From the NCBI GenBank assembly GCA_048571215.1, contig CP182352.1, positions 128,001 through 192,000 of the forward strand: a stretch of 64,000 nucleotides of DNA. The letters are read 5' to 3'. Positions within the stretch are counted from its first letter, which is position 1; each line of letters starts with the position of its first letter. The position numbers and the translations under genes were made by a program. The notes beneath the pieces were generated by a model, which was given only the letters and a program-made list of their open reading frames with translations, had not been told where the DNA came from and ran no database searches. Positions 1 to 64,000 of the stretch are shown one piece after another. The stretch comes from Halarcobacter sp. Lineage in GTDB: Bacteria > Campylobacterota > Campylobacteria > Campylobacterales > Arcobacteraceae.

Positions 1-485
1 TTGAGTTAGTAAATTCTCAAGAGGCAAGTTTAAAAGCAAAAAAACTTTTAGAGTATTTTAGAAAAGAAAAAATGCCTATATTTCATATCCAACATATAAA
101 TATAAGAGAGGGATCAACTTTTTTTTTACCAGATACAAAAGGTATTCAAATACATGAAAATGTAAAACCACTAGAAAATGAAATTATTATAGAAAAAAAT
201 TTCCCAAATAGTTTTTTACAAACCTCTTTAGAAGAGCAGTTAGACAAACAAAATATAAAAGAGTTAGTAATTTGTGGAATGATGAGTCATATGTGTGTAG
301 ACTCAACCACAAGAGCAGCCTTTGATATGGGTTATTCTTGTACACTTGTACATGATGCTTGTACCACAAGAGATTTAGAGTTTCATGGAAAAAAGATAAA
401 AGCTAGTGAGGTTCACAACTCTTTTATGTCAGCACTTGGCAGTGTTTTTGCTAAGCTTGTAAGTATTGATGAGGTTTTAAAATAA
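1..485 (+). CDS. Cysteine hydrolase / isochorismatase family protein (5'-partial)
   Basis: Frame is open from position 3 (ELVNSQEASLKAKKLLEYFRKEKMPIFHIQH); motifs KNFPNSF and GMMSHMCVDSTTRAAFDMGY with the catalytic Cys. Confidence 0.85.
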   Translation, partial: ELVNSQEASLKAKKLLEYFRKEKMPIFHIQHINIREGSTFFLPDTKGIQIHENVKPLENEIIIEKNFPNSFLQTSLEEQLDKQNIKELVICGMMSHMCVDSTTRAAFDMGYSCTLVHDACTTRDLEFHGKKIKASEVHNSFMSALGSVFAKLVSIDEVLK

Positions 486-537
486 TATTAACTTTAAAGC
501 TATTTTTGTAGAATAAGAAAAAAAGATTGGATAGCTT

Positions 538-1464
538 ATGATAAAAAAAATCTCTATACTATTTCCTTTGTGGGCAGTTTTATTTTCTTTGCTTGCATAC
601 TTACAACCAAGTTTAGTTGTGGGGTTTAAATCTTGGATTATTCCACTTTTGATTCTTATTATGTTTTGTATGGGTATTACCCTTAAAGTTGAAGATTTTA
701 AAAGGGTTTTTAAAAGACCAAAAATCATAGCCTTGACTGTGGTATTGCAGTTTTTATTTATGCCTTTTTTTGCTTTTTTAGTATCTAAGTTATTTAATCT
801 ATCTGATGAATTACTTGTTGGTATGGTACTTGTTGGGGCAGTTTCTGGGGGAACTGCTTCAAATGTAATAGCATTTTTAGCAAAAGCTGATGTGGCACTT
901 TCTATTACTATGACTATAGTTTCAACTTTATTATCTATAGTTGTAACTCCATATTTGACACTTTTTTATGTGGGGCAAACAGTACCTGTACCAGCTCTTA
1001 GTATGCTTCTTAGTATTTTGAAAATAGTGTTTGTACCTGTTGTTGTAGGGCTTATATTAAATCAAATTTTTAATAAATATATTGAAAAAAGACATGATAT
1101 TTTTGCTTTGTTGTCTATTATCTCTATTGTATTTATTATAGGAATTATAATTGGACTTAACGAAAGTAAAATCTCTACAATTGCATTATCTTTGATGTTA
1201 GCAATAGTTTGTCATAATCTTTTAGGTTTAGTTGCTGGATACTATTTTGCAAAAATGTTTGGATATGATAAAACAGTATGTAAAACAGTTGCCATAGAAG
1301 TTGGTATGCAAAACTCTGGTTTAGCTGTTGTCTTAGCTATGAAATACTTTTCTGCTTTGAGCGCGCTTCCAGGAGCTATATTTAGTATTTGGCATAATAT
1401 TTCAGGGGCAATTCTTGCAGGTATTTGGTCAAAGCAAGAGGATCTTAGCAATAACTCAAAATAG
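538..1464 (+). CDS. Bile acid:sodium symporter (BASS) family transporter, PanS-like
   Basis: Multi-TM protein; motifs MFCMGITL, GGTASNV, IEVGMQNSGLA, PGAIFSIWHNISG. Confidence 0.85.
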   Translation: MIKKISILFPLWAVLFSLLAYLQPSLVVGFKSWIIPLLILIMFCMGITLKVEDFKRVFKRPKIIALTVVLQFLFMPFFAFLVSKLFNLSDELLVGMVLVGAVSGGTASNVIAFLAKADVALSITMTIVSTLLSIVVTPYLTLFYVGQTVPVPALSMLLSILKIVFVPVVVGLILNQIFNKYIEKRHDIFALLSIISIVFIIGIIIGLNESKISTIALSLMLAIVCHNLLGLVAGYYFAKMFGYDKTVCKTVAIEVGMQNSGLAVVLAMKYFSALSALPGAIFSIWHNISGAILAGIWSKQEDLSNNSK

Positions 1465-1534
1465 CAATATGGGAGTAGTTTTAATTTCTAAATCTTAATA
1501 CAATTCCTACACAAAAGAGTTTGAAAGAGAGCAG

Positions 1535-2380
1535 ATGAGTAAGACCACAAAAGATGATTATATACAAAGTGTATGTAGAGTGATTTTGTACATTGAACAA
1601 AACTATAATAATGAGCTAAGCCTTGATGAATTATCAAAAATTGCCAGCTTTTCTAAGTATCATTTTCACCGTATCTTTAAATCTATTGTGGGTGAGAGTA
1701 TGGGTGAATATATTAGAAGAGTAAGACTTCAAAGCACAACCTTACAGTTTATGACAAATCAAAAAATCACTCAAATAGCAATGAACAGTGGATATGAAAC
1801 CAATGCCTCTTTTTCAAAGGCTTTTAAAAAGCATTTTGGAATAACTCCTAAAGAGTTTGCAAAAAATGCAAAATTAAAAAGAGGAAATAAGATGTTAGAG
1901 CCAAAAATAGTGGAGCTTGAAGATATAGATATTTTATATGTAAGAAGAACAGGTGAGTATCAAAAAGCAGCTCAAGAAGCGTGGGAAGTACTTATGCCCT
2001 TTGCTTATGGACATAAAATAAAAAACAAAAAAAACCTAATGGGTGATAATGCCATGATGTTTGGAATAGGGCATGATAATCCACATGTAACAGAAGTAGA
2101 AAAACTAAGATACGATGCGTGTATCTCATGGGATGATAAAACAGTAAAACCAGAGGGTGAGATTCAAAGTAAAATAATCGATGGTGGAAAATACGCCATG
2201 TTTTTACATAAAGGTGCATATACAGAACTAATTAATACTTATGATGGTGTATCTGATTGGATTGTAGAAAGTGGAGCCCAGTTGAGGGATTTGCCTATAG
2301 TTGAAAAGTATTTGAATAAAAATCCAAGAAGCACTAAACCTGAGAATTTAAGAACAGAGATTTATATCCCTTTGGTTTAG
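1535..2380 (+). CDS. AraC-family regulator with C-terminal GyrI-like effector domain
   Basis: N-terminal AraC HTH (FSKYHFHRIFK...FSKAFKKHFGITP); C-terminal GyrI-like domain (LRYDAC, GGKYAMFLHKGAY, LRTEIYIP). Confidence 0.9.
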   Translation: MSKTTKDDYIQSVCRVILYIEQNYNNELSLDELSKIASFSKYHFHRIFKSIVGESMGEYIRRVRLQSTTLQFMTNQKITQIAMNSGYETNASFSKAFKKHFGITPKEFAKNAKLKRGNKMLEPKIVELEDIDILYVRRTGEYQKAAQEAWEVLMPFAYGHKIKNKKNLMGDNAMMFGIGHDNPHVTEVEKLRYDACISWDDKTVKPEGEIQSKIIDGGKYAMFLHKGAYTELINTYDGVSDWIVESGAQLRDLPIVEKYLNKNPRSTKPENLRTEIYIPLV

Positions 2381-2565
2381 TAAATTAGTCTCATAAAGAC
2401 TTAAATATTTCGTTTCTAGTATACTTAAAAATATCAAACTTGTCGCCAATCTTGACAAGTTTAAAAATCTAAACAGTTAAATGTAAACTTCTTTAGAATT
2501 CTAAATACATTTATATTTATTTTGATAAACTGATTTAATTTTTTTAATTTATACTAGGAAATGAT

Positions 2566-3612
2566 TTGTTTGACCAGCACAAATATAGAAATGAGCTTCT
2601 AAAAAAATATCTTCTTATAGGGTTTGTAACTTCTGTATTATTATCACCACTATACTACGAAATAGGTATAAGCTATATAGCTATTACCTTAAATATTTTT
2701 TCGGTACTAATGGTATATTTATTTATAAATAGTAAGAAAACCAATAGATATATATATAATTCAAGATTTTTTATGATTTCAATAAGTTTTTTATTTATTA
2801 TTGGATTTATAGATGGAAATCAAGAGATTAATAGTATATTTTTTATTTTACTTTATCCCATAGCTTCATTTTCTATACGAGGTCCTAAAGAAGGGATATT
2901 GTGGTCTATTGTGCTACTTAGTATCTTAATATCAATATTTACCATTTTTTCACTTCCTTATAATAAATATTCATTTTTATTTTTTTGTGTAGCTTATTTG
3001 ATGGTATCTTATCTTCTTTATTTTTATAGGTATTATGAAATTATGAGGTTTAAGAGTATAAATGAAGAGTTGGAGAATATTGTAAAAGAGCGAACCAAAG
3101 AACTTGAAATATCAAATAAAAAACTTGAAAAATTAGCTTCTACAGATGTTTTAACTAAACTTCTCAACCGTGGAAAACTTAACGATTCTTTGGAAAGTGA
3201 AATTAATAGAGCAAATAGGTTTAAACATATATTTGGAGTGATTATAATGGATATTGATTATTTTAAATCTACCAATGATACATATGGGCATAATGTAGGA
3301 GATAAAATACTTGAAGAGTTTGCAACTATACTAAAAAGAAAAACAAGAGTAACTGATATAGTTGGACGTTGGGGTGGAGAAGAGTTTGTAATTATTTGTC
3401 CTCAAACGGATATAAAAGGTATAAAAAAACTTGCAGAAGAGTTAAGATATACAATTGAAAATAATAGTTTTTCTATTGTAGGTCAAAAAACAGCAAGTTT
3501 TGGTATTACTCTTTATTGTGAAGGTGACACTATAAAAAGTTTAATATCAAGGGCAGATAAGGCTTTATATAGAGCAAAAGAAGAGGGGAGAAATAAAGTA
3601 GTAGTATTTTAA
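2566..3612 (+). CDS. Membrane-bound diguanylate cyclase
   Basis: N-terminal TM helices; DIDYFKSTNDTYGHNVGD and RWGGEEF; TTG start 6 nt after AGGA. Confidence 0.9.
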   Translation: MFDQHKYRNELLKKYLLIGFVTSVLLSPLYYEIGISYIAITLNIFSVLMVYLFINSKKTNRYIYNSRFFMISISFLFIIGFIDGNQEINSIFFILLYPIASFSIRGPKEGILWSIVLLSILISIFTIFSLPYNKYSFLFFCVAYLMVSYLLYFYRYYEIMRFKSINEELENIVKERTKELEISNKKLEKLASTDVLTKLLNRGKLNDSLESEINRANRFKHIFGVIIMDIDYFKSTNDTYGHNVGDKILEEFATILKRKTRVTDIVGRWGGEEFVIICPQTDIKGIKKLAEELRYTIENNSFSIVGQKTASFGITLYCEGDTIKSLISRADKALYRAKEEGRNKVVVF

Positions 3613-3632
3613 TATTATTTTAACTTTTAAGA

Positions 3633-4265
3633 TTATAAATTCATCTTCTCCAACATCTCTTTTCCTTTTTGTGTTAAAAAAGGGTAAATCATAAATTCAA
3701 AGAAAATCTCTTTTGCTTCTTTTATAGATTCTTTTGAAACTTCTCCTGAAGATGAGGCAAACACTTGCCAATAGGAAGTGACAAACCAATGTAGTTTTGC
3801 TCTTTTTTTTAAACTTTGATCAGCTTGATATTTAAGAATATTTTCCTTTATCAAAAACTCTAAAAGCTTTTCTATTTGAATTATTCTTTTATCTTGATTT
3901 ATTGAAAAAGCTTGTTTAAAACTTGGATATAGTGCCATCAAAACCATAGAATCTCTTAGTAAAAAACGGTATTCATAAAACATCTCACCATAATTTTCAA
4001 AATTTTCATGAAGAGTTTGTATGGGATTCTTACTCATAAGTAAAGATTCAAAACTGTTTAGACTTTCGAATCTATTTGAAAGATTCTTATATAAGTAGAG
4101 GATAATCTCTTCTTTGTTTTTAAAATGATAATAAAGATTTCCAGGTGAAATACCAGCTTCTTTTGCTATATGATTGGTTGTTACACTTAGAGTTTCTTGT
4201 TCATTGAAAAGTTTTTTTGCACTGTTTGTGATTTTTGTTTTTGTATCGATTTTAATTTTTTTCAT
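3633..4265 (-). CDS. TetR/AcrR family transcriptional regulator
   Basis: HTH TTNHIAKEAGISPGNLYYHFKNKEEI. Confidence 0.9.
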   Translation of the reverse strand: MKKIKIDTKTKITNSAKKLFNEQETLSVTTNHIAKEAGISPGNLYYHFKNKEEIILYLYKNLSNRFESLNSFESLLMSKNPIQTLHENFENYGEMFYEYRFLLRDSMVLMALYPSFKQAFSINQDKRIIQIEKLLEFLIKENILKYQADQSLKKRAKLHWFVTSYWQVFASSSGEVSKESIKEAKEIFFEFMIYPFLTQKGKEMLEKMNL

Positions 4266-4297
4266 ATATTATTTTATCATAATAGAGCTTTTAATCT

Positions 4298-4325
4298 AAA
4301 TTTTAGAGTAATTACTCTAAAATTT
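4298..4325. promoter_or_regulatory. Perfect 28-bp palindrome, probable TetR operator
   Basis: AAATTTTAGAGTAATTACTCTAAAATTT between divergent tetR and DinB-like genes; a degenerate copy TAGAGCTTTTAATCTA lies at 4283-4298. Confidence 0.7.
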
Positions 4326-4346
4326 TAAATATACAAAGGAGTTACT

Positions 4347-4910
4347 ATGAGTTTAGGCGTTGCTGGAGCTGGATTACCCCAGTTTGAAAGATTGTTTATA
4401 AAAAGAGTTTTAGTCCCTTCTGTTAGGATTGTATGCACTTGGAATATAGCATTGTTTATGATTAAACGAGAAGTTAAGATAATAGAAGAGTTAATCGAGA
4501 ATTTCGACAAAGATACTTTACAAAAAAGGGTTGTGATAAAAAGAGCTTTTGCTATTGAAGATCATAGTAGGGATTATTCTATAAATATGACTTTGGAGCA
4601 TTTAAGAATAGCAGGTACTGCAGTTATGGCTGTAATTGAAACCCTTTCAAATGAAAAAGAGTTTCCCAAAGATATTACAATAGAGGCTGTAAAACCAAAA
4701 GATAATGGGAAAGATGAAGCTAAAAAGTTTTTTGATTTTATGAAAACATATGAAGAGTATATAAAAAATCATAAAAAAAACTATTCCAAAAAAACAAAAA
4801 AACACCCTTGGTTTGTAAACTTCAATAATTTTGATTGGGCATGTTTTATGTATATGCACACTTTTATCCATAGACGACAAGTTCAAGCTATTATAAAGGA
4901 GCTAAGATGA
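4347..4910 (+). CDS. DinB/YfiT-like protein
   Basis: SD AAGGAG; LEHL and MHTFIHRRQ His pattern typical of the DinB superfamily. Confidence 0.6.
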   Translation: MSLGVAGAGLPQFERLFIKRVLVPSVRIVCTWNIALFMIKREVKIIEELIENFDKDTLQKRVVIKRAFAIEDHSRDYSINMTLEHLRIAGTAVMAVIETLSNEKEFPKDITIEAVKPKDNGKDEAKKFFDFMKTYEEYIKNHKKNYSKKTKKHPWFVNFNNFDWACFMYMHTFIHRRQVQAIIKELR

Positions 4911-5110
4911 GTAATCACACAGGTACATTGTTACGAATCATCGGTATATTTATTGGATTGATTAGTTTTTGGTTTATAATAAGTTTAGTATTTACCCTAT
5001 TAATTGTTTTGATTACTAATATTCAATTTAATATTTCAAATGCTTTATATGTTTTTGCAATCTTACTTTTTATCAGGGTTTTTTATCCAAGATATATATT
5101 TAAAACTTAG
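4907..5110 (+). CDS. Small two-TM membrane protein
   Basis: ATGA overlap with the upstream stop; SD AAGGAG; hydrophobic 67 aa. Confidence 0.6.
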   Translation: MSNHTGTLLRIIGIFIGLISFWFIISLVFTLLIVLITNIQFNISNALYVFAILLFIRVFYPRYIFKT

Positions 5111-5213
5111 ATTAGTATTTTTCTTTTTATATGAAATTTAAGATAATAAAAATTTATAGAATTATTATATTAAATTAAGAGTATAATAAGGTATCTAATT
5201 TAAGGAGGACGTT

Positions 5214-5849
5214 ATGAAAAATATAGCAAAAGTTAGTCCTATATTTTTTGGTTTAGTATGTTTACTTTCAACAGGTGTTTTTGCACAAGATTTACCTCCA
5301 AGAGGTCCTATGTCTTTTTCAATGTATGATACCAATAGTGATGGTTTTGTTAGTGAAGAAGAGTTTTATTCTTTGCGAGCAAAACGGATGGAGAAAAAAG
5401 CTACTGCTGGAATGCCAATGAAAAATGCAGGAAATGCACCTACTTTTGAAGAGTTCGATATAAACAAAGATGGAAAGATAAGTGAAATTGAACTTCTAAA
5501 AGGACAAAATGCCCAAATGATGAAAAATAAAGGCAATATGAAAAACAAAGGAAATATGGGAAACAAAGGAAATATGGGAAACAAAGGAAATATGGGAAAC
5601 AAAGGAAACAAAGGGATGATGCAAAGAGCAAATATGCCTGTCTTTGAAGATTTTGATTTAAATGGTGATGGTGGTATTACAAAACAAGAGATGATGGATA
5701 CCAGAGCAAAACGAATGGAACAAAAAGCTGCACAAGGTAAGATGATGAAAAATGCAGGAAACCAATCAGATTTTTCAGATATTGATACAAATGGTGATGG
5801 AAAAGTTGATAAAAATGAGTTCATCTCTAATCAAATGAAAAAACGATAA
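5214..5849 (+). CDS. Secreted EF-hand protein, Met-rich
   Basis: SD AAGGAGG; signal peptide ending VFA; four EF-hand-like loops DTNSDGFVSEEE, DINKDGKISEIE, DLNGDGGITKQE, DTNGDGKVDKNE. Confidence 0.85.
   Translation: MKNIAKVSPIFFGLVCLLSTGVFAQDLPPRGPMSFSMYDTNSDGFVSEEEFYSLRAKRMEKKATAGMPMKNAGNAPTFEEFDINKDGKISEIELLKGQNAQMMKNKGNMKNKGNMGNKGNMGNKGNMGNKGNKGMMQRANMPVFEDFDLNGDGGITKQEMMDTRAKRMEQKAAQGKMMKNAGNQSDFSDIDTNGDGKVDKNEFISNQMKKR
5525..5614 (+). repeat. Intragenic 18-bp tandem repeat encoding (NKGNMG)n
   Basis: AAACAAAGGAAATATGGG exact three times at 5543-5596, a degenerate unit at 5525-5542, and two half units AAACAAAGG at 5597-5614. Confidence 0.9.
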
Positions 5850-5856
5850 ATCTTAT

Positions 5857-5890
5857 AGAAGGTGTCTTAAAGACATCTTCTGTTTTTATT
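5857..5890 (+). terminator. Rho-independent terminator
   Basis: AGAAGGTGTCT-TAA-AGACATCTTCT hairpin followed by GTTTTT, right after the EF-hand gene. Confidence 0.75.
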
Positions 5891-5914
5891 AGTCATTAAA
5901 TAATTCCTTTTTAC

Positions 5915-5947
5915 TATTAATATTGATAATTGTTTTCAATATTAATA
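5915..5947. promoter_or_regulatory. Inverted repeat containing a Fur-box-like site
   Basis: TATTAATATTGA-N9-TCAATATTAATA with core TGATAAT-T-GTTTTCA (Fur 7-1-7 consensus TGATAAT-N-ATTATCA). Confidence 0.55.
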
Positions 5948-6002
5948 AAAAATTAATCTTTAATATATTAATATTCTTTCCAAATATATGGAAAGGATAT
6001 AT

Positions 6003-9000
6003 ATGGGAAATAAAATTAAAGGAATAGTTGTTATATTTGTAACAATTTTTTTATTATCAGCTTGTGGGAGTGGTGGTAGTACAAAAAGTGGAATTCTAAT
6101 AGATGGAATAGTTTCAGGTATCAAATATATAAATGGCACTAAAACGGGATTTACAGACGAAGATGGAAAGTTTCCATACTCAGGTGGTGTTGTAGAGTTT
6201 TATCTTGGAAATATAAAAATTGGACAAATAGACTCTCTTTCATCAGACAATAAAGTTTTTATTCAAGATATAGTTGGTCTTGATAGAACAAATATAAGTG
6301 ATGAAAAAGTTCTTAAAATAGCTACTTTATTACAATCTTTAGATTCAAATAACAATACAGATAAAATTGAAATCACGCAAGAGATATTTGATAAGTTTAA
6401 TGACAATAATAAACTAATTGATGATATTGATATAGATGAACTATTAAGAGAAAAAAATATTGAAAAAGTCTCAGAAGAGAATGTAAAAAGACATATAAAC
6501 AATGTACTGAAAGAACACGGTATTAAAAAGGATTCAGAAGACAATTCAAAAGCTATAAAAGTTTCAAATATTTTTACAAAAAGAGGTCTAAACTCTTCTA
6601 TTACAATAACTTTTAATCAAGATATTAAGAGATTTGAAAATCAAGAGATTTTTCAATTGAAAGATGAAAGTTCACAAAATGTATCTTTTGATTTAGTTTA
6701 TAAGTTTAATAAAATAGATTTAATACTCAATAAAGAGCTAAGTTAATATGAAAACTATAAATTAAATATTGATATCTCAAAACTAAGAGGCTATGGAATA
6801 GAAGGTTTAGAAGATGACAATATAGAGTTGACTTTTGGGAAAAATGGAAGTGTTCAAACTATTGCAGATTTGGTTCCTCCTGTTATAGAACTTGATGGGG
6901 ATTATAAAAAAGAGATTTCTACAAATAAAACCCTTGCAAATTTTTCAGGGAAAGTGATTGATAATACAGAATTTGAAAAAATTGTTTTAAGCATAAATGG
7001 CAAAAATTTAGAGTTTAATGATATTATAGAAGATTTTGATTTGGATGTATCATTAAAAGCTGGTAATAATAAATATGAACTTATTGCTTATGATGGATCT
7101 GGAAACAAAACATCACTTACTGGTAATATCTATTTAGGTGATACTGTTGCAGCTGGAAACTCACACTCAGGTGCACTTTATAATGAAGAGTTATATACTT
7201 GGGGTAGAAACAATTATGCTCAAACAGGTTTGGGTTATACATCTAGTTTAAGTGATAGTTCGGAAACTGAACCACATCCTATCTCTCCTATAAAAATAGC
7301 AACACCAAGTAAGTTTGTTGCCATATCTTTTAATCAAAATTTTTCATTAGCAATTGATGAAAATGGAGACTTATATAGTTGGGGTTCAGATAAAGCTGGA
7401 GAACTAGGTAGAGGTGATGATTTAAAAGATAGTTGTAGTAAAGATAGCGATTGTAGAAAAAGTATAAAAAAAGTTGACAATTTAAATAACATCATCTCTG
7501 TTTCTGCTGGTTATAGTCACTCTTTAGCGATTAAAGATGATGGTACAGTATGGGGCTTTGGTAGTAACAAAGATGGAGAATTGGGAACAGGAACTACAAG
7601 TACTTATGTTTCTACTGCTGTAAAGGTTGTGTTTAATGATATAAATACAAATATTGTACAAGTAAGTGCAGGGTCTGATTTTTCTATAGCCTTAGATGAC
7701 ATGGGACAAGTATGGGCTTGGGGTAAAAATAATTATGGACAGATGGGACAAGGTTCTGAGTTTGGAACTGCTGACCAACTTACTCCAATAAAAGTGCCGA
7801 TTCCAAATAATGAAAAAATCATTTCAATTGCAACTGGAAAAGGACATATATTAGTTTTAAGTGAAAGTGGAAATCTCTATGGATGGGGATTAAATGCAAG
7901 TAGTCAAATTGGATATTATGGATACCAATATAAAGATACTGAAAATGCTTGGGATAGAAATATACAAGCTGTAAAACTTATATTAGAAAATGATGAAACA
8001 AATCCGATAATAGAAGTTTATGCAGGTGGAAATTCAAGTTATATTTTAAGAAAAGATAAAAAAATATATCCTTGGGGACAATATGGTGAAACAACAGATG
8101 AGGGTAAACAAGAATACAATAACTTAGATTATCCAGAAGATAAATTGACAGCTATAAAATCTGTAAAAGATATAGCCGCAGGAGCACTTCATGTGGCAGC
8201 TGTTCAAGAAAATAATACTATCTTTACTTGGAGATGGAGTTATGAAGGTTCTCTTGGTGGTGGAGAGGCTACAACAAATATTTGGTTTTATAATTATCCT
8301 ATTAAACCTATATTTGAAGATGATTCAGGTGATTCTGAAACAGATGAACCTTCTGGAAATGATGGTGAAGATTCAAAGTGGAGTTCACCTGGGGGAAATG
8401 CAACAGTTAGTTATGATGCTTTAGAACCTTTTATGAAAATTTCAAAGAGTATTTCAGAAGATGAAATTACAGGTGTTTCTCAAGGTAGAGAACTTTTTAT
8501 AGCCCAATGGCAAGTGGCACCAGGACCAAGAGAGACCTTAGATGGTCTTGGTCCGTTGTTTAATGCAAACTCGTGTACATCATGTCATATATCAAATGGT
8601 AGAGTTGCTCCATATAATGATGATGGTAGTACAGATAAATCTTTTTTATTTCGTGTAGGAAATGAAAATGGAGATACTCACCCAATATTTGGTGGACAAT
8701 TACAAACACAAGCAACAAAAGGTGAAGCAGAAAGTAGTATCACTTGGACTAAAAATTCAGATAATAAAATAGAGTTTATAACTTCTGCTGATTTAAGTTC
8801 GGATGGTTTTAATATAGGTGGTAGAATATCTCCACACCTATTAGGAACAGGACTTTTAAATTTAGTATCCCAAGAAACTATTTTAGAGTATGAAGATATC
8901 AATGATTCAAATGCAGATGGAATATCTGGAAGGGCTCACTGGGTTATAGAAGAGGGTCAAAGAAAAATTGGTAGATTTGGTTGGAAAGCAATAAATTCTA

Positions 9001-9605
9001 GTTTAAGAACACAAAATGCAGGAGCTTTACATCAAGATATGGGATTAACAAGTTCTGTAAATCCACAAGAGAATTGTACAAGCAATCAAACTATTTGCCA
9101 AGAAGAAGAGAATGGAGGAAGCCCCGAAGTTACAGAAACCTCACTTCAAGCAATTGTAGATTTTATGAGTGCCTTAGGTGTACCAGAAAGAAGAATTGAT
9201 AATCAACAAAGATTTGAAGAGGGAGCTTTAGTATTTGAAACAATTGGTTGTACTTCTTGCCATAGACCAACAATGACAACCTCTTCTAGTAGTAAATTTA
9301 GTAGTCTAAGTAATCAAAAAATCTATCCATATACAGACCTATTATTACACGATATGGGTGAAGGATTGAGTGATGGTGTAAAAGAGAAAGATGCAAGTGG
9401 AAGTGAGTGGAGAACACCACCTCTATGGGGAATTGGAATAGTTGAAGCAAAACAAAATTCAAGATTTCTACACGATGGTAGAGCTTCAAGTATAAAAGAA
9501 GCAATTGAACTTCATGGAGGGGAAGCTCAAAAAGCAAGGGATTCTTTTAGTCAATTGAATTTGGAAGAACAAGAGAAACTTTTAGAGTTTTTACGAGCAA
9601 TTTAA
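6003..9605 (+). pseudogene. Lipoprotein with Ig-like, RCC1-repeat and di-haem oxidoreductase (DHOR) domains, interrupted by an in-frame TAA at 6744-6746
   Basis: ORFs 5988..6746 and 6828..9605 share a frame and 6747-6827 has no stop (YENYKLNIDISKLRGYGIEGLEDDNIE). Lipobox LSAC; RCC1 repeats such as SAGYSHSLAIKDDGTVWGFGSNKDGELG; two CTSCH haem motifs plus YTDLLLHDMG, WRTPPLWGIG, FLHDGRA. Confidence 0.75.
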
Positions 9606-9614
9606 TATATCTAG

Positions 9615-9652
9615 TAATAGCCCTTTAACTTAGAAAAGTTAAGAGGCTATTA
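9615..9652 (+). terminator. Hairpin after the DHOR-fusion gene
   Basis: TAATAGCCCTTTAACTT-AGAA-AAGTTAAGAGGCTATTA, near-perfect 17-bp stem. Confidence 0.55.
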
Positions 9653-9696
9653 TAAGTACCACAATACTTTTTTCATACACCCCTTAATTCAAACTA

Positions 9697-9705
9697 TGCT
9701 AAAAT
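9697..9705 (+). promoter_or_regulatory. Extended -10 promoter of recQ
   Basis: TGCTAAAAT matches TGnTA(T/A)AAT and lies 6 nt before the ATG. Confidence 0.55.
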
Positions 9706-9711
9706 CCCCCA

Positions 9712-11826
9712 ATGAATAATAAACATAAAATACTAAAAGATATTTTCGGACATGAACACTTTAGAAGCTTTCAAGAGGAAGTTGTTGATTGTATAACTAA
9801 CAAACAAGATGTTTTAACTATCCTTCCAACAGGTGGGGGAAAATCTCTTTGTTATCAACTGCCAACCTTACTTATGACTGGAGTTACTGTTGTAATATCT
9901 CCACTAATTGCACTTATGCAAGACCAAGTAAAAGCACTCAATGACTTGGATATAAAAGCAGAAATGATAAGCTCTTCCCAAAGTGCTGATGAAAATAGTT
10001 TTACAATGCAAAAGCTTTTAAAAGGTGAATTAAAATTTATCTATGTGGCACCAGAAAGGTTGGTTTCAAACGATTTTGTAGGAGTACTTCAAAGAATAGA
10101 TATAAACTATTTTGTAATAGATGAAGCCCACTGTGTATCTGCTTGGGGTCATGAGTTTAGAGCAGAGTATAGAAACCTTGATAAATTAAAAAGATTTTTT
10201 CCAAATACACCAATTGCAGCATTTACGGCAACTGCTACTAAAAAGGTTGAAACTGATATTGCTTCAAGTTTAAATTTACAAAATGCAAAACATTTTAGAG
10301 CAAAAACAGTAAGGGAAAATCTTGATATCAAGGTGGAACCACGAATATCAAATGGAAAAAAACAGATATTGAATTTTTTGAAAACCCATAAGGGTTTATG
10401 TGGGATTATATATACTTTTACACGAAAAGAAACAGAATCAACTGCACTTTTTTTACAAGAAAATGGATATAGCGCAAAAGCTTACCATGCGGGACTTAGT
10501 CCTGTAGTAAAAGATGAGGTTTACAATGACTTTGTATATGAAAAGATTGATATAGTTGTGGCAACTATCGCTTTTGGTATGGGAATTGATAAATCAAATA
10601 TAAGATTTGTTATACATACTTCTTTACCTAAAACCTTAGAAAACTATTATCAAGAGATTGGTCGTGCAGGGCGTGATGGTGAGATGTCTTATGTATATTT
10701 ACTTTATTCAAAATCTGATGAGGTAAAAAGAAAAATCCAAATAGAAGAAGCAATTGACAATGCATACAAACAAACAGGACTAGATAAGCTTGAAGCGATG
10801 TATCGATATTGTGTTAGTAATAAGTGCCGACATAAACTTATAGCAAACTATTTTGAAGATGAAATTGAAGATTGCAAAACCCTTTGTGATAATTGTACAA
10901 AAGGGGAGATTGAACTTGTAGATGTAAGTGTTGATGCCCAAAAGTTTCTAAGTGCTGTATATAGGAGTGAACAAAGATTTGGACAAAATCATATTATAGA
11001 TATTTTAAGGGGTTCCAAAAATCAAAAACTTTTAGAGTTTGGACATGACAAACTTAGTGTTTATAATATAGGGCTTGATAAAAGTAAAAATGAGTGGATA
11101 GCTATAGTTGATAAACTAATAGATATGCAAGCCCTAGCTTTAGGAGAATTTAGAGCTTTAAAAATCACCAATTTAGGTTTGCAAATATTAAAAGGGCAAG
11201 AAAAAGTTTTAATAGATAGTGATAAACTTGGACTTGCACAAAAAATAGAAGAACAGCAAGATGAGCTTAGTTTTGATGAAGAGTTATTTGAAAGATTTAG
11301 AACACTAAGACGAGAGATTGCATTGGAACATGAGGTTCCAGCTTATGTGATTTTTGGAGATAAAAGTTTAAAAGAATTAGCTTCGAAACTTCCTACAACA
11401 AAAGAGAAGATGTTGGAGATAAATGGAGTAGGTCTTGTAAAGTATGAAAAATATGGAGAGGCTTTTTTAAATTTGTGTCAAAGTATTAAGCAGGAGTATA
11501 AAGAGGTTTTAGAAACGAAAAAACCACTTAAGAAACTCACAAAAACATATTTAGAAACATTGGATTTAGTAAAAGAGAATAAAAGCTTGGAAGAGATATC
11601 TCAAATTAGAGATTTAAATATCACATCTATTTTATCCCATATATCACTTTTAAGTGAACACCAAGAGATAACAAAAAATCAAAAAGTAGAACTTCTCAAA
11701 CCTTTAGAAGTTCCAAAAGAGATAAAACTGTGGATAGAACAAGGTATAAAATTGGAGAGTTTCAAGGAACTAAGACAGCACTTATATTTATATGAATATT
11801 TATCAAAGGAATTAGATGAACTATAA
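9712..11826 (+). CDS. recQ: ATP-dependent DNA helicase RecQ
   Basis: PTGGGKSLCYQLP, DEAHCVSAWGHEFR, YYQEIGRAGRDG, Zn/RQC cysteines, HRDC domain (VPAYVIFGD). Confidence 0.97.
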   Translation: MNNKHKILKDIFGHEHFRSFQEEVVDCITNKQDVLTILPTGGGKSLCYQLPTLLMTGVTVVISPLIALMQDQVKALNDLDIKAEMISSSQSADENSFTMQKLLKGELKFIYVAPERLVSNDFVGVLQRIDINYFVIDEAHCVSAWGHEFRAEYRNLDKLKRFFPNTPIAAFTATATKKVETDIASSLNLQNAKHFRAKTVRENLDIKVEPRISNGKKQILNFLKTHKGLCGIIYTFTRKETESTALFLQENGYSAKAYHAGLSPVVKDEVYNDFVYEKIDIVVATIAFGMGIDKSNIRFVIHTSLPKTLENYYQEIGRAGRDGEMSYVYLLYSKSDEVKRKIQIEEAIDNAYKQTGLDKLEAMYRYCVSNKCRHKLIANYFEDEIEDCKTLCDNCTKGEIELVDVSVDAQKFLSAVYRSEQRFGQNHIIDILRGSKNQKLLEFGHDKLSVYNIGLDKSKNEWIAIVDKLIDMQALALGEFRALKITNLGLQILKGQEKVLIDSDKLGLAQKIEEQQDELSFDEELFERFRTLRREIALEHEVPAYVIFGDKSLKELASKLPTTKEKMLEINGVGLVKYEKYGEAFLNLCQSIKQEYKEVLETKKPLKKLTKTYLETLDLVKENKSLEEISQIRDLNITSILSHISLLSEHQEITKNQKVELLKPLEVPKEIKLWIEQGIKLESFKELRQHLYLYEYLSKELDEL

Positions 11827-12616
11827 AGATATAGATTTTAATGAACTTTATATAAAACAAAAACAGGCTTCAACTTTTAAGATAAAAGATAAACAAGAAT
11901 GGAATAAAAAAGCTCCTTCAATGAATAAAAAGGTGCAAAAAAGCATATACAATGAAGAGCTTATTTCAAAATTAGATTTTACTGATTGTAAATCTTTACT
12001 TGATGTTGGATGTGGAGTTGGAAGTATTACAACTAAAATAGCTAAAAAACTAACTACTGTTTATGCCCTTGATTATTCGGAGACTATGTTAGAGCTTTTA
12101 AGTGAAAATATGAAAAAAACAGGTGTTGAAAATATAATAACTGTTAAAAAATCTATTGAAGATTCTTGGGATGAAGTTCCAAGTGCTGATATAGTATTGG
12201 CTTCAAGATCTATGGAAGTAACTAATATGAAAAGTTCACTTGAAAAGCTAAATGAAAAGGCAAATAAAAGGGTTTATATCTCATATAAAGTTGGTGGAAG
12301 CTTTGTTGATAAAAAAGTTTTAAAAGCTATAGATAGGGAAGTGTTTGATAAGCCTGATTATATCATAGTGTTAAATATCTTATACTCTATGGGGATAAAT
12401 GCAAAGCTTGATTATCTTAGAAGTGAGGGTAGACGAGAACAATATGATTCTAAAGAGAGTTTCATAAAAAGTGTAGAGTGGAGTTTGGATAAGTTAAGCA
12501 ATAAAGAGAAAGAACAGCTTTCAAACTATTATGATGGTTTAGAAAACAAAGAGGATTTAGGGGATAAGTTCAATTATTGGGCATTGATTTATTGGGATAA
12601 GAATAGTATATTATAA
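11816..12616 (+). CDS. Class I SAM-dependent methyltransferase
   Basis: LLDVGCGVG SAM-binding motif; overlaps the recQ stop. Confidence 0.85.
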   Translation: MNYKDIDFNELYIKQKQASTFKIKDKQEWNKKAPSMNKKVQKSIYNEELISKLDFTDCKSLLDVGCGVGSITTKIAKKLTTVYALDYSETMLELLSENMKKTGVENIITVKKSIEDSWDEVPSADIVLASRSMEVTNMKSSLEKLNEKANKRVYISYKVGGSFVDKKVLKAIDREVFDKPDYIIVLNILYSMGINAKLDYLRSEGRREQYDSKESFIKSVEWSLDKLSNKEKEQLSNYYDGLENKEDLGDKFNYWALIYWDKNSIL

Positions 12617-12628
12617 GAGTTTATCCTC

Positions 12629-13741
12629 TTATAATATATTTAGTTGATGTGCTAAATCAGCTGCAATTCTTTTATAGTTTCTAATCTCAAGAAGTCTTTC
12701 TTGACCCCTTTTACCAACCTGTGCCACATCCTCTTTTGATAAAGAGATGATATATTCGATTTTTTCTTTTATAGAGTCTTTATTAAACTTACAAAACCAA
12801 GCATCATAATCATCTGTAAAAAGTGTATTATTATTTGCATTGTTGGTCATAATACAAGGTACAGTTGATGAGTAATAATCTAAGATTTTTACTGGGGTTG
12901 AGGTATTAAATAGTGGGATATCAGGTAAGATAGATACTCCAATATCAGCTTTAGATATCAAATCAAGAAGTTGTTCTTTATTTTTTGCATTATGAATTAT
13001 CACATTATTGTTTAGATTTCCAATTGAGTTTACAACTTTTTGAGCATAATCGGGGTCTTTTGTTGAGATTGTTAATTTCCAATTATCATTTCCTATCTCA
13101 CTAAAAGCTTCTAGTACTGTTTCAAACTCTCTTAACTTATCTAAAGTCCCAGCATAGAAAAACCTCTTTTCACTACCTTCATGTTGAATATTTTCATGTA
13201 AAATTTCTGGGTCGATTGCAGGGGGACATATCATTGTTCTTATTGTTACACCTTCAAAAAACTCCTCTTTCATTTGAGTTGATGTTGGTAGGAAAATATC
13301 ACATTGATTTATAAGTTTTGTTTCTGAATAAGTGGTTAGGGTGTTGTTTAAATATTTTAAAAAACTGTTTTTATTGTTTGCTTTATCCACTTGCATTTTA
13401 GCTCTTCTTTTAGGAAAAGATAGTCTATAACCCACTTTATATTCATAGGTTCTACTTAGTGATAAAACATGTTTTAGTACATCACTACTATTTCTTACTA
13501 CTACATAAGAATAAGAAGAGATGTCTATATTATTGTTTTCTAATATATTTAGTGTTTTTGCTTTTTCCGATTTTGGTAAAATAAATTCATGTTCTTTTCT
13601 TTTTTCAAAATCTGTTTTAAACTCACTAAAGTAAACAATATCAATATCAAAATACTCTTTTAAATATTTTTCAAACAAAGGACCTATAAAACTGTGGTCT
13701 GTATATTCATCTTGATCTGTAATGTATAAAAATTTTTCCAT
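12629..13741 (-). CDS. GT-B glycosyltransferase (family 1/4-like)
   Basis: FFYAGTLDKLR and ADIGVSILPD...STPVKILDY; start moved to ATG 13741 behind SD AAGGAG. Confidence 0.75.
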   Translation of the reverse strand: MEKFLYITDQDEYTDHSFIGPLFEKYLKEYFDIDIVYFSEFKTDFEKRKEHEFILPKSEKAKTLNILENNNIDISSYSYVVVRNSSDVLKHVLSLSRTYEYKVGYRLSFPKRRAKMQVDKANNKNSFLKYLNNTLTTYSETKLINQCDIFLPTSTQMKEEFFEGVTIRTMICPPAIDPEILHENIQHEGSEKRFFYAGTLDKLREFETVLEAFSEIGNDNWKLTISTKDPDYAQKVVNSIGNLNNNVIIHNAKNKEQLLDLISKADIGVSILPDIPLFNTSTPVKILDYYSSTVPCIMTNNANNNTLFTDDYDAWFCKFNKDSIKEKIEYIISLSKEDVAQVGKRGQERLLEIRNYKRIAADLAHQLNIL

Positions 13742-13960
13742 GGCTTTACTCCTTAAATAGTTAGACAATTATATATCTTAATAGTTGCAAAAAGAAAGCA
13801 TTGTAAAAAGATGAATAAATTTATTTAATTATATATTAGTTATTTCTTTTATGGAGAATTTAAAGTTTTTTATCTAATAATTAATTAGTTTTAATTATAA
13901 ATGATAGAAAGAGTATATATAAGGTGTTATTTAGCGTTATTTTTTAGGTAAGGTTTTAGT

Positions 13961-15022
13961 ATGTATGAAAGTATAAAGTATTATAAAGAATTTAATCAAT
14001 TAAAAAATACTAAACTTAATACTAAGGCTGAGTATATTATATTTGTAACAGAAAATTCAAATATTGATTATACTTTATTTTTATCTTTAAATATAAAATT
14101 CTATGGTGCAATTTTCCCTCAAATTATTTTTGAAAATAAAGCTTATGAAAAAGGTATATTGTTAGTTGAGTTAAAAGATTGTGCAAAGGTAGTTTTTTTT
14201 AACAATATGGCAGATGCAACTTTTGAAGAGTATCAATTTGAATATACAAAATCTATAATGACTATATTTGATGGTTTTTCTACCTCTTCATCAAAATTTT
14301 TAGAAGAGATATTTGAAAACATCAAACTTCATACAAATATATTTGGAGGAGGTGCAGGGTATTTAACTAAACCTAGAGAGAAAAATATATTTTCAAATAG
14401 TGGTAGATTTTTAGATGCAGCTTTTTTTATTTTTTTGGAAAAAAAAGTTAGTTTAGGGATAAGTCATGGATGGGAGTATTTAGAAGGTCCTTTTATAGCT
14501 ACTAAGACAGATAAAAATCAGATTGATGAGATAGATTATGAAAATGCTTTTGAAGTTTATAAAAGAGTTATTCAATTACATTGTGAAGAAAAAATCTCTA
14601 GAGCTAATTTTTTAGAAATTGCCAAAAAATACCCTTTAGGTATTATTAAATTTAATGGGGAATCGTTGATTAGAGATCCTTTTGAGATTGATAATAAAGG
14701 TAGTATAAAATTAGCTGGTGATATACATACTAATACTATTTTTAATATTTTAAAAGGTGAAAAAAAAGCATTGATAGATGCAGCTTCAAATGCGGCAAAG
14801 CAAGCTTCTGAGTGTAAAAATAAAGAGCTATTTATGTTTGAGTGTATAACTAGATTACATTTTTTAGAAAGTGATTTAGAAACTGAAATCGAAGAGATTA
14901 TAGAAAACTCAAAGGTTGAAAGTATTTATGGTGTTTTTAGTGTAGGTGAGATTGGAAATAATGGTGATAGATATATCAATATTTTAAATAAAAGTAGTGT
15001 ATTGGCTGGAATATGGCACTAA
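13961..15022 (+). CDS. FIST-domain signal transduction protein
   Basis: GAIFPQII, IFGGGAG, SHGW, IDYENAFEVY, YPLGI, FECITR, GVFSVGEIG. Confidence 0.8.
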   Translation: MYESIKYYKEFNQLKNTKLNTKAEYIIFVTENSNIDYTLFLSLNIKFYGAIFPQIIFENKAYEKGILLVELKDCAKVVFFNNMADATFEEYQFEYTKSIMTIFDGFSTSSSKFLEEIFENIKLHTNIFGGGAGYLTKPREKNIFSNSGRFLDAAFFIFLEKKVSLGISHGWEYLEGPFIATKTDKNQIDEIDYENAFEVYKRVIQLHCEEKISRANFLEIAKKYPLGIIKFNGESLIRDPFEIDNKGSIKLAGDIHTNTIFNILKGEKKALIDAASNAAKQASECKNKELFMFECITRLHFLESDLETEIEEIIENSKVESIYGVFSVGEIGNNGDRYINILNKSSVLAGIWH

Positions 15023-16236
15023 ATAAATTAGCAATCTCATATAAGTGTTTAAACTCAATTGGAAATTCACTAAATTTAAGGCAAATGAGTAGTGAGTTTT
15101 TAAAAACTTTTGTTTTTGAAACCGATGCAGTTCATGGTTCATATTATATAAATGAAAATAATAGATATGAACAATTTATAAGTATTGGAAATAATATTTG
15201 TTTAGTATTGTCTGACTTGATTGTAGATGAAACAGCAGAGCTTATTATAGATGATTTTAATTCAACGTTTAAAGTTTTTATTTTTAAAGTTGAAAATGGA
15301 TATATGGTTTTTATATATAGTTTAGAGGTTAATATTGATTTTTTAAAAAAGATATTTGAAGCACTTAAAAATAGACTAAATATAAGTATCAATTCTTGTT
15401 TAAATGTACAAGAGTTAAAAAAAACAAATGAAGATTTATCTGAGCAAAAACTACAATTAGAAAATTTAACTATGTATTTAAAAGATGAGATAGATGCCGC
15501 AATAAAAATAAATATGCAAAAAGAGAGAAAACTTTTCGAACAATCAAAAATGTTACAAATGAGTGAACTAATAAGTAATATAGCCCATCAATGGAGACAA
15601 CCTCTAAGTGTAATAACAACATCAGCAAGTGGTATGAAAATAAAAAAAGATTTAGATATGTTATCTACTGAGGATTTTTTGCATTATGTTCAATCTATTT
15701 TAGATAATTCCAAATATTTATCAAATACTTTAGATGAGTTTAGCGAATATATAAAAGAGGGGCAAAAACAAAAAGAGGTAATCTTACAAGAAAGATTAAA
15801 ATTAGCTCTTAGTTTAATAGAATCTTCTTATAATGTAGAGAAGATAAAAGTAGTAGAAGGGTTTATAGAAAAAAAAGATATCACAATAAATATTGTTGTT
15901 GGGGATTTACTAAGAGTTTTGGTATCTATGTTCAATAACTCTAAAGATGCATTTATAATAAAAGAGATAGAAGATAGATGGGTAAAGTATGAGATTTACA
16001 AAAAAGATGAAAAAACAGCACTTATTACATTAGAGGATAATGCAGGAGGAATTCCAGAATCAATTATTGATAAAATTTTTAATCCATATTTTACTACAAA
16101 ACATCAATACAAAGGGACAGGTATAGGTTTATATTCTGCTTATGATGTTATTGTAAACAAATTAAAAGGTAAGTTAAAAGTTGAAAATACTAAAGGTGGT
16201 GCAAAGTTTTATATAGAGATACCAATATATAAATAG
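15013..16236 (+). CDS. Sensor histidine kinase
   Basis: H-box IAHQWRQPLS; DNAGGI and FNPYFTTK...GTGIGL; overlaps the FIST gene. Confidence 0.9.
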   Translation: MALNKLAISYKCLNSIGNSLNLRQMSSEFLKTFVFETDAVHGSYYINENNRYEQFISIGNNICLVLSDLIVDETAELIIDDFNSTFKVFIFKVENGYMVFIYSLEVNIDFLKKIFEALKNRLNISINSCLNVQELKKTNEDLSEQKLQLENLTMYLKDEIDAAIKINMQKERKLFEQSKMLQMSELISNIAHQWRQPLSVITTSASGMKIKKDLDMLSTEDFLHYVQSILDNSKYLSNTLDEFSEYIKEGQKQKEVILQERLKLALSLIESSYNVEKIKVVEGFIEKKDITINIVVGDLLRVLVSMFNNSKDAFIIKEIEDRWVKYEIYKKDEKTALITLEDNAGGIPESIIDKIFNPYFTTKHQYKGTGIGLYSAYDVIVNKLKGKLKVENTKGGAKFYIEIPIYK

Positions 16237-16267
16237 GATTATAGTTTAGCTTGAATTGAAAGAAAAA

Positions 16268-17095
16268 TTATATTATTTTAGTAAGGTTACATAAACCTTT
16301 AAATTGTGGGAAATTATTTGAACCTTTTACAAATCTATTTGGTGTATCATTAGTAAAGTGTTTAAACTCTCTAATAAAATGAGATTGGTCAGAAAAATTA
16401 TGTTTTAAAGTAAGTTCATTAAAGTCTATATTAAATTGTCTAAATTTCATAAAGTCTAACACTGAATAAAATCTTCCTATTCTACTTATATTTTTGGGTG
16501 TTAATCCAGTGAAATCTTTTACTTTTCTTTCTATTTGTCTTATTGATAGGTTTTGTTCTTTAAAAAATCTATTTAAATCACCATCTTTATATAGTCCATT
16601 TATATTAGAAATTAGTTCATCAGCATAAAATTTGTTTTTATTGAATAATTCTAAAAAATAGGAATTAATTATATTATTTACTTTACTAATATTATGTTTA
16701 GTATCATTTATTTTGTCAATAAGTGTTTCATCAAATTGAACTCCTAAGTCTTTTGCTGTGTAGATTTTATTAGAAAACTCTATAGCTGGTATTTTAAATA
16801 ATTGATAAAAAATACTTGGATTAAAATGGATATCAATAGCATAAAAATCATCACTAATATAAGCTTCATGACTATCTAATGGAGGCATTATATAAATGCC
16901 TCTTTTAAAACTTCTATTTTCAAATAAACTTAAAGTAAGACTTCCTTCAATTACAATAAATATTGTCGCGCATCCATCTTGAAGTATTCTTTTGGCTATT
17001 TTATTTTCCCCAATGCCATTACCTATTAAAAACCAATAGGCTTTAATCCAATTTGATAATTGAAAATTTGGTAAAAACATTTTAGAAGTTAACAT
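16268..17095 (-). CDS. AraC-family regulator (DUF6597-type N-terminus), probable qhp-cluster activator
   Basis: LSIRQIERK...GLTPK and FSDQSHFIREFKHFTNDTP; adjacent to the qhp cluster. Confidence 0.8.
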   Translation of the reverse strand: MLTSKMFLPNFQLSNWIKAYWFLIGNGIGENKIAKRILQDGCATIFIVIEGSLTLSLFENRSFKRGIYIMPPLDSHEAYISDDFYAIDIHFNPSIFYQLFKIPAIEFSNKIYTAKDLGVQFDETLIDKINDTKHNISKVNNIINSYFLELFNKNKFYADELISNINGLYKDGDLNRFFKEQNLSIRQIERKVKDFTGLTPKNISRIGRFYSVLDFMKFRQFNIDFNELTLKHNFSDQSHFIREFKHFTNDTPNRFVKGSNNFPQFKGLCNLTKII

Positions 17096-17108
17096 TTAAT
17101 CCCTTTAT

Positions 17109-17783
17109 TTAAAAAGCATATATTATTGATGCAACAAGGTTTTTTTCATCTTTCATACCACTAATTGTATCCGCTTCAAAATTTGAAAAGGTTAAATCTA
17201 AAATTACTGCATTGTTATTTATAGGGAATACCTTAGATATACCTATTGTTTGGTTTGTTCCTATATCTTCTAAGTCTCCAGCACTTGCTCTTAGAGAAAA
17301 TTGATCAAAATCATATGAAGTGAATCCTTCAACATAATCAGATTTAGAAGCATCGTTCTCAACCCAAGTATTTAACCCATAACTAGCACCAATTGTTAAT
17401 TTATCAATATGATATGCAAGTTCTAGTTTTAATTCATCTAAATCATTAATAATATCAGAATTATAAGTAAATCTAGAATATCTTAAATTTGCATCAAGAT
17501 TGTTGATACTTGTTTTATATCCAACATAATAATCTATTTCTATGTCAGCGTCTGCTCCAACATAATCCACATTTGAAGCCCATGTTCCTACATAAAAACC
17601 TTTATAATCTGCAGTAAGTTCCCCAATTAAAGCAGCTTTGTCATCTGTTTGTGTCATCCCTTTAGAAATATAGTTACTTGTTAAAGCAACACTCCCACTT
17701 ATATTAATATCTTCTGCATACATAGAAGAAGAAAGTGCTGTAGCTAATACACAGCTAAGTAAGATTTTATTTGTTGTGTTCAT
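17109..17783 (-). CDS. TorF/Gcw_chp-type outer-membrane beta-barrel (putative porin)
   Basis: Signal peptide; SNYISKGMTQT, GFYVGTWASNV, EIDYYVGY; C-terminal Phe; ATG 17783 with SD AAGGA. Confidence 0.75.
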   Translation of the reverse strand: MNTTNKILLSCVLATALSSSMYAEDINISGSVALTSNYISKGMTQTDDKAALIGELTADYKGFYVGTWASNVDYVGADADIEIDYYVGYKTSINNLDANLRYSRFTYNSDIINDLDELKLELAYHIDKLTIGASYGLNTWVENDASKSDYVEGFTSYDFDQFSLRASAGDLEDIGTNQTIGISKVFPINNNAVILDLTFSNFEADTISGMKDEKNLVASIIYAF

Positions 17784-17894
17784 ATCTATCCTTGTTTTTG
17801 AATTGTAAAAGTATAACTTCAAAAGTTGATTAATAAAATAGTTTAATGTTTAAAAAAAAATCAGAAAAAATAGAATTACTCTATAAAAATATCT

Positions 17895-17994
17895 AAAATG
17901 TCGTTTTTATTCTATTATTTGATATAAATAATTAAAAAAAATTATATACACATTGTTGTATAAAATATATACAAAAATGTCGTTTTTATTCTAT
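17895..17994 (+). promoter_or_regulatory. Two identical 21-bp direct repeats upstream of qhpA
   Basis: AAAATGTCGTTTTTATTCTAT at 17895-17915 and 17974-17994; TATAAT -10 at 18015-18020. Confidence 0.7.
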
Positions 17995-18063
17995 ACATTA
18001 ATTTACTTTATCCATATAATTTCATAAATCATCAAAAATGGTGAAAACAAAAAGGAGAAAAAA

Positions 18064-19650
18064 TTGAAAACTACTTATTTGAATTCAGTTCTTAAATTTG
18101 GCGTTGGTTTATTACTAACAAGTTCATGTTTAAGTGCTTTAGACTTTGAAGATGGAAAAAATGTCGTTGAGACAAAATGTACTGCTTGTCATAGTGGTAA
18201 TTTAAAATCTGGTCTAAGTCGTATTTCTGAACAAAGAAAAAGTCCAGAAGGTTGGTATATGACAGTTTCTAGAATGCAAAGGTTAAATGGTTTATCTTTA
18301 ACAGCAGATGAGAAAAAAAGTGTTATAAAATACTTAGCTGATACTCAAGGTTTAAACAAAGAAGAGAGTGAGCCATATAGATATGTTTTAGAAAAAACCC
18401 CAAACTATCAAGAGGGTGAACATAATCAACTTTTCGTTGAAATGTGTAATAGATGCCACAGTGCAGCCAGAATTGGTCTTCAAAGAAGAAGTCCAGCTGA
18501 ATGGGCAAATTTAGTTGAATTTCATATGGGACATATCCCATCTATAGATTATCATGCCTTATCAAGGGATAGAAATTGGTATGAAATTGCAAAAAATAAA
18601 ATGGTTCCATATTTGAGTGAAAAGTATTCTCTTGATAAAAAATTTGTAAAACAAGATGCTAATTATGAAGGTTCATGGATTCTTTATGGACATAGATTAG
18701 GTGCAGGTGATTTCACTGCAACAATGAAAGTAAAAAAAATCTCTACTGATACTTATAAGTTAACTTTAAAAGGAAACTATCTTGATGGAAGAGAGTTTAG
18801 TGCTACAGGAAAAGCTGATGTTTATTCAGGCTATGAATGGAGAGCAAATTTAGATTTAGATGGTATTGATACAAAACAAGTATTTAAAATGGATGCAAAA
18901 AATTCAACATTAAGTGGAAGTATGTTTGAAAAACTTCATTCAGAAGAGCACTCTTTTATCACAGGGGTAAAACAATCAGATAAAAAAGTAACTATTTTAG
19001 GTGTTTATCCAAAATCAGTAAAAGCAGGTACGAATGGGGTTATCACAATCAGTGGTAATAATTTAGACAAAAAAGTTACATTATCTTCTGCTTTAAAAGT
19101 AAATAAAATATTAGAACAATCATCAAATAAAATTGTTTTGGATGTAACTGCAAGTTCAAAATATGATTCAAAAGAGATAGATATAAAAATAGGTTCATCG
19201 TCATTTAAAGATAAACTTGTTGTATATAAAAAACTTGATGCTTTAAAAGTTTATCCATCTTATGCAATAGCAAGAGTTGGTGATGGTGGAGGAACTATTC
19301 CTAAACAACATGCTATTTTTGAAGCTTATGGTTATCTAAAAGGAGCTGATGGAAAAATTGGTACTGCTGATGATATTTCTATTGGAGAAGTAGATGCAAA
19401 ATGGAGTTTAGCACCATTTGATGAAAGATCTAAAGAGGATCAAGATATTAAGTATATTGGAACAATCGATTCATATAGTGGAAGATTTATTCCCTCATTT
19501 GCAGGACCAAATCCAAAAAGAAAATTTAGCACTAACAATGCAGGAAATGTAAAAGTTATTGCAACATATAAAGAAAAAAACGAAACTTTTAAAGCTGACT
19601 CTCATATGATAGTTACAGTTCAAAAATGGGTAAACCCTCCAATAGAATAG
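18064..19650 (+). CDS. qhpA: Quinohemoprotein amine dehydrogenase alpha subunit
   Basis: Signal peptide; haem-c motifs CTACH and CNRCH; QRKSPEGWYMTVSRM; NPKRKFSTNNAGN...VTVQKW. Confidence 0.95.
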   Translation: MKTTYLNSVLKFGVGLLLTSSCLSALDFEDGKNVVETKCTACHSGNLKSGLSRISEQRKSPEGWYMTVSRMQRLNGLSLTADEKKSVIKYLADTQGLNKEESEPYRYVLEKTPNYQEGEHNQLFVEMCNRCHSAARIGLQRRSPAEWANLVEFHMGHIPSIDYHALSRDRNWYEIAKNKMVPYLSEKYSLDKKFVKQDANYEGSWILYGHRLGAGDFTATMKVKKISTDTYKLTLKGNYLDGREFSATGKADVYSGYEWRANLDLDGIDTKQVFKMDAKNSTLSGSMFEKLHSEEHSFITGVKQSDKKVTILGVYPKSVKAGTNGVITISGNNLDKKVTLSSALKVNKILEQSSNKIVLDVTASSKYDSKEIDIKIGSSSFKDKLVVYKKLDALKVYPSYAIARVGDGGGTIPKQHAIFEAYGYLKGADGKIGTADDISIGEVDAKWSLAPFDERSKEDQDIKYIGTIDSYSGRFIPSFAGPNPKRKFSTNNAGNVKVIATYKEKNETFKADSHMIVTVQKWVNPPIE

Positions 19651-19659
19651 GAAAATATT

Positions 19660-21060
19660 ATGAGTAATAATGAGTTAAAAGTAAATAAACACAACTATCG
19701 TATTATAAAAAATGATAGTGATAATTTACTATTTCATGTTCCCTCTAGTTCTTTATATGAATTAGATAAAGATGGGATAGATTTAATTAATAGAGTTGAA
19801 AATAAAAATCTTACAAAAGAGGATTTTTTTGGGGAAGATTTACAGATGCTTCATAAGCTGAATGTTGTTGGAACTGAAGAGGTACAAGATTATATTGAAG
19901 TGAAAAATTTTCCAGCAACAACGCTTATTTTAAATATTGCATCTGGATGTAATCTAAGTTGTACCTATTGTTATAAGGCTGATTTAGAGACACTTAAAAA
20001 TAGTGGAAATATGACATATGAAACAGCAATAGAAGCAATAAATCACCTATATGATGGGGCACCAAATCAAAAGAGATACAATATAACTTTTTTTGGAGGT
20101 GAGCCTTTAAGTAATATTGAATTGATAAAAGAGATTACAAATTACTCAAATGAGTTTTTCAAAAAAAGAAAAGCAAATGTAGATTTTACAATCACTACAA
20201 ATGCAACACTTTTGACAAAAGAGATTATTGAGTTTTTAAAAGAGAATCAATTTGGAATCACTATTAGTATAGATGGACCAAAGGCTATTCATAATAAAAC
20301 AAGACTTACAAATAGTGGAAGTGGAAGTTATGACATGGTTAAAAAGAAAGCTGAAATGCTACTATCTATGTATAGAGATAGACCAATTGGAGCAAGGGTT
20401 ACTTTAACAAGAGGAATAACTCAAATCGATGAGATTTGGGAACACTTATTCAATGACTTAAAATTTGCAGAAGTTGGTTTTGCACCAGCAACTGCCAGTG
20501 ATAACTCTATTTTTAATCTAAGTGAAGAGGAGTTGTTAAATGTCTTTGAAGGATTTAAACAATTAGGAGAAAAATATATTGATTCAGCTTTAAAAGGTGA
20601 GTTTAATGGTTTTTCAAATCTTCATAGATTAATAGGTGATATACATGCAGGAAGAAAGAAAAAACTTCCTTGTGGTGCAGGGGTTGGTTTATTATCAGTA
20701 AGTTATGATGGAAATTTTGATTTATGTCATAGATTTACAGGAAGTGATTTTACAAACTTTGGAAATGTAAAAACTGGACTTGATAAACCAAAGCTTTCAA
20801 ACTTTATTGAAAAAAGATTGAATACAAATGATGGGGATTGTTCAACTTGTCATATTAGAAATCTATGCGCTGGTGGATGTTATCATGAAAGTTATATAAG
20901 ATATAACGACCCATCAAAAGCGGTACTTCATTACTGCGATATTATGAGAGATTGGATTGATTTTGGCTTAATGGCATATTCAAAAATTAGAAATAACAAT
21001 CCAGAGTTTTTTGACAAATATTTTAAAGAAGAAAAAGGAGATACAAATGGGCTTATTTAA
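19660..21060 (+). CDS. qhpD: Radical SAM/SPASM thioether-forming maturase
   Basis: [19 protein letters not shown] motifs CGAG...CHRF and [16 protein letters not shown]. Confidence 0.95.
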
Positions 21061-21370
21061 ACCTTTAAATCCAAAAGCAGATTTATTAAATAAATCTATA
21101 AAAGAGGGAACACAAAAAGAAGTAGTTGCTATGCAAAGTATAGTTGGATGTACATCAACATTTGACCCAGGTTGGGAAGTTGATGCCTTTGGTGGAGTGG
21201 CAGGACTTTGTCAACCAATGGAGGCAGATCTTTATGGTTGTGCTGATCCTTGTTGGTGGCCTGCTCAAGTACCTGATACTATGAATAATCCACAATGGAG
21301 TGCACAAGCAGCTGATAGTGTAAAAGGTTGGCGAAATCTAACAACAATTTATCCAGATGATATGAATTGA
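21047..21370 (+). CDS. qhpC: QHNDH gamma subunit (CTQ-cofactor precursor peptide)
   Basis: SD AAGGAG; 28-aa leader ending EVVA; core [18 protein letters not shown]...[24 protein letters not shown] retains C7/E16, C27/D33, C41/D49 and C37/W43. Confidence 0.97.
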
Positions 21371-21378
21371 GGTATAAA

Positions 21379-22518
21379 ATGAAAAGAATAAAATTATTAA
21401 CATTAGTATTAGTAACTGGACTTATCTCTGGTTGTAGTATAAGTACTCAGCCTAAAACACTTGAAAAAGGCAAATTAGAGAGTTCTTTACAATTAAAAAA
21501 TGATAGAGATTATGTAACATATGTTACAAAGGGAAATTATTTAAATATAATTGATGGGAAAGAGCATAAATTATTTAAAAGTTGTAAACTAAGTGGAGCT
21601 CAATCTCCAGGTGGACTTATAATCTCAAAAGATGGGACAAAAGCATTTATATTGCAAAACAATTCAAGAGGTATCAATGGATACAATTTAAACACTTGTG
21701 AAAGGTTTTTTAGTGTTGATTTCAATCATGATAATGTGATTGGTACCTCAATGTTCTCTTTTAATCTAAGTGCAGATAATAAACAACTTTATGCAATTGC
21801 AAATGAAGTTGAAAAACAAATTGATAGATATAAAGTTTTAGATCCAAAATTTATGGTGTATAACATTGAAGATGGATTAGATGCAAAACCAATAAAAAGT
21901 TTTAAAGCACCAAGACAAATATCTGTTATGGGTGTAGATGATATGAATAATGTTTACGCAGCTGGTTCAGAATTGTATAAAATAGATGCTAACGCAGGCA
22001 AAATAACTATTGCTGCAAAACTTAGAACATGGACAAGAGCAAACTATTCACAACCAGACTCTTTAGCAATGTGGCCAATTGGTCAACAATCAGATGAGTT
22101 TTTACTAATGTATACAGCAGCCAAATTCAAAGATGATAAAATGGAAGGTGAACCTGAAATTATTTGGGGATATACAAGAGTAGATTTAAAAACTGGTAAG
22201 ATAGTACAAAAAGATTTAGCTCCTTTTGAAACTATTATGTTTACAGCAATGACAAATCCAAAAGATAAAAATCAACTTTTTGGAGTTTTAACAGATTTAA
22301 GCAAATTTGATAGAAAAGAACAAAAGCTAATAAAAAGAGTAGATTTAGATCATACTTATTACTCTTTAAGTTTTGCTACAGATGGACATGAGTTATATAT
22401 TGCAGGTTTAAATAATATCTTAATTGTAGATCCTGAAACATTAGAAACAAAAGAAAAACTTGAATTACCTTATGGTGATATTGGTGCAGGTACTCTACAA
22501 GTATTTAGGGTTAAATAG
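21379..22518 (+). CDS. qhpB: QHNDH beta subunit (beta-propeller)
   Basis: Follows qhpC; APRQISVM, YSQPDSLAMWP, LDHTYY; lipobox-like LISGC. Confidence 0.9.
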   Translation: MKRIKLLTLVLVTGLISGCSISTQPKTLEKGKLESSLQLKNDRDYVTYVTKGNYLNIIDGKEHKLFKSCKLSGAQSPGGLIISKDGTKAFILQNNSRGINGYNLNTCERFFSVDFNHDNVIGTSMFSFNLSADNKQLYAIANEVEKQIDRYKVLDPKFMVYNIEDGLDAKPIKSFKAPRQISVMGVDDMNNVYAAGSELYKIDANAGKITIAAKLRTWTRANYSQPDSLAMWPIGQQSDEFLLMYTAAKFKDDKMEGEPEIIWGYTRVDLKTGKIVQKDLAPFETIMFTAMTNPKDKNQLFGVLTDLSKFDRKEQKLIKRVDLDHTYYSLSFATDGHELYIAGLNNILIVDPETLETKEKLELPYGDIGAGTLQVFRVK

Positions 22519-22520
22519 TT

Positions 22521-24170
22521 ATGAAAAACAAAGCGCTTAATAGTTTAATATCTTATATAAAAAAAGAGAATATAACTATTATTTTACTACTTGGTATCTC
22601 AATGATATCAAGTGGTATTGCTGTTATTCAACCATTATTGATGCAAAAGTTTATCGATGAAGCTTTAGTATTAAAAGATATTGATAACTTCTATTTTTAT
22701 GTGATTTTAATCGCATCTATCTCTGTTTTTTCTATTGCATTATCTGTATTTTTACAATATAGATATACTAAGCTTTCTGTAAAAATCTTATACAACTTAA
22801 GGGTTGATATTTTTGAAAAGATATTTTCAAACAATAAACTATTTTTTCAAAAAAATCAAATAGGGGATTTACTCTCAAGACTTCAAGGTGATATTAGCGA
22901 ATTACAAAGATTTGGAGTTGATTCTCTTTTTGCTCTTTTTTCAGCTATTTTAGGTCTTATTGGGGCAATTGTTGTAATGTTTTTTTATGATGCCACTTTA
23001 GCTTTTTTTGCACTTATTTTATTTCCTATAGAGTTTTTTTTATTAAAGCCTATGTATCCTAAAATGCATGAAGTTACCAAAGAAGTAAGACAAAGTAGTG
23101 CAATTATTGGAAGTTTTATTATTGAGTCTTTACGTTATGTAAGTTTTCTAAAAAACTTCAATAGTATAGAAAATAGAAAAGAAAATCTAATCACACTTCA
23201 AAAACATAATCAAAATAGAATTTTAAATCAACAAAGAGTACAAATCATTTTTGCTCAAATCCCTTTAATAGTGAGTCTAATTGCAAGGGTTGCTTTGATT
23301 GTTTTTGGAGGACTAAGGGTAATAAGCGGGGAACTTTCAATAGGGGAGTTAATAGCCTTTTTGAGTTATTTTACTATGGTTTTGTCTCCCGTACATACTG
23401 TTTTGGGTATTTTAAACAATATACCTAAACTAAAAGTTAGTATCAATAGATTAAATGAGATATTGCCTGAGAATTTAGATACTAATGAAAATGAAAACTT
23501 GCCAGAAAAAATAGATATTGAGTTTAGAAATATAGGTTTTTCATATGATAATTCACCTTTATTATTTGATAACCTAAATTTAAAAATATTTTTTGGAGAA
23601 AAAGTTGTTTTAACAGGTTCTAATGGGATAGGAAAAAGTACCTTGGTTGATTTGCTTTTAAAACTTCTACCAATACAAAAAGGAGAGATATTTTTAGCCA
23701 ATAATAATATTAAAAATATAGACAATAAAGTATTAAATCAAGCTATTGGATTAGTTGAACAAAACCCTGTGATACTTTCATGCACTTTAAGGGAGAACTT
23801 ACTAATTGCCAATAAAAAAATAGAAGATAAAATACTTTTGGAAGTTATAGAAAAAGTTGGTTTAACTCCTTGGTTTGAGGGCTTACCATTAGGCTTAGAG
23901 AGTGTTTTAAGTGAAGATGGACAAAGTTTATCAGGTGGTCAAAAACAAAGGATTTCTATAGCTAGACAGATTTTAAAAAATCCTTCAATTTTAATTATGG
24001 ATGAGCCAACTTCATCTTTAGATAAAGAGTTTGTTGAACTCATGGATGCTTTGATTGATGAAAACTTTAAAGACTCAACGAAGATAATTATCTCTCACCA
24101 TTATACTTATAAAAATGCCAGATATTTAAAAGTAGAAAATAAAACTATAAAAGAGTTAAAACATGTCTAA
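22521..24170 (+). CDS. qhpF: ABC exporter (fused TMD-NBD) for QhpC
   Basis: TM domain with GDLLSRLQGDISELQRF; Walker [18 protein letters not shown]; cluster context. Confidence 0.85.
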   Translation: MKNKALNSLISYIKKENITIILLLGISMISSGIAVIQPLLMQKFIDEALVLKDIDNFYFYVILIASISVFSIALSVFLQYRYTKLSVKILYNLRVDIFEKIFSNNKLFFQKNQIGDLLSRLQGDISELQRFGVDSLFALFSAILGLIGAIVVMFFYDATLAFFALILFPIEFFLLKPMYPKMHEVTKEVRQSSAIIGSFIIESLRYVSFLKNFNSIENRKENLITLQKHNQNRILNQQRVQIIFAQIPLIVSLIARVALIVFGGLRVISGELSIGELIAFLSYFTMVLSPVHTVLGILNNIPKLKVSINRLNEILPENLDTNENENLPEKIDIEFRNIGFSYDNSPLLFDNLNLKIFFGEKVVLTGSNGIGKSTLVDLLLKLLPIQKGEIFLANNNIKNIDNKVLNQAIGLVEQNPVILSCTLRENLLIANKKIEDKILLEVIEKVGLTPWFEGLPLGLESVLSEDGQSLSGGQKQRISIARQILKNPSILIMDEPTSSLDKEFVELMDALIDENFKDSTKIIISHHYTYKNARYLKVENKTIKELKHV

Positions 24171-24804
24171 GAGAATCGCTGTAGCTATTTTAGATAGTGG
24201 ATGTAGTTTTGATACCTTTGAAAAAATATCAATAGAGGTAGATGAAAAATACAATTGTAGAATAGAAAAACAAAAAAATATAAATCAAAATCATGGGGAT
24301 GTGATAGCAAATATTATAAAAGATCAAGATATAGATATTTATGATATTCAAGTGTTTACACAAGATCTTACAACTACCCCTTTACATATCTATTATGCCT
24401 TAGAGTATTTACTTGATAAAAAAATTGATGTGATAAATTTAAGTTTGGGTTTGAGTGCAAATTATAAAGAGATAGAAGAACTTTGTAAACAACTTATAAA
24501 AAAAGGGATAACAATAGTAGCTTCTTATCCAAGAAGAGCTAAGGTACAAACCTACCCAGCCTCTTATGAAGATGTTATAAAGGTTACCTCTGAGGGGATG
24601 TGTCTTGATGATAAAGTGGTTGCCCTATATCCCGATAAACTTTTTTTTGGAGCTAATCCTTTTTCAAATAAAAAAGAGGTTGCAGGTTCTAGTGTGGCAG
24701 TTGCAAAGTTTACAAGTGAGTATTGTGCTTACTTACAAAATGGATTTACAAAAGAGCAGATTTTAAAAGAGTTTGAAAAAAGGAGAGTAAATGAACCCTA
24801 CTAA
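24163..24804 (+). CDS. qhpE: Subtilisin-like leader peptidase
   Basis: ILDSG, NHG, INLSLG, YPASY and GSSVA catalytic-triad motifs; cluster context. Confidence 0.85.
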   Translation: MSKRIAVAILDSGCSFDTFEKISIEVDEKYNCRIEKQKNINQNHGDVIANIIKDQDIDIYDIQVFTQDLTTTPLHIYYALEYLLDKKIDVINLSLGLSANYKEIEELCKQLIKKGITIVASYPRRAKVQTYPASYEDVIKVTSEGMCLDDKVVALYPDKLFFGANPFSNKKEVAGSSVAVAKFTSEYCAYLQNGFTKEQILKEFEKRRVNEPY

Positions 24805-26101
24805 AAAAATCATGGTATTAGGTGCTGGCATAGCAGGAGTTACCACTGCAATTGGATTAAAAAAATTAGGATTTGATGTAACAATTATATATAAAAACCG
24901 TCCCTTTAGAGCATATGAAGGACTTAGTCAAAAAACAAAAGATGGTTTCTCTTTACTTGATTGTAAAAACTGTTTTTCACAGTTAAATACTCAATCTGTA
25001 AGAAATTCAAATTGGGCGGGGATGAATAGTCAGGTAAATTATGAATATGTAGTTTGTAGAGATGACTTTGATAAGGCTTTATTACAAGATGCAAAGGAGC
25101 ATAATATTTCACTTATAAGGGGAAATATTCTTGGAAAAATAGATTTTCAAGATAAAGTAAGTGTGAAATATAAAAGTGAAAATATTGAAAATACCTTTGT
25201 AGCAGACTTTGTTGTGGACACCAGAGGAAGATTTACTCCATATAAAAGTGAATATAAACATGGACCTAAAAGCTTTTCTATTTTACAAGAGTTAGAATTA
25301 GATAGTATGAGTCAAAGCAAAACTTCAATTGATACCGTAGAAAACGGTTGGATTTGGCAAGCTTATGTGGGAGAAAATAGAGGATATATTCAATTTACCT
25401 GCGATGAAGAACTTGCAAAAAAAATAGAGAGTTTTGAAGATGTAAAGCCATTTTTAGAGAATCAAGGTATCGATTTATGGAGTTTAAAAAATCATAAATT
25501 AAAAGGCTCTTTAGTAAAAAGAGATTCCTATTGTAAAGTACATAAAACAATTGTTACAGATAAAATGATATTAGTTGGAGATAGTGCTTCAAGTATTGAC
25601 CCACTTTCAGGGAATGGAGTTTTTCAAGCATTGAGTATGTCAAGTATTGCTCCGTATGTTATAAATACTATTTTAAATAGAGAAAAAAATAAAGAGATTG
25701 CAATAGATTTTTATAAAAAAAGAGTGAATTATATTTTTGAAAAGTTTTCAAAGGTTGGTAAAGATTTTTATTCTTTAGAAAAAAGATTCAAAACAGATTT
25801 TTGGATAAAAAGACAAACTTGGCCTTTAAATACTATTCAGGATGAGAGTATAAAGATTGCAAATTATGCCATTGTAAAAGATGGGTTTATAGAACCTAAA
25901 GAGGTAGTTATAACAAAAGACAATCCCCTTGGTATCTATTTTTTAGGAAATATTGAAATAGTTGAATTGGTTAAATATTGTTTAAATAATAGTGTAGAAA
26001 AAGCCTTAAACTTTTTTGATGATTTTTGTGAGAAAAAAAGTTTATCTTTAGATAGTAGGATATTTTTGAAAAAATGGTTATTGAATCAAAGTATAATATA
26101 G
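24791..26101 (+). CDS. qhpG: FAD-dependent monooxygenase (QhpC Trp hydroxylase)
   Basis: GAGIAG, DTRGR, VGDSASSIDPLSGNGVFQALS; cluster context. Confidence 0.85.
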   Translation: MNPTKKIMVLGAGIAGVTTAIGLKKLGFDVTIIYKNRPFRAYEGLSQKTKDGFSLLDCKNCFSQLNTQSVRNSNWAGMNSQVNYEYVVCRDDFDKALLQDAKEHNISLIRGNILGKIDFQDKVSVKYKSENIENTFVADFVVDTRGRFTPYKSEYKHGPKSFSILQELELDSMSQSKTSIDTVENGWIWQAYVGENRGYIQFTCDEELAKKIESFEDVKPFLENQGIDLWSLKNHKLKGSLVKRDSYCKVHKTIVTDKMILVGDSASSIDPLSGNGVFQALSMSSIAPYVINTILNREKNKEIAIDFYKKRVNYIFEKFSKVGKDFYSLEKRFKTDFWIKRQTWPLNTIQDESIKIANYAIVKDGFIEPKEVVITKDNPLGIYFLGNIEIVELVKYCLNNSVEKALNFFDDFCEKKSLSLDSRIFLKKWLLNQSII

Positions 26102-26103
26102 AT

Positions 26104-26979
26104 TTACTCTTTTTTTAACTTTATCTCTGCAAGTAATAGTGCAGTTATTATTAATCCAGCACCAAAAAATTGTGTCATAGTTAATAATTCATTTCCTACA
26201 AAATATCCATAAACACCTGCACTTACAGGTTCCATTGAAAAAATAATTGCAGTTTTTGTTGGAGTTGTAAACTGTTGCATATAGGTTTGAATTAAAAATG
26301 CATAGACTGTAGCAAAAATTGAAGTAAGTACTATAGCTTTAACAAATGGACTACTTAGTGTTATATTAAATGTAATATCATCTAAAGATAGAGAAAATAT
26401 TAGTGAATATATTGTTACAGTTAAAAATTGAATAAGAACAAGCATAAAGACATTTACTCTTTTTGAGTATTTGTCTGTAAATAAAATCTGTAAAGCAAAT
26501 AAAGCGGAGCAAATAAGTGATAATAACTCTCCATAACCAAGTATTAACTTCCCACTCATTGTTAATAGGTATAGACCAATAACCGCAATAATTGAACCTA
26601 AAAAGACCATTTTTCTAACATGGTCTTTAAATATCACATAGGCAAAAAATGGAACTAAAATTACATTAAGTCCTGTTATAAAAGCTACTATTGAACTTTT
26701 TGTATGGGCAAGTCCAAAGGTTTGTGTAGCAAAAGCAAAAAATAAAAAACTTCCCAATATAAATCCATAAAAGATAGTTTGTTTATTTATTTTGTCATAA
26801 AATTTATATGAAATAAAAGCCATTAGAATTGTAGCTATTAAAAATCTATAAAATAAAAAAGCATATACAGGTATCGTGGTAATAGCCTCTTGAACCATCA
26901 AAAAGGTTACACCCCAAGCAATTGCAACTGTCAAGAGTAGGAAGTCTGCTCTAAATTCAAGTAGTTTTTTTCTATTCAA
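26104..26979 (-). CDS. DMT/EamA family transporter
   Basis: About 10 TM helices; AWGVTF, AFITGLNVILVP, IFSMEPV. Confidence 0.85.
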   Translation of the reverse strand: MNRKKLLEFRADFLLLTVAIAWGVTFLMVQEAITTIPVYAFLFYRFLIATILMAFISYKFYDKINKQTIFYGFILGSFLFFAFATQTFGLAHTKSSIVAFITGLNVILVPFFAYVIFKDHVRKMVFLGSIIAVIGLYLLTMSGKLILGYGELLSLICSALFALQILFTDKYSKRVNVFMLVLIQFLTVTIYSLIFSLSLDDITFNITLSSPFVKAIVLTSIFATVYAFLIQTYMQQFTTPTKTAIIFSMEPVSAGVYGYFVGNELLTMTQFFGAGLIITALLLAEIKLKKE

Positions 26980-27126
26980 ATATATCTCCTAAATAAAGAG
27001 AAGAATTATACATATAAGTTGATTAAAGTTTTAGTTTTTAAAAAATTGTATAATTGTTGCACATTTATATACAAATTTAAATCTATTTATTATATTATAA
27101 TTGATTAGACAAAAAAAAGAGATAAA

Positions 27127-27867
27127 ATGAGTGACAATATTATTAGTATGAATAAAATTGATAAGTATTATGATGATTTTCATGTTTTAAAGGGTATCGA
27201 TTTTAATGTGAAAAAAGGTGAAATTGTAGTAGTTTGTGGACCATCAGGTTCAGGTAAATCAACACTTATTAGATGTATTAATGGCTTGGAAGATATTGAT
27301 ACAGGAACAATAATTGTGGATAAAATTGATATAAATGAGAGTAAAAAAAATCTACAAACTATTAGAGGTGAAGTTGGGATGGTATTTCAACACTTTAATC
27401 TTTTTCCCCATTTAACAATATTAGAAAATATTACATTAGCACCAGGATTAGTTAAAAAAGTTAAAAAAGCAGAAGCTAGAAAGATTGCTATGGAATTACT
27501 TGCAAAAGTAAAACTAGAACATAAAGCAGATGCTTATCCAGGTGATTTAAGTGGTGGTCAAAAACAAAGAGTAGCAATTGCAAGAAGTTTAGCAATGAAA
27601 CCAAAAGTTATTCTTTTTGATGAACCTACATCTGCTTTGGATCCTGAAACAATAGGGGATGTTTTATCAGTTATGAAAGATTTAGCACATGAAAAGTTTA
27701 CAATTGTTTGTGTAACTCATGAAATGGGTTTTGCTAAAGAGGTTGGAGATAAAATTGTATTTATGGATCAAGGAGTAATTGTTGAAGAAAATACACCTGA
27801 AGAGTTCTTTAAAAATCCAAAAAGTCAAAGAGCAAAAGATTTTCTAAAAGAGATTTTAACACATTAA
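27127..27867 (+). CDS. Polar amino-acid ABC transporter ATPase (GlnQ-like)
   Basis: [40 protein letters not shown]. Confidence 0.95.
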
Positions 27868-27878
27868 AAGGAGAAACA

Positions 27879-28694
27879 GTGAAAAAACTAGTATTAGCAC
27901 TAATGGTATTTGCTACATTTAATCTATTAGCAGATGATATAAATTTATGGAAAAAATCTACATTAAACAAGATTTTACAAAAAGGTGAATTAGAAGTATG
28001 TATGGAACCAGGATATATGCCTTTTGAGATGAAAGATAAAAAAGGAAGAATTATAGGTTATGATGTAGATATGGCTAAAAGAATGGCAAAAGATATGGGA
28101 GTTAAATTAAAACTTCTTCCAACTGCTTGGGATGGTATTATTGCAGCATTAGTTACAGGTAAGTGTGATATTATTATGTCTGGTATGACTATTACTCAAC
28201 AAAGAAATCTAAAAATAAATTTTGCTGACCCTTATGTAGTTGTTGGTCAAACAATTCTAATGAAAAATGAACTAAAGGGTAAAATTAAAACTGCCAAAGA
28301 TTTAGATAAACCAGAATATACAATTGTTACTAAACTTGGTGTTACAGGTGAAGTTGCAACTAGAAAATTTTTCAAGAAAGCAAAAATTGTAACTTTTGAA
28401 ACTGAAGCTGATGGTTCATCTGAAGTATTAAGTGGAAAAGCAGATGCCTTTGTTTATGATCAACCATATAACATTTTATTTATGAGTGATAAAGGTAAAG
28501 GAAAATTAGTTCATTTAGATGAACCTTTAACTTATGAACCATTAGGCTGGGCTATTAGAAAAGGTGACCCAGATTTTCTTAATTGGTTAAATAACTTTTT
28601 AAGACAAGTAAAAGAAGATAAAGTTGTTGGCTTTTACGATAATATAAATCAAAAATGGCTAAAAGATACTGATTGGTTAAAAAGAGTTCAGTAA
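27879..28694 (+). CDS. Polar amino-acid ABC substrate-binding protein
   Basis: Signal peptide; PGYMPFE, GYDVD, WDGIIAAL, SGMTITQQR. Confidence 0.9.
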   Translation: MKKLVLALMVFATFNLLADDINLWKKSTLNKILQKGELEVCMEPGYMPFEMKDKKGRIIGYDVDMAKRMAKDMGVKLKLLPTAWDGIIAALVTGKCDIIMSGMTITQQRNLKINFADPYVVVGQTILMKNELKGKIKTAKDLDKPEYTIVTKLGVTGEVATRKFFKKAKIVTFETEADGSSEVLSGKADAFVYDQPYNILFMSDKGKGKLVHLDEPLTYEPLGWAIRKGDPDFLNWLNNFLRQVKEDKVVGFYDNINQKWLKDTDWLKRVQ

Positions 28695-28697
28695 TAA

Positions 28698-29663
28698 ATG
28701 GCTAGAAAACAATCATGGACACAAAATAAAAACACAGGGCATTTAATTGCCCTAGTGTTTTATGTATTAGTTGGATACTTCTTCTATATGGCTGCTTCAA
28801 GTATGAACTATGTTTGGAAGTGGAATTCAGTTCCTAAATATTTTGCATATGAAGAAACTATAAATATAGAGTCCCCAGCAGATGGAAAACTAGTATTAGA
28901 AAATGGCAAGTACTTTATTGTAGGTGATGATAAAGTAGAATTAACTAATTTGGATAGTAGTTTTTCATTTGATTATAAGATTGGAGATTATGTTTATCAA
29001 TATGATTATATTGCTTCAAAAACACAAACAAAAGCTGGTCCAATTTTAAATGGGCTTTGGGTAACTTTAAAAATATCCTTTTTTGCAGGAATATTAACCT
29101 TCTTTATTGGTATTATTGTTGCTTTTATGAAACTCTCGTCCTTGAGTTTTTTAAGAAGTATAGCAACAGTTTATATTACAATTGTAAGGGGTACTCCTCT
29201 TCTTGTACAGATATTCTTATTTTATTTTATTATTGCAAATATATTTGAATTAGAGAGATTTATTGCGGGGGTTTTATCTTTAGGTATTTTCTTTGGTGCA
29301 TATATGGCAGAGATATTAAGAGGTGCGATTCAATCTATTGATAAAGGGCAACTTGAAGCATCTACATCTTTAGGTATTTCAAATTTTCAAGCAATGAGAT
29401 ATATCATTTTACCTCAGGCTTTTAAAAGAGCATTGCCAACATTAGTTGGTGAGATGATTGCACTTGTAAAAGATTCATCTTTAGTTTCTGTTATCTCAAT
29501 TACCGATTTAACTAAAGTTGGGAAAGAGATTGTTGCAAATACATTTTCTCCTTTTGAAACATGGATAGTAGTAGCACTTTTATATTTATGTATTACTTCA
29601 ATTTTGAGTTTTATTGGACATAGAATAGAGAAAAATATGCAAGCTAAAGGTGGAATAAATTAA
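28698..29663 (+). CDS. Polar amino-acid ABC permease
   Basis: RGTPLLVQ, AYMAEILRGAIQSIDKGQLEA, ILPQAFKR, KDSSL. Confidence 0.92.
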   Translation: MARKQSWTQNKNTGHLIALVFYVLVGYFFYMAASSMNYVWKWNSVPKYFAYEETINIESPADGKLVLENGKYFIVGDDKVELTNLDSSFSFDYKIGDYVYQYDYIASKTQTKAGPILNGLWVTLKISFFAGILTFFIGIIVAFMKLSSLSFLRSIATVYITIVRGTPLLVQIFLFYFIIANIFELERFIAGVLSLGIFFGAYMAEILRGAIQSIDKGQLEASTSLGISNFQAMRYIILPQAFKRALPTLVGEMIALVKDSSLVSVISITDLTKVGKEIVANTFSPFETWIVVALLYLCITSILSFIGHRIEKNMQAKGGIN

Positions 29664-30287
29664 TTGGAAATTTTTCAAAATTTCTTACAGCAAACAATAA
29701 CTTTTTTTGCGATAATGGACCCCATAGGAGTTAGTGCAATAGCACTATCTCTTTTAAGTACAAATACTACAAAAACACAAATATCAATTATCGCAAAAAA
29801 AACTACAACCACTATACTTATAGCTTTTTTTGTAGTTTTGTTAAGTGGAGATCTAATTTTAAAACTTTTTGGAATACATGAAGATTCATTAAAAGTAATG
29901 GGTGGGATAATTCTTCTTCTTATGGCGATTACAATGGTTAGAGGAGGTGCTACTAAAAATAAAAAAGATGATAATGAAAAAGATGATCAAGAGTTAGCAG
30001 TCATACCTATTGGAATCCCAATTGCTTTTGGTACGGGTTTATTTACAACTATCATTATTTTTAAAAACCAAGTAGAAAATAGTGTAGAACTATTTTCATT
30101 GGTTCTTGCTTTTTGTATTAATGCTTTGATTTTTTATATTGTGTTAAAAAACTCTATATATATTAAAAAATATTTAGGAATGACAGGTCAGAATATCATT
30201 ACAAAACTTATGGGACTTATTGTTGGAGCTTTAGCAGTTCAGTTTATAATCTCAGGAGTAGTTCACTTATCTCAAAGCTATTTATGA
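29664..30287 (+). CDS. MarC family membrane protein
   Basis: FAIMDPIG, GGIILLLMA, IPIGIP, ITKLMGLI. Confidence 0.85.
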   Translation: MEIFQNFLQQTITFFAIMDPIGVSAIALSLLSTNTTKTQISIIAKKTTTTILIAFFVVLLSGDLILKLFGIHEDSLKVMGGIILLLMAITMVRGGATKNKKDDNEKDDQELAVIPIGIPIAFGTGLFTTIIIFKNQVENSVELFSLVLAFCINALIFYIVLKNSIYIKKYLGMTGQNIITKLMGLIVGALAVQFIISGVVHLSQSYL

Positions 30288-30904
30288 TGGAACTAGATAC
30301 TTTTTTTAGAGGTTTTATTATTACAATTACTTTGATTGTAGCAATTGGAGCTCAAAATGCATATATTTTAAAACTTGGGCTTTTAAGACAACATGTATTA
30401 AAAGCAGCATTGTTTTGTATTTTTTCAGATATATTTTTAATTAGTGCTGGAGTATTTGGTCTTGGATATTTTATAAGAGGTGAACAACTTTTTATAAATG
30501 GTATTGCAATCTTTGGGATAGTATTTTTATGTTTTTATGCTTTTTTATCTTTTAAATCAGCGTTTAATAATGAATCATTAAGAATAGATGACCAAGTAAA
30601 AACAAATCCCTTAAAACAAGTTCTAATATTACTTTTTGTATTTACATATTTAAATCCACATACTTACTTAGATACAGTACTTTTAATTGGTGGGATTGGT
30701 GCAAATATAGAAGCTAATTTAAAAATATATTTTATTACAGGTTGTGGATTAGCTTCTTCTATCTGGTTTTTATCCTTAGCATACGGGGCAAGGCTTTTAA
30801 TACCTTTATTTAAAAAACCAATAACATGGAAAGTTTTGGATATATCAATTGGATTGTTAATGCTTTATATTGCATACTCATTAAAAGATTTAATTGTTTT
30901 TTAA
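30284..30904 (+). CDS. LysE/ArgO family amino-acid exporter
   Basis: LIVAIGAQNAYIL and TYLNPHTYLDTVLLIG. Confidence 0.9.
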   Translation: MMELDTFFRGFIITITLIVAIGAQNAYILKLGLLRQHVLKAALFCIFSDIFLISAGVFGLGYFIRGEQLFINGIAIFGIVFLCFYAFLSFKSAFNNESLRIDDQVKTNPLKQVLILLFVFTYLNPHTYLDTVLLIGGIGANIEANLKIYFITGCGLASSIWFLSLAYGARLLIPLFKKPITWKVLDISIGLLMLYIAYSLKDLIVF

Positions 30905-33007
30905 ACTCAATCCTACCCTTTGTTTCTCCAAATCAACACTAAGAACTTTTATATTTTCAAGGTTTTGATTTATACTTAAAACTTCACTTGGATGAGAGAT
31001 TCTTTTATTAGATATTTGTGAGATATGAAGTAGGGCATCGTTTTTAAGTCCTATATCTACAAAGGCTCCAAAATCTGTAATGTTTCTAACTATTCCTGAA
31101 AGGGTAAAGCCTTCTTTTAAATCCTCTATTTTAGTTATATCACTTGCAAATTTTACTTGATTGAAGTTTTCTCTTATATCAAAGCCTGGTTTTTGAAGCT
31201 CATTTATTATATCTTCTATTTTAATTAGTGAAGTGTTTAGATTAGTGGCTAATGATTGGTATTGATTTTTTTCTACAGTTTTTATATCACAAGTTTTCTC
31301 TAATCTTTTTACTAAATCATAATCTTCAGGGTGAATAGCTGTATTATCTAAAATAGAATCACCTTTTTTAATTCTAAGGAACCCAACACTTTGTTCATAA
31401 GCTTTTGCTCCAACACCTTTCACATCAAGAAGTTGTTTTTTAGACGTAAATATTCCTAGCTTTTTTCTATGTTCAACAATATTTTTTGCTAAAGTTTCCG
31501 TAATACCAGATACAAAAGATAAAAGTTTAAAGGAAGCGGAATTTAAATCAACTCCAACTTTATTTACTAAATCTACTGTTATGTTTTCAAGTTTTAAACT
31601 TAACTCTTTTTGGTTTACATCGTGTTGGTATTGTCCTATTCCAAGTGATTTTGGGTCTATTTTAACTAAGGCTGCCATAGGGTCTCTTAATCTACTAGCA
31701 ATTGAAATAGCACCTCTAATTGTAACATCAAGATTTGGATACTCTTGGGTTGCTATTTTTGAAGCAGAATATACACTTGCTCCTATTTCACTAACTATTG
31801 CATAGTTTATATTAAGGTTGTTTTCTTTTATAAGATTTGAGATGAAGCTTGCAGTTTCCCTAGAAGCTGTACCATTTCCTATTGCTATTGAAGTTATTTT
31901 GTGTTTTTTAATAAGCTCCAAAACTATTTTTGATGAGGTTTTTATATCCTCTTTTGGTTTTGTTGGATAGATAACACTTGAATCCAAATACTCCCCATTT
32001 TCGTCAATCACTGCAAGTTTACAACCAGTTTTATATCCTGGGTCCATTCCTAAGATTATGTGATTAACTAGTGGTGCTGTTAAAAGTAACTCTTTTAGGT
32101 TTTTACCAAAAAGTTCAATGGCTTCCTTTGAGGCTTTCTCTTTTAGGTTTGCTATTGCTTCCCTTTTTAAACTTGGAAGAAGTAATCTTTTTAGTCCATC
32201 TTTATAGGCTTCAAAAACAAAACTACTAGAGGATTTTGCCCAAGAGGGGATTTTGTACTTTTTGATATTTTCTAAAATATGTTTTTCATCGATATCAACT
32301 TTTATTGATAACTCTTTTTCATTTACTGCTCTTAATATGGCTAAAACCCTGTGGGGTTTTATATATTTTATTTTCTCATTTTGCCCTACAAAACTTGTAT
32401 AAACACCATCTTTTTTAAACTCTTTTGCCTCTTTTATCTCTATTATTCCCCAATTGGAAATAAGGTTTCTTAAAACCTCTTTTGATTTGAAATCATCAGC
32501 ATATCTTTGGGCAATAATATCTTTTGCCCCTTGTATGGCTTCATCTATAGATTTAACATCTTTATTTGTAAAGTTTTTTGCTTTTTGTAAAACTTCATTT
32601 TCATCATATTTCATTGATTGAATAATATTTGCCAAAGGCTCTAAGCCATTTTCAATCGCTTGTGAAGTTCTTGAAGATTTTTTATCTTTAAAAGGTGTGT
32701 ATATATCCTCTAAGGCTTGTAAAGTTGTAGCTTCATTTAAACTTTTTTCAACTCTTTCATTTAAAAAGTTTTTCTCTTTTAGTAGTTCTAAAATCTCATT
32801 TTTTCTTTGAAGTAGTTTTTTTGAGTATGAATAAACCTCTTCAAAAACTCTCAACTCTTCATCTGTTGCACTATTTGTAAACTCTTTTCTATATCTAGCG
32901 ATAAAAGGGATAGTACACCCCTCATCAAGAAGTTTGATTATGTTTTCAATAACTTTTTTTGATAGGGATGTTTTCTCTTCTACTAAAGTTGTAATATTAG
33001 CACTCAA
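30890..33007 (-). CDS. tex: Tex-like RNA-binding transcription accessory protein
   Basis: GCTIPFIARYRKE, DPGYKTGCK, SLGIGQYQHDV, C-terminal S1 domain; TTG 33007 with SD AAGG, overlapping the upstream stop. Confidence 0.92.
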   Translation of the reverse strand: MSANITTLVEEKTSLSKKVIENIIKLLDEGCTIPFIARYRKEFTNSATDEELRVFEEVYSYSKKLLQRKNEILELLKEKNFLNERVEKSLNEATTLQALEDIYTPFKDKKSSRTSQAIENGLEPLANIIQSMKYDENEVLQKAKNFTNKDVKSIDEAIQGAKDIIAQRYADDFKSKEVLRNLISNWGIIEIKEAKEFKKDGVYTSFVGQNEKIKYIKPHRVLAILRAVNEKELSIKVDIDEKHILENIKKYKIPSWAKSSSSFVFEAYKDGLKRLLLPSLKREAIANLKEKASKEAIELFGKNLKELLLTAPLVNHIILGMDPGYKTGCKLAVIDENGEYLDSSVIYPTKPKEDIKTSSKIVLELIKKHKITSIAIGNGTASRETASFISNLIKENNLNINYAIVSEIGASVYSASKIATQEYPNLDVTIRGAISIASRLRDPMAALVKIDPKSLGIGQYQHDVNQKELSLKLENITVDLVNKVGVDLNSASFKLLSFVSGITETLAKNIVEHRKKLGIFTSKKQLLDVKGVGAKAYEQSVGFLRIKKGDSILDNTAIHPEDYDLVKRLEKTCDIKTVEKNQYQSLATNLNTSLIKIEDIINELQKPGFDIRENFNQVKFASDITKIEDLKEGFTLSGIVRNITDFGAFVDIGLKNDALLHISQISNKRISHPSEVLSINQNLENIKVLSVDLEKQRVGLSLKNN

Positions 33008-33734
33008 GTATAATTTCCTTGAAGTCACTTCTTGTGTTCTCTAAAGGTTTATTACTTTTTGCTCTTACTGTGTATACAAAAGAGATTTTAGCTTTATCTG
33101 TATTGTTTTTACTTGCGTGGTGAAGTGTTTTACAATGAAATAAAACAATATCTCCTTTTTCTAGATTTTGGTGAACTCTATTTTTTATAATCTCTTGATT
33201 GTATTCGTTCTCATCAACGAAGTTTGAATCCTCATCAAATGAACTTTTTTCAAAATTGATTTTATGAGTTCCTGGAATAAACTCTAATAAACCATTTTCT
33301 AAAAACTCCTCATCTAAAGCTAACCAAACAGATACTAAATCATCATTTTCAAAATTCCAATATCTTCTATCTTGGTGCCAAAATGTTCTAGTACTTTCAT
33401 GGGGTAGTTTAGTCATAATAGAGTTGTGATGGGCTAAAGTTAAAACGGGAGTATCATTTAAAACTTGTTTTAACATAGGTCTTATATCAAGATTTGTCAT
33501 CCACTCTTTAAAAATCTCTTCTCTATCATATACTTGTCTTAATCTTCTAACTGTTATTTTGTCCTCATTTAGACTCATATACTCTTGTTCACTCTCTATT
33601 GGAGCTGTTTTTTTTTCAAGATGATTTTTTGCTTTTTTTAAAATTTCATCACAAAGTTCTTCCTTGGCAAAAGATTTTATTATGATAAATCCATCTTTGT
33701 TAAATTGGTCTAATTGTTCTTGTGATAGTTTCAT
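32997..33734 (-). CDS. Phytanoyl-CoA dioxygenase (PhyH) family Fe(II)/2-OG oxygenase
   Basis: WHQD (HxD), SVWLALD, IPGTH, GDIVLFHCKTLHHA. Confidence 0.88.
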   Translation of the reverse strand: MKLSQEQLDQFNKDGFIIIKSFAKEELCDEILKKAKNHLEKKTAPIESEQEYMSLNEDKITVRRLRQVYDREEIFKEWMTNLDIRPMLKQVLNDTPVLTLAHHNSIMTKLPHESTRTFWHQDRRYWNFENDDLVSVWLALDEEFLENGLLEFIPGTHKINFEKSSFDEDSNFVDENEYNQEIIKNRVHQNLEKGDIVLFHCKTLHHASKNNTDKAKISFVYTVRAKSNKPLENTRSDFKEIILEC

Positions 33735-33775
33735 TGTTTTCCTAGAAATTTAATTGTGTAATTCTACTTTAGTTT

Positions 33776-34213
33776 TTATATTACAAACATTAATTTTGCT
33801 AAGATTATTATAATAACACCTAAAAATAAAACTATATTATGAAAGTGTGCCATTATAGGATTTGGTTTCTTTTTTAATACTCTTCTAGTTAAGGAGTAGA
33901 TTATACCGCTTACAATAATTAGGGCGAGTAATACTTTTATCAAAAGAAGTATTTGTAAATTTGAGTTTATAAATCCCTTTTCACTATTTATATATTTTGA
34001 AAACATAAATCCACCTGAGAGTACAAGCAGTAATACACTTAGTGGAAAAATTTTTCTTGCTCTATTTGAGATAGTTTGTTTAACTTTTTCTTGGGTTTTT
34101 TCATCTAAGACATCTTTTATTGCAGGAAATACAAAAACATCTGCAAATACATAACCTATAAATATTATTGCACAAAAAAGATGGATTATTAAAGCTATTG
34201 GATAAGCATCCAT
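33776..34213 (-). CDS. Four-TM membrane protein, CopD-like / Cj0830-like
   Basis: IIHLFCAIIFIG...D at the N-terminus and FHNIVL...ILAKLMF at the C-terminus; family assignment is from recall. Confidence 0.55.
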   Translation of the reverse strand: MDAYPIALIIHLFCAIIFIGYVFADVFVFPAIKDVLDEKTQEKVKQTISNRARKIFPLSVLLLVLSGGFMFSKYINSEKGFINSNLQILLLIKVLLALIIVSGIIYSLTRRVLKKKPNPIMAHFHNIVLFLGVIIIILAKLMFVI

Positions 34214-34267
34214 TTAAGTCCTTATATTTTATTTTGAGAATTATAATCAAAATAAGGTTTGAAATCA

Positions 34268-34281
34268 TTGATATACATCAA
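34268..34281. promoter_or_regulatory. Crp/Fnr-family (FNR/Nss-type) binding site
   Basis: Perfect TTGAT-ATAC-ATCAA between divergent promoters (TATAAT on - at 34240-34245 and on + at 34301-34306). Confidence 0.7.
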
Positions 34282-34352
34282 TTTATAAGAAGAATTATTT
34301 TATAATCTCACATGCATGGAAATTGATTAAAACATTATCTAAAGGAAACTAT

Positions 34353-34778
34353 ATGAAAAAGTTTTTATCAGTTGTGAGTATTGGTGCATTTTTGTTAACT
34401 TCAAATTTACAAGCAGAACAAAACAAAGGTTTAAATGTTGTTTTAACTTCAGGTGAGCCTCAAACTCAATTGATGGCAATGGTTCTATCAATGATGACTT
34501 TAAATCAAGAAAAATTAGTTAATATGACTCTTTGTTCAAAAGCGGGTGATTTAGCTATAAAAGGGAAAGAGAGTCCTATTTTAAAACCTAAAAATAAATC
34601 TCCTAAAATGATGCTTCAAGCAATAATGAAAAAAGGTGCAAAAGTGGAAGTTTGTCCTTTATATCTTCCAAATGCTAATTTAGATAAATCAAACCTAATA
34701 GAGGGTATAAATGTAGCAAAACCACCAATGGTGGCTAAGCAGTTATTAAATAGTGAATTTACTACTTTAAGTTACTAA
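34353..34778 (+). CDS. Secreted DsrE-like protein
   Basis: SD AAGGA; signal peptide; TQLMAMVLS, LCSKAGDLA, VEVCPLYLPN. Confidence 0.65.
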   Translation: MKKFLSVVSIGAFLLTSNLQAEQNKGLNVVLTSGEPQTQLMAMVLSMMTLNQEKLVNMTLCSKAGDLAIKGKESPILKPKNKSPKMMLQAIMKKGAKVEVCPLYLPNANLDKSNLIEGINVAKPPMVAKQLLNSEFTTLSY

Positions 34779-34808
34779 AAATTTAAGAGGAGTTTTCCTC
34801 TTAAATTT
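34779..34808. terminator. Bidirectional terminator
   Basis: AAATTTAAGAGGA-GTTT-TCCTCTTAAATTT, perfect 13-bp stem between convergent genes. Confidence 0.8.
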
Positions 34809-35676
34809 ATGGATGTACCTCTTTTAGTGCATCAGCAATAGATGTAATAGTTCTAACTGTACAAACTCCTGCTCTTTCTAAGGCTGCATATTTTTCATTT
34901 GCAGTTCCTTTACTTCCATCAATAATTGCCCCAGCATGACCCATTCTTTTACCTTTTGGTGCAGTAACTCCAGCGATGTAAGAAACAACAGGTTTAGTAA
35001 CATACTCTTTTATAAATTCTGCTGCTGCTTCCTCTTTTGCTCCACCAATCTCACCAATCATCACTATAGCTTTTGTATCTGGGTCTGCTTCAAACATCCT
35101 TAACATATCTATAAAATCACTTCCAGGAACTGCATCTCCTCCAATACCAACGCAAGTGCTTTGACCAAATCCTGCAAGGGTTGATTGATTTACAGCTTCA
35201 TAGGTTAAAGTACCTGAACGCGAGACTATACCAACACTTCCTGGCATATGAATAGATTCTGGCATAATCCCCATCTTACATTGACCTGGTGTTATTATCC
35301 CTGGGCAATTTGGACCAATAAGTCTTGATCCATTTAAATCGATTGCAGCTTTTACATCAAGCATATCTAAAGTTGGGATACCTTCTGTTATACAAACGAT
35401 TGTTTCAATACCATTTTCACTAGCTTCAATAATTGCATCTTTGCAAAAGGGTGCTGGAACATAGATGATTGAAGCATTTGCCCCTGTTAGTCTTTTTGCA
35501 CACTCAACTGTGTTATAAATTGGTAAATCCAAATGTGTCTGACCCCTTTTACCTGGTACAACACCTGAAACAACATTTGTACCATATGCTATAGCTCTTT
35601 GGGTATGGAAACTTGCTTGTGCTCCTGTTAAACCTTGAACTAATACTTTTGTGTTTTTATCAATTAAAATAGCCAT
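34807..35676 (-). CDS. sucD: Succinyl-CoA synthetase alpha subunit
   Basis: [25 protein letters not shown] (phospho-His). Confidence 0.97.
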
Positions 35677-36854
35677 TAGTTCGCCCCTTTTTCATCTTGC
35701 GTAAGTTCTATGATTTTTTGTGCTGCTTTATCAAGATTTGCTTCTTCGTATACAGATACCTCAGAGTTTTTGATAAGTTCCAGACCCTCTTTAGCATTTG
35801 TTCCCTCTAGTCTCACAACTATAGGGATATTTATATTCATAGCTTTAACGGCACTAATAATACCCGAAGCTATAATATCACACCTTACAATACCCCCAAA
35901 GATATTTACTAAAATACCATTTACTTTTTCATCTGAAAGTATAATTCCAAAGGCTTCAATAACTCTTTTTTCATTTACACTACCACCAACATCTAAAAAG
36001 TTTGCAGGTTCCCCACCGTGAGTATTTATAAGATCCATAGTAGCCATTGCTAAACCAGCACCATTTACCATACAACCAATATTACCATCAAGTGAAACAT
36101 AGTTTAAGTCAAGTTTTTCAGCTTTTAGTTCTCTGCTATCCTCTTGTGATTCATCTCTAATCTCATTTATCTTAGCTTGTCTGTAAAGTGCTGAGTTATC
36201 CACAACAACCTTACCATCAAGACAGATTATATAACCTTGTTTTGTGATAACTAAAGGATTTATCTCAACAAGTGAAAGGTCATTTTCCACAAACATTTTA
36301 TAAATCTTTTGCATCAAATCAATCATTTGAGCGCTTTGTGTTTTATCCAAACCTAAATCATCGCAGATTTGTCTACATTGTGCTGGCATAATTCCAACTA
36401 CAGGATTGATTGGGTTTCTTAAAATCTTTTCTGGAAATTTTTCAGCTACCTCTTCAATCTCCATACCACCTTCACTTGAAGTTATTATCATAACCCTTTG
36501 AGAGGTTCTATCAACAATAAAAGCTAAATATATCTCTCCAACTATATCGCAAGGTTCTTCAATATAAATAGAGTTTACAGGTTGACCCTCTTTAGTAGTT
36601 TGATATGTTACAAGATTACTTCCAAGTAATCTTCTAACCTCTTCATTTGCCTCTTGTTTAGAGTCAACAAGTACAACTCCACCAGCTTTTCCACGACCAC
36701 CCGCATGAACTTGTGCTTTTATAACCCATCTATCTTTTCCAATAGTTCTTAATATATCATCAAGTTGCGAAGGGTGAGTTAGTAGTTTCCCTTTAGTTGT
36801 AGGAATATCATATTTTCTATATAAATTTTTTGCTTGATATTCATGTAAATTCAT
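35676..36854 (-). CDS. sucC: Succinyl-CoA synthetase beta subunit
   Basis: [45 protein letters not shown]; start moved to ATG 36854. Confidence 0.97.
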
Positions 36855-36951
36855 TATATCTCCAAATAGTGTTTCCAATGGAAACTTTTTGTGAAATTAT
36901 ACAGAAATTTTCTTAATTTTATATATTTATAAGAAATAGTATTTTGAAAAT

Positions 36952-36982
36952 AAAAAGGGGTTAAAAAAAAGATTTAACCCCT
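36952..36982 (-). terminator. Terminator downstream of ALDH copy 1
   Basis: AGGGGTTAAA/TTTAACCCCT stem with a T-run on the minus strand. Confidence 0.7.
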
Positions 36983-37000
36983 AAAGAAAGTTTTAATATT

Positions 37001-38392
37001 TTATAAAGAAGGGGATTTAATAACCATCATTTTTTGGTTTTGCATTTCTCTCATAGAATCAGCGATACCACCAAGACCAAGACCAGAAGTTTTAGCACCA
37101 CCAAAAGGCATCCAGTCAACTCTAAATGCAGTATGGTCATTTACCATAATAGCTGTACCATTTAATCTTTTAACTGCTTTAAGTGCAGTGTCAATATTTT
37201 TAGTAAATACAGCAGCTTGGAATGAAACATCTAATTGATTCGCTCTGTCAATAGCTTCATCTAAAGTTTTATATGAATAAACAACAACAACTGGACCAAA
37301 AATCTCTTTTTGAGAAATGATAGCATCATCAGCTGGGTTTACAATTACAGTTGGTTCATAACAAGAATCAGAGATTCTTTTACCACCAATTAAAATTTTA
37401 CCACCCTTAGTAACAGCTTCATTAACCCACTCTTCAACTCTATTTACTTCATTGTGATTAATTAATGGACCAACTTCAGTTTTTGGGTCTAATTGATCAC
37501 CAACAACCAATTTAGAAGCATAGTCAGTTAATTTATTTGCAACTTCATCACAAATAGATTCATGTACAAAAATTCTTTGAACAGATACACAAACTTGACC
37601 AGCATGATAAAAACCACCTTTTCCTAAATCAGGAATCATAGCATCTATATCTGCATCTGGCTCAACAATAACAGGAGCAACCCCACCATGCTCTAAAGCA
37701 GATCTAGTTCCAGGAGATGCTTTTGAGTTTAAGTACCAACCAACAGGTCCTGAACCAATAAATGTAAAGAATGCAGTTTTAGGAGATGTTACAAGTAGCT
37801 CTCCCCCTTTTCTGTCACAAACAACAGCTTGTGCCCAACCATCAGGAAGTCCAGCTTCTTTTAAAATCTCAACTAATCTAATAGCTGACATAGGAGTTTG
37901 AGTAGCTGGTCTAATAATTACAGGACAACCAACAGCAATAGCAGGTATTACTTGGTGAACTGCAAGGTTAAAAGGATGGTTAAATGCAGAGATTGCTGCA
38001 ACTACACCAATAGGTTCTTTCATTGTGTAAGCCATTCTGTTTACACTAGTAGGTGTGTGACCCATAGCAATCTCATGACCCTCTTGTACACTTAATTGCT
38101 CAATAGCAATCTTAATACCATTGATAGCTCTTAGAACTTCAACCTTAGAATCCATATATGGTTTACCACCTTCACTAGCACAAAGAATAGTTAACTCTTC
38201 TACTTGTGAAGACATAATTTTCATAACATTTTCTAAAATCTCAACTCTTTTAAATTTTGGAATCCAGTTATCAACATCTAAAAACTTCTCATAAGCTAAA
38301 TCTATTGTAGATTCTACTTCTTCAAAACTACTAAATGGTACTTCTCCTACTACTTTCCCATCATATGGTGATGTTACTTCTATTTTACTCAT
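37001..38392 (-). CDS. NAD(P)+ aldehyde dehydrogenase, copy 1 (candidate succinic-semialdehyde dehydrogenase)
   Basis: FNHP, FIGSG, LEHGG, HAGQVCVS (catalytic Cys), EIFGP, MPFGG. Confidence 0.9.
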   Translation of the reverse strand: MSKIEVTSPYDGKVVGEVPFSSFEEVESTIDLAYEKFLDVDNWIPKFKRVEILENVMKIMSSQVEELTILCASEGGKPYMDSKVEVLRAINGIKIAIEQLSVQEGHEIAMGHTPTSVNRMAYTMKEPIGVVAAISAFNHPFNLAVHQVIPAIAVGCPVIIRPATQTPMSAIRLVEILKEAGLPDGWAQAVVCDRKGGELLVTSPKTAFFTFIGSGPVGWYLNSKASPGTRSALEHGGVAPVIVEPDADIDAMIPDLGKGGFYHAGQVCVSVQRIFVHESICDEVANKLTDYASKLVVGDQLDPKTEVGPLINHNEVNRVEEWVNEAVTKGGKILIGGKRISDSCYEPTVIVNPADDAIISQKEIFGPVVVVYSYKTLDEAIDRANQLDVSFQAAVFTKNIDTALKAVKRLNGTAIMVNDHTAFRVDWMPFGGAKTSGLGLGGIADSMREMQNQKMMVIKSPSL

Positions 38393-38423
38393 GTTTTTTT
38401 CCTTATTTAAAATTTATTATTAA

Positions 38424-38951
38424 TTAATTTTGTGTAAAATCTTTTGCATTAAAAGATAAATCATCTGAAGACAATCGATATAGTTTCAGGTTATCTACAC
38501 AATAAGCACCTTGTTTTTCATAAAACTTCATTGCTTTATTATTCCAATCTAAACATGCCCATTCTAAATATTCACACCCTTTATCAATAGAATATTTTGC
38601 AAGATATTGAAACATGATTTTTCCTAAACCCTTACCTCTTACACACTCATCTATAAAAAATGCATCGATATATAGTCCTTTTCGACCAGAAAATGCAGAA
38701 CTCTTTTGATGAAAATATATAAAAGAGCATATCTTGTTTTTATAAATACCAAAAACGGCTTCTCCTAATTTTTCATCTAACAATCTTTTTATACGTTTTG
38801 GTGTTGCTGTTATAGCATCTTCCATTTTTTGAAAAGTTCCAAGTTTTTTCATGAAAGTTACAATTAATTGTGCATCGTCACTTGTTGCCATTCTTAAACT
38901 ATAATCTGAATTTTTGCTAGATATTAAATTTTCCTTTACTTTTTCAGACAT
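38424..38951 (-). CDS. GNAT N-acetyltransferase (diamine/spermidine acetyltransferase-like)
   Basis: GLYIDAFFI, RGKGLGK, LEWACLDWNNKAMKFYEKQGA. Confidence 0.8.
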   Translation of the reverse strand: MSEKVKENLISSKNSDYSLRMATSDDAQLIVTFMKKLGTFQKMEDAITATPKRIKRLLDEKLGEAVFGIYKNKICSFIYFHQKSSAFSGRKGLYIDAFFIDECVRGKGLGKIMFQYLAKYSIDKGCEYLEWACLDWNNKAMKFYEKQGAYCVDNLKLYRLSSDDLSFNAKDFTQN

Positions 38952-38964
38952 AATATTGGTTTGT

Positions 38965-39405
38965 TTATTGATAATCAGTTAATCTTATTACAAATACTGA
39001 ACATGCAGCATGTCTCATAACACGCTCTGAAGTACTACTTATAAAGTAACTTCCAAGTCCCGGTTTTGTTGCCATCATAACAATAGCATCAGCCTTAATT
39101 CTTCTAGCTTCTTCTAGAATCTCCCTATGTGCTGAACCATCTCTTATATTAAAAGTGATTTTATCTTCAGGCAAGGAGTGCTTTTTTGCGATTTTTTTCA
39201 ACTCAATAAATGCATCATGATTGTAGTGTTTCTCATTTTCATCATCAAGAATTGGGTAAACAGAGCCATGAGCTCTATTTTCATTAACATATAATAAAGA
39301 TAATTTTCCATCTTCATTATTTAGTACTTCTAATGCTCCTGCAAAAAGTTTTTCGTGATTATCTATATAATCTAAATGCAATGGAACTAAAATATTTTTG
39401 AACAT
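38965..39405 (-). CDS. Universal stress protein (TRAP-associated, TeaD/UspG-like)
   Basis: MFKNILVPL, GSAHREILE, ADAIVM, SSTSERVMRHAACSVFVIR. Confidence 0.88.
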   Translation of the reverse strand: MFKNILVPLHLDYIDNHEKLFAGALEVLNNEDGKLSLLYVNENRAHGSVYPILDDENEKHYNHDAFIELKKIAKKHSLPEDKITFNIRDGSAHREILEEARRIKADAIVMMATKPGLGSYFISSTSERVMRHAACSVFVIRLTDYQ

Positions 39406-39416
39406 CATTATGCCTT

Positions 39417-40550
39417 TCACATTGATTTATCAAGTATTTTTTCTACTATTGTAGAATTTACGATTTTATTTTCACCAAATTCGCTAAATCCATGTTTTTC
39501 TAATAATGGAATTACCTTTTGTTTTACTTCTTTATCATCAGTATATTTTGAAAGTTTAAGTTCCACACCTAATGATTTATATAAGTCTTCAATTTTTTCT
39601 ATTATCTCATCTTCATCTTGGGTATCAATATTAAATACATTTTTTCCCAATTGAATAAGTTTGTCTCTTTTATGTTCTTTTAATACTCTTAAAAGATTTG
39701 GTTGTATAATTGCCAAAGTTCTAGCATGGTCAATTCCATATAGTCCACTAAGCTCATGACCTATATAGTGTGTAGCCCAATCTTGAGGTACACCTAAACA
39801 AATAAGACCATTTAGTGCTTGGTTTGCCAACCACATTAGGTTTGCATACCAAAGATCATTTTTATTATCTATTGTTGATGCTAATTCAACTAGTGCTCTT
39901 AATATCCCTTCACTATAGTTATCTTGTGCTAACATACCATGTTTATATGTAAGATATTGTTCACAGGTGTGAATAAAAGAATCAATAAGTCCATTTACTA
40001 TTTGTCTTTCATCTAAACTTTTTAGTACGTCTGGGTCCAATATAGCAAATTTTGGGAAAGAGTGTTCTGATCTAAAAAATCTTTTTTCTTTTGTCTGTTT
40101 TTTTGTTATAACAGAACCTGTATTTGATTCACTCCCTGTTGCTGCTAGTGTTAAAACAGCTCCAATTGGTAAGGCTTTTGTAGAGATATATTTACCTTCA
40201 AGCAAATCCCAAGGCTCTCCATCATAATAAAAAGCATTAGCTACATATTTTGCACCATCAATTACAGAACCTCCACCTACAGCTAATATATAATCAACAT
40301 TTTTCTCTTTTGCTAATTTTATTGCATTGTCAAGATTTTCTTTTGTAGGGTTTGGCTCTACTCCACTAAATTCATACCAAGTGTATCCTTCCAAAGAGTC
40401 TACAACTTGTTTGTATACACCATTTCTTTTTATACTTCCACCACCATATATAAATAATACCTTGTGGTTTTTTGGAATAAATGAAGATATAGTGTTGATT
40501 TTACCTTGCCCAAACTCGATTCGAGTAGGATTTAAATATGAAAATTCCAT
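39417..40550 (-). CDS. Iron-containing alcohol dehydrogenase / aldehyde reductase (YqhD-like)
   Basis: NPTRIEFG, YGGGSIK, GGGSVIDGAK, TLAATGSE, DWATHYIGHE, DHARTL. Confidence 0.9.
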   Translation of the reverse strand: MEFSYLNPTRIEFGQGKINTISSFIPKNHKVLFIYGGGSIKRNGVYKQVVDSLEGYTWYEFSGVEPNPTKENLDNAIKLAKEKNVDYILAVGGGSVIDGAKYVANAFYYDGEPWDLLEGKYISTKALPIGAVLTLAATGSESNTGSVITKKQTKEKRFFRSEHSFPKFAILDPDVLKSLDERQIVNGLIDSFIHTCEQYLTYKHGMLAQDNYSEGILRALVELASTIDNKNDLWYANLMWLANQALNGLICLGVPQDWATHYIGHELSGLYGIDHARTLAIIQPNLLRVLKEHKRDKLIQLGKNVFNIDTQDEDEIIEKIEDLYKSLGVELKLSKYTDDKEVKQKVIPLLEKHGFSEFGENKIVNSTIVEKILDKSM

Positions 40551-40590
40551 TTTTTTCCTTCTTTAGAAATTTTTAAATTTAGTGATTATC

Positions 40591-40638
40591 CAGAAAGGTT
40601 TGTACTACCTTTCTGAAAGGGAGTTTATAAATCCCTTT
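40591..40638. other. Tandem hairpins between dctM and the ADH gene
   Basis: CAGAAAGGT/ACCTTTCTG and AAAGGGA/TCCCTTT stems, with no U-tail on the minus strand. Confidence 0.5.
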
Positions 40639-41962
40639 ATCCCATAACTTTATCTGGTAACCAAAGAACAATCTCTGGGAAAACCATACAGATAATTAGA
40701 ACTGTTAAATTTACTAAAATAAATGGAGTAACTGATTTATAAATCTCTCCCATTCCTATTTCTGGTGGTGCAATACCTTTTAAATAAAATAGTGCAAAAC
40801 CATAAGGTGGAGTTTGTACTGCTATTAAAATATTTATAATCATTAAAACACCAAACCAAATTGGGTCATATCCTAAACTAACAGCAATTGGTGTAAATAG
40901 TGGTGCACACATTAGTACAATAATAAACTCATCAATAATAAATCCAAGGAAAAGCATAATAAATTGAAACATAATAATAATCATAATTGGAGGTAGGTCT
41001 AATCCATGAGTAAAATCTGCAATCATCCCTTGAATTCCCATTAATAAATGGAAGTTACTAAATACAGAAGCACCTAAAATAATCCACATGGCAACACTTA
41101 CTAAGATACCTGTTTGTAGTCCAACTGTTCGCATCATTTCTAATTTGAATCGTTTAAAGAATATTGCAAGTAAAATTGCACCAACAACACCTAAGGCACC
41201 AGATTCAGTTGGAGTTGCTATTCCACTAATAATACTACCTAGAACAACAAAGATTAAACCAATTGAAAGAAAACCATCTCTAAATACTCTAAGTTTTTCT
41301 TTCCCTTTTAGTTTAGGTAAACCTGGATTGTTTTCACTAAGTAGTGGAGCATTTTCAGGTTTGATAATTGAACTAATTATAATATATGTAACAAGTAGAA
41401 TTACAGTAATAAGTGCAGGTACCATAGCTCCTAAGAACATTCTACCTACTGAATTTTGAGTTGAAGCTGCAAACATAATCATTGGAATACTTGGTGGGAT
41501 TAAAATACCTAAAGCTCCACCAGCCATAATAGTTCCAAGAGCTAGTCTTTTATTATATCCAGCATCTAGCATTGGTTTTAAGGCAATACTTCCTGAGCTC
41601 ATAATACCAGCACCAATGATACCAACCATTGCACCAATCATCGAACAAATAAAAACTACACTGATAGCTAAAGAACCTCTAATCTTACCAATCATCATTT
41701 GACTTGCTTTAAACATTGCATCACCAATACCTGAGTGGGTTAAGAGTTGTCCCATATATATGTAAAGGGGAATAGCCAGTAAAATAAAACTAAAAAAAGT
41801 TGATTCAACAGTAGTTGGAATTACATTAAAAATTCCCTCTCCCCAAGTGAAATAACCTATTAACATAGCAATTCCACCTAAAGCTAAACCTACAGGAGCA
41901 CCTAGTGCAAAGAATATTAAAATACATAATAATAATACCCCTGTTAATAATTCAATACTCAT
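40637..41962 (-). CDS. dctM: TRAP transporter large permease
   Basis: LLAIPLY, GGALGILIPPSIPMI, GIATPTESGA, DPIWFG, QTPPYG. Confidence 0.93.
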   Translation of the reverse strand: MSIELLTGVLLLCILIFFALGAPVGLALGGIAMLIGYFTWGEGIFNVIPTTVESTFFSFILLAIPLYIYMGQLLTHSGIGDAMFKASQMMIGKIRGSLAISVVFICSMIGAMVGIIGAGIMSSGSIALKPMLDAGYNKRLALGTIMAGGALGILIPPSIPMIMFAASTQNSVGRMFLGAMVPALITVILLVTYIIISSIIKPENAPLLSENNPGLPKLKGKEKLRVFRDGFLSIGLIFVVLGSIISGIATPTESGALGVVGAILLAIFFKRFKLEMMRTVGLQTGILVSVAMWIILGASVFSNFHLLMGIQGMIADFTHGLDLPPIMIIIMFQFIMLFLGFIIDEFIIVLMCAPLFTPIAVSLGYDPIWFGVLMIINILIAVQTPPYGFALFYLKGIAPPEIGMGEIYKSVTPFILVNLTVLIICMVFPEIVLWLPDKVMG

Positions 41963-42494
41963 TCTTAGACTCCTTTTCAATTAAAGGTGAACCAGTAAAT
42001 AAATGGTAAGCCTCTTCAATAATATCTCTTAATAATTGTATTGCAAAAGTAACACTTGCTACCCCTAACATTACCCAAAAGTGCCACATTACAGGTGCCC
42101 ATTCGCTTTGACGTCTATAATCAAACTCTACTGCTTCATTAAATTTTGTAATACTCATATAAAAAATGATTATTAGAAAAAATATTCCCAATGAAAAAGA
42201 GATTATGTTAAAGATATTTTTTACTTTAGGCGAAACTGATAAATATAGAATATCAACATTAATATGAGCTTTCCTTTGTTGAGCATAAGCTCCCCCTAAA
42301 GCAGCAATATAGCCAAATAGAAATAGTGATAAATCGTATGCCCAAATTGTAGGGGCATCAAATATATATCTAGCAACCACTTCAAAAGCAACAATAAAAG
42401 CAAGGATGGGCATCAAATATGATGTCCCTTTCCCTAACCACATGACAATTGTATCAACTGTCTTGCAAAATAATTGTAAGAATTTTTTAAACAT
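41952..42494 (-). CDS. dctQ: TRAP transporter small permease
   Basis: EVVARYIFDAPTIWAYD and HINVD; four TM helices. Confidence 0.9.
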   Translation of the reverse strand: MFKKFLQLFCKTVDTIVMWLGKGTSYLMPILAFIVAFEVVARYIFDAPTIWAYDLSLFLFGYIAALGGAYAQQRKAHINVDILYLSVSPKVKNIFNIISFSLGIFFLIIIFYMSITKFNEAVEFDYRRQSEWAPVMWHFWVMLGVASVTFAIQLLRDIIEEAYHLFTGSPLIEKESKNEY

Positions 42495-42516
42495 GGTATA
42501 ACCTGTCAAAATTCAA

Positions 42517-43530
42517 TTATTTAGATTGTTTTCTTAATACATCAATAAGTTGCTTGCTGTATTTATCTTTAGAAGAGTACTCGTCCCAAAGACCAGCCCC
42601 AGCATCATGCCAAGCTTTTTTATCAGCTTCAGAAGGTTCAGGAGACCATTTTAAACCTTTAGCTTCCATTTGAGCAACAGCTTCTTTTTCCCATTTTCTA
42701 GACATAGTTAATTGATTTTTTGCATGTGCAACAGTTGCATCATATACACCTTTTTTCTGTGCATCAGTTAGTTTATTCCATGCAGCTCTATTAACAACAA
42801 TAGGTAAAACTTGAGCACCAGCTAAAGGAAGTCTATACATATATTTAGCAACTTCAACATGGTTTCCATCTCTGTGGTCAATCATATTAGAACCAATAGA
42901 ACCATCAATAACACCAGTAGCTAAACTAGTATAGATTTCACTCCAAGCTAATGAAACAGGAGAAGCACCTAAGTTTCTTAAGAATTTACCATATGCACCA
43001 GGAGCTCTAATTTTTAAACCTTGGAAATCAGCAATAGATTTGATAGGTTTTTTAGTAATAATATAAACTGGTGGTTGAATATAAGGCTCTAACCATACTA
43101 AACCTTGAGAACCATAAGCTTTTTTAAGGATTTTGTCCCAACCATCTTCGTGGAAAAGTTTGTATAATTTATCAGTATCAGCAGTACCACCTGGTAAACC
43201 AATTTCAACTACACCAGCAGGTAATTCACCAGCATGCATAGATTGAAAAGGAGCAGCCATAGTAATAAGCCCAGATTTAGTAGCACCTAATAAACCAGAA
43301 GTTCCAACACCTTCACCTGAAAATAATACTTGAACTTTAATTTCACCATTTGTATTTTTTTCAATATCTTTTGCTAATTGTTGATATAAATCACCAAATG
43401 CAGTTCCTCTTCCGTATAGGTTTGCGAACCTCCAATTTTGAGCAGCTGAAGCTGTCTCTACAATTGACATTACCCCTAATAGTACAACTAATACAGTCAT
43501 TACTATATTTCTTTTCATGTTAGTAAACAT
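42517..43530 (-). CDS. dctP: TRAP substrate-binding protein, copy 1
   Basis: Signal peptide; PIKSIADFQGLKIRAPG and EIYTSLATGVIDG. Confidence 0.93.
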   Translation of the reverse strand: MFTNMKRNIVMTVLVVLLGVMSIVETASAAQNWRFANLYGRGTAFGDLYQQLAKDIEKNTNGEIKVQVLFSGEGVGTSGLLGATKSGLITMAAPFQSMHAGELPAGVVEIGLPGGTADTDKLYKLFHEDGWDKILKKAYGSQGLVWLEPYIQPPVYIITKKPIKSIADFQGLKIRAPGAYGKFLRNLGASPVSLAWSEIYTSLATGVIDGSIGSNMIDHRDGNHVEVAKYMYRLPLAGAQVLPIVVNRAAWNKLTDAQKKGVYDATVAHAKNQLTMSRKWEKEAVAQMEAKGLKWSPEPSEADKKAWHDAGAGLWDEYSSKDKYSKQLIDVLRKQSK

Positions 43531-43618
43531 ATATATTCTCCCTTATTTTATTTTTCTTTGACCATTTGTAAATAGCTTTATCAAAATATCTCATTTGATT
43601 TTTCTCTTTATGGATATT

Positions 43619-44923
43619 TTAGTTTTTTACTAGATCGACAAATAATTCTTGGAATTTATCTAGACCTTCATTAGCTATTTCATCACTAATAGTTAATGCT
43701 GGTAAAAATCTAATTACATTGCTATTAAAACCACAAGATAATAAGATTAATCCATATTCAGAAGCTTTACCAACAATTGCTTTTGTTAGTTCAGCATTTG
43801 GTTTTTCAATATCCCCATCTTTCATTAGTTCTAAAGCAATCATTGCACCCTTATTTCTAACATCCAAAATCAATTCTGGAAATTGTGATTTAAGTTCGTT
43901 TAATCTTTTATTAAAAATATCACCAATTTGATTTGATCTATTGATTAAATCCTCTTCTTCAATAATATCAAGTACTTTTAATGCCGCAGCACAAGCAACT
44001 GGTGAACCACCATAAGTTCCACCAAGTCCACCTGGAACTGGAGAATCCATTATTTCAGCTTTTCCAACTACTGCAGATAGAGGATAACCTCCTGCAATAC
44101 CTTTTGCCATTGTCATTAAATCAGGTTCGATTCCAGAATATTCAATATTAAACATTTTCCCAGTTCTTCCAAATCCTGTTTGAATCTCGTCAATAATTAA
44201 TACAATTCCATTTTCATCACATATTCTTCTAAGTTCTTGTAACAGTTCTACTGGAGTTTGGTAAAATCCACCTTCCCCTTGAATAGGTTCAACAATAATT
44301 GCAGCAACATCACTTGGTAAAATATCAACTTTAAATAGGTTTTTTAAGGCAGTTAAAGTATCTTTTACAGAAGTTCCATTAAATTCAGTTGGATAAGGTA
44401 GATGATAAATTTCACCTGGGAATGGTCCAAATCCAATTTTATATGGAGCAATTTTCCCTGTTAATCCCATAGTTAAATTAGTTCTTCCATGAAATGCACC
44501 ATTAAATGCAATTACACCTCTTCTTCCCGTATGAGCTCTAGCAATCTTTACACAGTTCTCAACAGCTTCTGCACCAGTTGTTACAAAAATAGCTTTTTTT
44601 TCAGTTTCACCTGGAGCAATCTTAGTTAGTTTTTCAGCCAACTCAACTGCAACTTCATATGGATTAACCATAACACAAGTATGACTAAAGTTTTCTATTT
44701 GTGTTTTTACAGCTTCAACAATTTTAGGATGACTATGTCCTGTATTACATACAGCAATACCTGTACCAAAATCAATAAATCTATTACCTTCTACATCCCA
44801 AATTTCAGAATTTTTTGCTTTTTCAACAAAAGATTGATACGCATTTCCTTGACCTCTTGCAAAAACTTTATTTTTTCTGTTTTGAAGGTTTTGATTATTT
44901 TTTACTTGAATTTTTTTGTTCAT
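43619..44923 (-). CDS. gabT: 4-aminobutyrate (or 5-aminovalerate) aminotransferase, class III PLP
   Basis: DFGTGIAVCNTGHSHP, TTGAEAVEN, FHGRT, EPIQGEGG, DEIQTGFGRTG, AKGIAGG, GGLGGTYGG. Confidence 0.9.
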   Translation of the reverse strand: MNKKIQVKNNQNLQNRKNKVFARGQGNAYQSFVEKAKNSEIWDVEGNRFIDFGTGIAVCNTGHSHPKIVEAVKTQIENFSHTCVMVNPYEVAVELAEKLTKIAPGETEKKAIFVTTGAEAVENCVKIARAHTGRRGVIAFNGAFHGRTNLTMGLTGKIAPYKIGFGPFPGEIYHLPYPTEFNGTSVKDTLTALKNLFKVDILPSDVAAIIVEPIQGEGGFYQTPVELLQELRRICDENGIVLIIDEIQTGFGRTGKMFNIEYSGIEPDLMTMAKGIAGGYPLSAVVGKAEIMDSPVPGGLGGTYGGSPVACAAALKVLDIIEEEDLINRSNQIGDIFNKRLNELKSQFPELILDVRNKGAMIALELMKDGDIEKPNAELTKAIVGKASEYGLILLSCGFNSNVIRFLPALTISDEIANEGLDKFQELFVDLVKN

Positions 44924-44948
44924 TGATTAAATCCTTATATAATTTCAA

Positions 44949-45962
44949 TTATTTAGATTGTTTTCTTAATACATCAATAAGTTGCTTGCTGTATTTATCT
45001 TTAGAAGAGTACTCGTCCCAAAGACCAGCCCCAGCATCATGCCAAGCTTTTTTATCAGCTTCAGAAGGTTCAGGAGACCATTTTAAACCTTTAGCTTCCA
45101 TTTGAGCAACAGCTTCTTTTTCCCATTTTCTAGACATAGTTAATTGATTTTTTGCATGTGCAACAGTTGCATCATATACACCTTTTTTCTGTGCATCAGT
45201 TAGTTTATTCCATGCAGCTCTATTAACAACAATAGGTAAAACTTGAGCACCAGCTAAAGGAAGTCTATACATATATTTAGCAACTTCAACATGGTTTCCA
45301 TCTCTGTGGTCAATCATATTAGAACCAATAGAACCATCAATAACACCAGTAGCTAAACTAGTATAGATTTCACTCCAAGCTAATGAAACAGGAGAAGCAC
45401 CTAAGTTTCTTAAGAATTTACCATATGCACCAGGAGCTCTAATTTTTAAACCTTGGAAATCAGCAATAGATTTGATAGGTTTTTTAGTAATAATATAAAC
45501 TGGTGGTTGAATATAAGGCTCTAACCATACTAAACCTTGAGAACCATAAGCTTTTTTAAGGATTTTGTCCCAACCATCTTCGTGGAAAAGTTTGTATAAT
45601 TTATCAGTATCAGCAGTACCACCTGGTAAACCAATTTCAACTACACCAGCAGGTAATTCACCAGCATGCATAGATTGAAAAGGAGCAGCCATAGTAATAA
45701 GCCCAGATTTAGTAGCACCTAATAAACCAGAAGTTCCAACACCTTCACCTGAAAATAATACTTGAACTTTAATTTCACCATTTGTATTTTTTTCAATATC
45801 TTTTGCTAATTGTTGATATAAATCACCAAATGCAGTTCCTCTTCCGTATAGGTTTGCGAACCTCCAATTTTGAGCAGCTGAAGCTGTCTCTACAATTGAC
45901 ATTACCCCTAATAGTACAACTAATACAGTCATTACTATATTTCTTTTCATGTTAGTAAACAT
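44949..45962 (-). CDS. dctP: TRAP substrate-binding protein, copy 2
   Basis: Identical translation to 42517..43530. Confidence 0.93.
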   Translation of the reverse strand: MFTNMKRNIVMTVLVVLLGVMSIVETASAAQNWRFANLYGRGTAFGDLYQQLAKDIEKNTNGEIKVQVLFSGEGVGTSGLLGATKSGLITMAAPFQSMHAGELPAGVVEIGLPGGTADTDKLYKLFHEDGWDKILKKAYGSQGLVWLEPYIQPPVYIITKKPIKSIADFQGLKIRAPGAYGKFLRNLGASPVSLAWSEIYTSLATGVIDGSIGSNMIDHRDGNHVEVAKYMYRLPLAGAQVLPIVVNRAAWNKLTDAQKKGVYDATVAHAKNQLTMSRKWEKEAVAQMEAKGLKWSPEPSEADKKAWHDAGAGLWDEYSSKDKYSKQLIDVLRKQSK

Positions 45963-46201
45963 ATATATTCTCCCTTATTTTATTTTTCTTTGACCATTTG
46001 TAAATAGCTTTTATCAAAATATCTCATTTGATTTTTCTCTTTATGGATATTTTAGATAATTAATTATTACGGAAAAGAGTAGTGAAAAAGTAACCATAAT
46101 TAGATTTTTTAAGATATTTATATATATAAAAATATCTCTATTTATTGATATTAAAATATAGTATTTTGTAGTTATATATCGATTATTGAAGAGTTTTTAT
46201 T

Positions 46202-48688
46202 TTAATTTATAATGGGGATATATATGGAGAATCTTACTCCCTGCTCGATATTTTTTACACTTAATTGTCCATTCATATTTTGTTCTATAATAATTTTACT
46301 CATATATAAACCAAGTCCAGTACCATTATAACTATCTTTAGTTGTAAAATAAGGTTCAAACACTTTATTAATGATTGATTCATTTATTCCACCTGCATTA
46401 TCTGAAATCATTATCTTTATATGTGTATCGATTAGTTTAGTTTTTATTATAATATGAGGATTTTCAATATTTTTTTCTAGAAAGGAATCTTTTGAGTTTG
46501 TGATTATATTTAATAAAACCTGTGAAAGTTCACTTTCAAATCCATGGATTGATACATCATCCAAGATTTGGGTTTCAATTTTAATACTATTACTTTTAAA
46601 ACTATCATCTATTAGGAATATGGTTTGATTTATGGCATCTTTTATAGAAAAAGATCTTTTCTCTTTATTAGGTTTAAAAAAGTTTCTAAAATCATCAATA
46701 GTTTTTGACATTTTTTCTGTTAGGGCATTACTTAGAAGCATTTGTTTATCTAAATACTCTTTATCAAGTTTATTAAGTGAATAGCGTAGATGAATATTTT
46801 GTATAATTGTACTAAGAGCACTTAAAGGTTGTCTCCATTGATGGGCAATCATACTTATCATCTCACCCATTTCTGCTAGTTTTGATTGTTGGATTAATAG
46901 TTGTTCTTGTTTCTTTCTGTTATTAATCTCCTCTTTTATTCTAACATCAAGGGTATTATTTAAATGTTCAAGTTCATGAGTTTTATGTTGTAGTTTTTCA
47001 TTTGATAATTGAAGTTCATGGGTTCTCATTTGCACTTTTTTTTCTAAAGTGCTATTTAGCATCTCAATCTCCTCTTTTACTTTTGTTAATTTTCTTATAT
47101 ATCTTCGTTGAAGAATATATGTATATAAAATTAGTAATAAAATAAAAAATAGAAAACTTATAATACTCCAAAACAGTTTATAATCGATACTTTTTTCATA
47201 TTTTATTGTAACCCATTTATTAATGATTTTTTGTTTTGTTTCATCACTTATTGAGTCTATTACTTTTTCAAAGATATCTAGAAGTATTGGATCATCATTT
47301 CTTACCCCTATAGATAACTTCCATTGTTCATCAAACTTTCCTGAAATTTGTAAACTTCCATAAAACTCTTCTTGAAATGCATAAGCAACATTTAGGTGAG
47401 TTGTTACTTGACCAAATATCTCTCCCCTTTCAACTCTTTTTAAGCCATCCCTTAAATGATTTACATCTACTACTTGTAAATCGGGATATTTCCGTCTTAT
47501 TATTTCATTGTATGCGAAGTTTTTTTGAATACCAATTTTTTTATTTTTTAAAGCACTTAAATCACTAATAAAACTTACATTTCTTTTTGTAACTAAAACA
47601 AGAGGTGCTGTCACATATGGTTTAGTAAAATTCATATAACCTTGTCGTGATTTTATATCCATAACAAAAGATAAAACATCACATTTTCTATTTTTCATAT
47701 ATTCTAAGGATTGTGTCCAATCTTTTGTTTCTATGAGTTTTAAAGGGATGCCAATTTTCTTTTCAAAATCCTTCATATAGTCTGCTACAATACCAATATG
47801 TTTATGGTTTTCTATTTTTTCATAGGGCATCCAATCTGGATCTACACATAGGTTTATATGTGATTTTTTATCTAAATAATCTATCTCTTCTTTTGTAAAA
47901 ATTATGGGTAGATTTGCCAAATCTTTTAAAAACCATTTATCAAAAAGTTCTTTTTCCTCTTTTATTGAAATTGAGTTTAAACCTTTTTCTAAAATAGATT
48001 GAAGTAGTACTTTCTTTTTACTAGTAAAAATAAATAGTTTTGAATATTCAAAGCTTATTGAAGGTATTGCTTTTAGGTCAACAATTAGATTATCTTCTAA
48101 ATATTCTTGAATAATAATTGGTGAAGCTATTAAAGCATCAACCTCTCCTGCTAGTAGTTTTTGAACTGATTCTTTCATATTATTAGTTCTTTCCAATTTT
48201 ATATTGGCAAACCTTTTTTTTATATTAGGGATAGTTCCTAATTGGTCAACTATAGCAACTTTTTTATTTCTTAGATCATTAATTGAATTTATATTATTTT
48301 CTTCTTTTTTTACAAATAAAACTTTTTTTATTTGTAAAATTTCTGAAGAGTAAACTCCTAAATCATTTTCAACTTTTTTATTATTTATTATTGGGGCTAG
48401 ATCTATTCTACCTTCTTTGATTGCAAGAGGTATAGTAGCTTGTTTAAGTTTGATTGGTTTAATTCTTATATGATATTTTTTGGTGATAAGTTTTAATATA
48501 TCACTTACAAATCCATCTATTTTGTTATCTTTATTTATATATGTTAAAGGATAAAGTTCAGATACTCCAATTCTTACTTCATTGTTTTTTATCCAGTCCT
48601 CTTCTTCTTGAGTTAGAACTGTGGAGTCAGCATATAAGAGATTTAAAAATAAAAAAATAAAAAAAACAAACTTCAAAAATGACTCCAA
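46202..48688 (-). CDS. Sensor histidine kinase with two periplasmic amino-acid-binding (SBP_bac_3-like) domains
   Basis: Signal/TM; two BvgS-like binding domains (CVDPDWMPYE); TM; IAHQWRQPLS; HATPase. Confidence 0.9.
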   Translation of the reverse strand: MESFLKFVFFIFLFLNLLYADSTVLTQEEEDWIKNNEVRIGVSELYPLTYINKDNKIDGFVSDILKLITKKYHIRIKPIKLKQATIPLAIKEGRIDLAPIINNKKVENDLGVYSSEILQIKKVLFVKKEENNINSINDLRNKKVAIVDQLGTIPNIKKRFANIKLERTNNMKESVQKLLAGEVDALIASPIIIQEYLEDNLIVDLKAIPSISFEYSKLFIFTSKKKVLLQSILEKGLNSISIKEEKELFDKWFLKDLANLPIIFTKEEIDYLDKKSHINLCVDPDWMPYEKIENHKHIGIVADYMKDFEKKIGIPLKLIETKDWTQSLEYMKNRKCDVLSFVMDIKSRQGYMNFTKPYVTAPLVLVTKRNVSFISDLSALKNKKIGIQKNFAYNEIIRRKYPDLQVVDVNHLRDGLKRVERGEIFGQVTTHLNVAYAFQEEFYGSLQISGKFDEQWKLSIGVRNDDPILLDIFEKVIDSISDETKQKIINKWVTIKYEKSIDYKLFWSIISFLFFILLLILYTYILQRRYIRKLTKVKEEIEMLNSTLEKKVQMRTHELQLSNEKLQHKTHELEHLNNTLDVRIKEEINNRKKQEQLLIQQSKLAEMGEMISMIAHQWRQPLSALSTIIQNIHLRYSLNKLDKEYLDKQMLLSNALTEKMSKTIDDFRNFFKPNKEKRSFSIKDAINQTIFLIDDSFKSNSIKIETQILDDVSIHGFESELSQVLLNIITNSKDSFLEKNIENPHIIIKTKLIDTHIKIMISDNAGGINESIINKVFEPYFTTKDSYNGTGLGLYMSKIIIEQNMNGQLSVKNIEQGVRFSIYIPIIN

Positions 48689-48706
48689 AAATTTTTTATA
48701 AGTATA

Positions 48707-49897
48707 TCACACACAATCCAAGATTATAGAAAAACAAACACCTTCATTGATATTTTTTACATCTAGTTTCCCGTGATGATTGTTTTCTATAATAATTTTT
48801 GACATATAAAGACCAATTCCTGTACCATTTTTTTCTTTTTTTGTTGAAAAGTATGGTTCAAAAATGAAATTTAAATTATCTTTTTCAATTCCACCACCAT
48901 TATCATAAATTTCAATTTTTATACTATTTTCTAAATCTTGAGTTCTAATCTCGATTTTGGCATTTTCTATTTCTTTTTCTAAAAACTTATCTTGTGCATT
49001 TTTTAATATATTTATAAAAACATGAATAATTTCATTCTCATAAATATTAACTTTGTTTTCACTTTTTAAGTCTAATTCAATACTTATATCATTTGTTTGT
49101 AAATCTTTTTCTATAATTTTTAAACTATTTTTAATAGATTTTTCAATACTTGTATTTGTTATTATTTTATCTGTTTTATAAAAATTTCTAAAGTCATCTA
49201 TTGTTGTAGTTAGATTTTGTACATAAAACTCTATCTCATCAAGCTTATTAGTGAAAAACTCTGATTGTTCTATCCTACCTTCTTGAGTATTTAAGTCAAA
49301 TTTTCCCGATAGCAATTTATTTTTTAGATTAAATGAAGCAGTCCCAATAGAAGATAAAGGTTGTCTCCATTGGTGAGCAATCATACTTATCATCTCACCC
49401 ATTGCAGCAAATCTTGATTGAGCTTCCATAACTTTTTGTTTCTCTTCATTTTTTTGTATCTCTATTTCAAGTTTTTTATTTTTTTCTATTAACTCTTCTT
49501 TTAGCACTTTTGGTTCAATTGCTTTTATTAAACACTCTTCTAATTTATAGATATCAATAGGTTTTAATACATATGCACTTATATTTAATTCAATAGATTG
49601 CATAAGAAAGGTTGTTTCTTGATGAGCAGTTGTGATAATTATCGGGATATCTTTATCTATTTCTCTAATCTTTTTAATCATATCAAGACCATTTAATTTA
49701 GGCATTTTAATATCTGTTAAAATTAAATCAATTTTTTTATCACCAGCTTTAAAAATTGACAAACCCTCTTGTCCATCTTTAGCACATATTACATCTATTT
49801 CAAAAAGATTTAGGGTTTCTGTTATCCCTTTTTGAATTATTAATTCATCTTCTGCATAAAGTACAGTTATATTCTTTAATATTTGGCTATTTATCAT
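48707..49897 (-). CDS. Hybrid receiver-histidine kinase
   Basis: N-terminal REC (LYAEDE, TDIKMPKLNG, KP), then IAHQWRQPLS and HATPase. Confidence 0.9.
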   Translation of the reverse strand: MINSQILKNITVLYAEDELIIQKGITETLNLFEIDVICAKDGQEGLSIFKAGDKKIDLILTDIKMPKLNGLDMIKKIREIDKDIPIIITTAHQETTFLMQSIELNISAYVLKPIDIYKLEECLIKAIEPKVLKEELIEKNKKLEIEIQKNEEKQKVMEAQSRFAAMGEMISMIAHQWRQPLSSIGTASFNLKNKLLSGKFDLNTQEGRIEQSEFFTNKLDEIEFYVQNLTTTIDDFRNFYKTDKIITNTSIEKSIKNSLKIIEKDLQTNDISIELDLKSENKVNIYENEIIHVFINILKNAQDKFLEKEIENAKIEIRTQDLENSIKIEIYDNGGGIEKDNLNFIFEPYFSTKKEKNGTGIGLYMSKIIIENNHHGKLDVKNINEGVCFSIILDCV

Positions 49898-50081
49898 AAG
49901 AACTCTTTTTGTTTTTTTGAGTAGTATATCACTAAATAGTAGTCAAATAATCTCATAGTTATAGTATATAATAGAATATTTGATTATAAGGTTAATATTT
50001 TTGAACTATTATTTTATACATTTTAAAAGAAATAAAATGCTAATATAATGCCCAAGAACATCCTAATTTAGAAGGTTTTTA

Positions 50082-50816
50082 ATGGATTATGGCTTATTAA
50101 AAAAATATACTCGAAATTTAAATATTCTTTTTGTTGAAGATGATACAGATTTTAGAAAAGAGTTTTCAGAATTACTTCAAGATATTTTTCCAAAAGTCTC
50201 TACAGCTGTTGATGGGTTAGATGCACTTAATAAATACAAAGAGTTTTATGAGCAAACAAATACCTATTATGATTTAATTATTTCAGATATAAAAATGCCA
50301 AATTGTGATGGAGTTGAACTAATTGATTCCATATATAAAATCAAAGATGACCAATTAGTTATAATTTTATCTGCTAGAAATGAGTTTGATTATTTGTTGC
50401 CTTTAGTTAATCTAGGAATACATCAATTTTTCACAAAACCTATTGATTATTCAACTTTTTTAGATGATATGTTTAAGCTATGTAATCAGATTTATCATAA
50501 TAAATTAAATAATGATAATGATATTGTAAGAGTTAATGAGTCTTTAATTTGGGATAAAAAGAAAAGAAAACTAATACGAGATGATAAAATAATAGATTTA
50601 ACTAAAAATGAGATTCGTTTTGTTGAAACAATATTAAATAATAATGGCAAAATATGTACTGTTGATAATCTTATAGATATTATTTGGTTTGAAGAGTTTG
50701 ATTTGAATCCAGATATTTCACATCTAAAAAGTCTTATTTATCGTTTGAGAAAAAAAGTACCAGATTTACATATAAAAAATATTTATGGTATGGGATATAC
50801 TCACGATTCTAAGTAA
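50082..50816 (+). CDS. OmpR-family response regulator
   Basis: REC (LFVEDD, SDIKMP, KP) plus winged helix (LTKNE, LIYRLRKK, IKNIYGMGY). Confidence 0.9.
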   Translation: MDYGLLKKYTRNLNILFVEDDTDFRKEFSELLQDIFPKVSTAVDGLDALNKYKEFYEQTNTYYDLIISDIKMPNCDGVELIDSIYKIKDDQLVIILSARNEFDYLLPLVNLGIHQFFTKPIDYSTFLDDMFKLCNQIYHNKLNNDNDIVRVNESLIWDKKKRKLIRDDKIIDLTKNEIRFVETILNNNGKICTVDNLIDIIWFEEFDLNPDISHLKSLIYRLRKKVPDLHIKNIYGMGYTHDSK

Positions 50817-50864
50817 ACTGTTGTTTATGATTAATTTATAAAAGATATTTTTAATAAGAGATAA

Positions 50865-50889
50865 GGCGAAGAGAAAAAATCTCAACGCC
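50865..50889. terminator. Hairpin between the convergent response regulator and ALDH copy 2
   Basis: GGCG-AA-GAGA-AAAAA-TCTC-AA-CGCC, imperfect stem. Confidence 0.45.
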
Positions 50890-50895
50890 AAAGAA

Positions 50896-52287
50896 TTATA
50901 AAGATGGAGATTTAATAACCATCATTTTTTGGTTTTGCATTTCTCTCATAGAATCAGCGATACCACCAAGACCAAGACCAGAAGTTTTAGCACCACCAAA
51001 AGGCATCCAGTCAACTCTAAATGCAGTATGGTCATTTACCATAATAGCTGTACCATTTAATCTTTTAACTGCTTTAAGTGCAGTGTCAATATTTTTAGTA
51101 AATACAGCAGCTTGGAATGAAACATCTAATTGATTCGCTCTGTCAATAGCTTCATCTAAAGTTTTATATGAATAAACAACAACAACTGGACCAAAAATCT
51201 CTTTTTGAGAAATGATAGCATCATCAGCTGGGTTTACAATTACAGTTGGTTCATAACAAGAATCAGAGATTCTTTTACCACCAATTAAAATTTTACCACC
51301 CTTAGTAACAGCTTCATTAACCCACTCTTCAACTCTATTTACTTCATTGTGATTAATTAATGGACCAACTTCAGTTTTTGGGTCTAATTGATCACCAACA
51401 ACCAATTTAGAAGCATAGTCAGTTAATTTATTTGCAACTTCATCACAAATAGATTCATGTACAAAAATTCTTTGAACAGATACACAAACTTGACCAGCAT
51501 GATAAAAACCACCTTTTCCTAAATCAGGAATCATAGCATCTATATCTGCATCTGGCTCAACAATAACAGGAGCAACCCCACCATGCTCTAAAGCAGATCT
51601 AGTTCCAGGAGATGCTTTTGAGTTTAAGTACCAACCAACAGGTCCTGAACCAATAAATGTAAAGAATGCAGTTTTAGGAGATGTTACAAGTAGCTCTCCC
51701 CCTTTTCTGTCACAAACAACAGCTTGTGCCCAACCATCAGGAAGTCCAGCTTCTTTTAAAATCTCAACTAATCTAATAGCTGACATAGGAGTTTGAGTAG
51801 CTGGTCTAATGATTACAGGACAACCAACAGCAATAGCAGGTATTACTTGGTGAACTGCAAGGTTAAAAGGATGGTTAAATGCAGAGATTGCTGCAACTAC
51901 ACCAATAGGTTCTTTCATTGTGTAAGCCATTCTGTTTACACTAGTAGGTGTGTGACCCATAGCAATCTCATGACCCTCTTGTACACTTAATTGCTCAATA
52001 GCAATCTTAATACCATTGATAGCTCTTAGAACTTCAACCTTAGAATCCATATATGGTTTACCACCTTCACTAGCACAAAGAATAGTTAACTCTTCTACTT
52101 GTGAAGACATAATTTTCATAACATTTTCTAAAATCTCAACTCTTTTAAATTTTGGAATCCAGTTATCAACATCTAAAAACTTCTCATAAGCTAAATCTAT
52201 TGTAGATTCTACTTCTTCAAAACTACTAAATGGTACTTCTCCTACTACTTTCCCATCATATGGTGATGTTACTTCTATTTTACTCAT
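50896..52287 (-). CDS. Aldehyde dehydrogenase, copy 2
   Basis: Identical protein to 37001..38392; 30 bp downstream of the ThDP enzyme gene. Confidence 0.9.
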   Translation of the reverse strand: MSKIEVTSPYDGKVVGEVPFSSFEEVESTIDLAYEKFLDVDNWIPKFKRVEILENVMKIMSSQVEELTILCASEGGKPYMDSKVEVLRAINGIKIAIEQLSVQEGHEIAMGHTPTSVNRMAYTMKEPIGVVAAISAFNHPFNLAVHQVIPAIAVGCPVIIRPATQTPMSAIRLVEILKEAGLPDGWAQAVVCDRKGGELLVTSPKTAFFTFIGSGPVGWYLNSKASPGTRSALEHGGVAPVIVEPDADIDAMIPDLGKGGFYHAGQVCVSVQRIFVHESICDEVANKLTDYASKLVVGDQLDPKTEVGPLINHNEVNRVEEWVNEAVTKGGKILIGGKRISDSCYEPTVIVNPADDAIISQKEIFGPVVVVYSYKTLDEAIDRANQLDVSFQAAVFTKNIDTALKAVKRLNGTAIMVNDHTAFRVDWMPFGGAKTSGLGLGGIADSMREMQNQKMMVIKSPSL

Positions 52288-52317
52288 GTTTTTTATCTCT
52301 CCTTTTATTTTTTTGTA

Positions 52318-53967
52318 TTATAACATACACTCTTTTTTAGCTAATAATTCATTTAATATTGAGTGATTTAATGAATAATCAACTGCTAGGTCAATCAAGT
52401 GAACACCTTTACCGTTTACACACTCAGCTAATGTTTTTTCAAACTCTTCACAAGATTGAGGTCTATGTCCAGTTGCACCGTAACTTTCTGCATATTTAAC
52501 AAAATCTGGGTTTTCTAAGTCTAAACCATAAGTTTCAAATCCCATACCTGTTTGTTTCCATTTAATCATTCCATATGAGTTGTCATTTAAGATAACTACA
52601 GTTAAATCTAAACCTAATCTAACAGCTGTTTCCATCTCTTGTGAGTTCATCATAAATCCACCATCACCACAAACTGCAACAACTTTTGAATCTGGACATA
52701 CCATTTTTGCAGCCATACCAGAAGGTAGACCTGCACCCATAGTTGCAAGGGCATTGTCAAGTAATAATGTATTTGGTTGTGCACATCTATAGTTTCTTGC
52801 AAACCAGATTTTATATACACCATTATCAAGTGTTACAATATCTTTTTCATCTAAAGTTTGTCTAATAGTTCTTACTGCTTTTTGTGGTAAGATAGGAAAT
52901 CTTGTATCTCCAAAATATTTTGAAAGTCTAGTTCTAATCTCTTCTGCTAATCTAATATAATAATCAAAATCCCAGTGCTCTTGTTTTGAAATTGCATTTG
53001 TCATTTGAGTCATATTTTGAGCAATATCACCTATTACGTCCATTTGAGGGAAATAAGTATCATCTACTTCTGATGGGAAAAAGTTTATATGTAAAACTTT
53101 TGTTGCATCGGGATGGTTTTCCATAAAAAATGGTGGTTTTTCAATTACATCATGTCCAACATTGATGATTAAATCTGCTCTATCAATTGCACAATGAATA
53201 AAATCATCTTTTGATAATGCTGCTGTACTTAAACATAATTTGTGATTTTCATCAACAACCCCTTTACCCATTTGTGTAGAGAAAAATGGAATTCCTGTTT
53301 CATTTACAAAGTTAGTTAAGGCATCACCAATTCTACTTCTATTTGCACCTGCTCCAATTAGTAAAAGTGGTCTTTTTGCTTTTTCAATCATTTTTACCGC
53401 TTCTAATATTGCAGATTTTTCTGCATAAGGGTATCTAAATGAGTGAACTGGATAGATATTATCATCCACTTCCTCTTCTGCAATATCTTCAGGTAGTTCT
53501 ATATGAACAGCACCTGGTCTTTCTGTAGTAGCTATTTTAAATGCTTCTCTTACCATTGATGGTATATTGTTTCCATTTACAACTTGTTTAGCGTATTTAG
53601 TCATTGGTTTCATCATACCAACTATATCTACAATTTGAAATCTACCTTGTTTTGATTTTTTAATTGGTTTTTGACCAGTTATCATCATCATTGGCATACC
53701 ACCTAGTTGTGCATATGCTGCTGCTGTTGCAAAGTTAGTAGCCCCTGGCCCTAAAGTTGAAATACATACTCCAACTTTTCCTGTAAGTCTTCCATAAGTT
53801 GCAGCCATAAAACCTGCACCTTGTTCATGTCTTGTTAATATAAGTTTGATTTTCGATTGTCTTAAAGATTCTAAAAAGTCTAAGTTTTCTTCACCTGGAA
53901 TACCAAAAATATATTCAACACCTTCATTTTCTAATGCTTTTATAAATAAATCTGATGCTTTCATCAT
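52318..53967 (-). CDS. ThDP-dependent enzyme, acetolactate-synthase-like (candidate 2-oxoglutarate decarboxylase)
   Basis: FGIPGEEN, RHEQGAGFMA, TLGPGATN, ThDP motif GDGG...NDN; no ilvN/ilvH nearby. Confidence 0.8.
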   Translation of the reverse strand: MMKASDLFIKALENEGVEYIFGIPGEENLDFLESLRQSKIKLILTRHEQGAGFMAATYGRLTGKVGVCISTLGPGATNFATAAAYAQLGGMPMMMITGQKPIKKSKQGRFQIVDIVGMMKPMTKYAKQVVNGNNIPSMVREAFKIATTERPGAVHIELPEDIAEEEVDDNIYPVHSFRYPYAEKSAILEAVKMIEKAKRPLLLIGAGANRSRIGDALTNFVNETGIPFFSTQMGKGVVDENHKLCLSTAALSKDDFIHCAIDRADLIINVGHDVIEKPPFFMENHPDATKVLHINFFPSEVDDTYFPQMDVIGDIAQNMTQMTNAISKQEHWDFDYYIRLAEEIRTRLSKYFGDTRFPILPQKAVRTIRQTLDEKDIVTLDNGVYKIWFARNYRCAQPNTLLLDNALATMGAGLPSGMAAKMVCPDSKVVAVCGDGGFMMNSQEMETAVRLGLDLTVVILNDNSYGMIKWKQTGMGFETYGLDLENPDFVKYAESYGATGHRPQSCEEFEKTLAECVNGKGVHLIDLAVDYSLNHSILNELLAKKECML

Positions 53968-54249
53968 ATCTCCGTTTTTTTTTATTAATTTATACCGTAG
54001 TGTCCCACAAAATGTTTTAAATAGTTGTTAAAAATTATAAATAAATTAAATCAAAATGGTAAAATTTATACAAGTGCGAATAAACGACACATAGATTATT
54101 AAATATTATTTTAACTTTAAATAAATACATTAAAACTTTATATTATTTTAACCTAAGTTTACATATATTTTAATTGTAATTACAATATTGTTAGTTAAAT
54201 TTTTGTTTTTTTTGATACAATTATTTATAACTAGTTTAGGTTGAAACAT

Positions 54250-55860
54250 ATGGATAAAGATTACAATTTTTTTGATAATATTACTATATATACGGATATT
54301 GAAGGCAATATAATTGAAGTAGATGATAGCTATTTAAAAATTATTAATAAAAAAATTAGTGATATTATTGGAAAAAAAGAAACAGATTTTTTAGAAATTA
54401 GCTCTAAGTCACAAAATTGTCAGTACAAAAAGTTTTTAAATACTGAAAATTCTACACTTATAGAAGAGGAGCAAATTAATTATCCTTTTGGTTTAAGATA
54501 TTACAAGAGTAAAAAAGAACTACTTACTCAAAATCAACAACAAATAATTCAAATAACAAGAAGAGATATAACAGAGTATAAACAATATATAAATATGTAT
54601 CATTCTGAGAGTAAAATTTTAGGATATATTGCAAAGGGTAAAAAAATAGAGTTTATTTTAGATGAGATAATTAAATCTGTAGAATCAAAAAATTCTAAAA
54701 TGGTTTGTTCTATATTATTGCTTGATGAGAGTAAAAAAAGATTAATTAAGTGTGCAGCTCCATCTATCCCTGAATATTTTAGTGATAAAATAAATGGGAT
54801 GGAGATTGGAGAAAAAGTTGGTTCATGTGGGGCTGCAGTTTTTCTTAAAAAAAGAGTGATTGTAGAGGATATTAGTACACATGAGAACTGGAAATCAGCA
54901 AAATACTTAGCTGCTAAATTTGATTTACATGCTTGTTGGTCTCAACCTATATTTTCATCGGAAAATGAGATTTTAGGTTCTTTTGCAATTTATTATAAAA
55001 CAATTAAAAAACCATCAAAATTTGATATTGATTTAATAGAAAATGTAGCAAATATTACAGGTGTTGCTATTGAAAAACATATAAATAATGAAAAGTTAAA
55101 AAGGGAAAGAAAAGAGAAAAAACAACAAGAAGAGCTTTTACTTCATAAGTCTAAACAAGCAATGATGGGAGAGATGTTAGAGAATATAGCCCATCAATGG
55201 AGACAACCTTTATCTGTTATTTCTACATATGCAACTGGTATCATGATGAAAAAAGAGCATGGTATGTGTACAAAAGATTTGGAAAAAGATGCTTTTGAAG
55301 CAATAAATTTAAATGCTCAATATCTATCAAATACCATAGAAAATTTTAGAAAATTCTTTTTATCAAATAGCGAAAAAGTAAACTTTTTTGTTGAGGATTC
55401 AATTGATTATACTCTAAAACTAGTAGAAGCTAGATTTAAAAATTTAAATATAAAATTAATAAATGAGATTGATAGTTCAGAAATTTATAATTATCGAAAT
55501 GAGTTAACTCAAGTATTTATGAATATTTTTAATAATAGTGCAGATGCTTTAGAAGATGTAGATATAGATTCTCGTTATATTCAAGTTAGATCATACAAAG
55601 AAATAAATAGAGTAAAAATAATAATCATTGATTCAGCAAATGGGGCTAAAAGTGATATTATACCTAAATTATTTGAACCATATTTCACAACAAAAGAGGA
55701 AAACTATGGTACAGGTATTGGATTGTTTATGTGTTATGAGATTATTGTAAAACATATGAAAGGTACTATAACTGCAAAAAATAGTAGTTTTAAATTAGAT
55801 GATAAATCTTTTACTGGTTTGGAATTTACTATTAGTTTACCAATTGAGTTAGAGGATTAA
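54250..55860 (+). CDS. PAS-GAF histidine kinase
   Basis: PAS-like N-terminus; GAF (AAPSIP, GSCGAA, ACWSQPI, GSFAIY); IAHQWRQPLS; GTGIGL; ATG 54250 preferred over TTG 54241. Confidence 0.85.
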   Translation: MDKDYNFFDNITIYTDIEGNIIEVDDSYLKIINKKISDIIGKKETDFLEISSKSQNCQYKKFLNTENSTLIEEEQINYPFGLRYYKSKKELLTQNQQQIIQITRRDITEYKQYINMYHSESKILGYIAKGKKIEFILDEIIKSVESKNSKMVCSILLLDESKKRLIKCAAPSIPEYFSDKINGMEIGEKVGSCGAAVFLKKRVIVEDISTHENWKSAKYLAAKFDLHACWSQPIFSSENEILGSFAIYYKTIKKPSKFDIDLIENVANITGVAIEKHINNEKLKRERKEKKQQEELLLHKSKQAMMGEMLENIAHQWRQPLSVISTYATGIMMKKEHGMCTKDLEKDAFEAINLNAQYLSNTIENFRKFFLSNSEKVNFFVEDSIDYTLKLVEARFKNLNIKLINEIDSSEIYNYRNELTQVFMNIFNNSADALEDVDIDSRYIQVRSYKEINRVKIIIIDSANGAKSDIIPKLFEPYFTTKEENYGTGIGLFMCYEIIVKHMKGTITAKNSSFKLDDKSFTGLEFTISLPIELED

Positions 55861-57875
55861 ATCTCCTCTTTTATCTCAATTAGTTTATCTATTTTATTAA
55901 TAAATTCATCTTTTTTTGATTCTACAAAATTAATTCTATCTTTGTTTATATCTGTGTACTGATTTTTAGAGTATTGTATAATCTTATAAAGATAATTTCT
56001 TTTTGATGTTAAAAAATCTTCAATTTTTTCAAAACCAAAATTTGCTTTTAGTTTTGTCAAAATCTCATCTTCTCTTGGATGATATATATTAAATTTTGTT
56101 GGTTCTTTTTCAAATAAGATTACTGATTCTGCTATTTGTTGCTCAAAGTGCGCAATAGTTGCTTGTGTTGTTTGAATGAAAGAGTATGACAAAGCTCCAT
56201 TAAAATATGCAAATTTTTTCTTAAGTGCTGAAATATTTTCTAATATTGCCTTATGATAGTGTCTAAGAACATTTTCATAAACTTTTGCAGCAAAGTGTCT
56301 TGTTGCAGAAAACTCAGCATCAGAAGCAATCTCTCTGTGTTTTTTTATAAGTTCATAGGGTTCTTGCCATCTATGAACTTTGTGTTTTACATTTCTATAA
56401 ACATCTATAAAAGCTTCTGCCGCATTTAGCTCTATTTGTTTTAATTGTCTAATAGCTTTTTTAAACATTTTATCTATTGTTTGATCATCATAAAATAGGT
56501 TTTTATATACATTATCACTATCAATCCAATATGATTCATACTCGATTTTTTCAAAACTGTCTTTATTTAGAAAACCTGCTTTTTTCTCAAACCTATTTGC
56601 TTTTTGTTTTTTTACATTTATATAGGTTTCATGTGCCATTTTTTCCATAGTTGCCTCTAAAGAGTTATAGATATCAAAAAGTTGTTTTGAGTAGGTTTTA
56701 TGGATATTATCAAAACATTCTAAAATCTCTTGTTCACTAGTTTCTAATATTTCTGATAAAGAGTCATAAACACCTAAAATAGTTTTATACTCTTTTACTA
56801 AAATATCACAAATACCTCTTAAATCTTTTTTAATAGCAAACTCTTTTGCATCAGCTGCTTGTGGTCTAATAGTATTTTCAATAAACTCTAAAACTTCATT
56901 GATATTAGATTCTTTTAAAAGTTTCATATCACCTGACATATCTTTTGTTTGTATCTCTTGGATACCCTTATGAAACTCTTCAAATTTCTCTTTAAAAAAG
57001 TCTAGTGAATCAACTTCAATATTTTTGTTTAGTTCTTTTTTAAAATCTTTTGTAATTGAATCAAATTTATCATCAAGTAATACCCTTTTTTGATGTTGTC
57101 TTGAATCAAGAGCTTGTTTTGCAGATATTGGAGTAACTTGAGAAAAATATTTTGAAAATTTCTCTTTTACATATTTTGTTGTAGTGTCTATTTGTTCTTG
57201 GGTAAATTTATCTTTTTGATTTAAAACACATAATGATTTGTTTTGAAAGTGTTGCATATACTCTTCAAGAACTTCTGCTTCAGACAATTTCCCTGCATTA
57301 TCTATAAGTGTTAACCAAATAATACCACCAACATCCCTTAATACTCTTCTTGTTGTATCTGTATCACTTTGAGATTGTGAATTTAAACCTGGGGTATCCA
57401 CAAAAGATATATCTTTTAATATATCCATTGGAGCATAAAGCGTTAGGTATTTTATATCACTCATCTCATCTTTTCTTTGATCTGTAAAATCAGCAATAGC
57501 TTCAATTGGGGCGTATTCTTGTGCCCCTGAGTAGTAAGTGATTTTTAATTTATACTCATCCCCATAGTTGATAAAGTTTACTTTCGAAGTTACAGGAGTG
57601 ATTCCTGTTGGCAAAATATTTTTAGAAAGTAGGGCATTTAAAAAGGTTGATTTACCTGAAGAAAACTGTCCCGTGATTGCAACTTCCATAGGGTATCTAG
57701 CCCGTCTAATTTGCTTATCTAAAATTGATTTTAATTGAACAGATGGCAAAAAATCAGGGGTTAGAAGCTTATTTCTAACTTTTTTAATATCTCCAACTAA
57801 ACCCTCTTCATAAATCTCTTTAGCTTCAAGAAACTTTTCATTGTACTCTTTTACAAAACCACTTAAGATACTCAT
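55857..57875 (-). CDS. Bacterial dynamin-like protein 2 (Cj0412-like)
   Basis: GQFSSGKST, PTGITPVT, FVDTPG, NQKD; long helical C-terminus. Confidence 0.85.
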   Translation of the reverse strand: MSILSGFVKEYNEKFLEAKEIYEEGLVGDIKKVRNKLLTPDFLPSVQLKSILDKQIRRARYPMEVAITGQFSSGKSTFLNALLSKNILPTGITPVTSKVNFINYGDEYKLKITYYSGAQEYAPIEAIADFTDQRKDEMSDIKYLTLYAPMDILKDISFVDTPGLNSQSQSDTDTTRRVLRDVGGIIWLTLIDNAGKLSEAEVLEEYMQHFQNKSLCVLNQKDKFTQEQIDTTTKYVKEKFSKYFSQVTPISAKQALDSRQHQKRVLLDDKFDSITKDFKKELNKNIEVDSLDFFKEKFEEFHKGIQEIQTKDMSGDMKLLKESNINEVLEFIENTIRPQAADAKEFAIKKDLRGICDILVKEYKTILGVYDSLSEILETSEQEILECFDNIHKTYSKQLFDIYNSLEATMEKMAHETYINVKKQKANRFEKKAGFLNKDSFEKIEYESYWIDSDNVYKNLFYDDQTIDKMFKKAIRQLKQIELNAAEAFIDVYRNVKHKVHRWQEPYELIKKHREIASDAEFSATRHFAAKVYENVLRHYHKAILENISALKKKFAYFNGALSYSFIQTTQATIAHFEQQIAESVILFEKEPTKFNIYHPREDEILTKLKANFGFEKIEDFLTSKRNYLYKIIQYSKNQYTDINKDRINFVESKKDEFINKIDKLIEIKEEI

Positions 57876-60205
57876 GATTTAAGTCCTTTGCTAATAGCTT
57901 CAAGTTTTTTTATCTTTTTATGAATTTTGATTGTCATTTCATCTTTATTTGTTTCATTCTCTTCGAAAGTTGCAATTCTATTTTGTAAAGTTTTTTCATC
58001 TTTTTTTAATTTATGTTCAAAAACCTCTAAAGGTTCAGCAATTTGTTTGAAAAAGTTTTCAATTAGAACTTCAGAGATAGTATTTGCTTTCTCTTTTATA
58101 CTCTTTTCAATAGGTGAGAATTGCTCTTTGATAAAAACTTCTATTGTTCTATCAAATTCAGGAAGTTTTTTTGCAGTGCTTTTATTTACTTCATTTATAA
58201 TTTTTGAGATTAATACCTCATTTGAAGCGGTTAAAAATCCAGATTTAAAATCATCTTGGAAAAAACCCCTTGCATCAAAGTTATCATTTTTATGTCCAAG
58301 TGTGAAGCCCAAATCTTGATATTTTTGTTCACAAATCTCCCCAATACTTTGAGATTTTTTAATAAACTTATATCTATAATCCCTAATGATATCTATAATT
58401 CCATCTTTTATTGCTGTTTCTATTATAGTTCTTATTCTAGAACTAGGGGGTCTTTTTTTTGTTTTTTCTAACGAGTACTTAACATCATTAAATACCCTTT
58501 GTTTTATAATATTTTGTAAATCAATAAGTTCTGTTGATAAAAAAGTTTCTAAAGTTTCAAGGTAATTTTTTGCATCATTTTTGTAGATATTTATATCTTC
58601 GTTCATACTTGCAAAAATCTTTTCATTTGTCTCTTTTTTTATATTGAAATTTTTTAAATCCTCTTCAAGTTCCTCTTTTGATTTTGATAAAAGTATTAGT
58701 TCATAATTAAAAGATTTCAACTCTTTTTCTATAGATTTAAGAATTTGTGTTTTTGTACCTTTTATTATTAAATCAGATTTAGATGAGTTTGCACCAAAAA
58801 GAGTATCTTCTAAATACTCTTCTATCTCTAAAATTCCTGTATCTTCAATTGAATATCCAGCTTCTAAAGCCTCTTTTTCTCTTCCAGTTCTATGAAGTAG
58901 TGCCATTCTTCCAGAGATTGGAACAAATTTAATACTACTTAAAATATAATCTAGCTTGCTATCTTTATTTTGGGCTTTTAATTGAGCTTTGATTGATGAC
59001 TTGGTATAGTCTATAACCTCTTGAAGTTGCTCTTTTGATACTGTATCAGCTCTTGTTATTACTATTAGAAGTTTTGTAATATTTTGGTAAAGTAGGGCAT
59101 CTATTATAAACTCTACATCTTTAAGTGTTGCACTTTGACTTACATTCATCAAATGAAGCATTAAATCACATTTGGCTAAATACTCTTTTGTTATCTCCTC
59201 CCTTTGAATAACTGGGTCATCTAATCCTGGAGTATCAACTATCTCTATACCATCACTTAAAAATTTTAAATCAGATTTTAGTTCTACATATTTTATTAGG
59301 TTGCATTTTTTGCCACTTGCTTCTGCTGAAGTATATAAAGCTAAGTCTTTTATATTTACATCTTCACTTTTTGATTCTTCTTTTATTAAAGAGTCTAATT
59401 GGTCTGCAAATATTTTTTTAGTCTCTTCTACAAACTCTTTGATTGATTCTATTTCATTCCCAGTTGTTTCTATTTTCTCCCATTCACTTTTATTCCAGTA
59501 AAAAACTTTTGCTTCTGGTTTACCATGTTTTACTATTGTAAGGGTTGCTGTTTCTGGAACAACTGCACTTCCAAGTATCTCTTGTCCCATTAAGGCATTT
59601 AGCATAGTAGATTTTCCAGCATTCATAACCCCTGTTATACCTATAGAAAATTTTTGATTATCTAAATATTTTTGTGTATTCTCAAGTTCAGCTTTAAAAT
59701 CAGGAGTGATAAATATATTTTTTAAATCCTCTAATAATTTATCTAAGTTAGCTTTTGATTCTTTAAAGGATTTTGTACTAGTTAAAATAGGAGTGTTAGC
59801 TGATTGTTCCTCATCTGTGATAAGTTCATTTGGGTCAAATAATGAGATTAGTTTTTTGTAGTCTGCTTCATTAAGTATATTTTCATCATATAGGTATTTA
59901 AAGCCATTATGTAACTCTTCTAAATGGGATTTTTTTGTTTCATATTTTATAGCTTCAACTAAGCAGTGTTGAAATTGGTGTAACTCATCTAAGTTTTTTA
60001 CCTCTTTTAAAGTTACATGGTTGATTAGTTTTTTAAAACTATCTAAGGTGATAAATCTTTCATAATCTTTTCTTGTAGCACTTAGAACCATAGCTGCAAC
60101 ATCAAAAAATTCATCTTTGTTTTTATTTTCCAAAGTACCAAAGGTTGTAGTTGGTTCTATATGAATACCATGATAGAGTAAGAAGTAATCATTAGTTAAT
60201 GGCAT
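57872..60205 (-). CDS. Bacterial dynamin-like protein 1 (Cj0411-like)
   Basis: GVMNAGKST, VPET, IVDTPGLDD, TRAD; overlaps DLP2. Confidence 0.85.
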   Translation of the reverse strand: MPLTNDYFLLYHGIHIEPTTTFGTLENKNKDEFFDVAAMVLSATRKDYERFITLDSFKKLINHVTLKEVKNLDELHQFQHCLVEAIKYETKKSHLEELHNGFKYLYDENILNEADYKKLISLFDPNELITDEEQSANTPILTSTKSFKESKANLDKLLEDLKNIFITPDFKAELENTQKYLDNQKFSIGITGVMNAGKSTMLNALMGQEILGSAVVPETATLTIVKHGKPEAKVFYWNKSEWEKIETTGNEIESIKEFVEETKKIFADQLDSLIKEESKSEDVNIKDLALYTSAEASGKKCNLIKYVELKSDLKFLSDGIEIVDTPGLDDPVIQREEITKEYLAKCDLMLHLMNVSQSATLKDVEFIIDALLYQNITKLLIVITRADTVSKEQLQEVIDYTKSSIKAQLKAQNKDSKLDYILSSIKFVPISGRMALLHRTGREKEALEAGYSIEDTGILEIEEYLEDTLFGANSSKSDLIIKGTKTQILKSIEKELKSFNYELILLSKSKEELEEDLKNFNIKKETNEKIFASMNEDINIYKNDAKNYLETLETFLSTELIDLQNIIKQRVFNDVKYSLEKTKKRPPSSRIRTIIETAIKDGIIDIIRDYRYKFIKKSQSIGEICEQKYQDLGFTLGHKNDNFDARGFFQDDFKSGFLTASNEVLISKIINEVNKSTAKKLPEFDRTIEVFIKEQFSPIEKSIKEKANTISEVLIENFFKQIAEPLEVFEHKLKKDEKTLQNRIATFEENETNKDEMTIKIHKKIKKLEAISKGLKS

Positions 60206-60331
60206 TTTTTTCCTTTCAGTAATGAAACTTTTAATAAATAAAAATTGTTTTCATTACAACTGATAATTTCAATAGGTCTAATATAAAATATTAATTAAAT
60301 TTTCAAACTAATTTATTTGTCCTTAAAATAG

Positions 60332-60404
60332 AAAAAGCCAATTATTCCTAAGAATAATTGACTTTTTTTACTTTTTATAAGGGAAGGAACTCCTTCCCTT
60401 ATAA
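60332..60404 (-). terminator. Double hairpin / terminator after frdB
   Basis: TTATAAGGGAAGG/CCTTCCCTTATAA (60375-60404), then AAAAAGCCAATTATTC/GAATAATTGACTTTTT (60332-60367) with a T-tail on the minus strand. Confidence 0.75.
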
Positions 60405-61136
60405 TTATCTTAGAGATACTAGCTTTCTTCTTAAATAAGCTATTTTATTTTGTAGTGGTAAATGTTTTGGACAGTGGTCTTCGCATGCCATTAATGACAT
60501 ACAACCAAAGATACCATCATCATCACCAATTAATTCATAATAATCTTCTGCAGATCTGTTATCATGTGGATCTACTTCAAATCTTGCAACTCTATTTAAT
60601 CCAACAGGACCAACAAAATCAGGTCTCATTAGCATAGTACCACAAGATGCAACACAAATACCACACTCAATACATCTATCAAGTTCAAATGTATCATTTG
60701 CTACATCTGGATCAATTCTCTCTTCAAGTTTAGTGATATCATGTTTTTCATTTGTATGAATCCATGATTCAACTCTTTTAGACATTTTATCCATCCATTT
60801 ACCAGTATTAACAGATAAATCTTTGATTAATTCAAATGCTGGCATTGGAAGAAGAGTGATTACCCCATCAGGATAGTTTGCAACAAGTGTTCTACAAGCT
60901 AGGGCTGGTTTACCATTTACAACCATACCACAAGAACCACAAATTCCTGCTCTACATACAAAATCAAAAGATAAATCAGGGTCAATATGCTCTCTAATTT
61001 GTGTTAATGCAATAAAAAGAGTCATCCCTGGAGTTTCTTCAAGTTTATACTCTACATAGTGAGGTTTAGAAACCGCACTTCTTGGATTGAATTTAAGTAC
61101 TTTAATTGTAACTTCTCTACCTTTTGCTGTACTCAT
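60405..61136 (-). CDS. frdB: Fumarate reductase iron-sulfur subunit
   Basis: [16 protein letters not shown]...[13 protein letters not shown]. Confidence 0.96.
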
Positions 61137-63121
61137 TACTTATCTCCTACTCTTTCATTTTTATCTTTATAGTTCATTGGTAAATCAAATGGCATAAGTG
61201 CATCTTGAATCTCATGTCTATCTTTACCTTCAGCTTGCATTTTTTCAGTAATTTCATCAACTTCTGCTTGTCTTTTTGCTGAAAGCTCATTTTCTATAAT
61301 CATACCCTTAGCACCATATCCTCTAAATGCAGGAGGCATCTCCATTTTCATAATATCTAATGGTTCATATGTGATTTCAGGTTCTATTGCATCTTTTGAT
61401 GGCCAAGATGTTAATGTTCTATTTAACCAATTTGCATCATCTCTTTTTAGATAATCTTCTCTATAGTGTGCCCCTCTTGACTCAGTTCTATCTCTTGCAC
61501 CTTTAGCAACACATAATGCAACTTTTAACATTTTTGGAACTCTATATGCATCTTCTAGTTCTGGGTTTCCAGCTCTTTCTTTAGATTTTACATTGATTTG
61601 TTTAGTTTTTTGTAATAACTCTTTTAACTCTTCAACTGCTTCAGCTAAGTGTGGACCATCTCTAAAGATACCAACTTTATCATCCATAAGTTGTTTCATT
61701 CTATTTTTGATTTTATAGATATCTTCACTTCCATTATAAGATAATATCTCTTCTAAATAAGCATTTTGCTCATCTAAGAATTTTTGAACAGTTTTAGTAG
61801 GAATCGTTACATCATTTTCTAAACAAAAATCAGCAAAATAGTTACCAATAATCATACCAGCAACAACTGTTTCAGAAACTGAGTTTCCTCCAAGTCTATT
61901 AAATCCATGCATATCCCAACAAGCAGCTTCACCACAAGCGAAAAGTCCAGATAAGTTTTGAGATTCACCTGTTGGTTTAGTTCTAATTCCACCCATTGAG
62001 TAGTGTTGCATAGGAAGTACTGGAGCCCAACCTTTTGGACCTTCATCAGCAGGATCAATACCATTAAAGATTTCACAAATCTCTTGTACATCTCTTAGGT
62101 TTCTTTCGATGTGCTCTCTACCTAAAATAGAGATATCTAACCATACATGGAAACCATAAGGAGAAGGTACACCTTTACCATTTCTAATATGTTCAATCAT
62201 TCTTCTAGAAACAACGTCTCTTGAAGCAAGCTCTTTTTTCTCAGGTTCATAATCTGGCATAAATCTATGTCCATCAACATCTCTTAAGATACCACCATCA
62301 CCTCTACAACCTTCAGTTAATAAAATACCTGATGGTACAATTGGAGTTGGGTGAAATTGAACAGCTTCCATATTTCCTAAAGTTGCAATTCCAGTTTCAA
62401 GAACAATACCTTGACCTGTACCTTCACAAATAACTGCATTTGTAGTTTGTTTAAATACTCTTCCATAACCACCAGTAGCAATACATGTTCCTTTTGCTAC
62501 ATATGCTTCTAATTCACCAGTAATTAAATCTCTTACAATAGCACCATAACATCTTTTATCTTCATGGATAAGTGATAATGCTTCTTTTCTATCTCTAATA
62601 TCAACATCATGTTTTAAAGCTTCATTTGCAACACCAAATAACATTGTATGTCCTGTTGCATCCGCTGTATAACATGTTCTCCATTTTTTTGTACCACCAA
62701 AATCTCTTGATGTGATTAGACCATGTCTATCTTCATCTTCAGTAATAGTTGTTTTTTTAGCATTGATAACAGCTTCTCTTGTACCAGCTTTTACTCTAGA
62801 CCAAGGCACACCCCAACCTGCTAATTCTCTAATAGCTTTTGGCGCAGTATGTACGAACATTCTTGCAACATCTTGGTCACATCCCCAGTCAGAACCCTTT
62901 ACAGTATCTGCAAAGTGTAAATCTTCATTATCACCATCTGACATTTTAGAGTTACCTAAAGATGCTTGCATACCACCTTGTGCAGCAGCACTATGAGATC
63001 TCTTAACAGGAACTAAAGATAATACAACTGTACTTAAACCTTTTTTTTGTGCAGCAACAGCAGCTCTTAAACCTGCTAATCCTCCACCAATAACTAATGC
63101 ATCACAGTAATTAATTTTCAT
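61136..63121 (-). CDS. frdA: Fumarate reductase flavoprotein subunit
   Basis: [16 protein letters not shown] (FAD-His), [30 protein letters not shown]. Confidence 0.97.
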
Positions 63122-63903
63122 TATTTAAGCCCCTTCATAATTGTTGATTCAACTTTTGCAATTGTTGGATTATATCTTTGTCCAACTTTGTCTGCATGAT
63201 CCATACCAATTTTCATATAAGCTGCAAGTGTTGCAAAACCTAAAATTAAGAAGAACCATGTTAATGCTTTTTTATAAGTTTTAAGTTTTTTTCTAGTTGC
63301 TTTAGGATCACTTCCATCAAACCATCCCCATTTAACTGCAAGTCTATATAACCCAATTGTACCATGGAACTCAACAGCTAATAGTAAAAGGATGTATAAA
63401 GGCCACATCCACTCTGACCAAACTCTATCAGAACTTGCATATGGACCAATTGCATCTGAATGTGTCATTATAATATATATATGTACTGAACCTAAGAAGA
63501 ACATTGCAAAACCAGTAAACGCTTGGATAAACCACAGTTTTGTATCCTCGTGTCCCATATTATTTGCATGTGCTTTCATAACTTGATATTGTTTAAAGTT
63601 ACTTGGTAATTTTCTCATTCCCATAGCAGCATGTACAATAAAAATTACAAAAACAACAAATGCAATTATAGATACTAATAATGGATTTCCTCCATCAAAA
63701 ATAAAACTACCTTCGAAAAATTTTGTAACAGAGTACATGAAATCCTTACTAATTAAAATTGAAGACACCATAAACATATGTCCCCACATAAAAAGAGCTA
63801 GAAATAATCCAGTCGCACTTTGAATATAGTCAAGCTTTGCTGGAACTCTACTCTTTTTTCTCTCTACAGTCTTCCCTAAATAACCTTCTATTAGGTCACT
63901 CAT
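63121..63903 (-). CDS. frdC: Fumarate reductase di-haem cytochrome b subunit
   Basis: [44 protein letters not shown] 63903 with SD AAGGA. Confidence 0.95.
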
Positions 63904-64000
63904 TTGACATCCTTTCCTGTGAATTTGATTTTGTGATATTAATAGCATAATAATAGCTTAATAGTGCTTAATATCCCAAGAAGTAGTTATGTATAAGTTA

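Follow-up and report, generated by a model that had tools for sequence, protein, structure and literature searches.

The window, a stretch of 64,000 nucleotides, carries on its reverse strand a gene for a ThDP-dependent enzyme of family PRK08322 (52318..53967, 549 aa), which the NF006187 profile, sequence identities and a tree lead us to predict as a 2-oxoglutarate decarboxylase. After a gap of 30 bp (52288-52317) it is followed on the same strand by an aldehyde dehydrogenase gene (ALDH copy 2, 50896..52287, 463 aa), predicted from alignment to PDB entry 5MZ5, a tree and a residue table to encode a succinic semialdehyde dehydrogenase, likely NADP+-dependent. An earlier note on this DNA had pointed to the close pairing and to the lack of any ilv gene nearby, and both observations hold: neither ilvH nor budA adjoins the ThDP gene, and the AHAS pair of the genome (ilvIH, C1:1217922-1220106, in which we take one gene to be ilvH by resemblance) lies ~1 Mb away. 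A reverse-strand hairpin after ALDH copy 2 (50865..50889; -13.3 kcal/mol, z -4.95, with 0 of 200 shuffles as good) is likely a terminator. A scan for sigma-70 promoters performed no better than shuffled sequence (107 versus 104). One metatranscriptome contig spans the ThDP-ALDH junction (51295-53974); as a contig, it does not reveal the strand or establish that the two genes share one transcript.

The duplicated ALDH and the gabT island

A second ALDH gene (copy 1, 37001..38392, reverse strand) encodes the identical protein with three synonymous nucleotide differences, and the likeness ends at the ORF ends. It lies, as the earlier note had also stated, at the downstream end of a gabT cluster and beside sucCD, in the order dctP-gabT-dctP-dctQ-dctM-FeADH-usp-GNAT, then ALDH, then sucC-sucD, all on the reverse strand. 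The gabT product (43619..44923), a 4-aminobutyrate--2-oxoglutarate transaminase, scores 578 bits against a TIGR00700 cut-off of 507 and falls short on four further GabT models. On either side of it are two dctP ORFs with no nucleotide differences (upstream copy 44949..45962, downstream copy 42517..43530), whose shared product is a TRAP binding protein by NF037995 and PF03480. They are followed by dctQ and dctM (40637..42509), of which dctM is over the TIGR00786 cut-off and dctQ gives a weak small-permease match, and by genes for an Fe-alcohol dehydrogenase, a universal stress protein and a GNAT protein (38424..40550). Succinyl-CoA synthetase is encoded at 34807..36878, and a second terminator-like hairpin (36956..36982, reverse strand) separates ALDH copy 1 from sucC. 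Between dctM and the genes that precede ALDH copy 1 there is a double hairpin (~40570-40640), so that a single gabT-to-ALDH transcript is only putative. Between the island and ALDH copy 2 (46202..50816) are an SBP_bac_3 sensor kinase and a response regulator-kinase hybrid on the reverse strand and a response regulator on the forward strand.

In 13 genomes a gabT island has a copy of the ALDH on either side. In 12 of these the two copies differ at 0-7 of ~1389 nt, near-identity that indicates gene conversion as the process likely to keep the two copies the same; in G143 they have diverged. Each of the 13 island copies examined has the universal stress protein and the set of sensor kinase, hybrid and response regulator, the Fe-alcohol dehydrogenase and GNAT genes varying, and this regulatory set is likely to control the island. 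In one genome (G123), for which no ThDP gene was found, the ALDH lies in the gabT/TRAP cluster. The genome of the window gave no match to the PF00282 decarboxylase, which points to GABA uptake and catabolism rather than a glutamate-GABA shunt. GabT, transporter and ALDH are clustered as in GabT/GabD systems of GABA catabolism, but the island has a TRAP transporter with duplicated dctP, a non-GabD ALDH, and an ALDH gene that doubles as a direct repeat around the island. ALDH copy 1 would serve this island, with GabT yielding the same aldehyde that is predicted for the ThDP operon, and the gene-converted pair offers a natural test of one enzyme acting in both.

The ThDP enzyme and the cyanobacterial decarboxylases

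The window enzyme scores 887 bits on NF006187 (PRK08322), the family of the cyanobacterial 2-oxoglutarate decarboxylases OgdA/KGD (SYNPCC7002_A2770, Sll1981, MAE_06010), against a cut-off of 509 that is not exclusive, as one Bacillus subtilis match also clears it. Our KGD reference rows are metagenome proteins that stand in for an assayed KGD sequence; the Microcystis-type stand-in (L170) scores 876, has all 15 of the MaKGD residues named in PMC10418658, and is 44.7% identical to the window enzyme. The OgdA-like N-terminus described in the earlier note holds for the Microcystis-type stand-in, which has LENEGVEYIFGLPGEEN where residues 12-28 of the window enzyme read LENEGVEYIFGIPGEEN.

Residues were compared across 65 full-length cyanobacterial-type rows (from the first 80 of 116 loci), 96 non-cyanobacterial rows and four AlsS/AHAS controls. 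The PGEEN motif (E26-E27-N28 in the window enzyme), K386, A408 and K471 are common to every one of the 65 cyanobacterial-type and 96 non-cyanobacterial rows and occur in none of the four controls. Seven MaKGD residues that are named as ThDP/Mg or catalytic positions or were mutated there (E50, M410, G434, D435, D462, Y465 and Y531) are all identical in the window enzyme, whose own key residues include E48, M410, D435, D462 and Y465; several of the seven are general to ThDP enzymes. In and around the 2-oxoglutarate pocket of MaKGD, which was derived by docking on a model (PMC10418658), three of eight residues are identical, both lysines (K386 and K471) among them, and five pocket or ThDP contacts change from KGD to the window enzyme (Q254S, V382N, A384V, H385Y and L467M).

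The phylogeny that had been proposed as a check places the window clade and the KGD clade together, apart from AlsS and AHAS (support 97/95), but puts the window enzyme outside the cyanobacterial clade, in a separate sister clade on a branch of 1.81 (100/100). We found no assayed member in this sub-clade. The likeness to OgdA claimed beforehand stands at the level of family and deep grouping and not of clade membership, and it does not extend to the partner: cyanobacterial-type KGD loci mostly have an adjoining ALDH, as here, but it is of the GabD1/PRK09406 (SsaD) type and lies upstream, whereas the window ALDH lies downstream and is a sister of ALDH21.

The partner ALDH and its fusions

The ALDH misses the GabD1/PRK09406 cut-off (228 versus 730 bits), falling in a different clade of the tree, as well as the GabD cut-offs TIGR01780 (310 versus 646) and PRK11241 (246 versus 828). 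It resembles the NADP+-dependent succinic semialdehyde dehydrogenase of moss (PpALDH21, PDB 5MZ5; E 3e-87), sharing its catalytic Cys and Glu (C268 and E234), but is only ~35% identical to ALDH21-type domains and forms their sister clade with support of 100, ALDH21 being represented in the tree by plant fusion domains. The residues Arg121, Tyr296 and Arg457, to which a bioRxiv preprint assigns binding of the succinic semialdehyde carboxylate, align with R88, Y262 and R424. This triad is found in all 18 rows of the window ALDH's clade and in none of seven other ALDHs in the residue table, and it is present also in the group members 8HAP and 5KF0, so that it indicates an anionic aldehyde and not uniquely succinic semialdehyde. 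In line with the single shared aldehyde of the earlier note, gabT is present in every one of the 14 genomes that have the ALDH twice. T164 and R194 presumably fit NADP+, for which the enzyme is likely to have a preference. A GabD1-like ALDH in the ectoine cluster of the same genome could also oxidise succinic semialdehyde.

Proteins related to the ThDP enzyme carry ALDH21-like domains as fusions or have them encoded directly downstream. Of the 75 long homologues, 73 are ThDP-Aldedh fusions, and ThDP-ALDH21 fusions occur in liverworts, a fern and algae; in Riccia P0033 the N-terminal half is 62% identical to the window ThDP enzyme and the C-terminal half has moss ALDH21 as its best PDB match (E 9.7e-196). 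With neighbours called by tblastn, an ALDH lies directly downstream at 67 of 80 related ThDP loci (seven contigs stop too early and six lack one), with GdhA near nine and an FMN glutamate-synthase-like gene near six. In same-genus relatives without the island, sucC-sucD follows close behind the ThDP-ALDH pair.

A predicted route from 2-oxoglutarate to succinate

Family assignment and motifs, the active-site residues of the ALDH, the fusions, the order of the genes and their distribution across the family lead us to infer that the ThDP enzyme would decarboxylate 2-oxoglutarate to succinic semialdehyde and the adjoining ALDH would oxidise this to succinate. We give this CoA-free shortcut through the TCA cycle a probability of about 0.8. 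The pair is a variant of the known cyanobacterial bypass and not a wholly new pathway. Oor and SucCD are both intact in the genome of the window, so the bypass that the earlier note envisaged would be, in this organism, a parallel and unneeded one, an iron-free route beside Oor and SucCD. The Arcobacteraceae enzyme coexists with Oor in most genomes, unlike the cyanobacterial system.

Among 147 Arcobacteraceae genomes, sucC was found in 90, the PRK08322 enzyme in 105, OorA in 139 and a family-I CoA-transferase in 16; ODH E1 and an AarC-type transferase were found in none of the 147. Of the 65 genomes that lack sucC or OorA, 60 carry the PRK08322 enzyme, and of the 82 that have both, 45 carry it; these counts are of related genomes and could trace back to a small number of independent losses. 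The five genomes with neither route are all drafts of 140-250 contigs. In one genus (g30), OorA is missing from all four genomes, POR_N and ODH are missing from the three tested, and sucC, sucD, the ThDP gene and the ALDH stand in a row in the three examined. Here SucCD would make succinyl-CoA from succinate, while in relatives without SucCD the pair would close the oxidative cycle; wherever SucCD or Oor is lacking, it would have no recognised alternative. Succinyl-CoA synthetase is reported to be absent from Arcobacter butzleri and A. thereius (PMC2147049, PMC5495459), and the available text of these reports names no substitute. The pair could fill this gap; an unrecognised succinyl-CoA thioesterase may be an alternative.

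With less assurance, we lean towards a broader proposal. The large, unassayed "acetolactate synthase" clade, which spans Arcobacteraceae, many Proteobacteria, Bacteroidota, anammox bacteria and the ThDP-ALDH21 fusions of liverworts, a fern and algae, would make up a second 2-oxoglutarate decarboxylase lineage. Its presence in Arcobacteraceae would have allowed the loss of SucCD or Oor, explaining the TCA gap of A. butzleri reported in 2007, and the semialdehyde dehydrogenase gene would be the direct repeat through which the GABA island is maintained and homogenised and also lost. If the predicted activities are right, the annotation is wrong across a ThDP family with an estimated 11,000 or so matching stretches in the genome collection, a cyanobacterial-type bypass is added to Campylobacterota, and the TCA cycle is closed in the many Arcobacteraceae for which the usual enzyme of this step was not found.

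It is possible, if unlikely, that the pair acts on other or wider anionic 2-oxoacids, for example yielding glutarate from 2-oxoadipate by way of glutarate semialdehyde, in which case the substrate of GabT would be 5-aminovalerate. The five pocket differences and long branch from KGD agree with this, as does a triad common to other ALDHs of the group, and GabT and GabD enzymes often take C5 homologues. It leaves unexplained, however, why the distribution of the enzyme nearly complements that of sucC and OorA, the linkage to sucCD in several genera, the fusion to ALDH21-like domains, and the retention of the ThDP enzyme in all 37 genomes of one genus in which only two have gabT.

A catabolic acetolactate synthase of AlsS type, serving acetoin overflow next to an unrelated or acetaldehyde-type ALDH, is very improbable. 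It has in its favour the database label and the best PDB matches, all named acetolactate synthase (top match 13BB, E 2.6e-155). AlsS and AHAS (IlvB/IlvI) do belong to the same three-domain ThDP family, at 31% and 27-30% identity respectively, but differ in the N-terminal loop, with PGAKI in AlsS in place of PGEEN, and in C-terminal residues. The window enzyme falls below the AlsS cut-offs PRK08617 (444 versus 510; the KGD stand-in clears the AlsS model, at 516 versus 510) and TIGR02418 (397 versus 551), and below the AHAS cut-off TIGR00118 (404 versus 538). The genome has an acetolactate-decarboxylase domain, but it is unlinked, at a distance of ~1.5 Mb, and forms part of a 517-aa fusion protein whose N-terminus is hydrophobic; none was found in the four other genomes of the family tested. 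AlsS controls adjoin budA, not an ALDH.

Still less credible is a ThDP enzyme that is mainly a carboligase on 2-oxoglutarate, with the ALDH clearing a side product, despite its descent from the carboligating ALS/AHAS fold and the mycobacterial 2-hydroxy-3-oxoadipate precedent cited in PMC10418658. Against this, the steady coupling and fusion to an ALDH imply a released aldehyde. The acidic residues 26-27 also occupy what we take to be the proton-donor place of decarboxylases, as in pyruvate decarboxylase. Finally, although the ALDH and dctP repeats are near-perfect and ORF-sized, an assembly artefact that would void the shared-aldehyde argument was rejected, as the arrangement recurs across four genera, in 12 genomes besides this one, most of them of 1-3 contigs, with each genome carrying its own allele at both places and the G143 copies diverged.

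The ThDP enzyme and its partner aldehyde dehydrogenase

The ThDP enzyme gene (52318-53967, minus strand; 549 aa) lies 30 bp from an ALDH gene (50896-52287, minus strand; 463 aa) followed by a stable hairpin. Sequence comparison suggests, with a probability that we put at roughly 0.8, that the two products act as 2-oxoglutarate (2-OG) decarboxylase and succinic semialdehyde (SSA) dehydrogenase. The pathway itself is already known, and the window pair would be a variant form of it. Genome-based mentions of the pathway concern Thiomicrorhabdus, methanotrophs and Thiobacter; the literature covered included PMC9751133, PMC6373157, PMC11596669 and PMC13147460. The literature searched, whose coverage excludes subscription journals, gave no description of the route in Campylobacterota, in line with the earlier note.

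The ThDP enzyme scored 887 bits against PRK08322 (cut-off 509) and fell below the cut-offs of the AlsS (catabolic acetolactate synthase) and AHAS (IlvB/IlvI type) models, although these cut-offs overlap, a B. subtilis match clearing PRK08322 and our stand-in for the cyanobacterial decarboxylase (KGD/OgdA) clearing the AlsS model. This stand-in, L170, came from a metagenome scan with a motif from PMC10418658. It has 550 aa, and was used because its termini agree with the model of the assayed Microcystis enzyme, MaKGD, and all 15 of the 15 residues named there are matched. The window enzyme shares 44.7% identity with L170, versus 27-31% with AlsS/AHAS. Its PGEEN motif, K386, A408 and K471 recur in every row compared, 65 of cyanobacterial type and 96 others, and are absent from all four AlsS/AHAS controls; its departures from KGD in the pocket, at Q254, V382, A384, H385 and L467, count against the assignment. 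In a 40-sequence tree the window and KGD clades grouped against AlsS/AHAS (support 97/95), but the window enzyme fell in a separate clade on a branch of 1.81, the tree tool flagging long branches. Though placed outside the OgdA clade, it probably works in the OgdA manner.

The ALDH cleared no NCBIfam cut-off. Among its best PDB matches was moss ALDH21 (5MZ5), described in PMC7823795 as an NADP+-dependent SSA dehydrogenase, whose Arg121, Tyr296 and Arg457 hold the carboxylate of SSA while repelling aminoaldehydes (bioRxiv 10.64898/2026.01.13.699213). These residues are R88, Y262 and R424 in the window ALDH, an equivalence hand-counted on the 5MZ5 alignment with an 18-residue tag offset. Every one of the 18 rows in the clade uniting ALDH21 with its sister group has the triad, against none of seven other ALDHs; since it was also seen in further ALDHs of the same group, it marks an anionic aldehyde and not specifically SSA, and it is context that picks SSA among these. 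Functional roles are ascribed to an acidic loop residue, AlsS Lys40 and ALDH21 Arg228.

Coupling and fusion of the two genes

Of the 80 best related loci, many of them from sphingomonads, 67 have an ALDH gene following in the same orientation; in seven of the remainder the contig ends, and six lack an ALDH. Near the ThDP gene in these 80 loci, GdhA was found in nine and an FMN glutamate-synthase-like gene in six. Across the family the partner is of GabD1 type (cyanobacteria, Halorarius), ALDH21 type or the sister type seen in the window. Long homologues of the ThDP enzyme carry an Aldedh domain in 73 of 75 cases. In one of these fusions, P0033 from Riccia, the ThDP part is 62% identical to the window enzyme and the other domain has ALDH21 as its best PDB match (E 9.7e-196). 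ThDP-ALDH21-like fusions occur in liverworts, a fern and algae (P0033, P0040, P0045, P0050, P0052-P0054, P0060 and P0062), several of the plant and algal ones being annotated as GAPN or lactaldehyde dehydrogenase, and are candidates for a 2-OG decarboxylase bypass in plants.

The duplicated ALDH and the gabT island

A second ALDH gene (37001-38392) encodes an identical protein; the copies have three differences, all synonymous, and similarity is confined to the ORF. The block separating them (12.5 kb; the island) reads response regulator, RR-kinase, SBP_bac_3 kinase, dctP-gabT-dctP-dctQ-dctM, Fe-ADH, usp and GNAT. Past the second copy come a terminator-like hairpin and sucC-sucD, so that the arrangement described earlier, an ALDH 30 bp from the ThDP gene and its twin ending a gabT cluster beside sucCD, was confirmed. 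A double hairpin upstream of the second ALDH may end the island transcript before that gene. The two dctP ORFs are identical, an exact duplicate either side of gabT that includes ~90 nt of upstream sequence (42509-46055). Such doubling is found in 6 of 13 island genomes, the other five of these six (G006, G012, G016, G065 and G143) each having their own allele (0-6 differences). The islands of G074 (L271:8515-10236) and G018 (L029, near 9204) have a 573-aa gene upstream of gabT; that of G074 is FMN glutamate-synthase-like, and genes of this family are likewise neighbours of the ThDP gene in Leisingera and Streptomyces plasmids.

Two ALDH copies occur in 14 genomes, all 14 with gabT, and in 0 of 125 gabT-less genomes. 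The other eight gabT genomes are all drafts, seven having the two genes on different contigs or the ALDH missing; in G123 the sole ALDH is the gabT-linked one. The copies border the island in 13 genomes of four genera, and within 12 of these they show 0-7 differences in ~1389 nt, the nearest copy elsewhere showing 33-266. G143 has 319 differences between its copies, and G083, whose copies are unlinked, has 301, the gabT-linked one in both belonging to the allele group of the window copies and many single ThDP-linked copies. Island-less relatives of the same genus have ThDP-ALDH-sucC-sucD with at most three intervening ORFs (9/9 such stretches). We infer that gene conversion would have homogenised two old paralogues time after time, the island being lost through recombination between the repeats; repeated insertion of the island via the ALDH gene is a possible alternative. 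Under either origin one allele fills both positions, which strengthens the earlier argument for a shared aldehyde. The G006 ALDH is 80% identical to that of the window genome (G000), with neighbouring genes at 82-99%, and is nearer to other-genus alleles (88-89%), a case of allele replacement.

Distribution and genomic background

Among 147 Arcobacteraceae genomes, each at least 92% complete, sucC was carried by 90, PRK08322 by 105, the window-type ALDH by 106, OorA (2-OG oxidoreductase, Oor) by 139, gabT by 22 and a family-I CoA-transferase by 16; ODH E1 and AarC-type transferase were found in 0/147. With genomes not listed assigned by exclusion, the ThDP enzyme was present in 60/65 genomes lacking sucC or OorA versus 45/82 with both, or in 53/57 if the CoA-transferase is counted as rescue. 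All five of the 65 that lack it are draft assemblies in 140-250 contigs. The surveyed genomes are kin, and independent losses may therefore be few. Genus g14 has sucC in 0/37 and the pair in 37/37, and four of five named Arcobacteraceae genomes carrying the ThDP enzyme gave no sucC match. A. butzleri is reported to lack SucCD and has AB2136 'ilvB' (548 aa) immediately before the AB2135 ALDH (463 aa), away from ilvIH (PMC2147049), which resembles the window pair in lengths and order, the features compared; A. thereius also lacks succinyl-CoA synthetase (PMC5495459). In genus g30 OorA is absent from 4/4 genomes, POR_N and ODH are absent from 3/3 tested, and the order sucC-sucD-ThDP-ALDH holds in 3/3 examined. 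G147, G148 and G150 of this genus, with no POR_N or ODH matches, are apparently without PFOR and Oor, which is unusual for Campylobacterota.

The window DNA has Arcobacteraceae as nearest named relatives, and its genome is one contig of 3.6 Mb with 28.5% GC. Its AHAS genes (a pair), a cluster of four Oor genes and PFOR all lie outside the window, labelled by domain matches and gene order; the ThDP gene is without ilv neighbours, as noted earlier. Possession of both Oor and SucCD counts against a need for the bypass here. Two further points stand against our reading. One is a GabD1-like ALDH in an ectoine degradation cluster (G000:C1:1946297-1954158; DoeA, DABA transaminase, TRAP); of the six other Aldedh matches in the genome, none of the four scanned exceeded a GabD cut-off. 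The other is an acetolactate-decarboxylase domain unlinked to the ThDP gene (G000:C1:1676095-1677648), in a stand-alone gene with a hydrophobic N-terminus and a further ~250-aa domain, and with no match in four other family genomes tested.

Further oxidation of succinate needs Frd working as succinate dehydrogenase, a direction in which the products of the frdCAB-like genes (60405-63948) may run. These and two dynamin-like genes (55857-63948), all labelled by resemblance, share the strand of the ThDP gene and stand upstream of it. At G000:C1:3067610-3077393 a second gabT (83% nt identity), preceded by an ABC transporter, an agmatinase-like gene, a permease and an aminobutyraldehyde-dehydrogenase-like ALDH, is likely part of a polyamine-to-GABA route that would supply SSA to the window ALDH. 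A quinohemoprotein amine dehydrogenase-like cluster (18064-26101; alpha, radical SAM, gamma, beta, ABC, protease and flavoprotein, labelled by resemblance) could yield aldehydes as further ALDH substrates.
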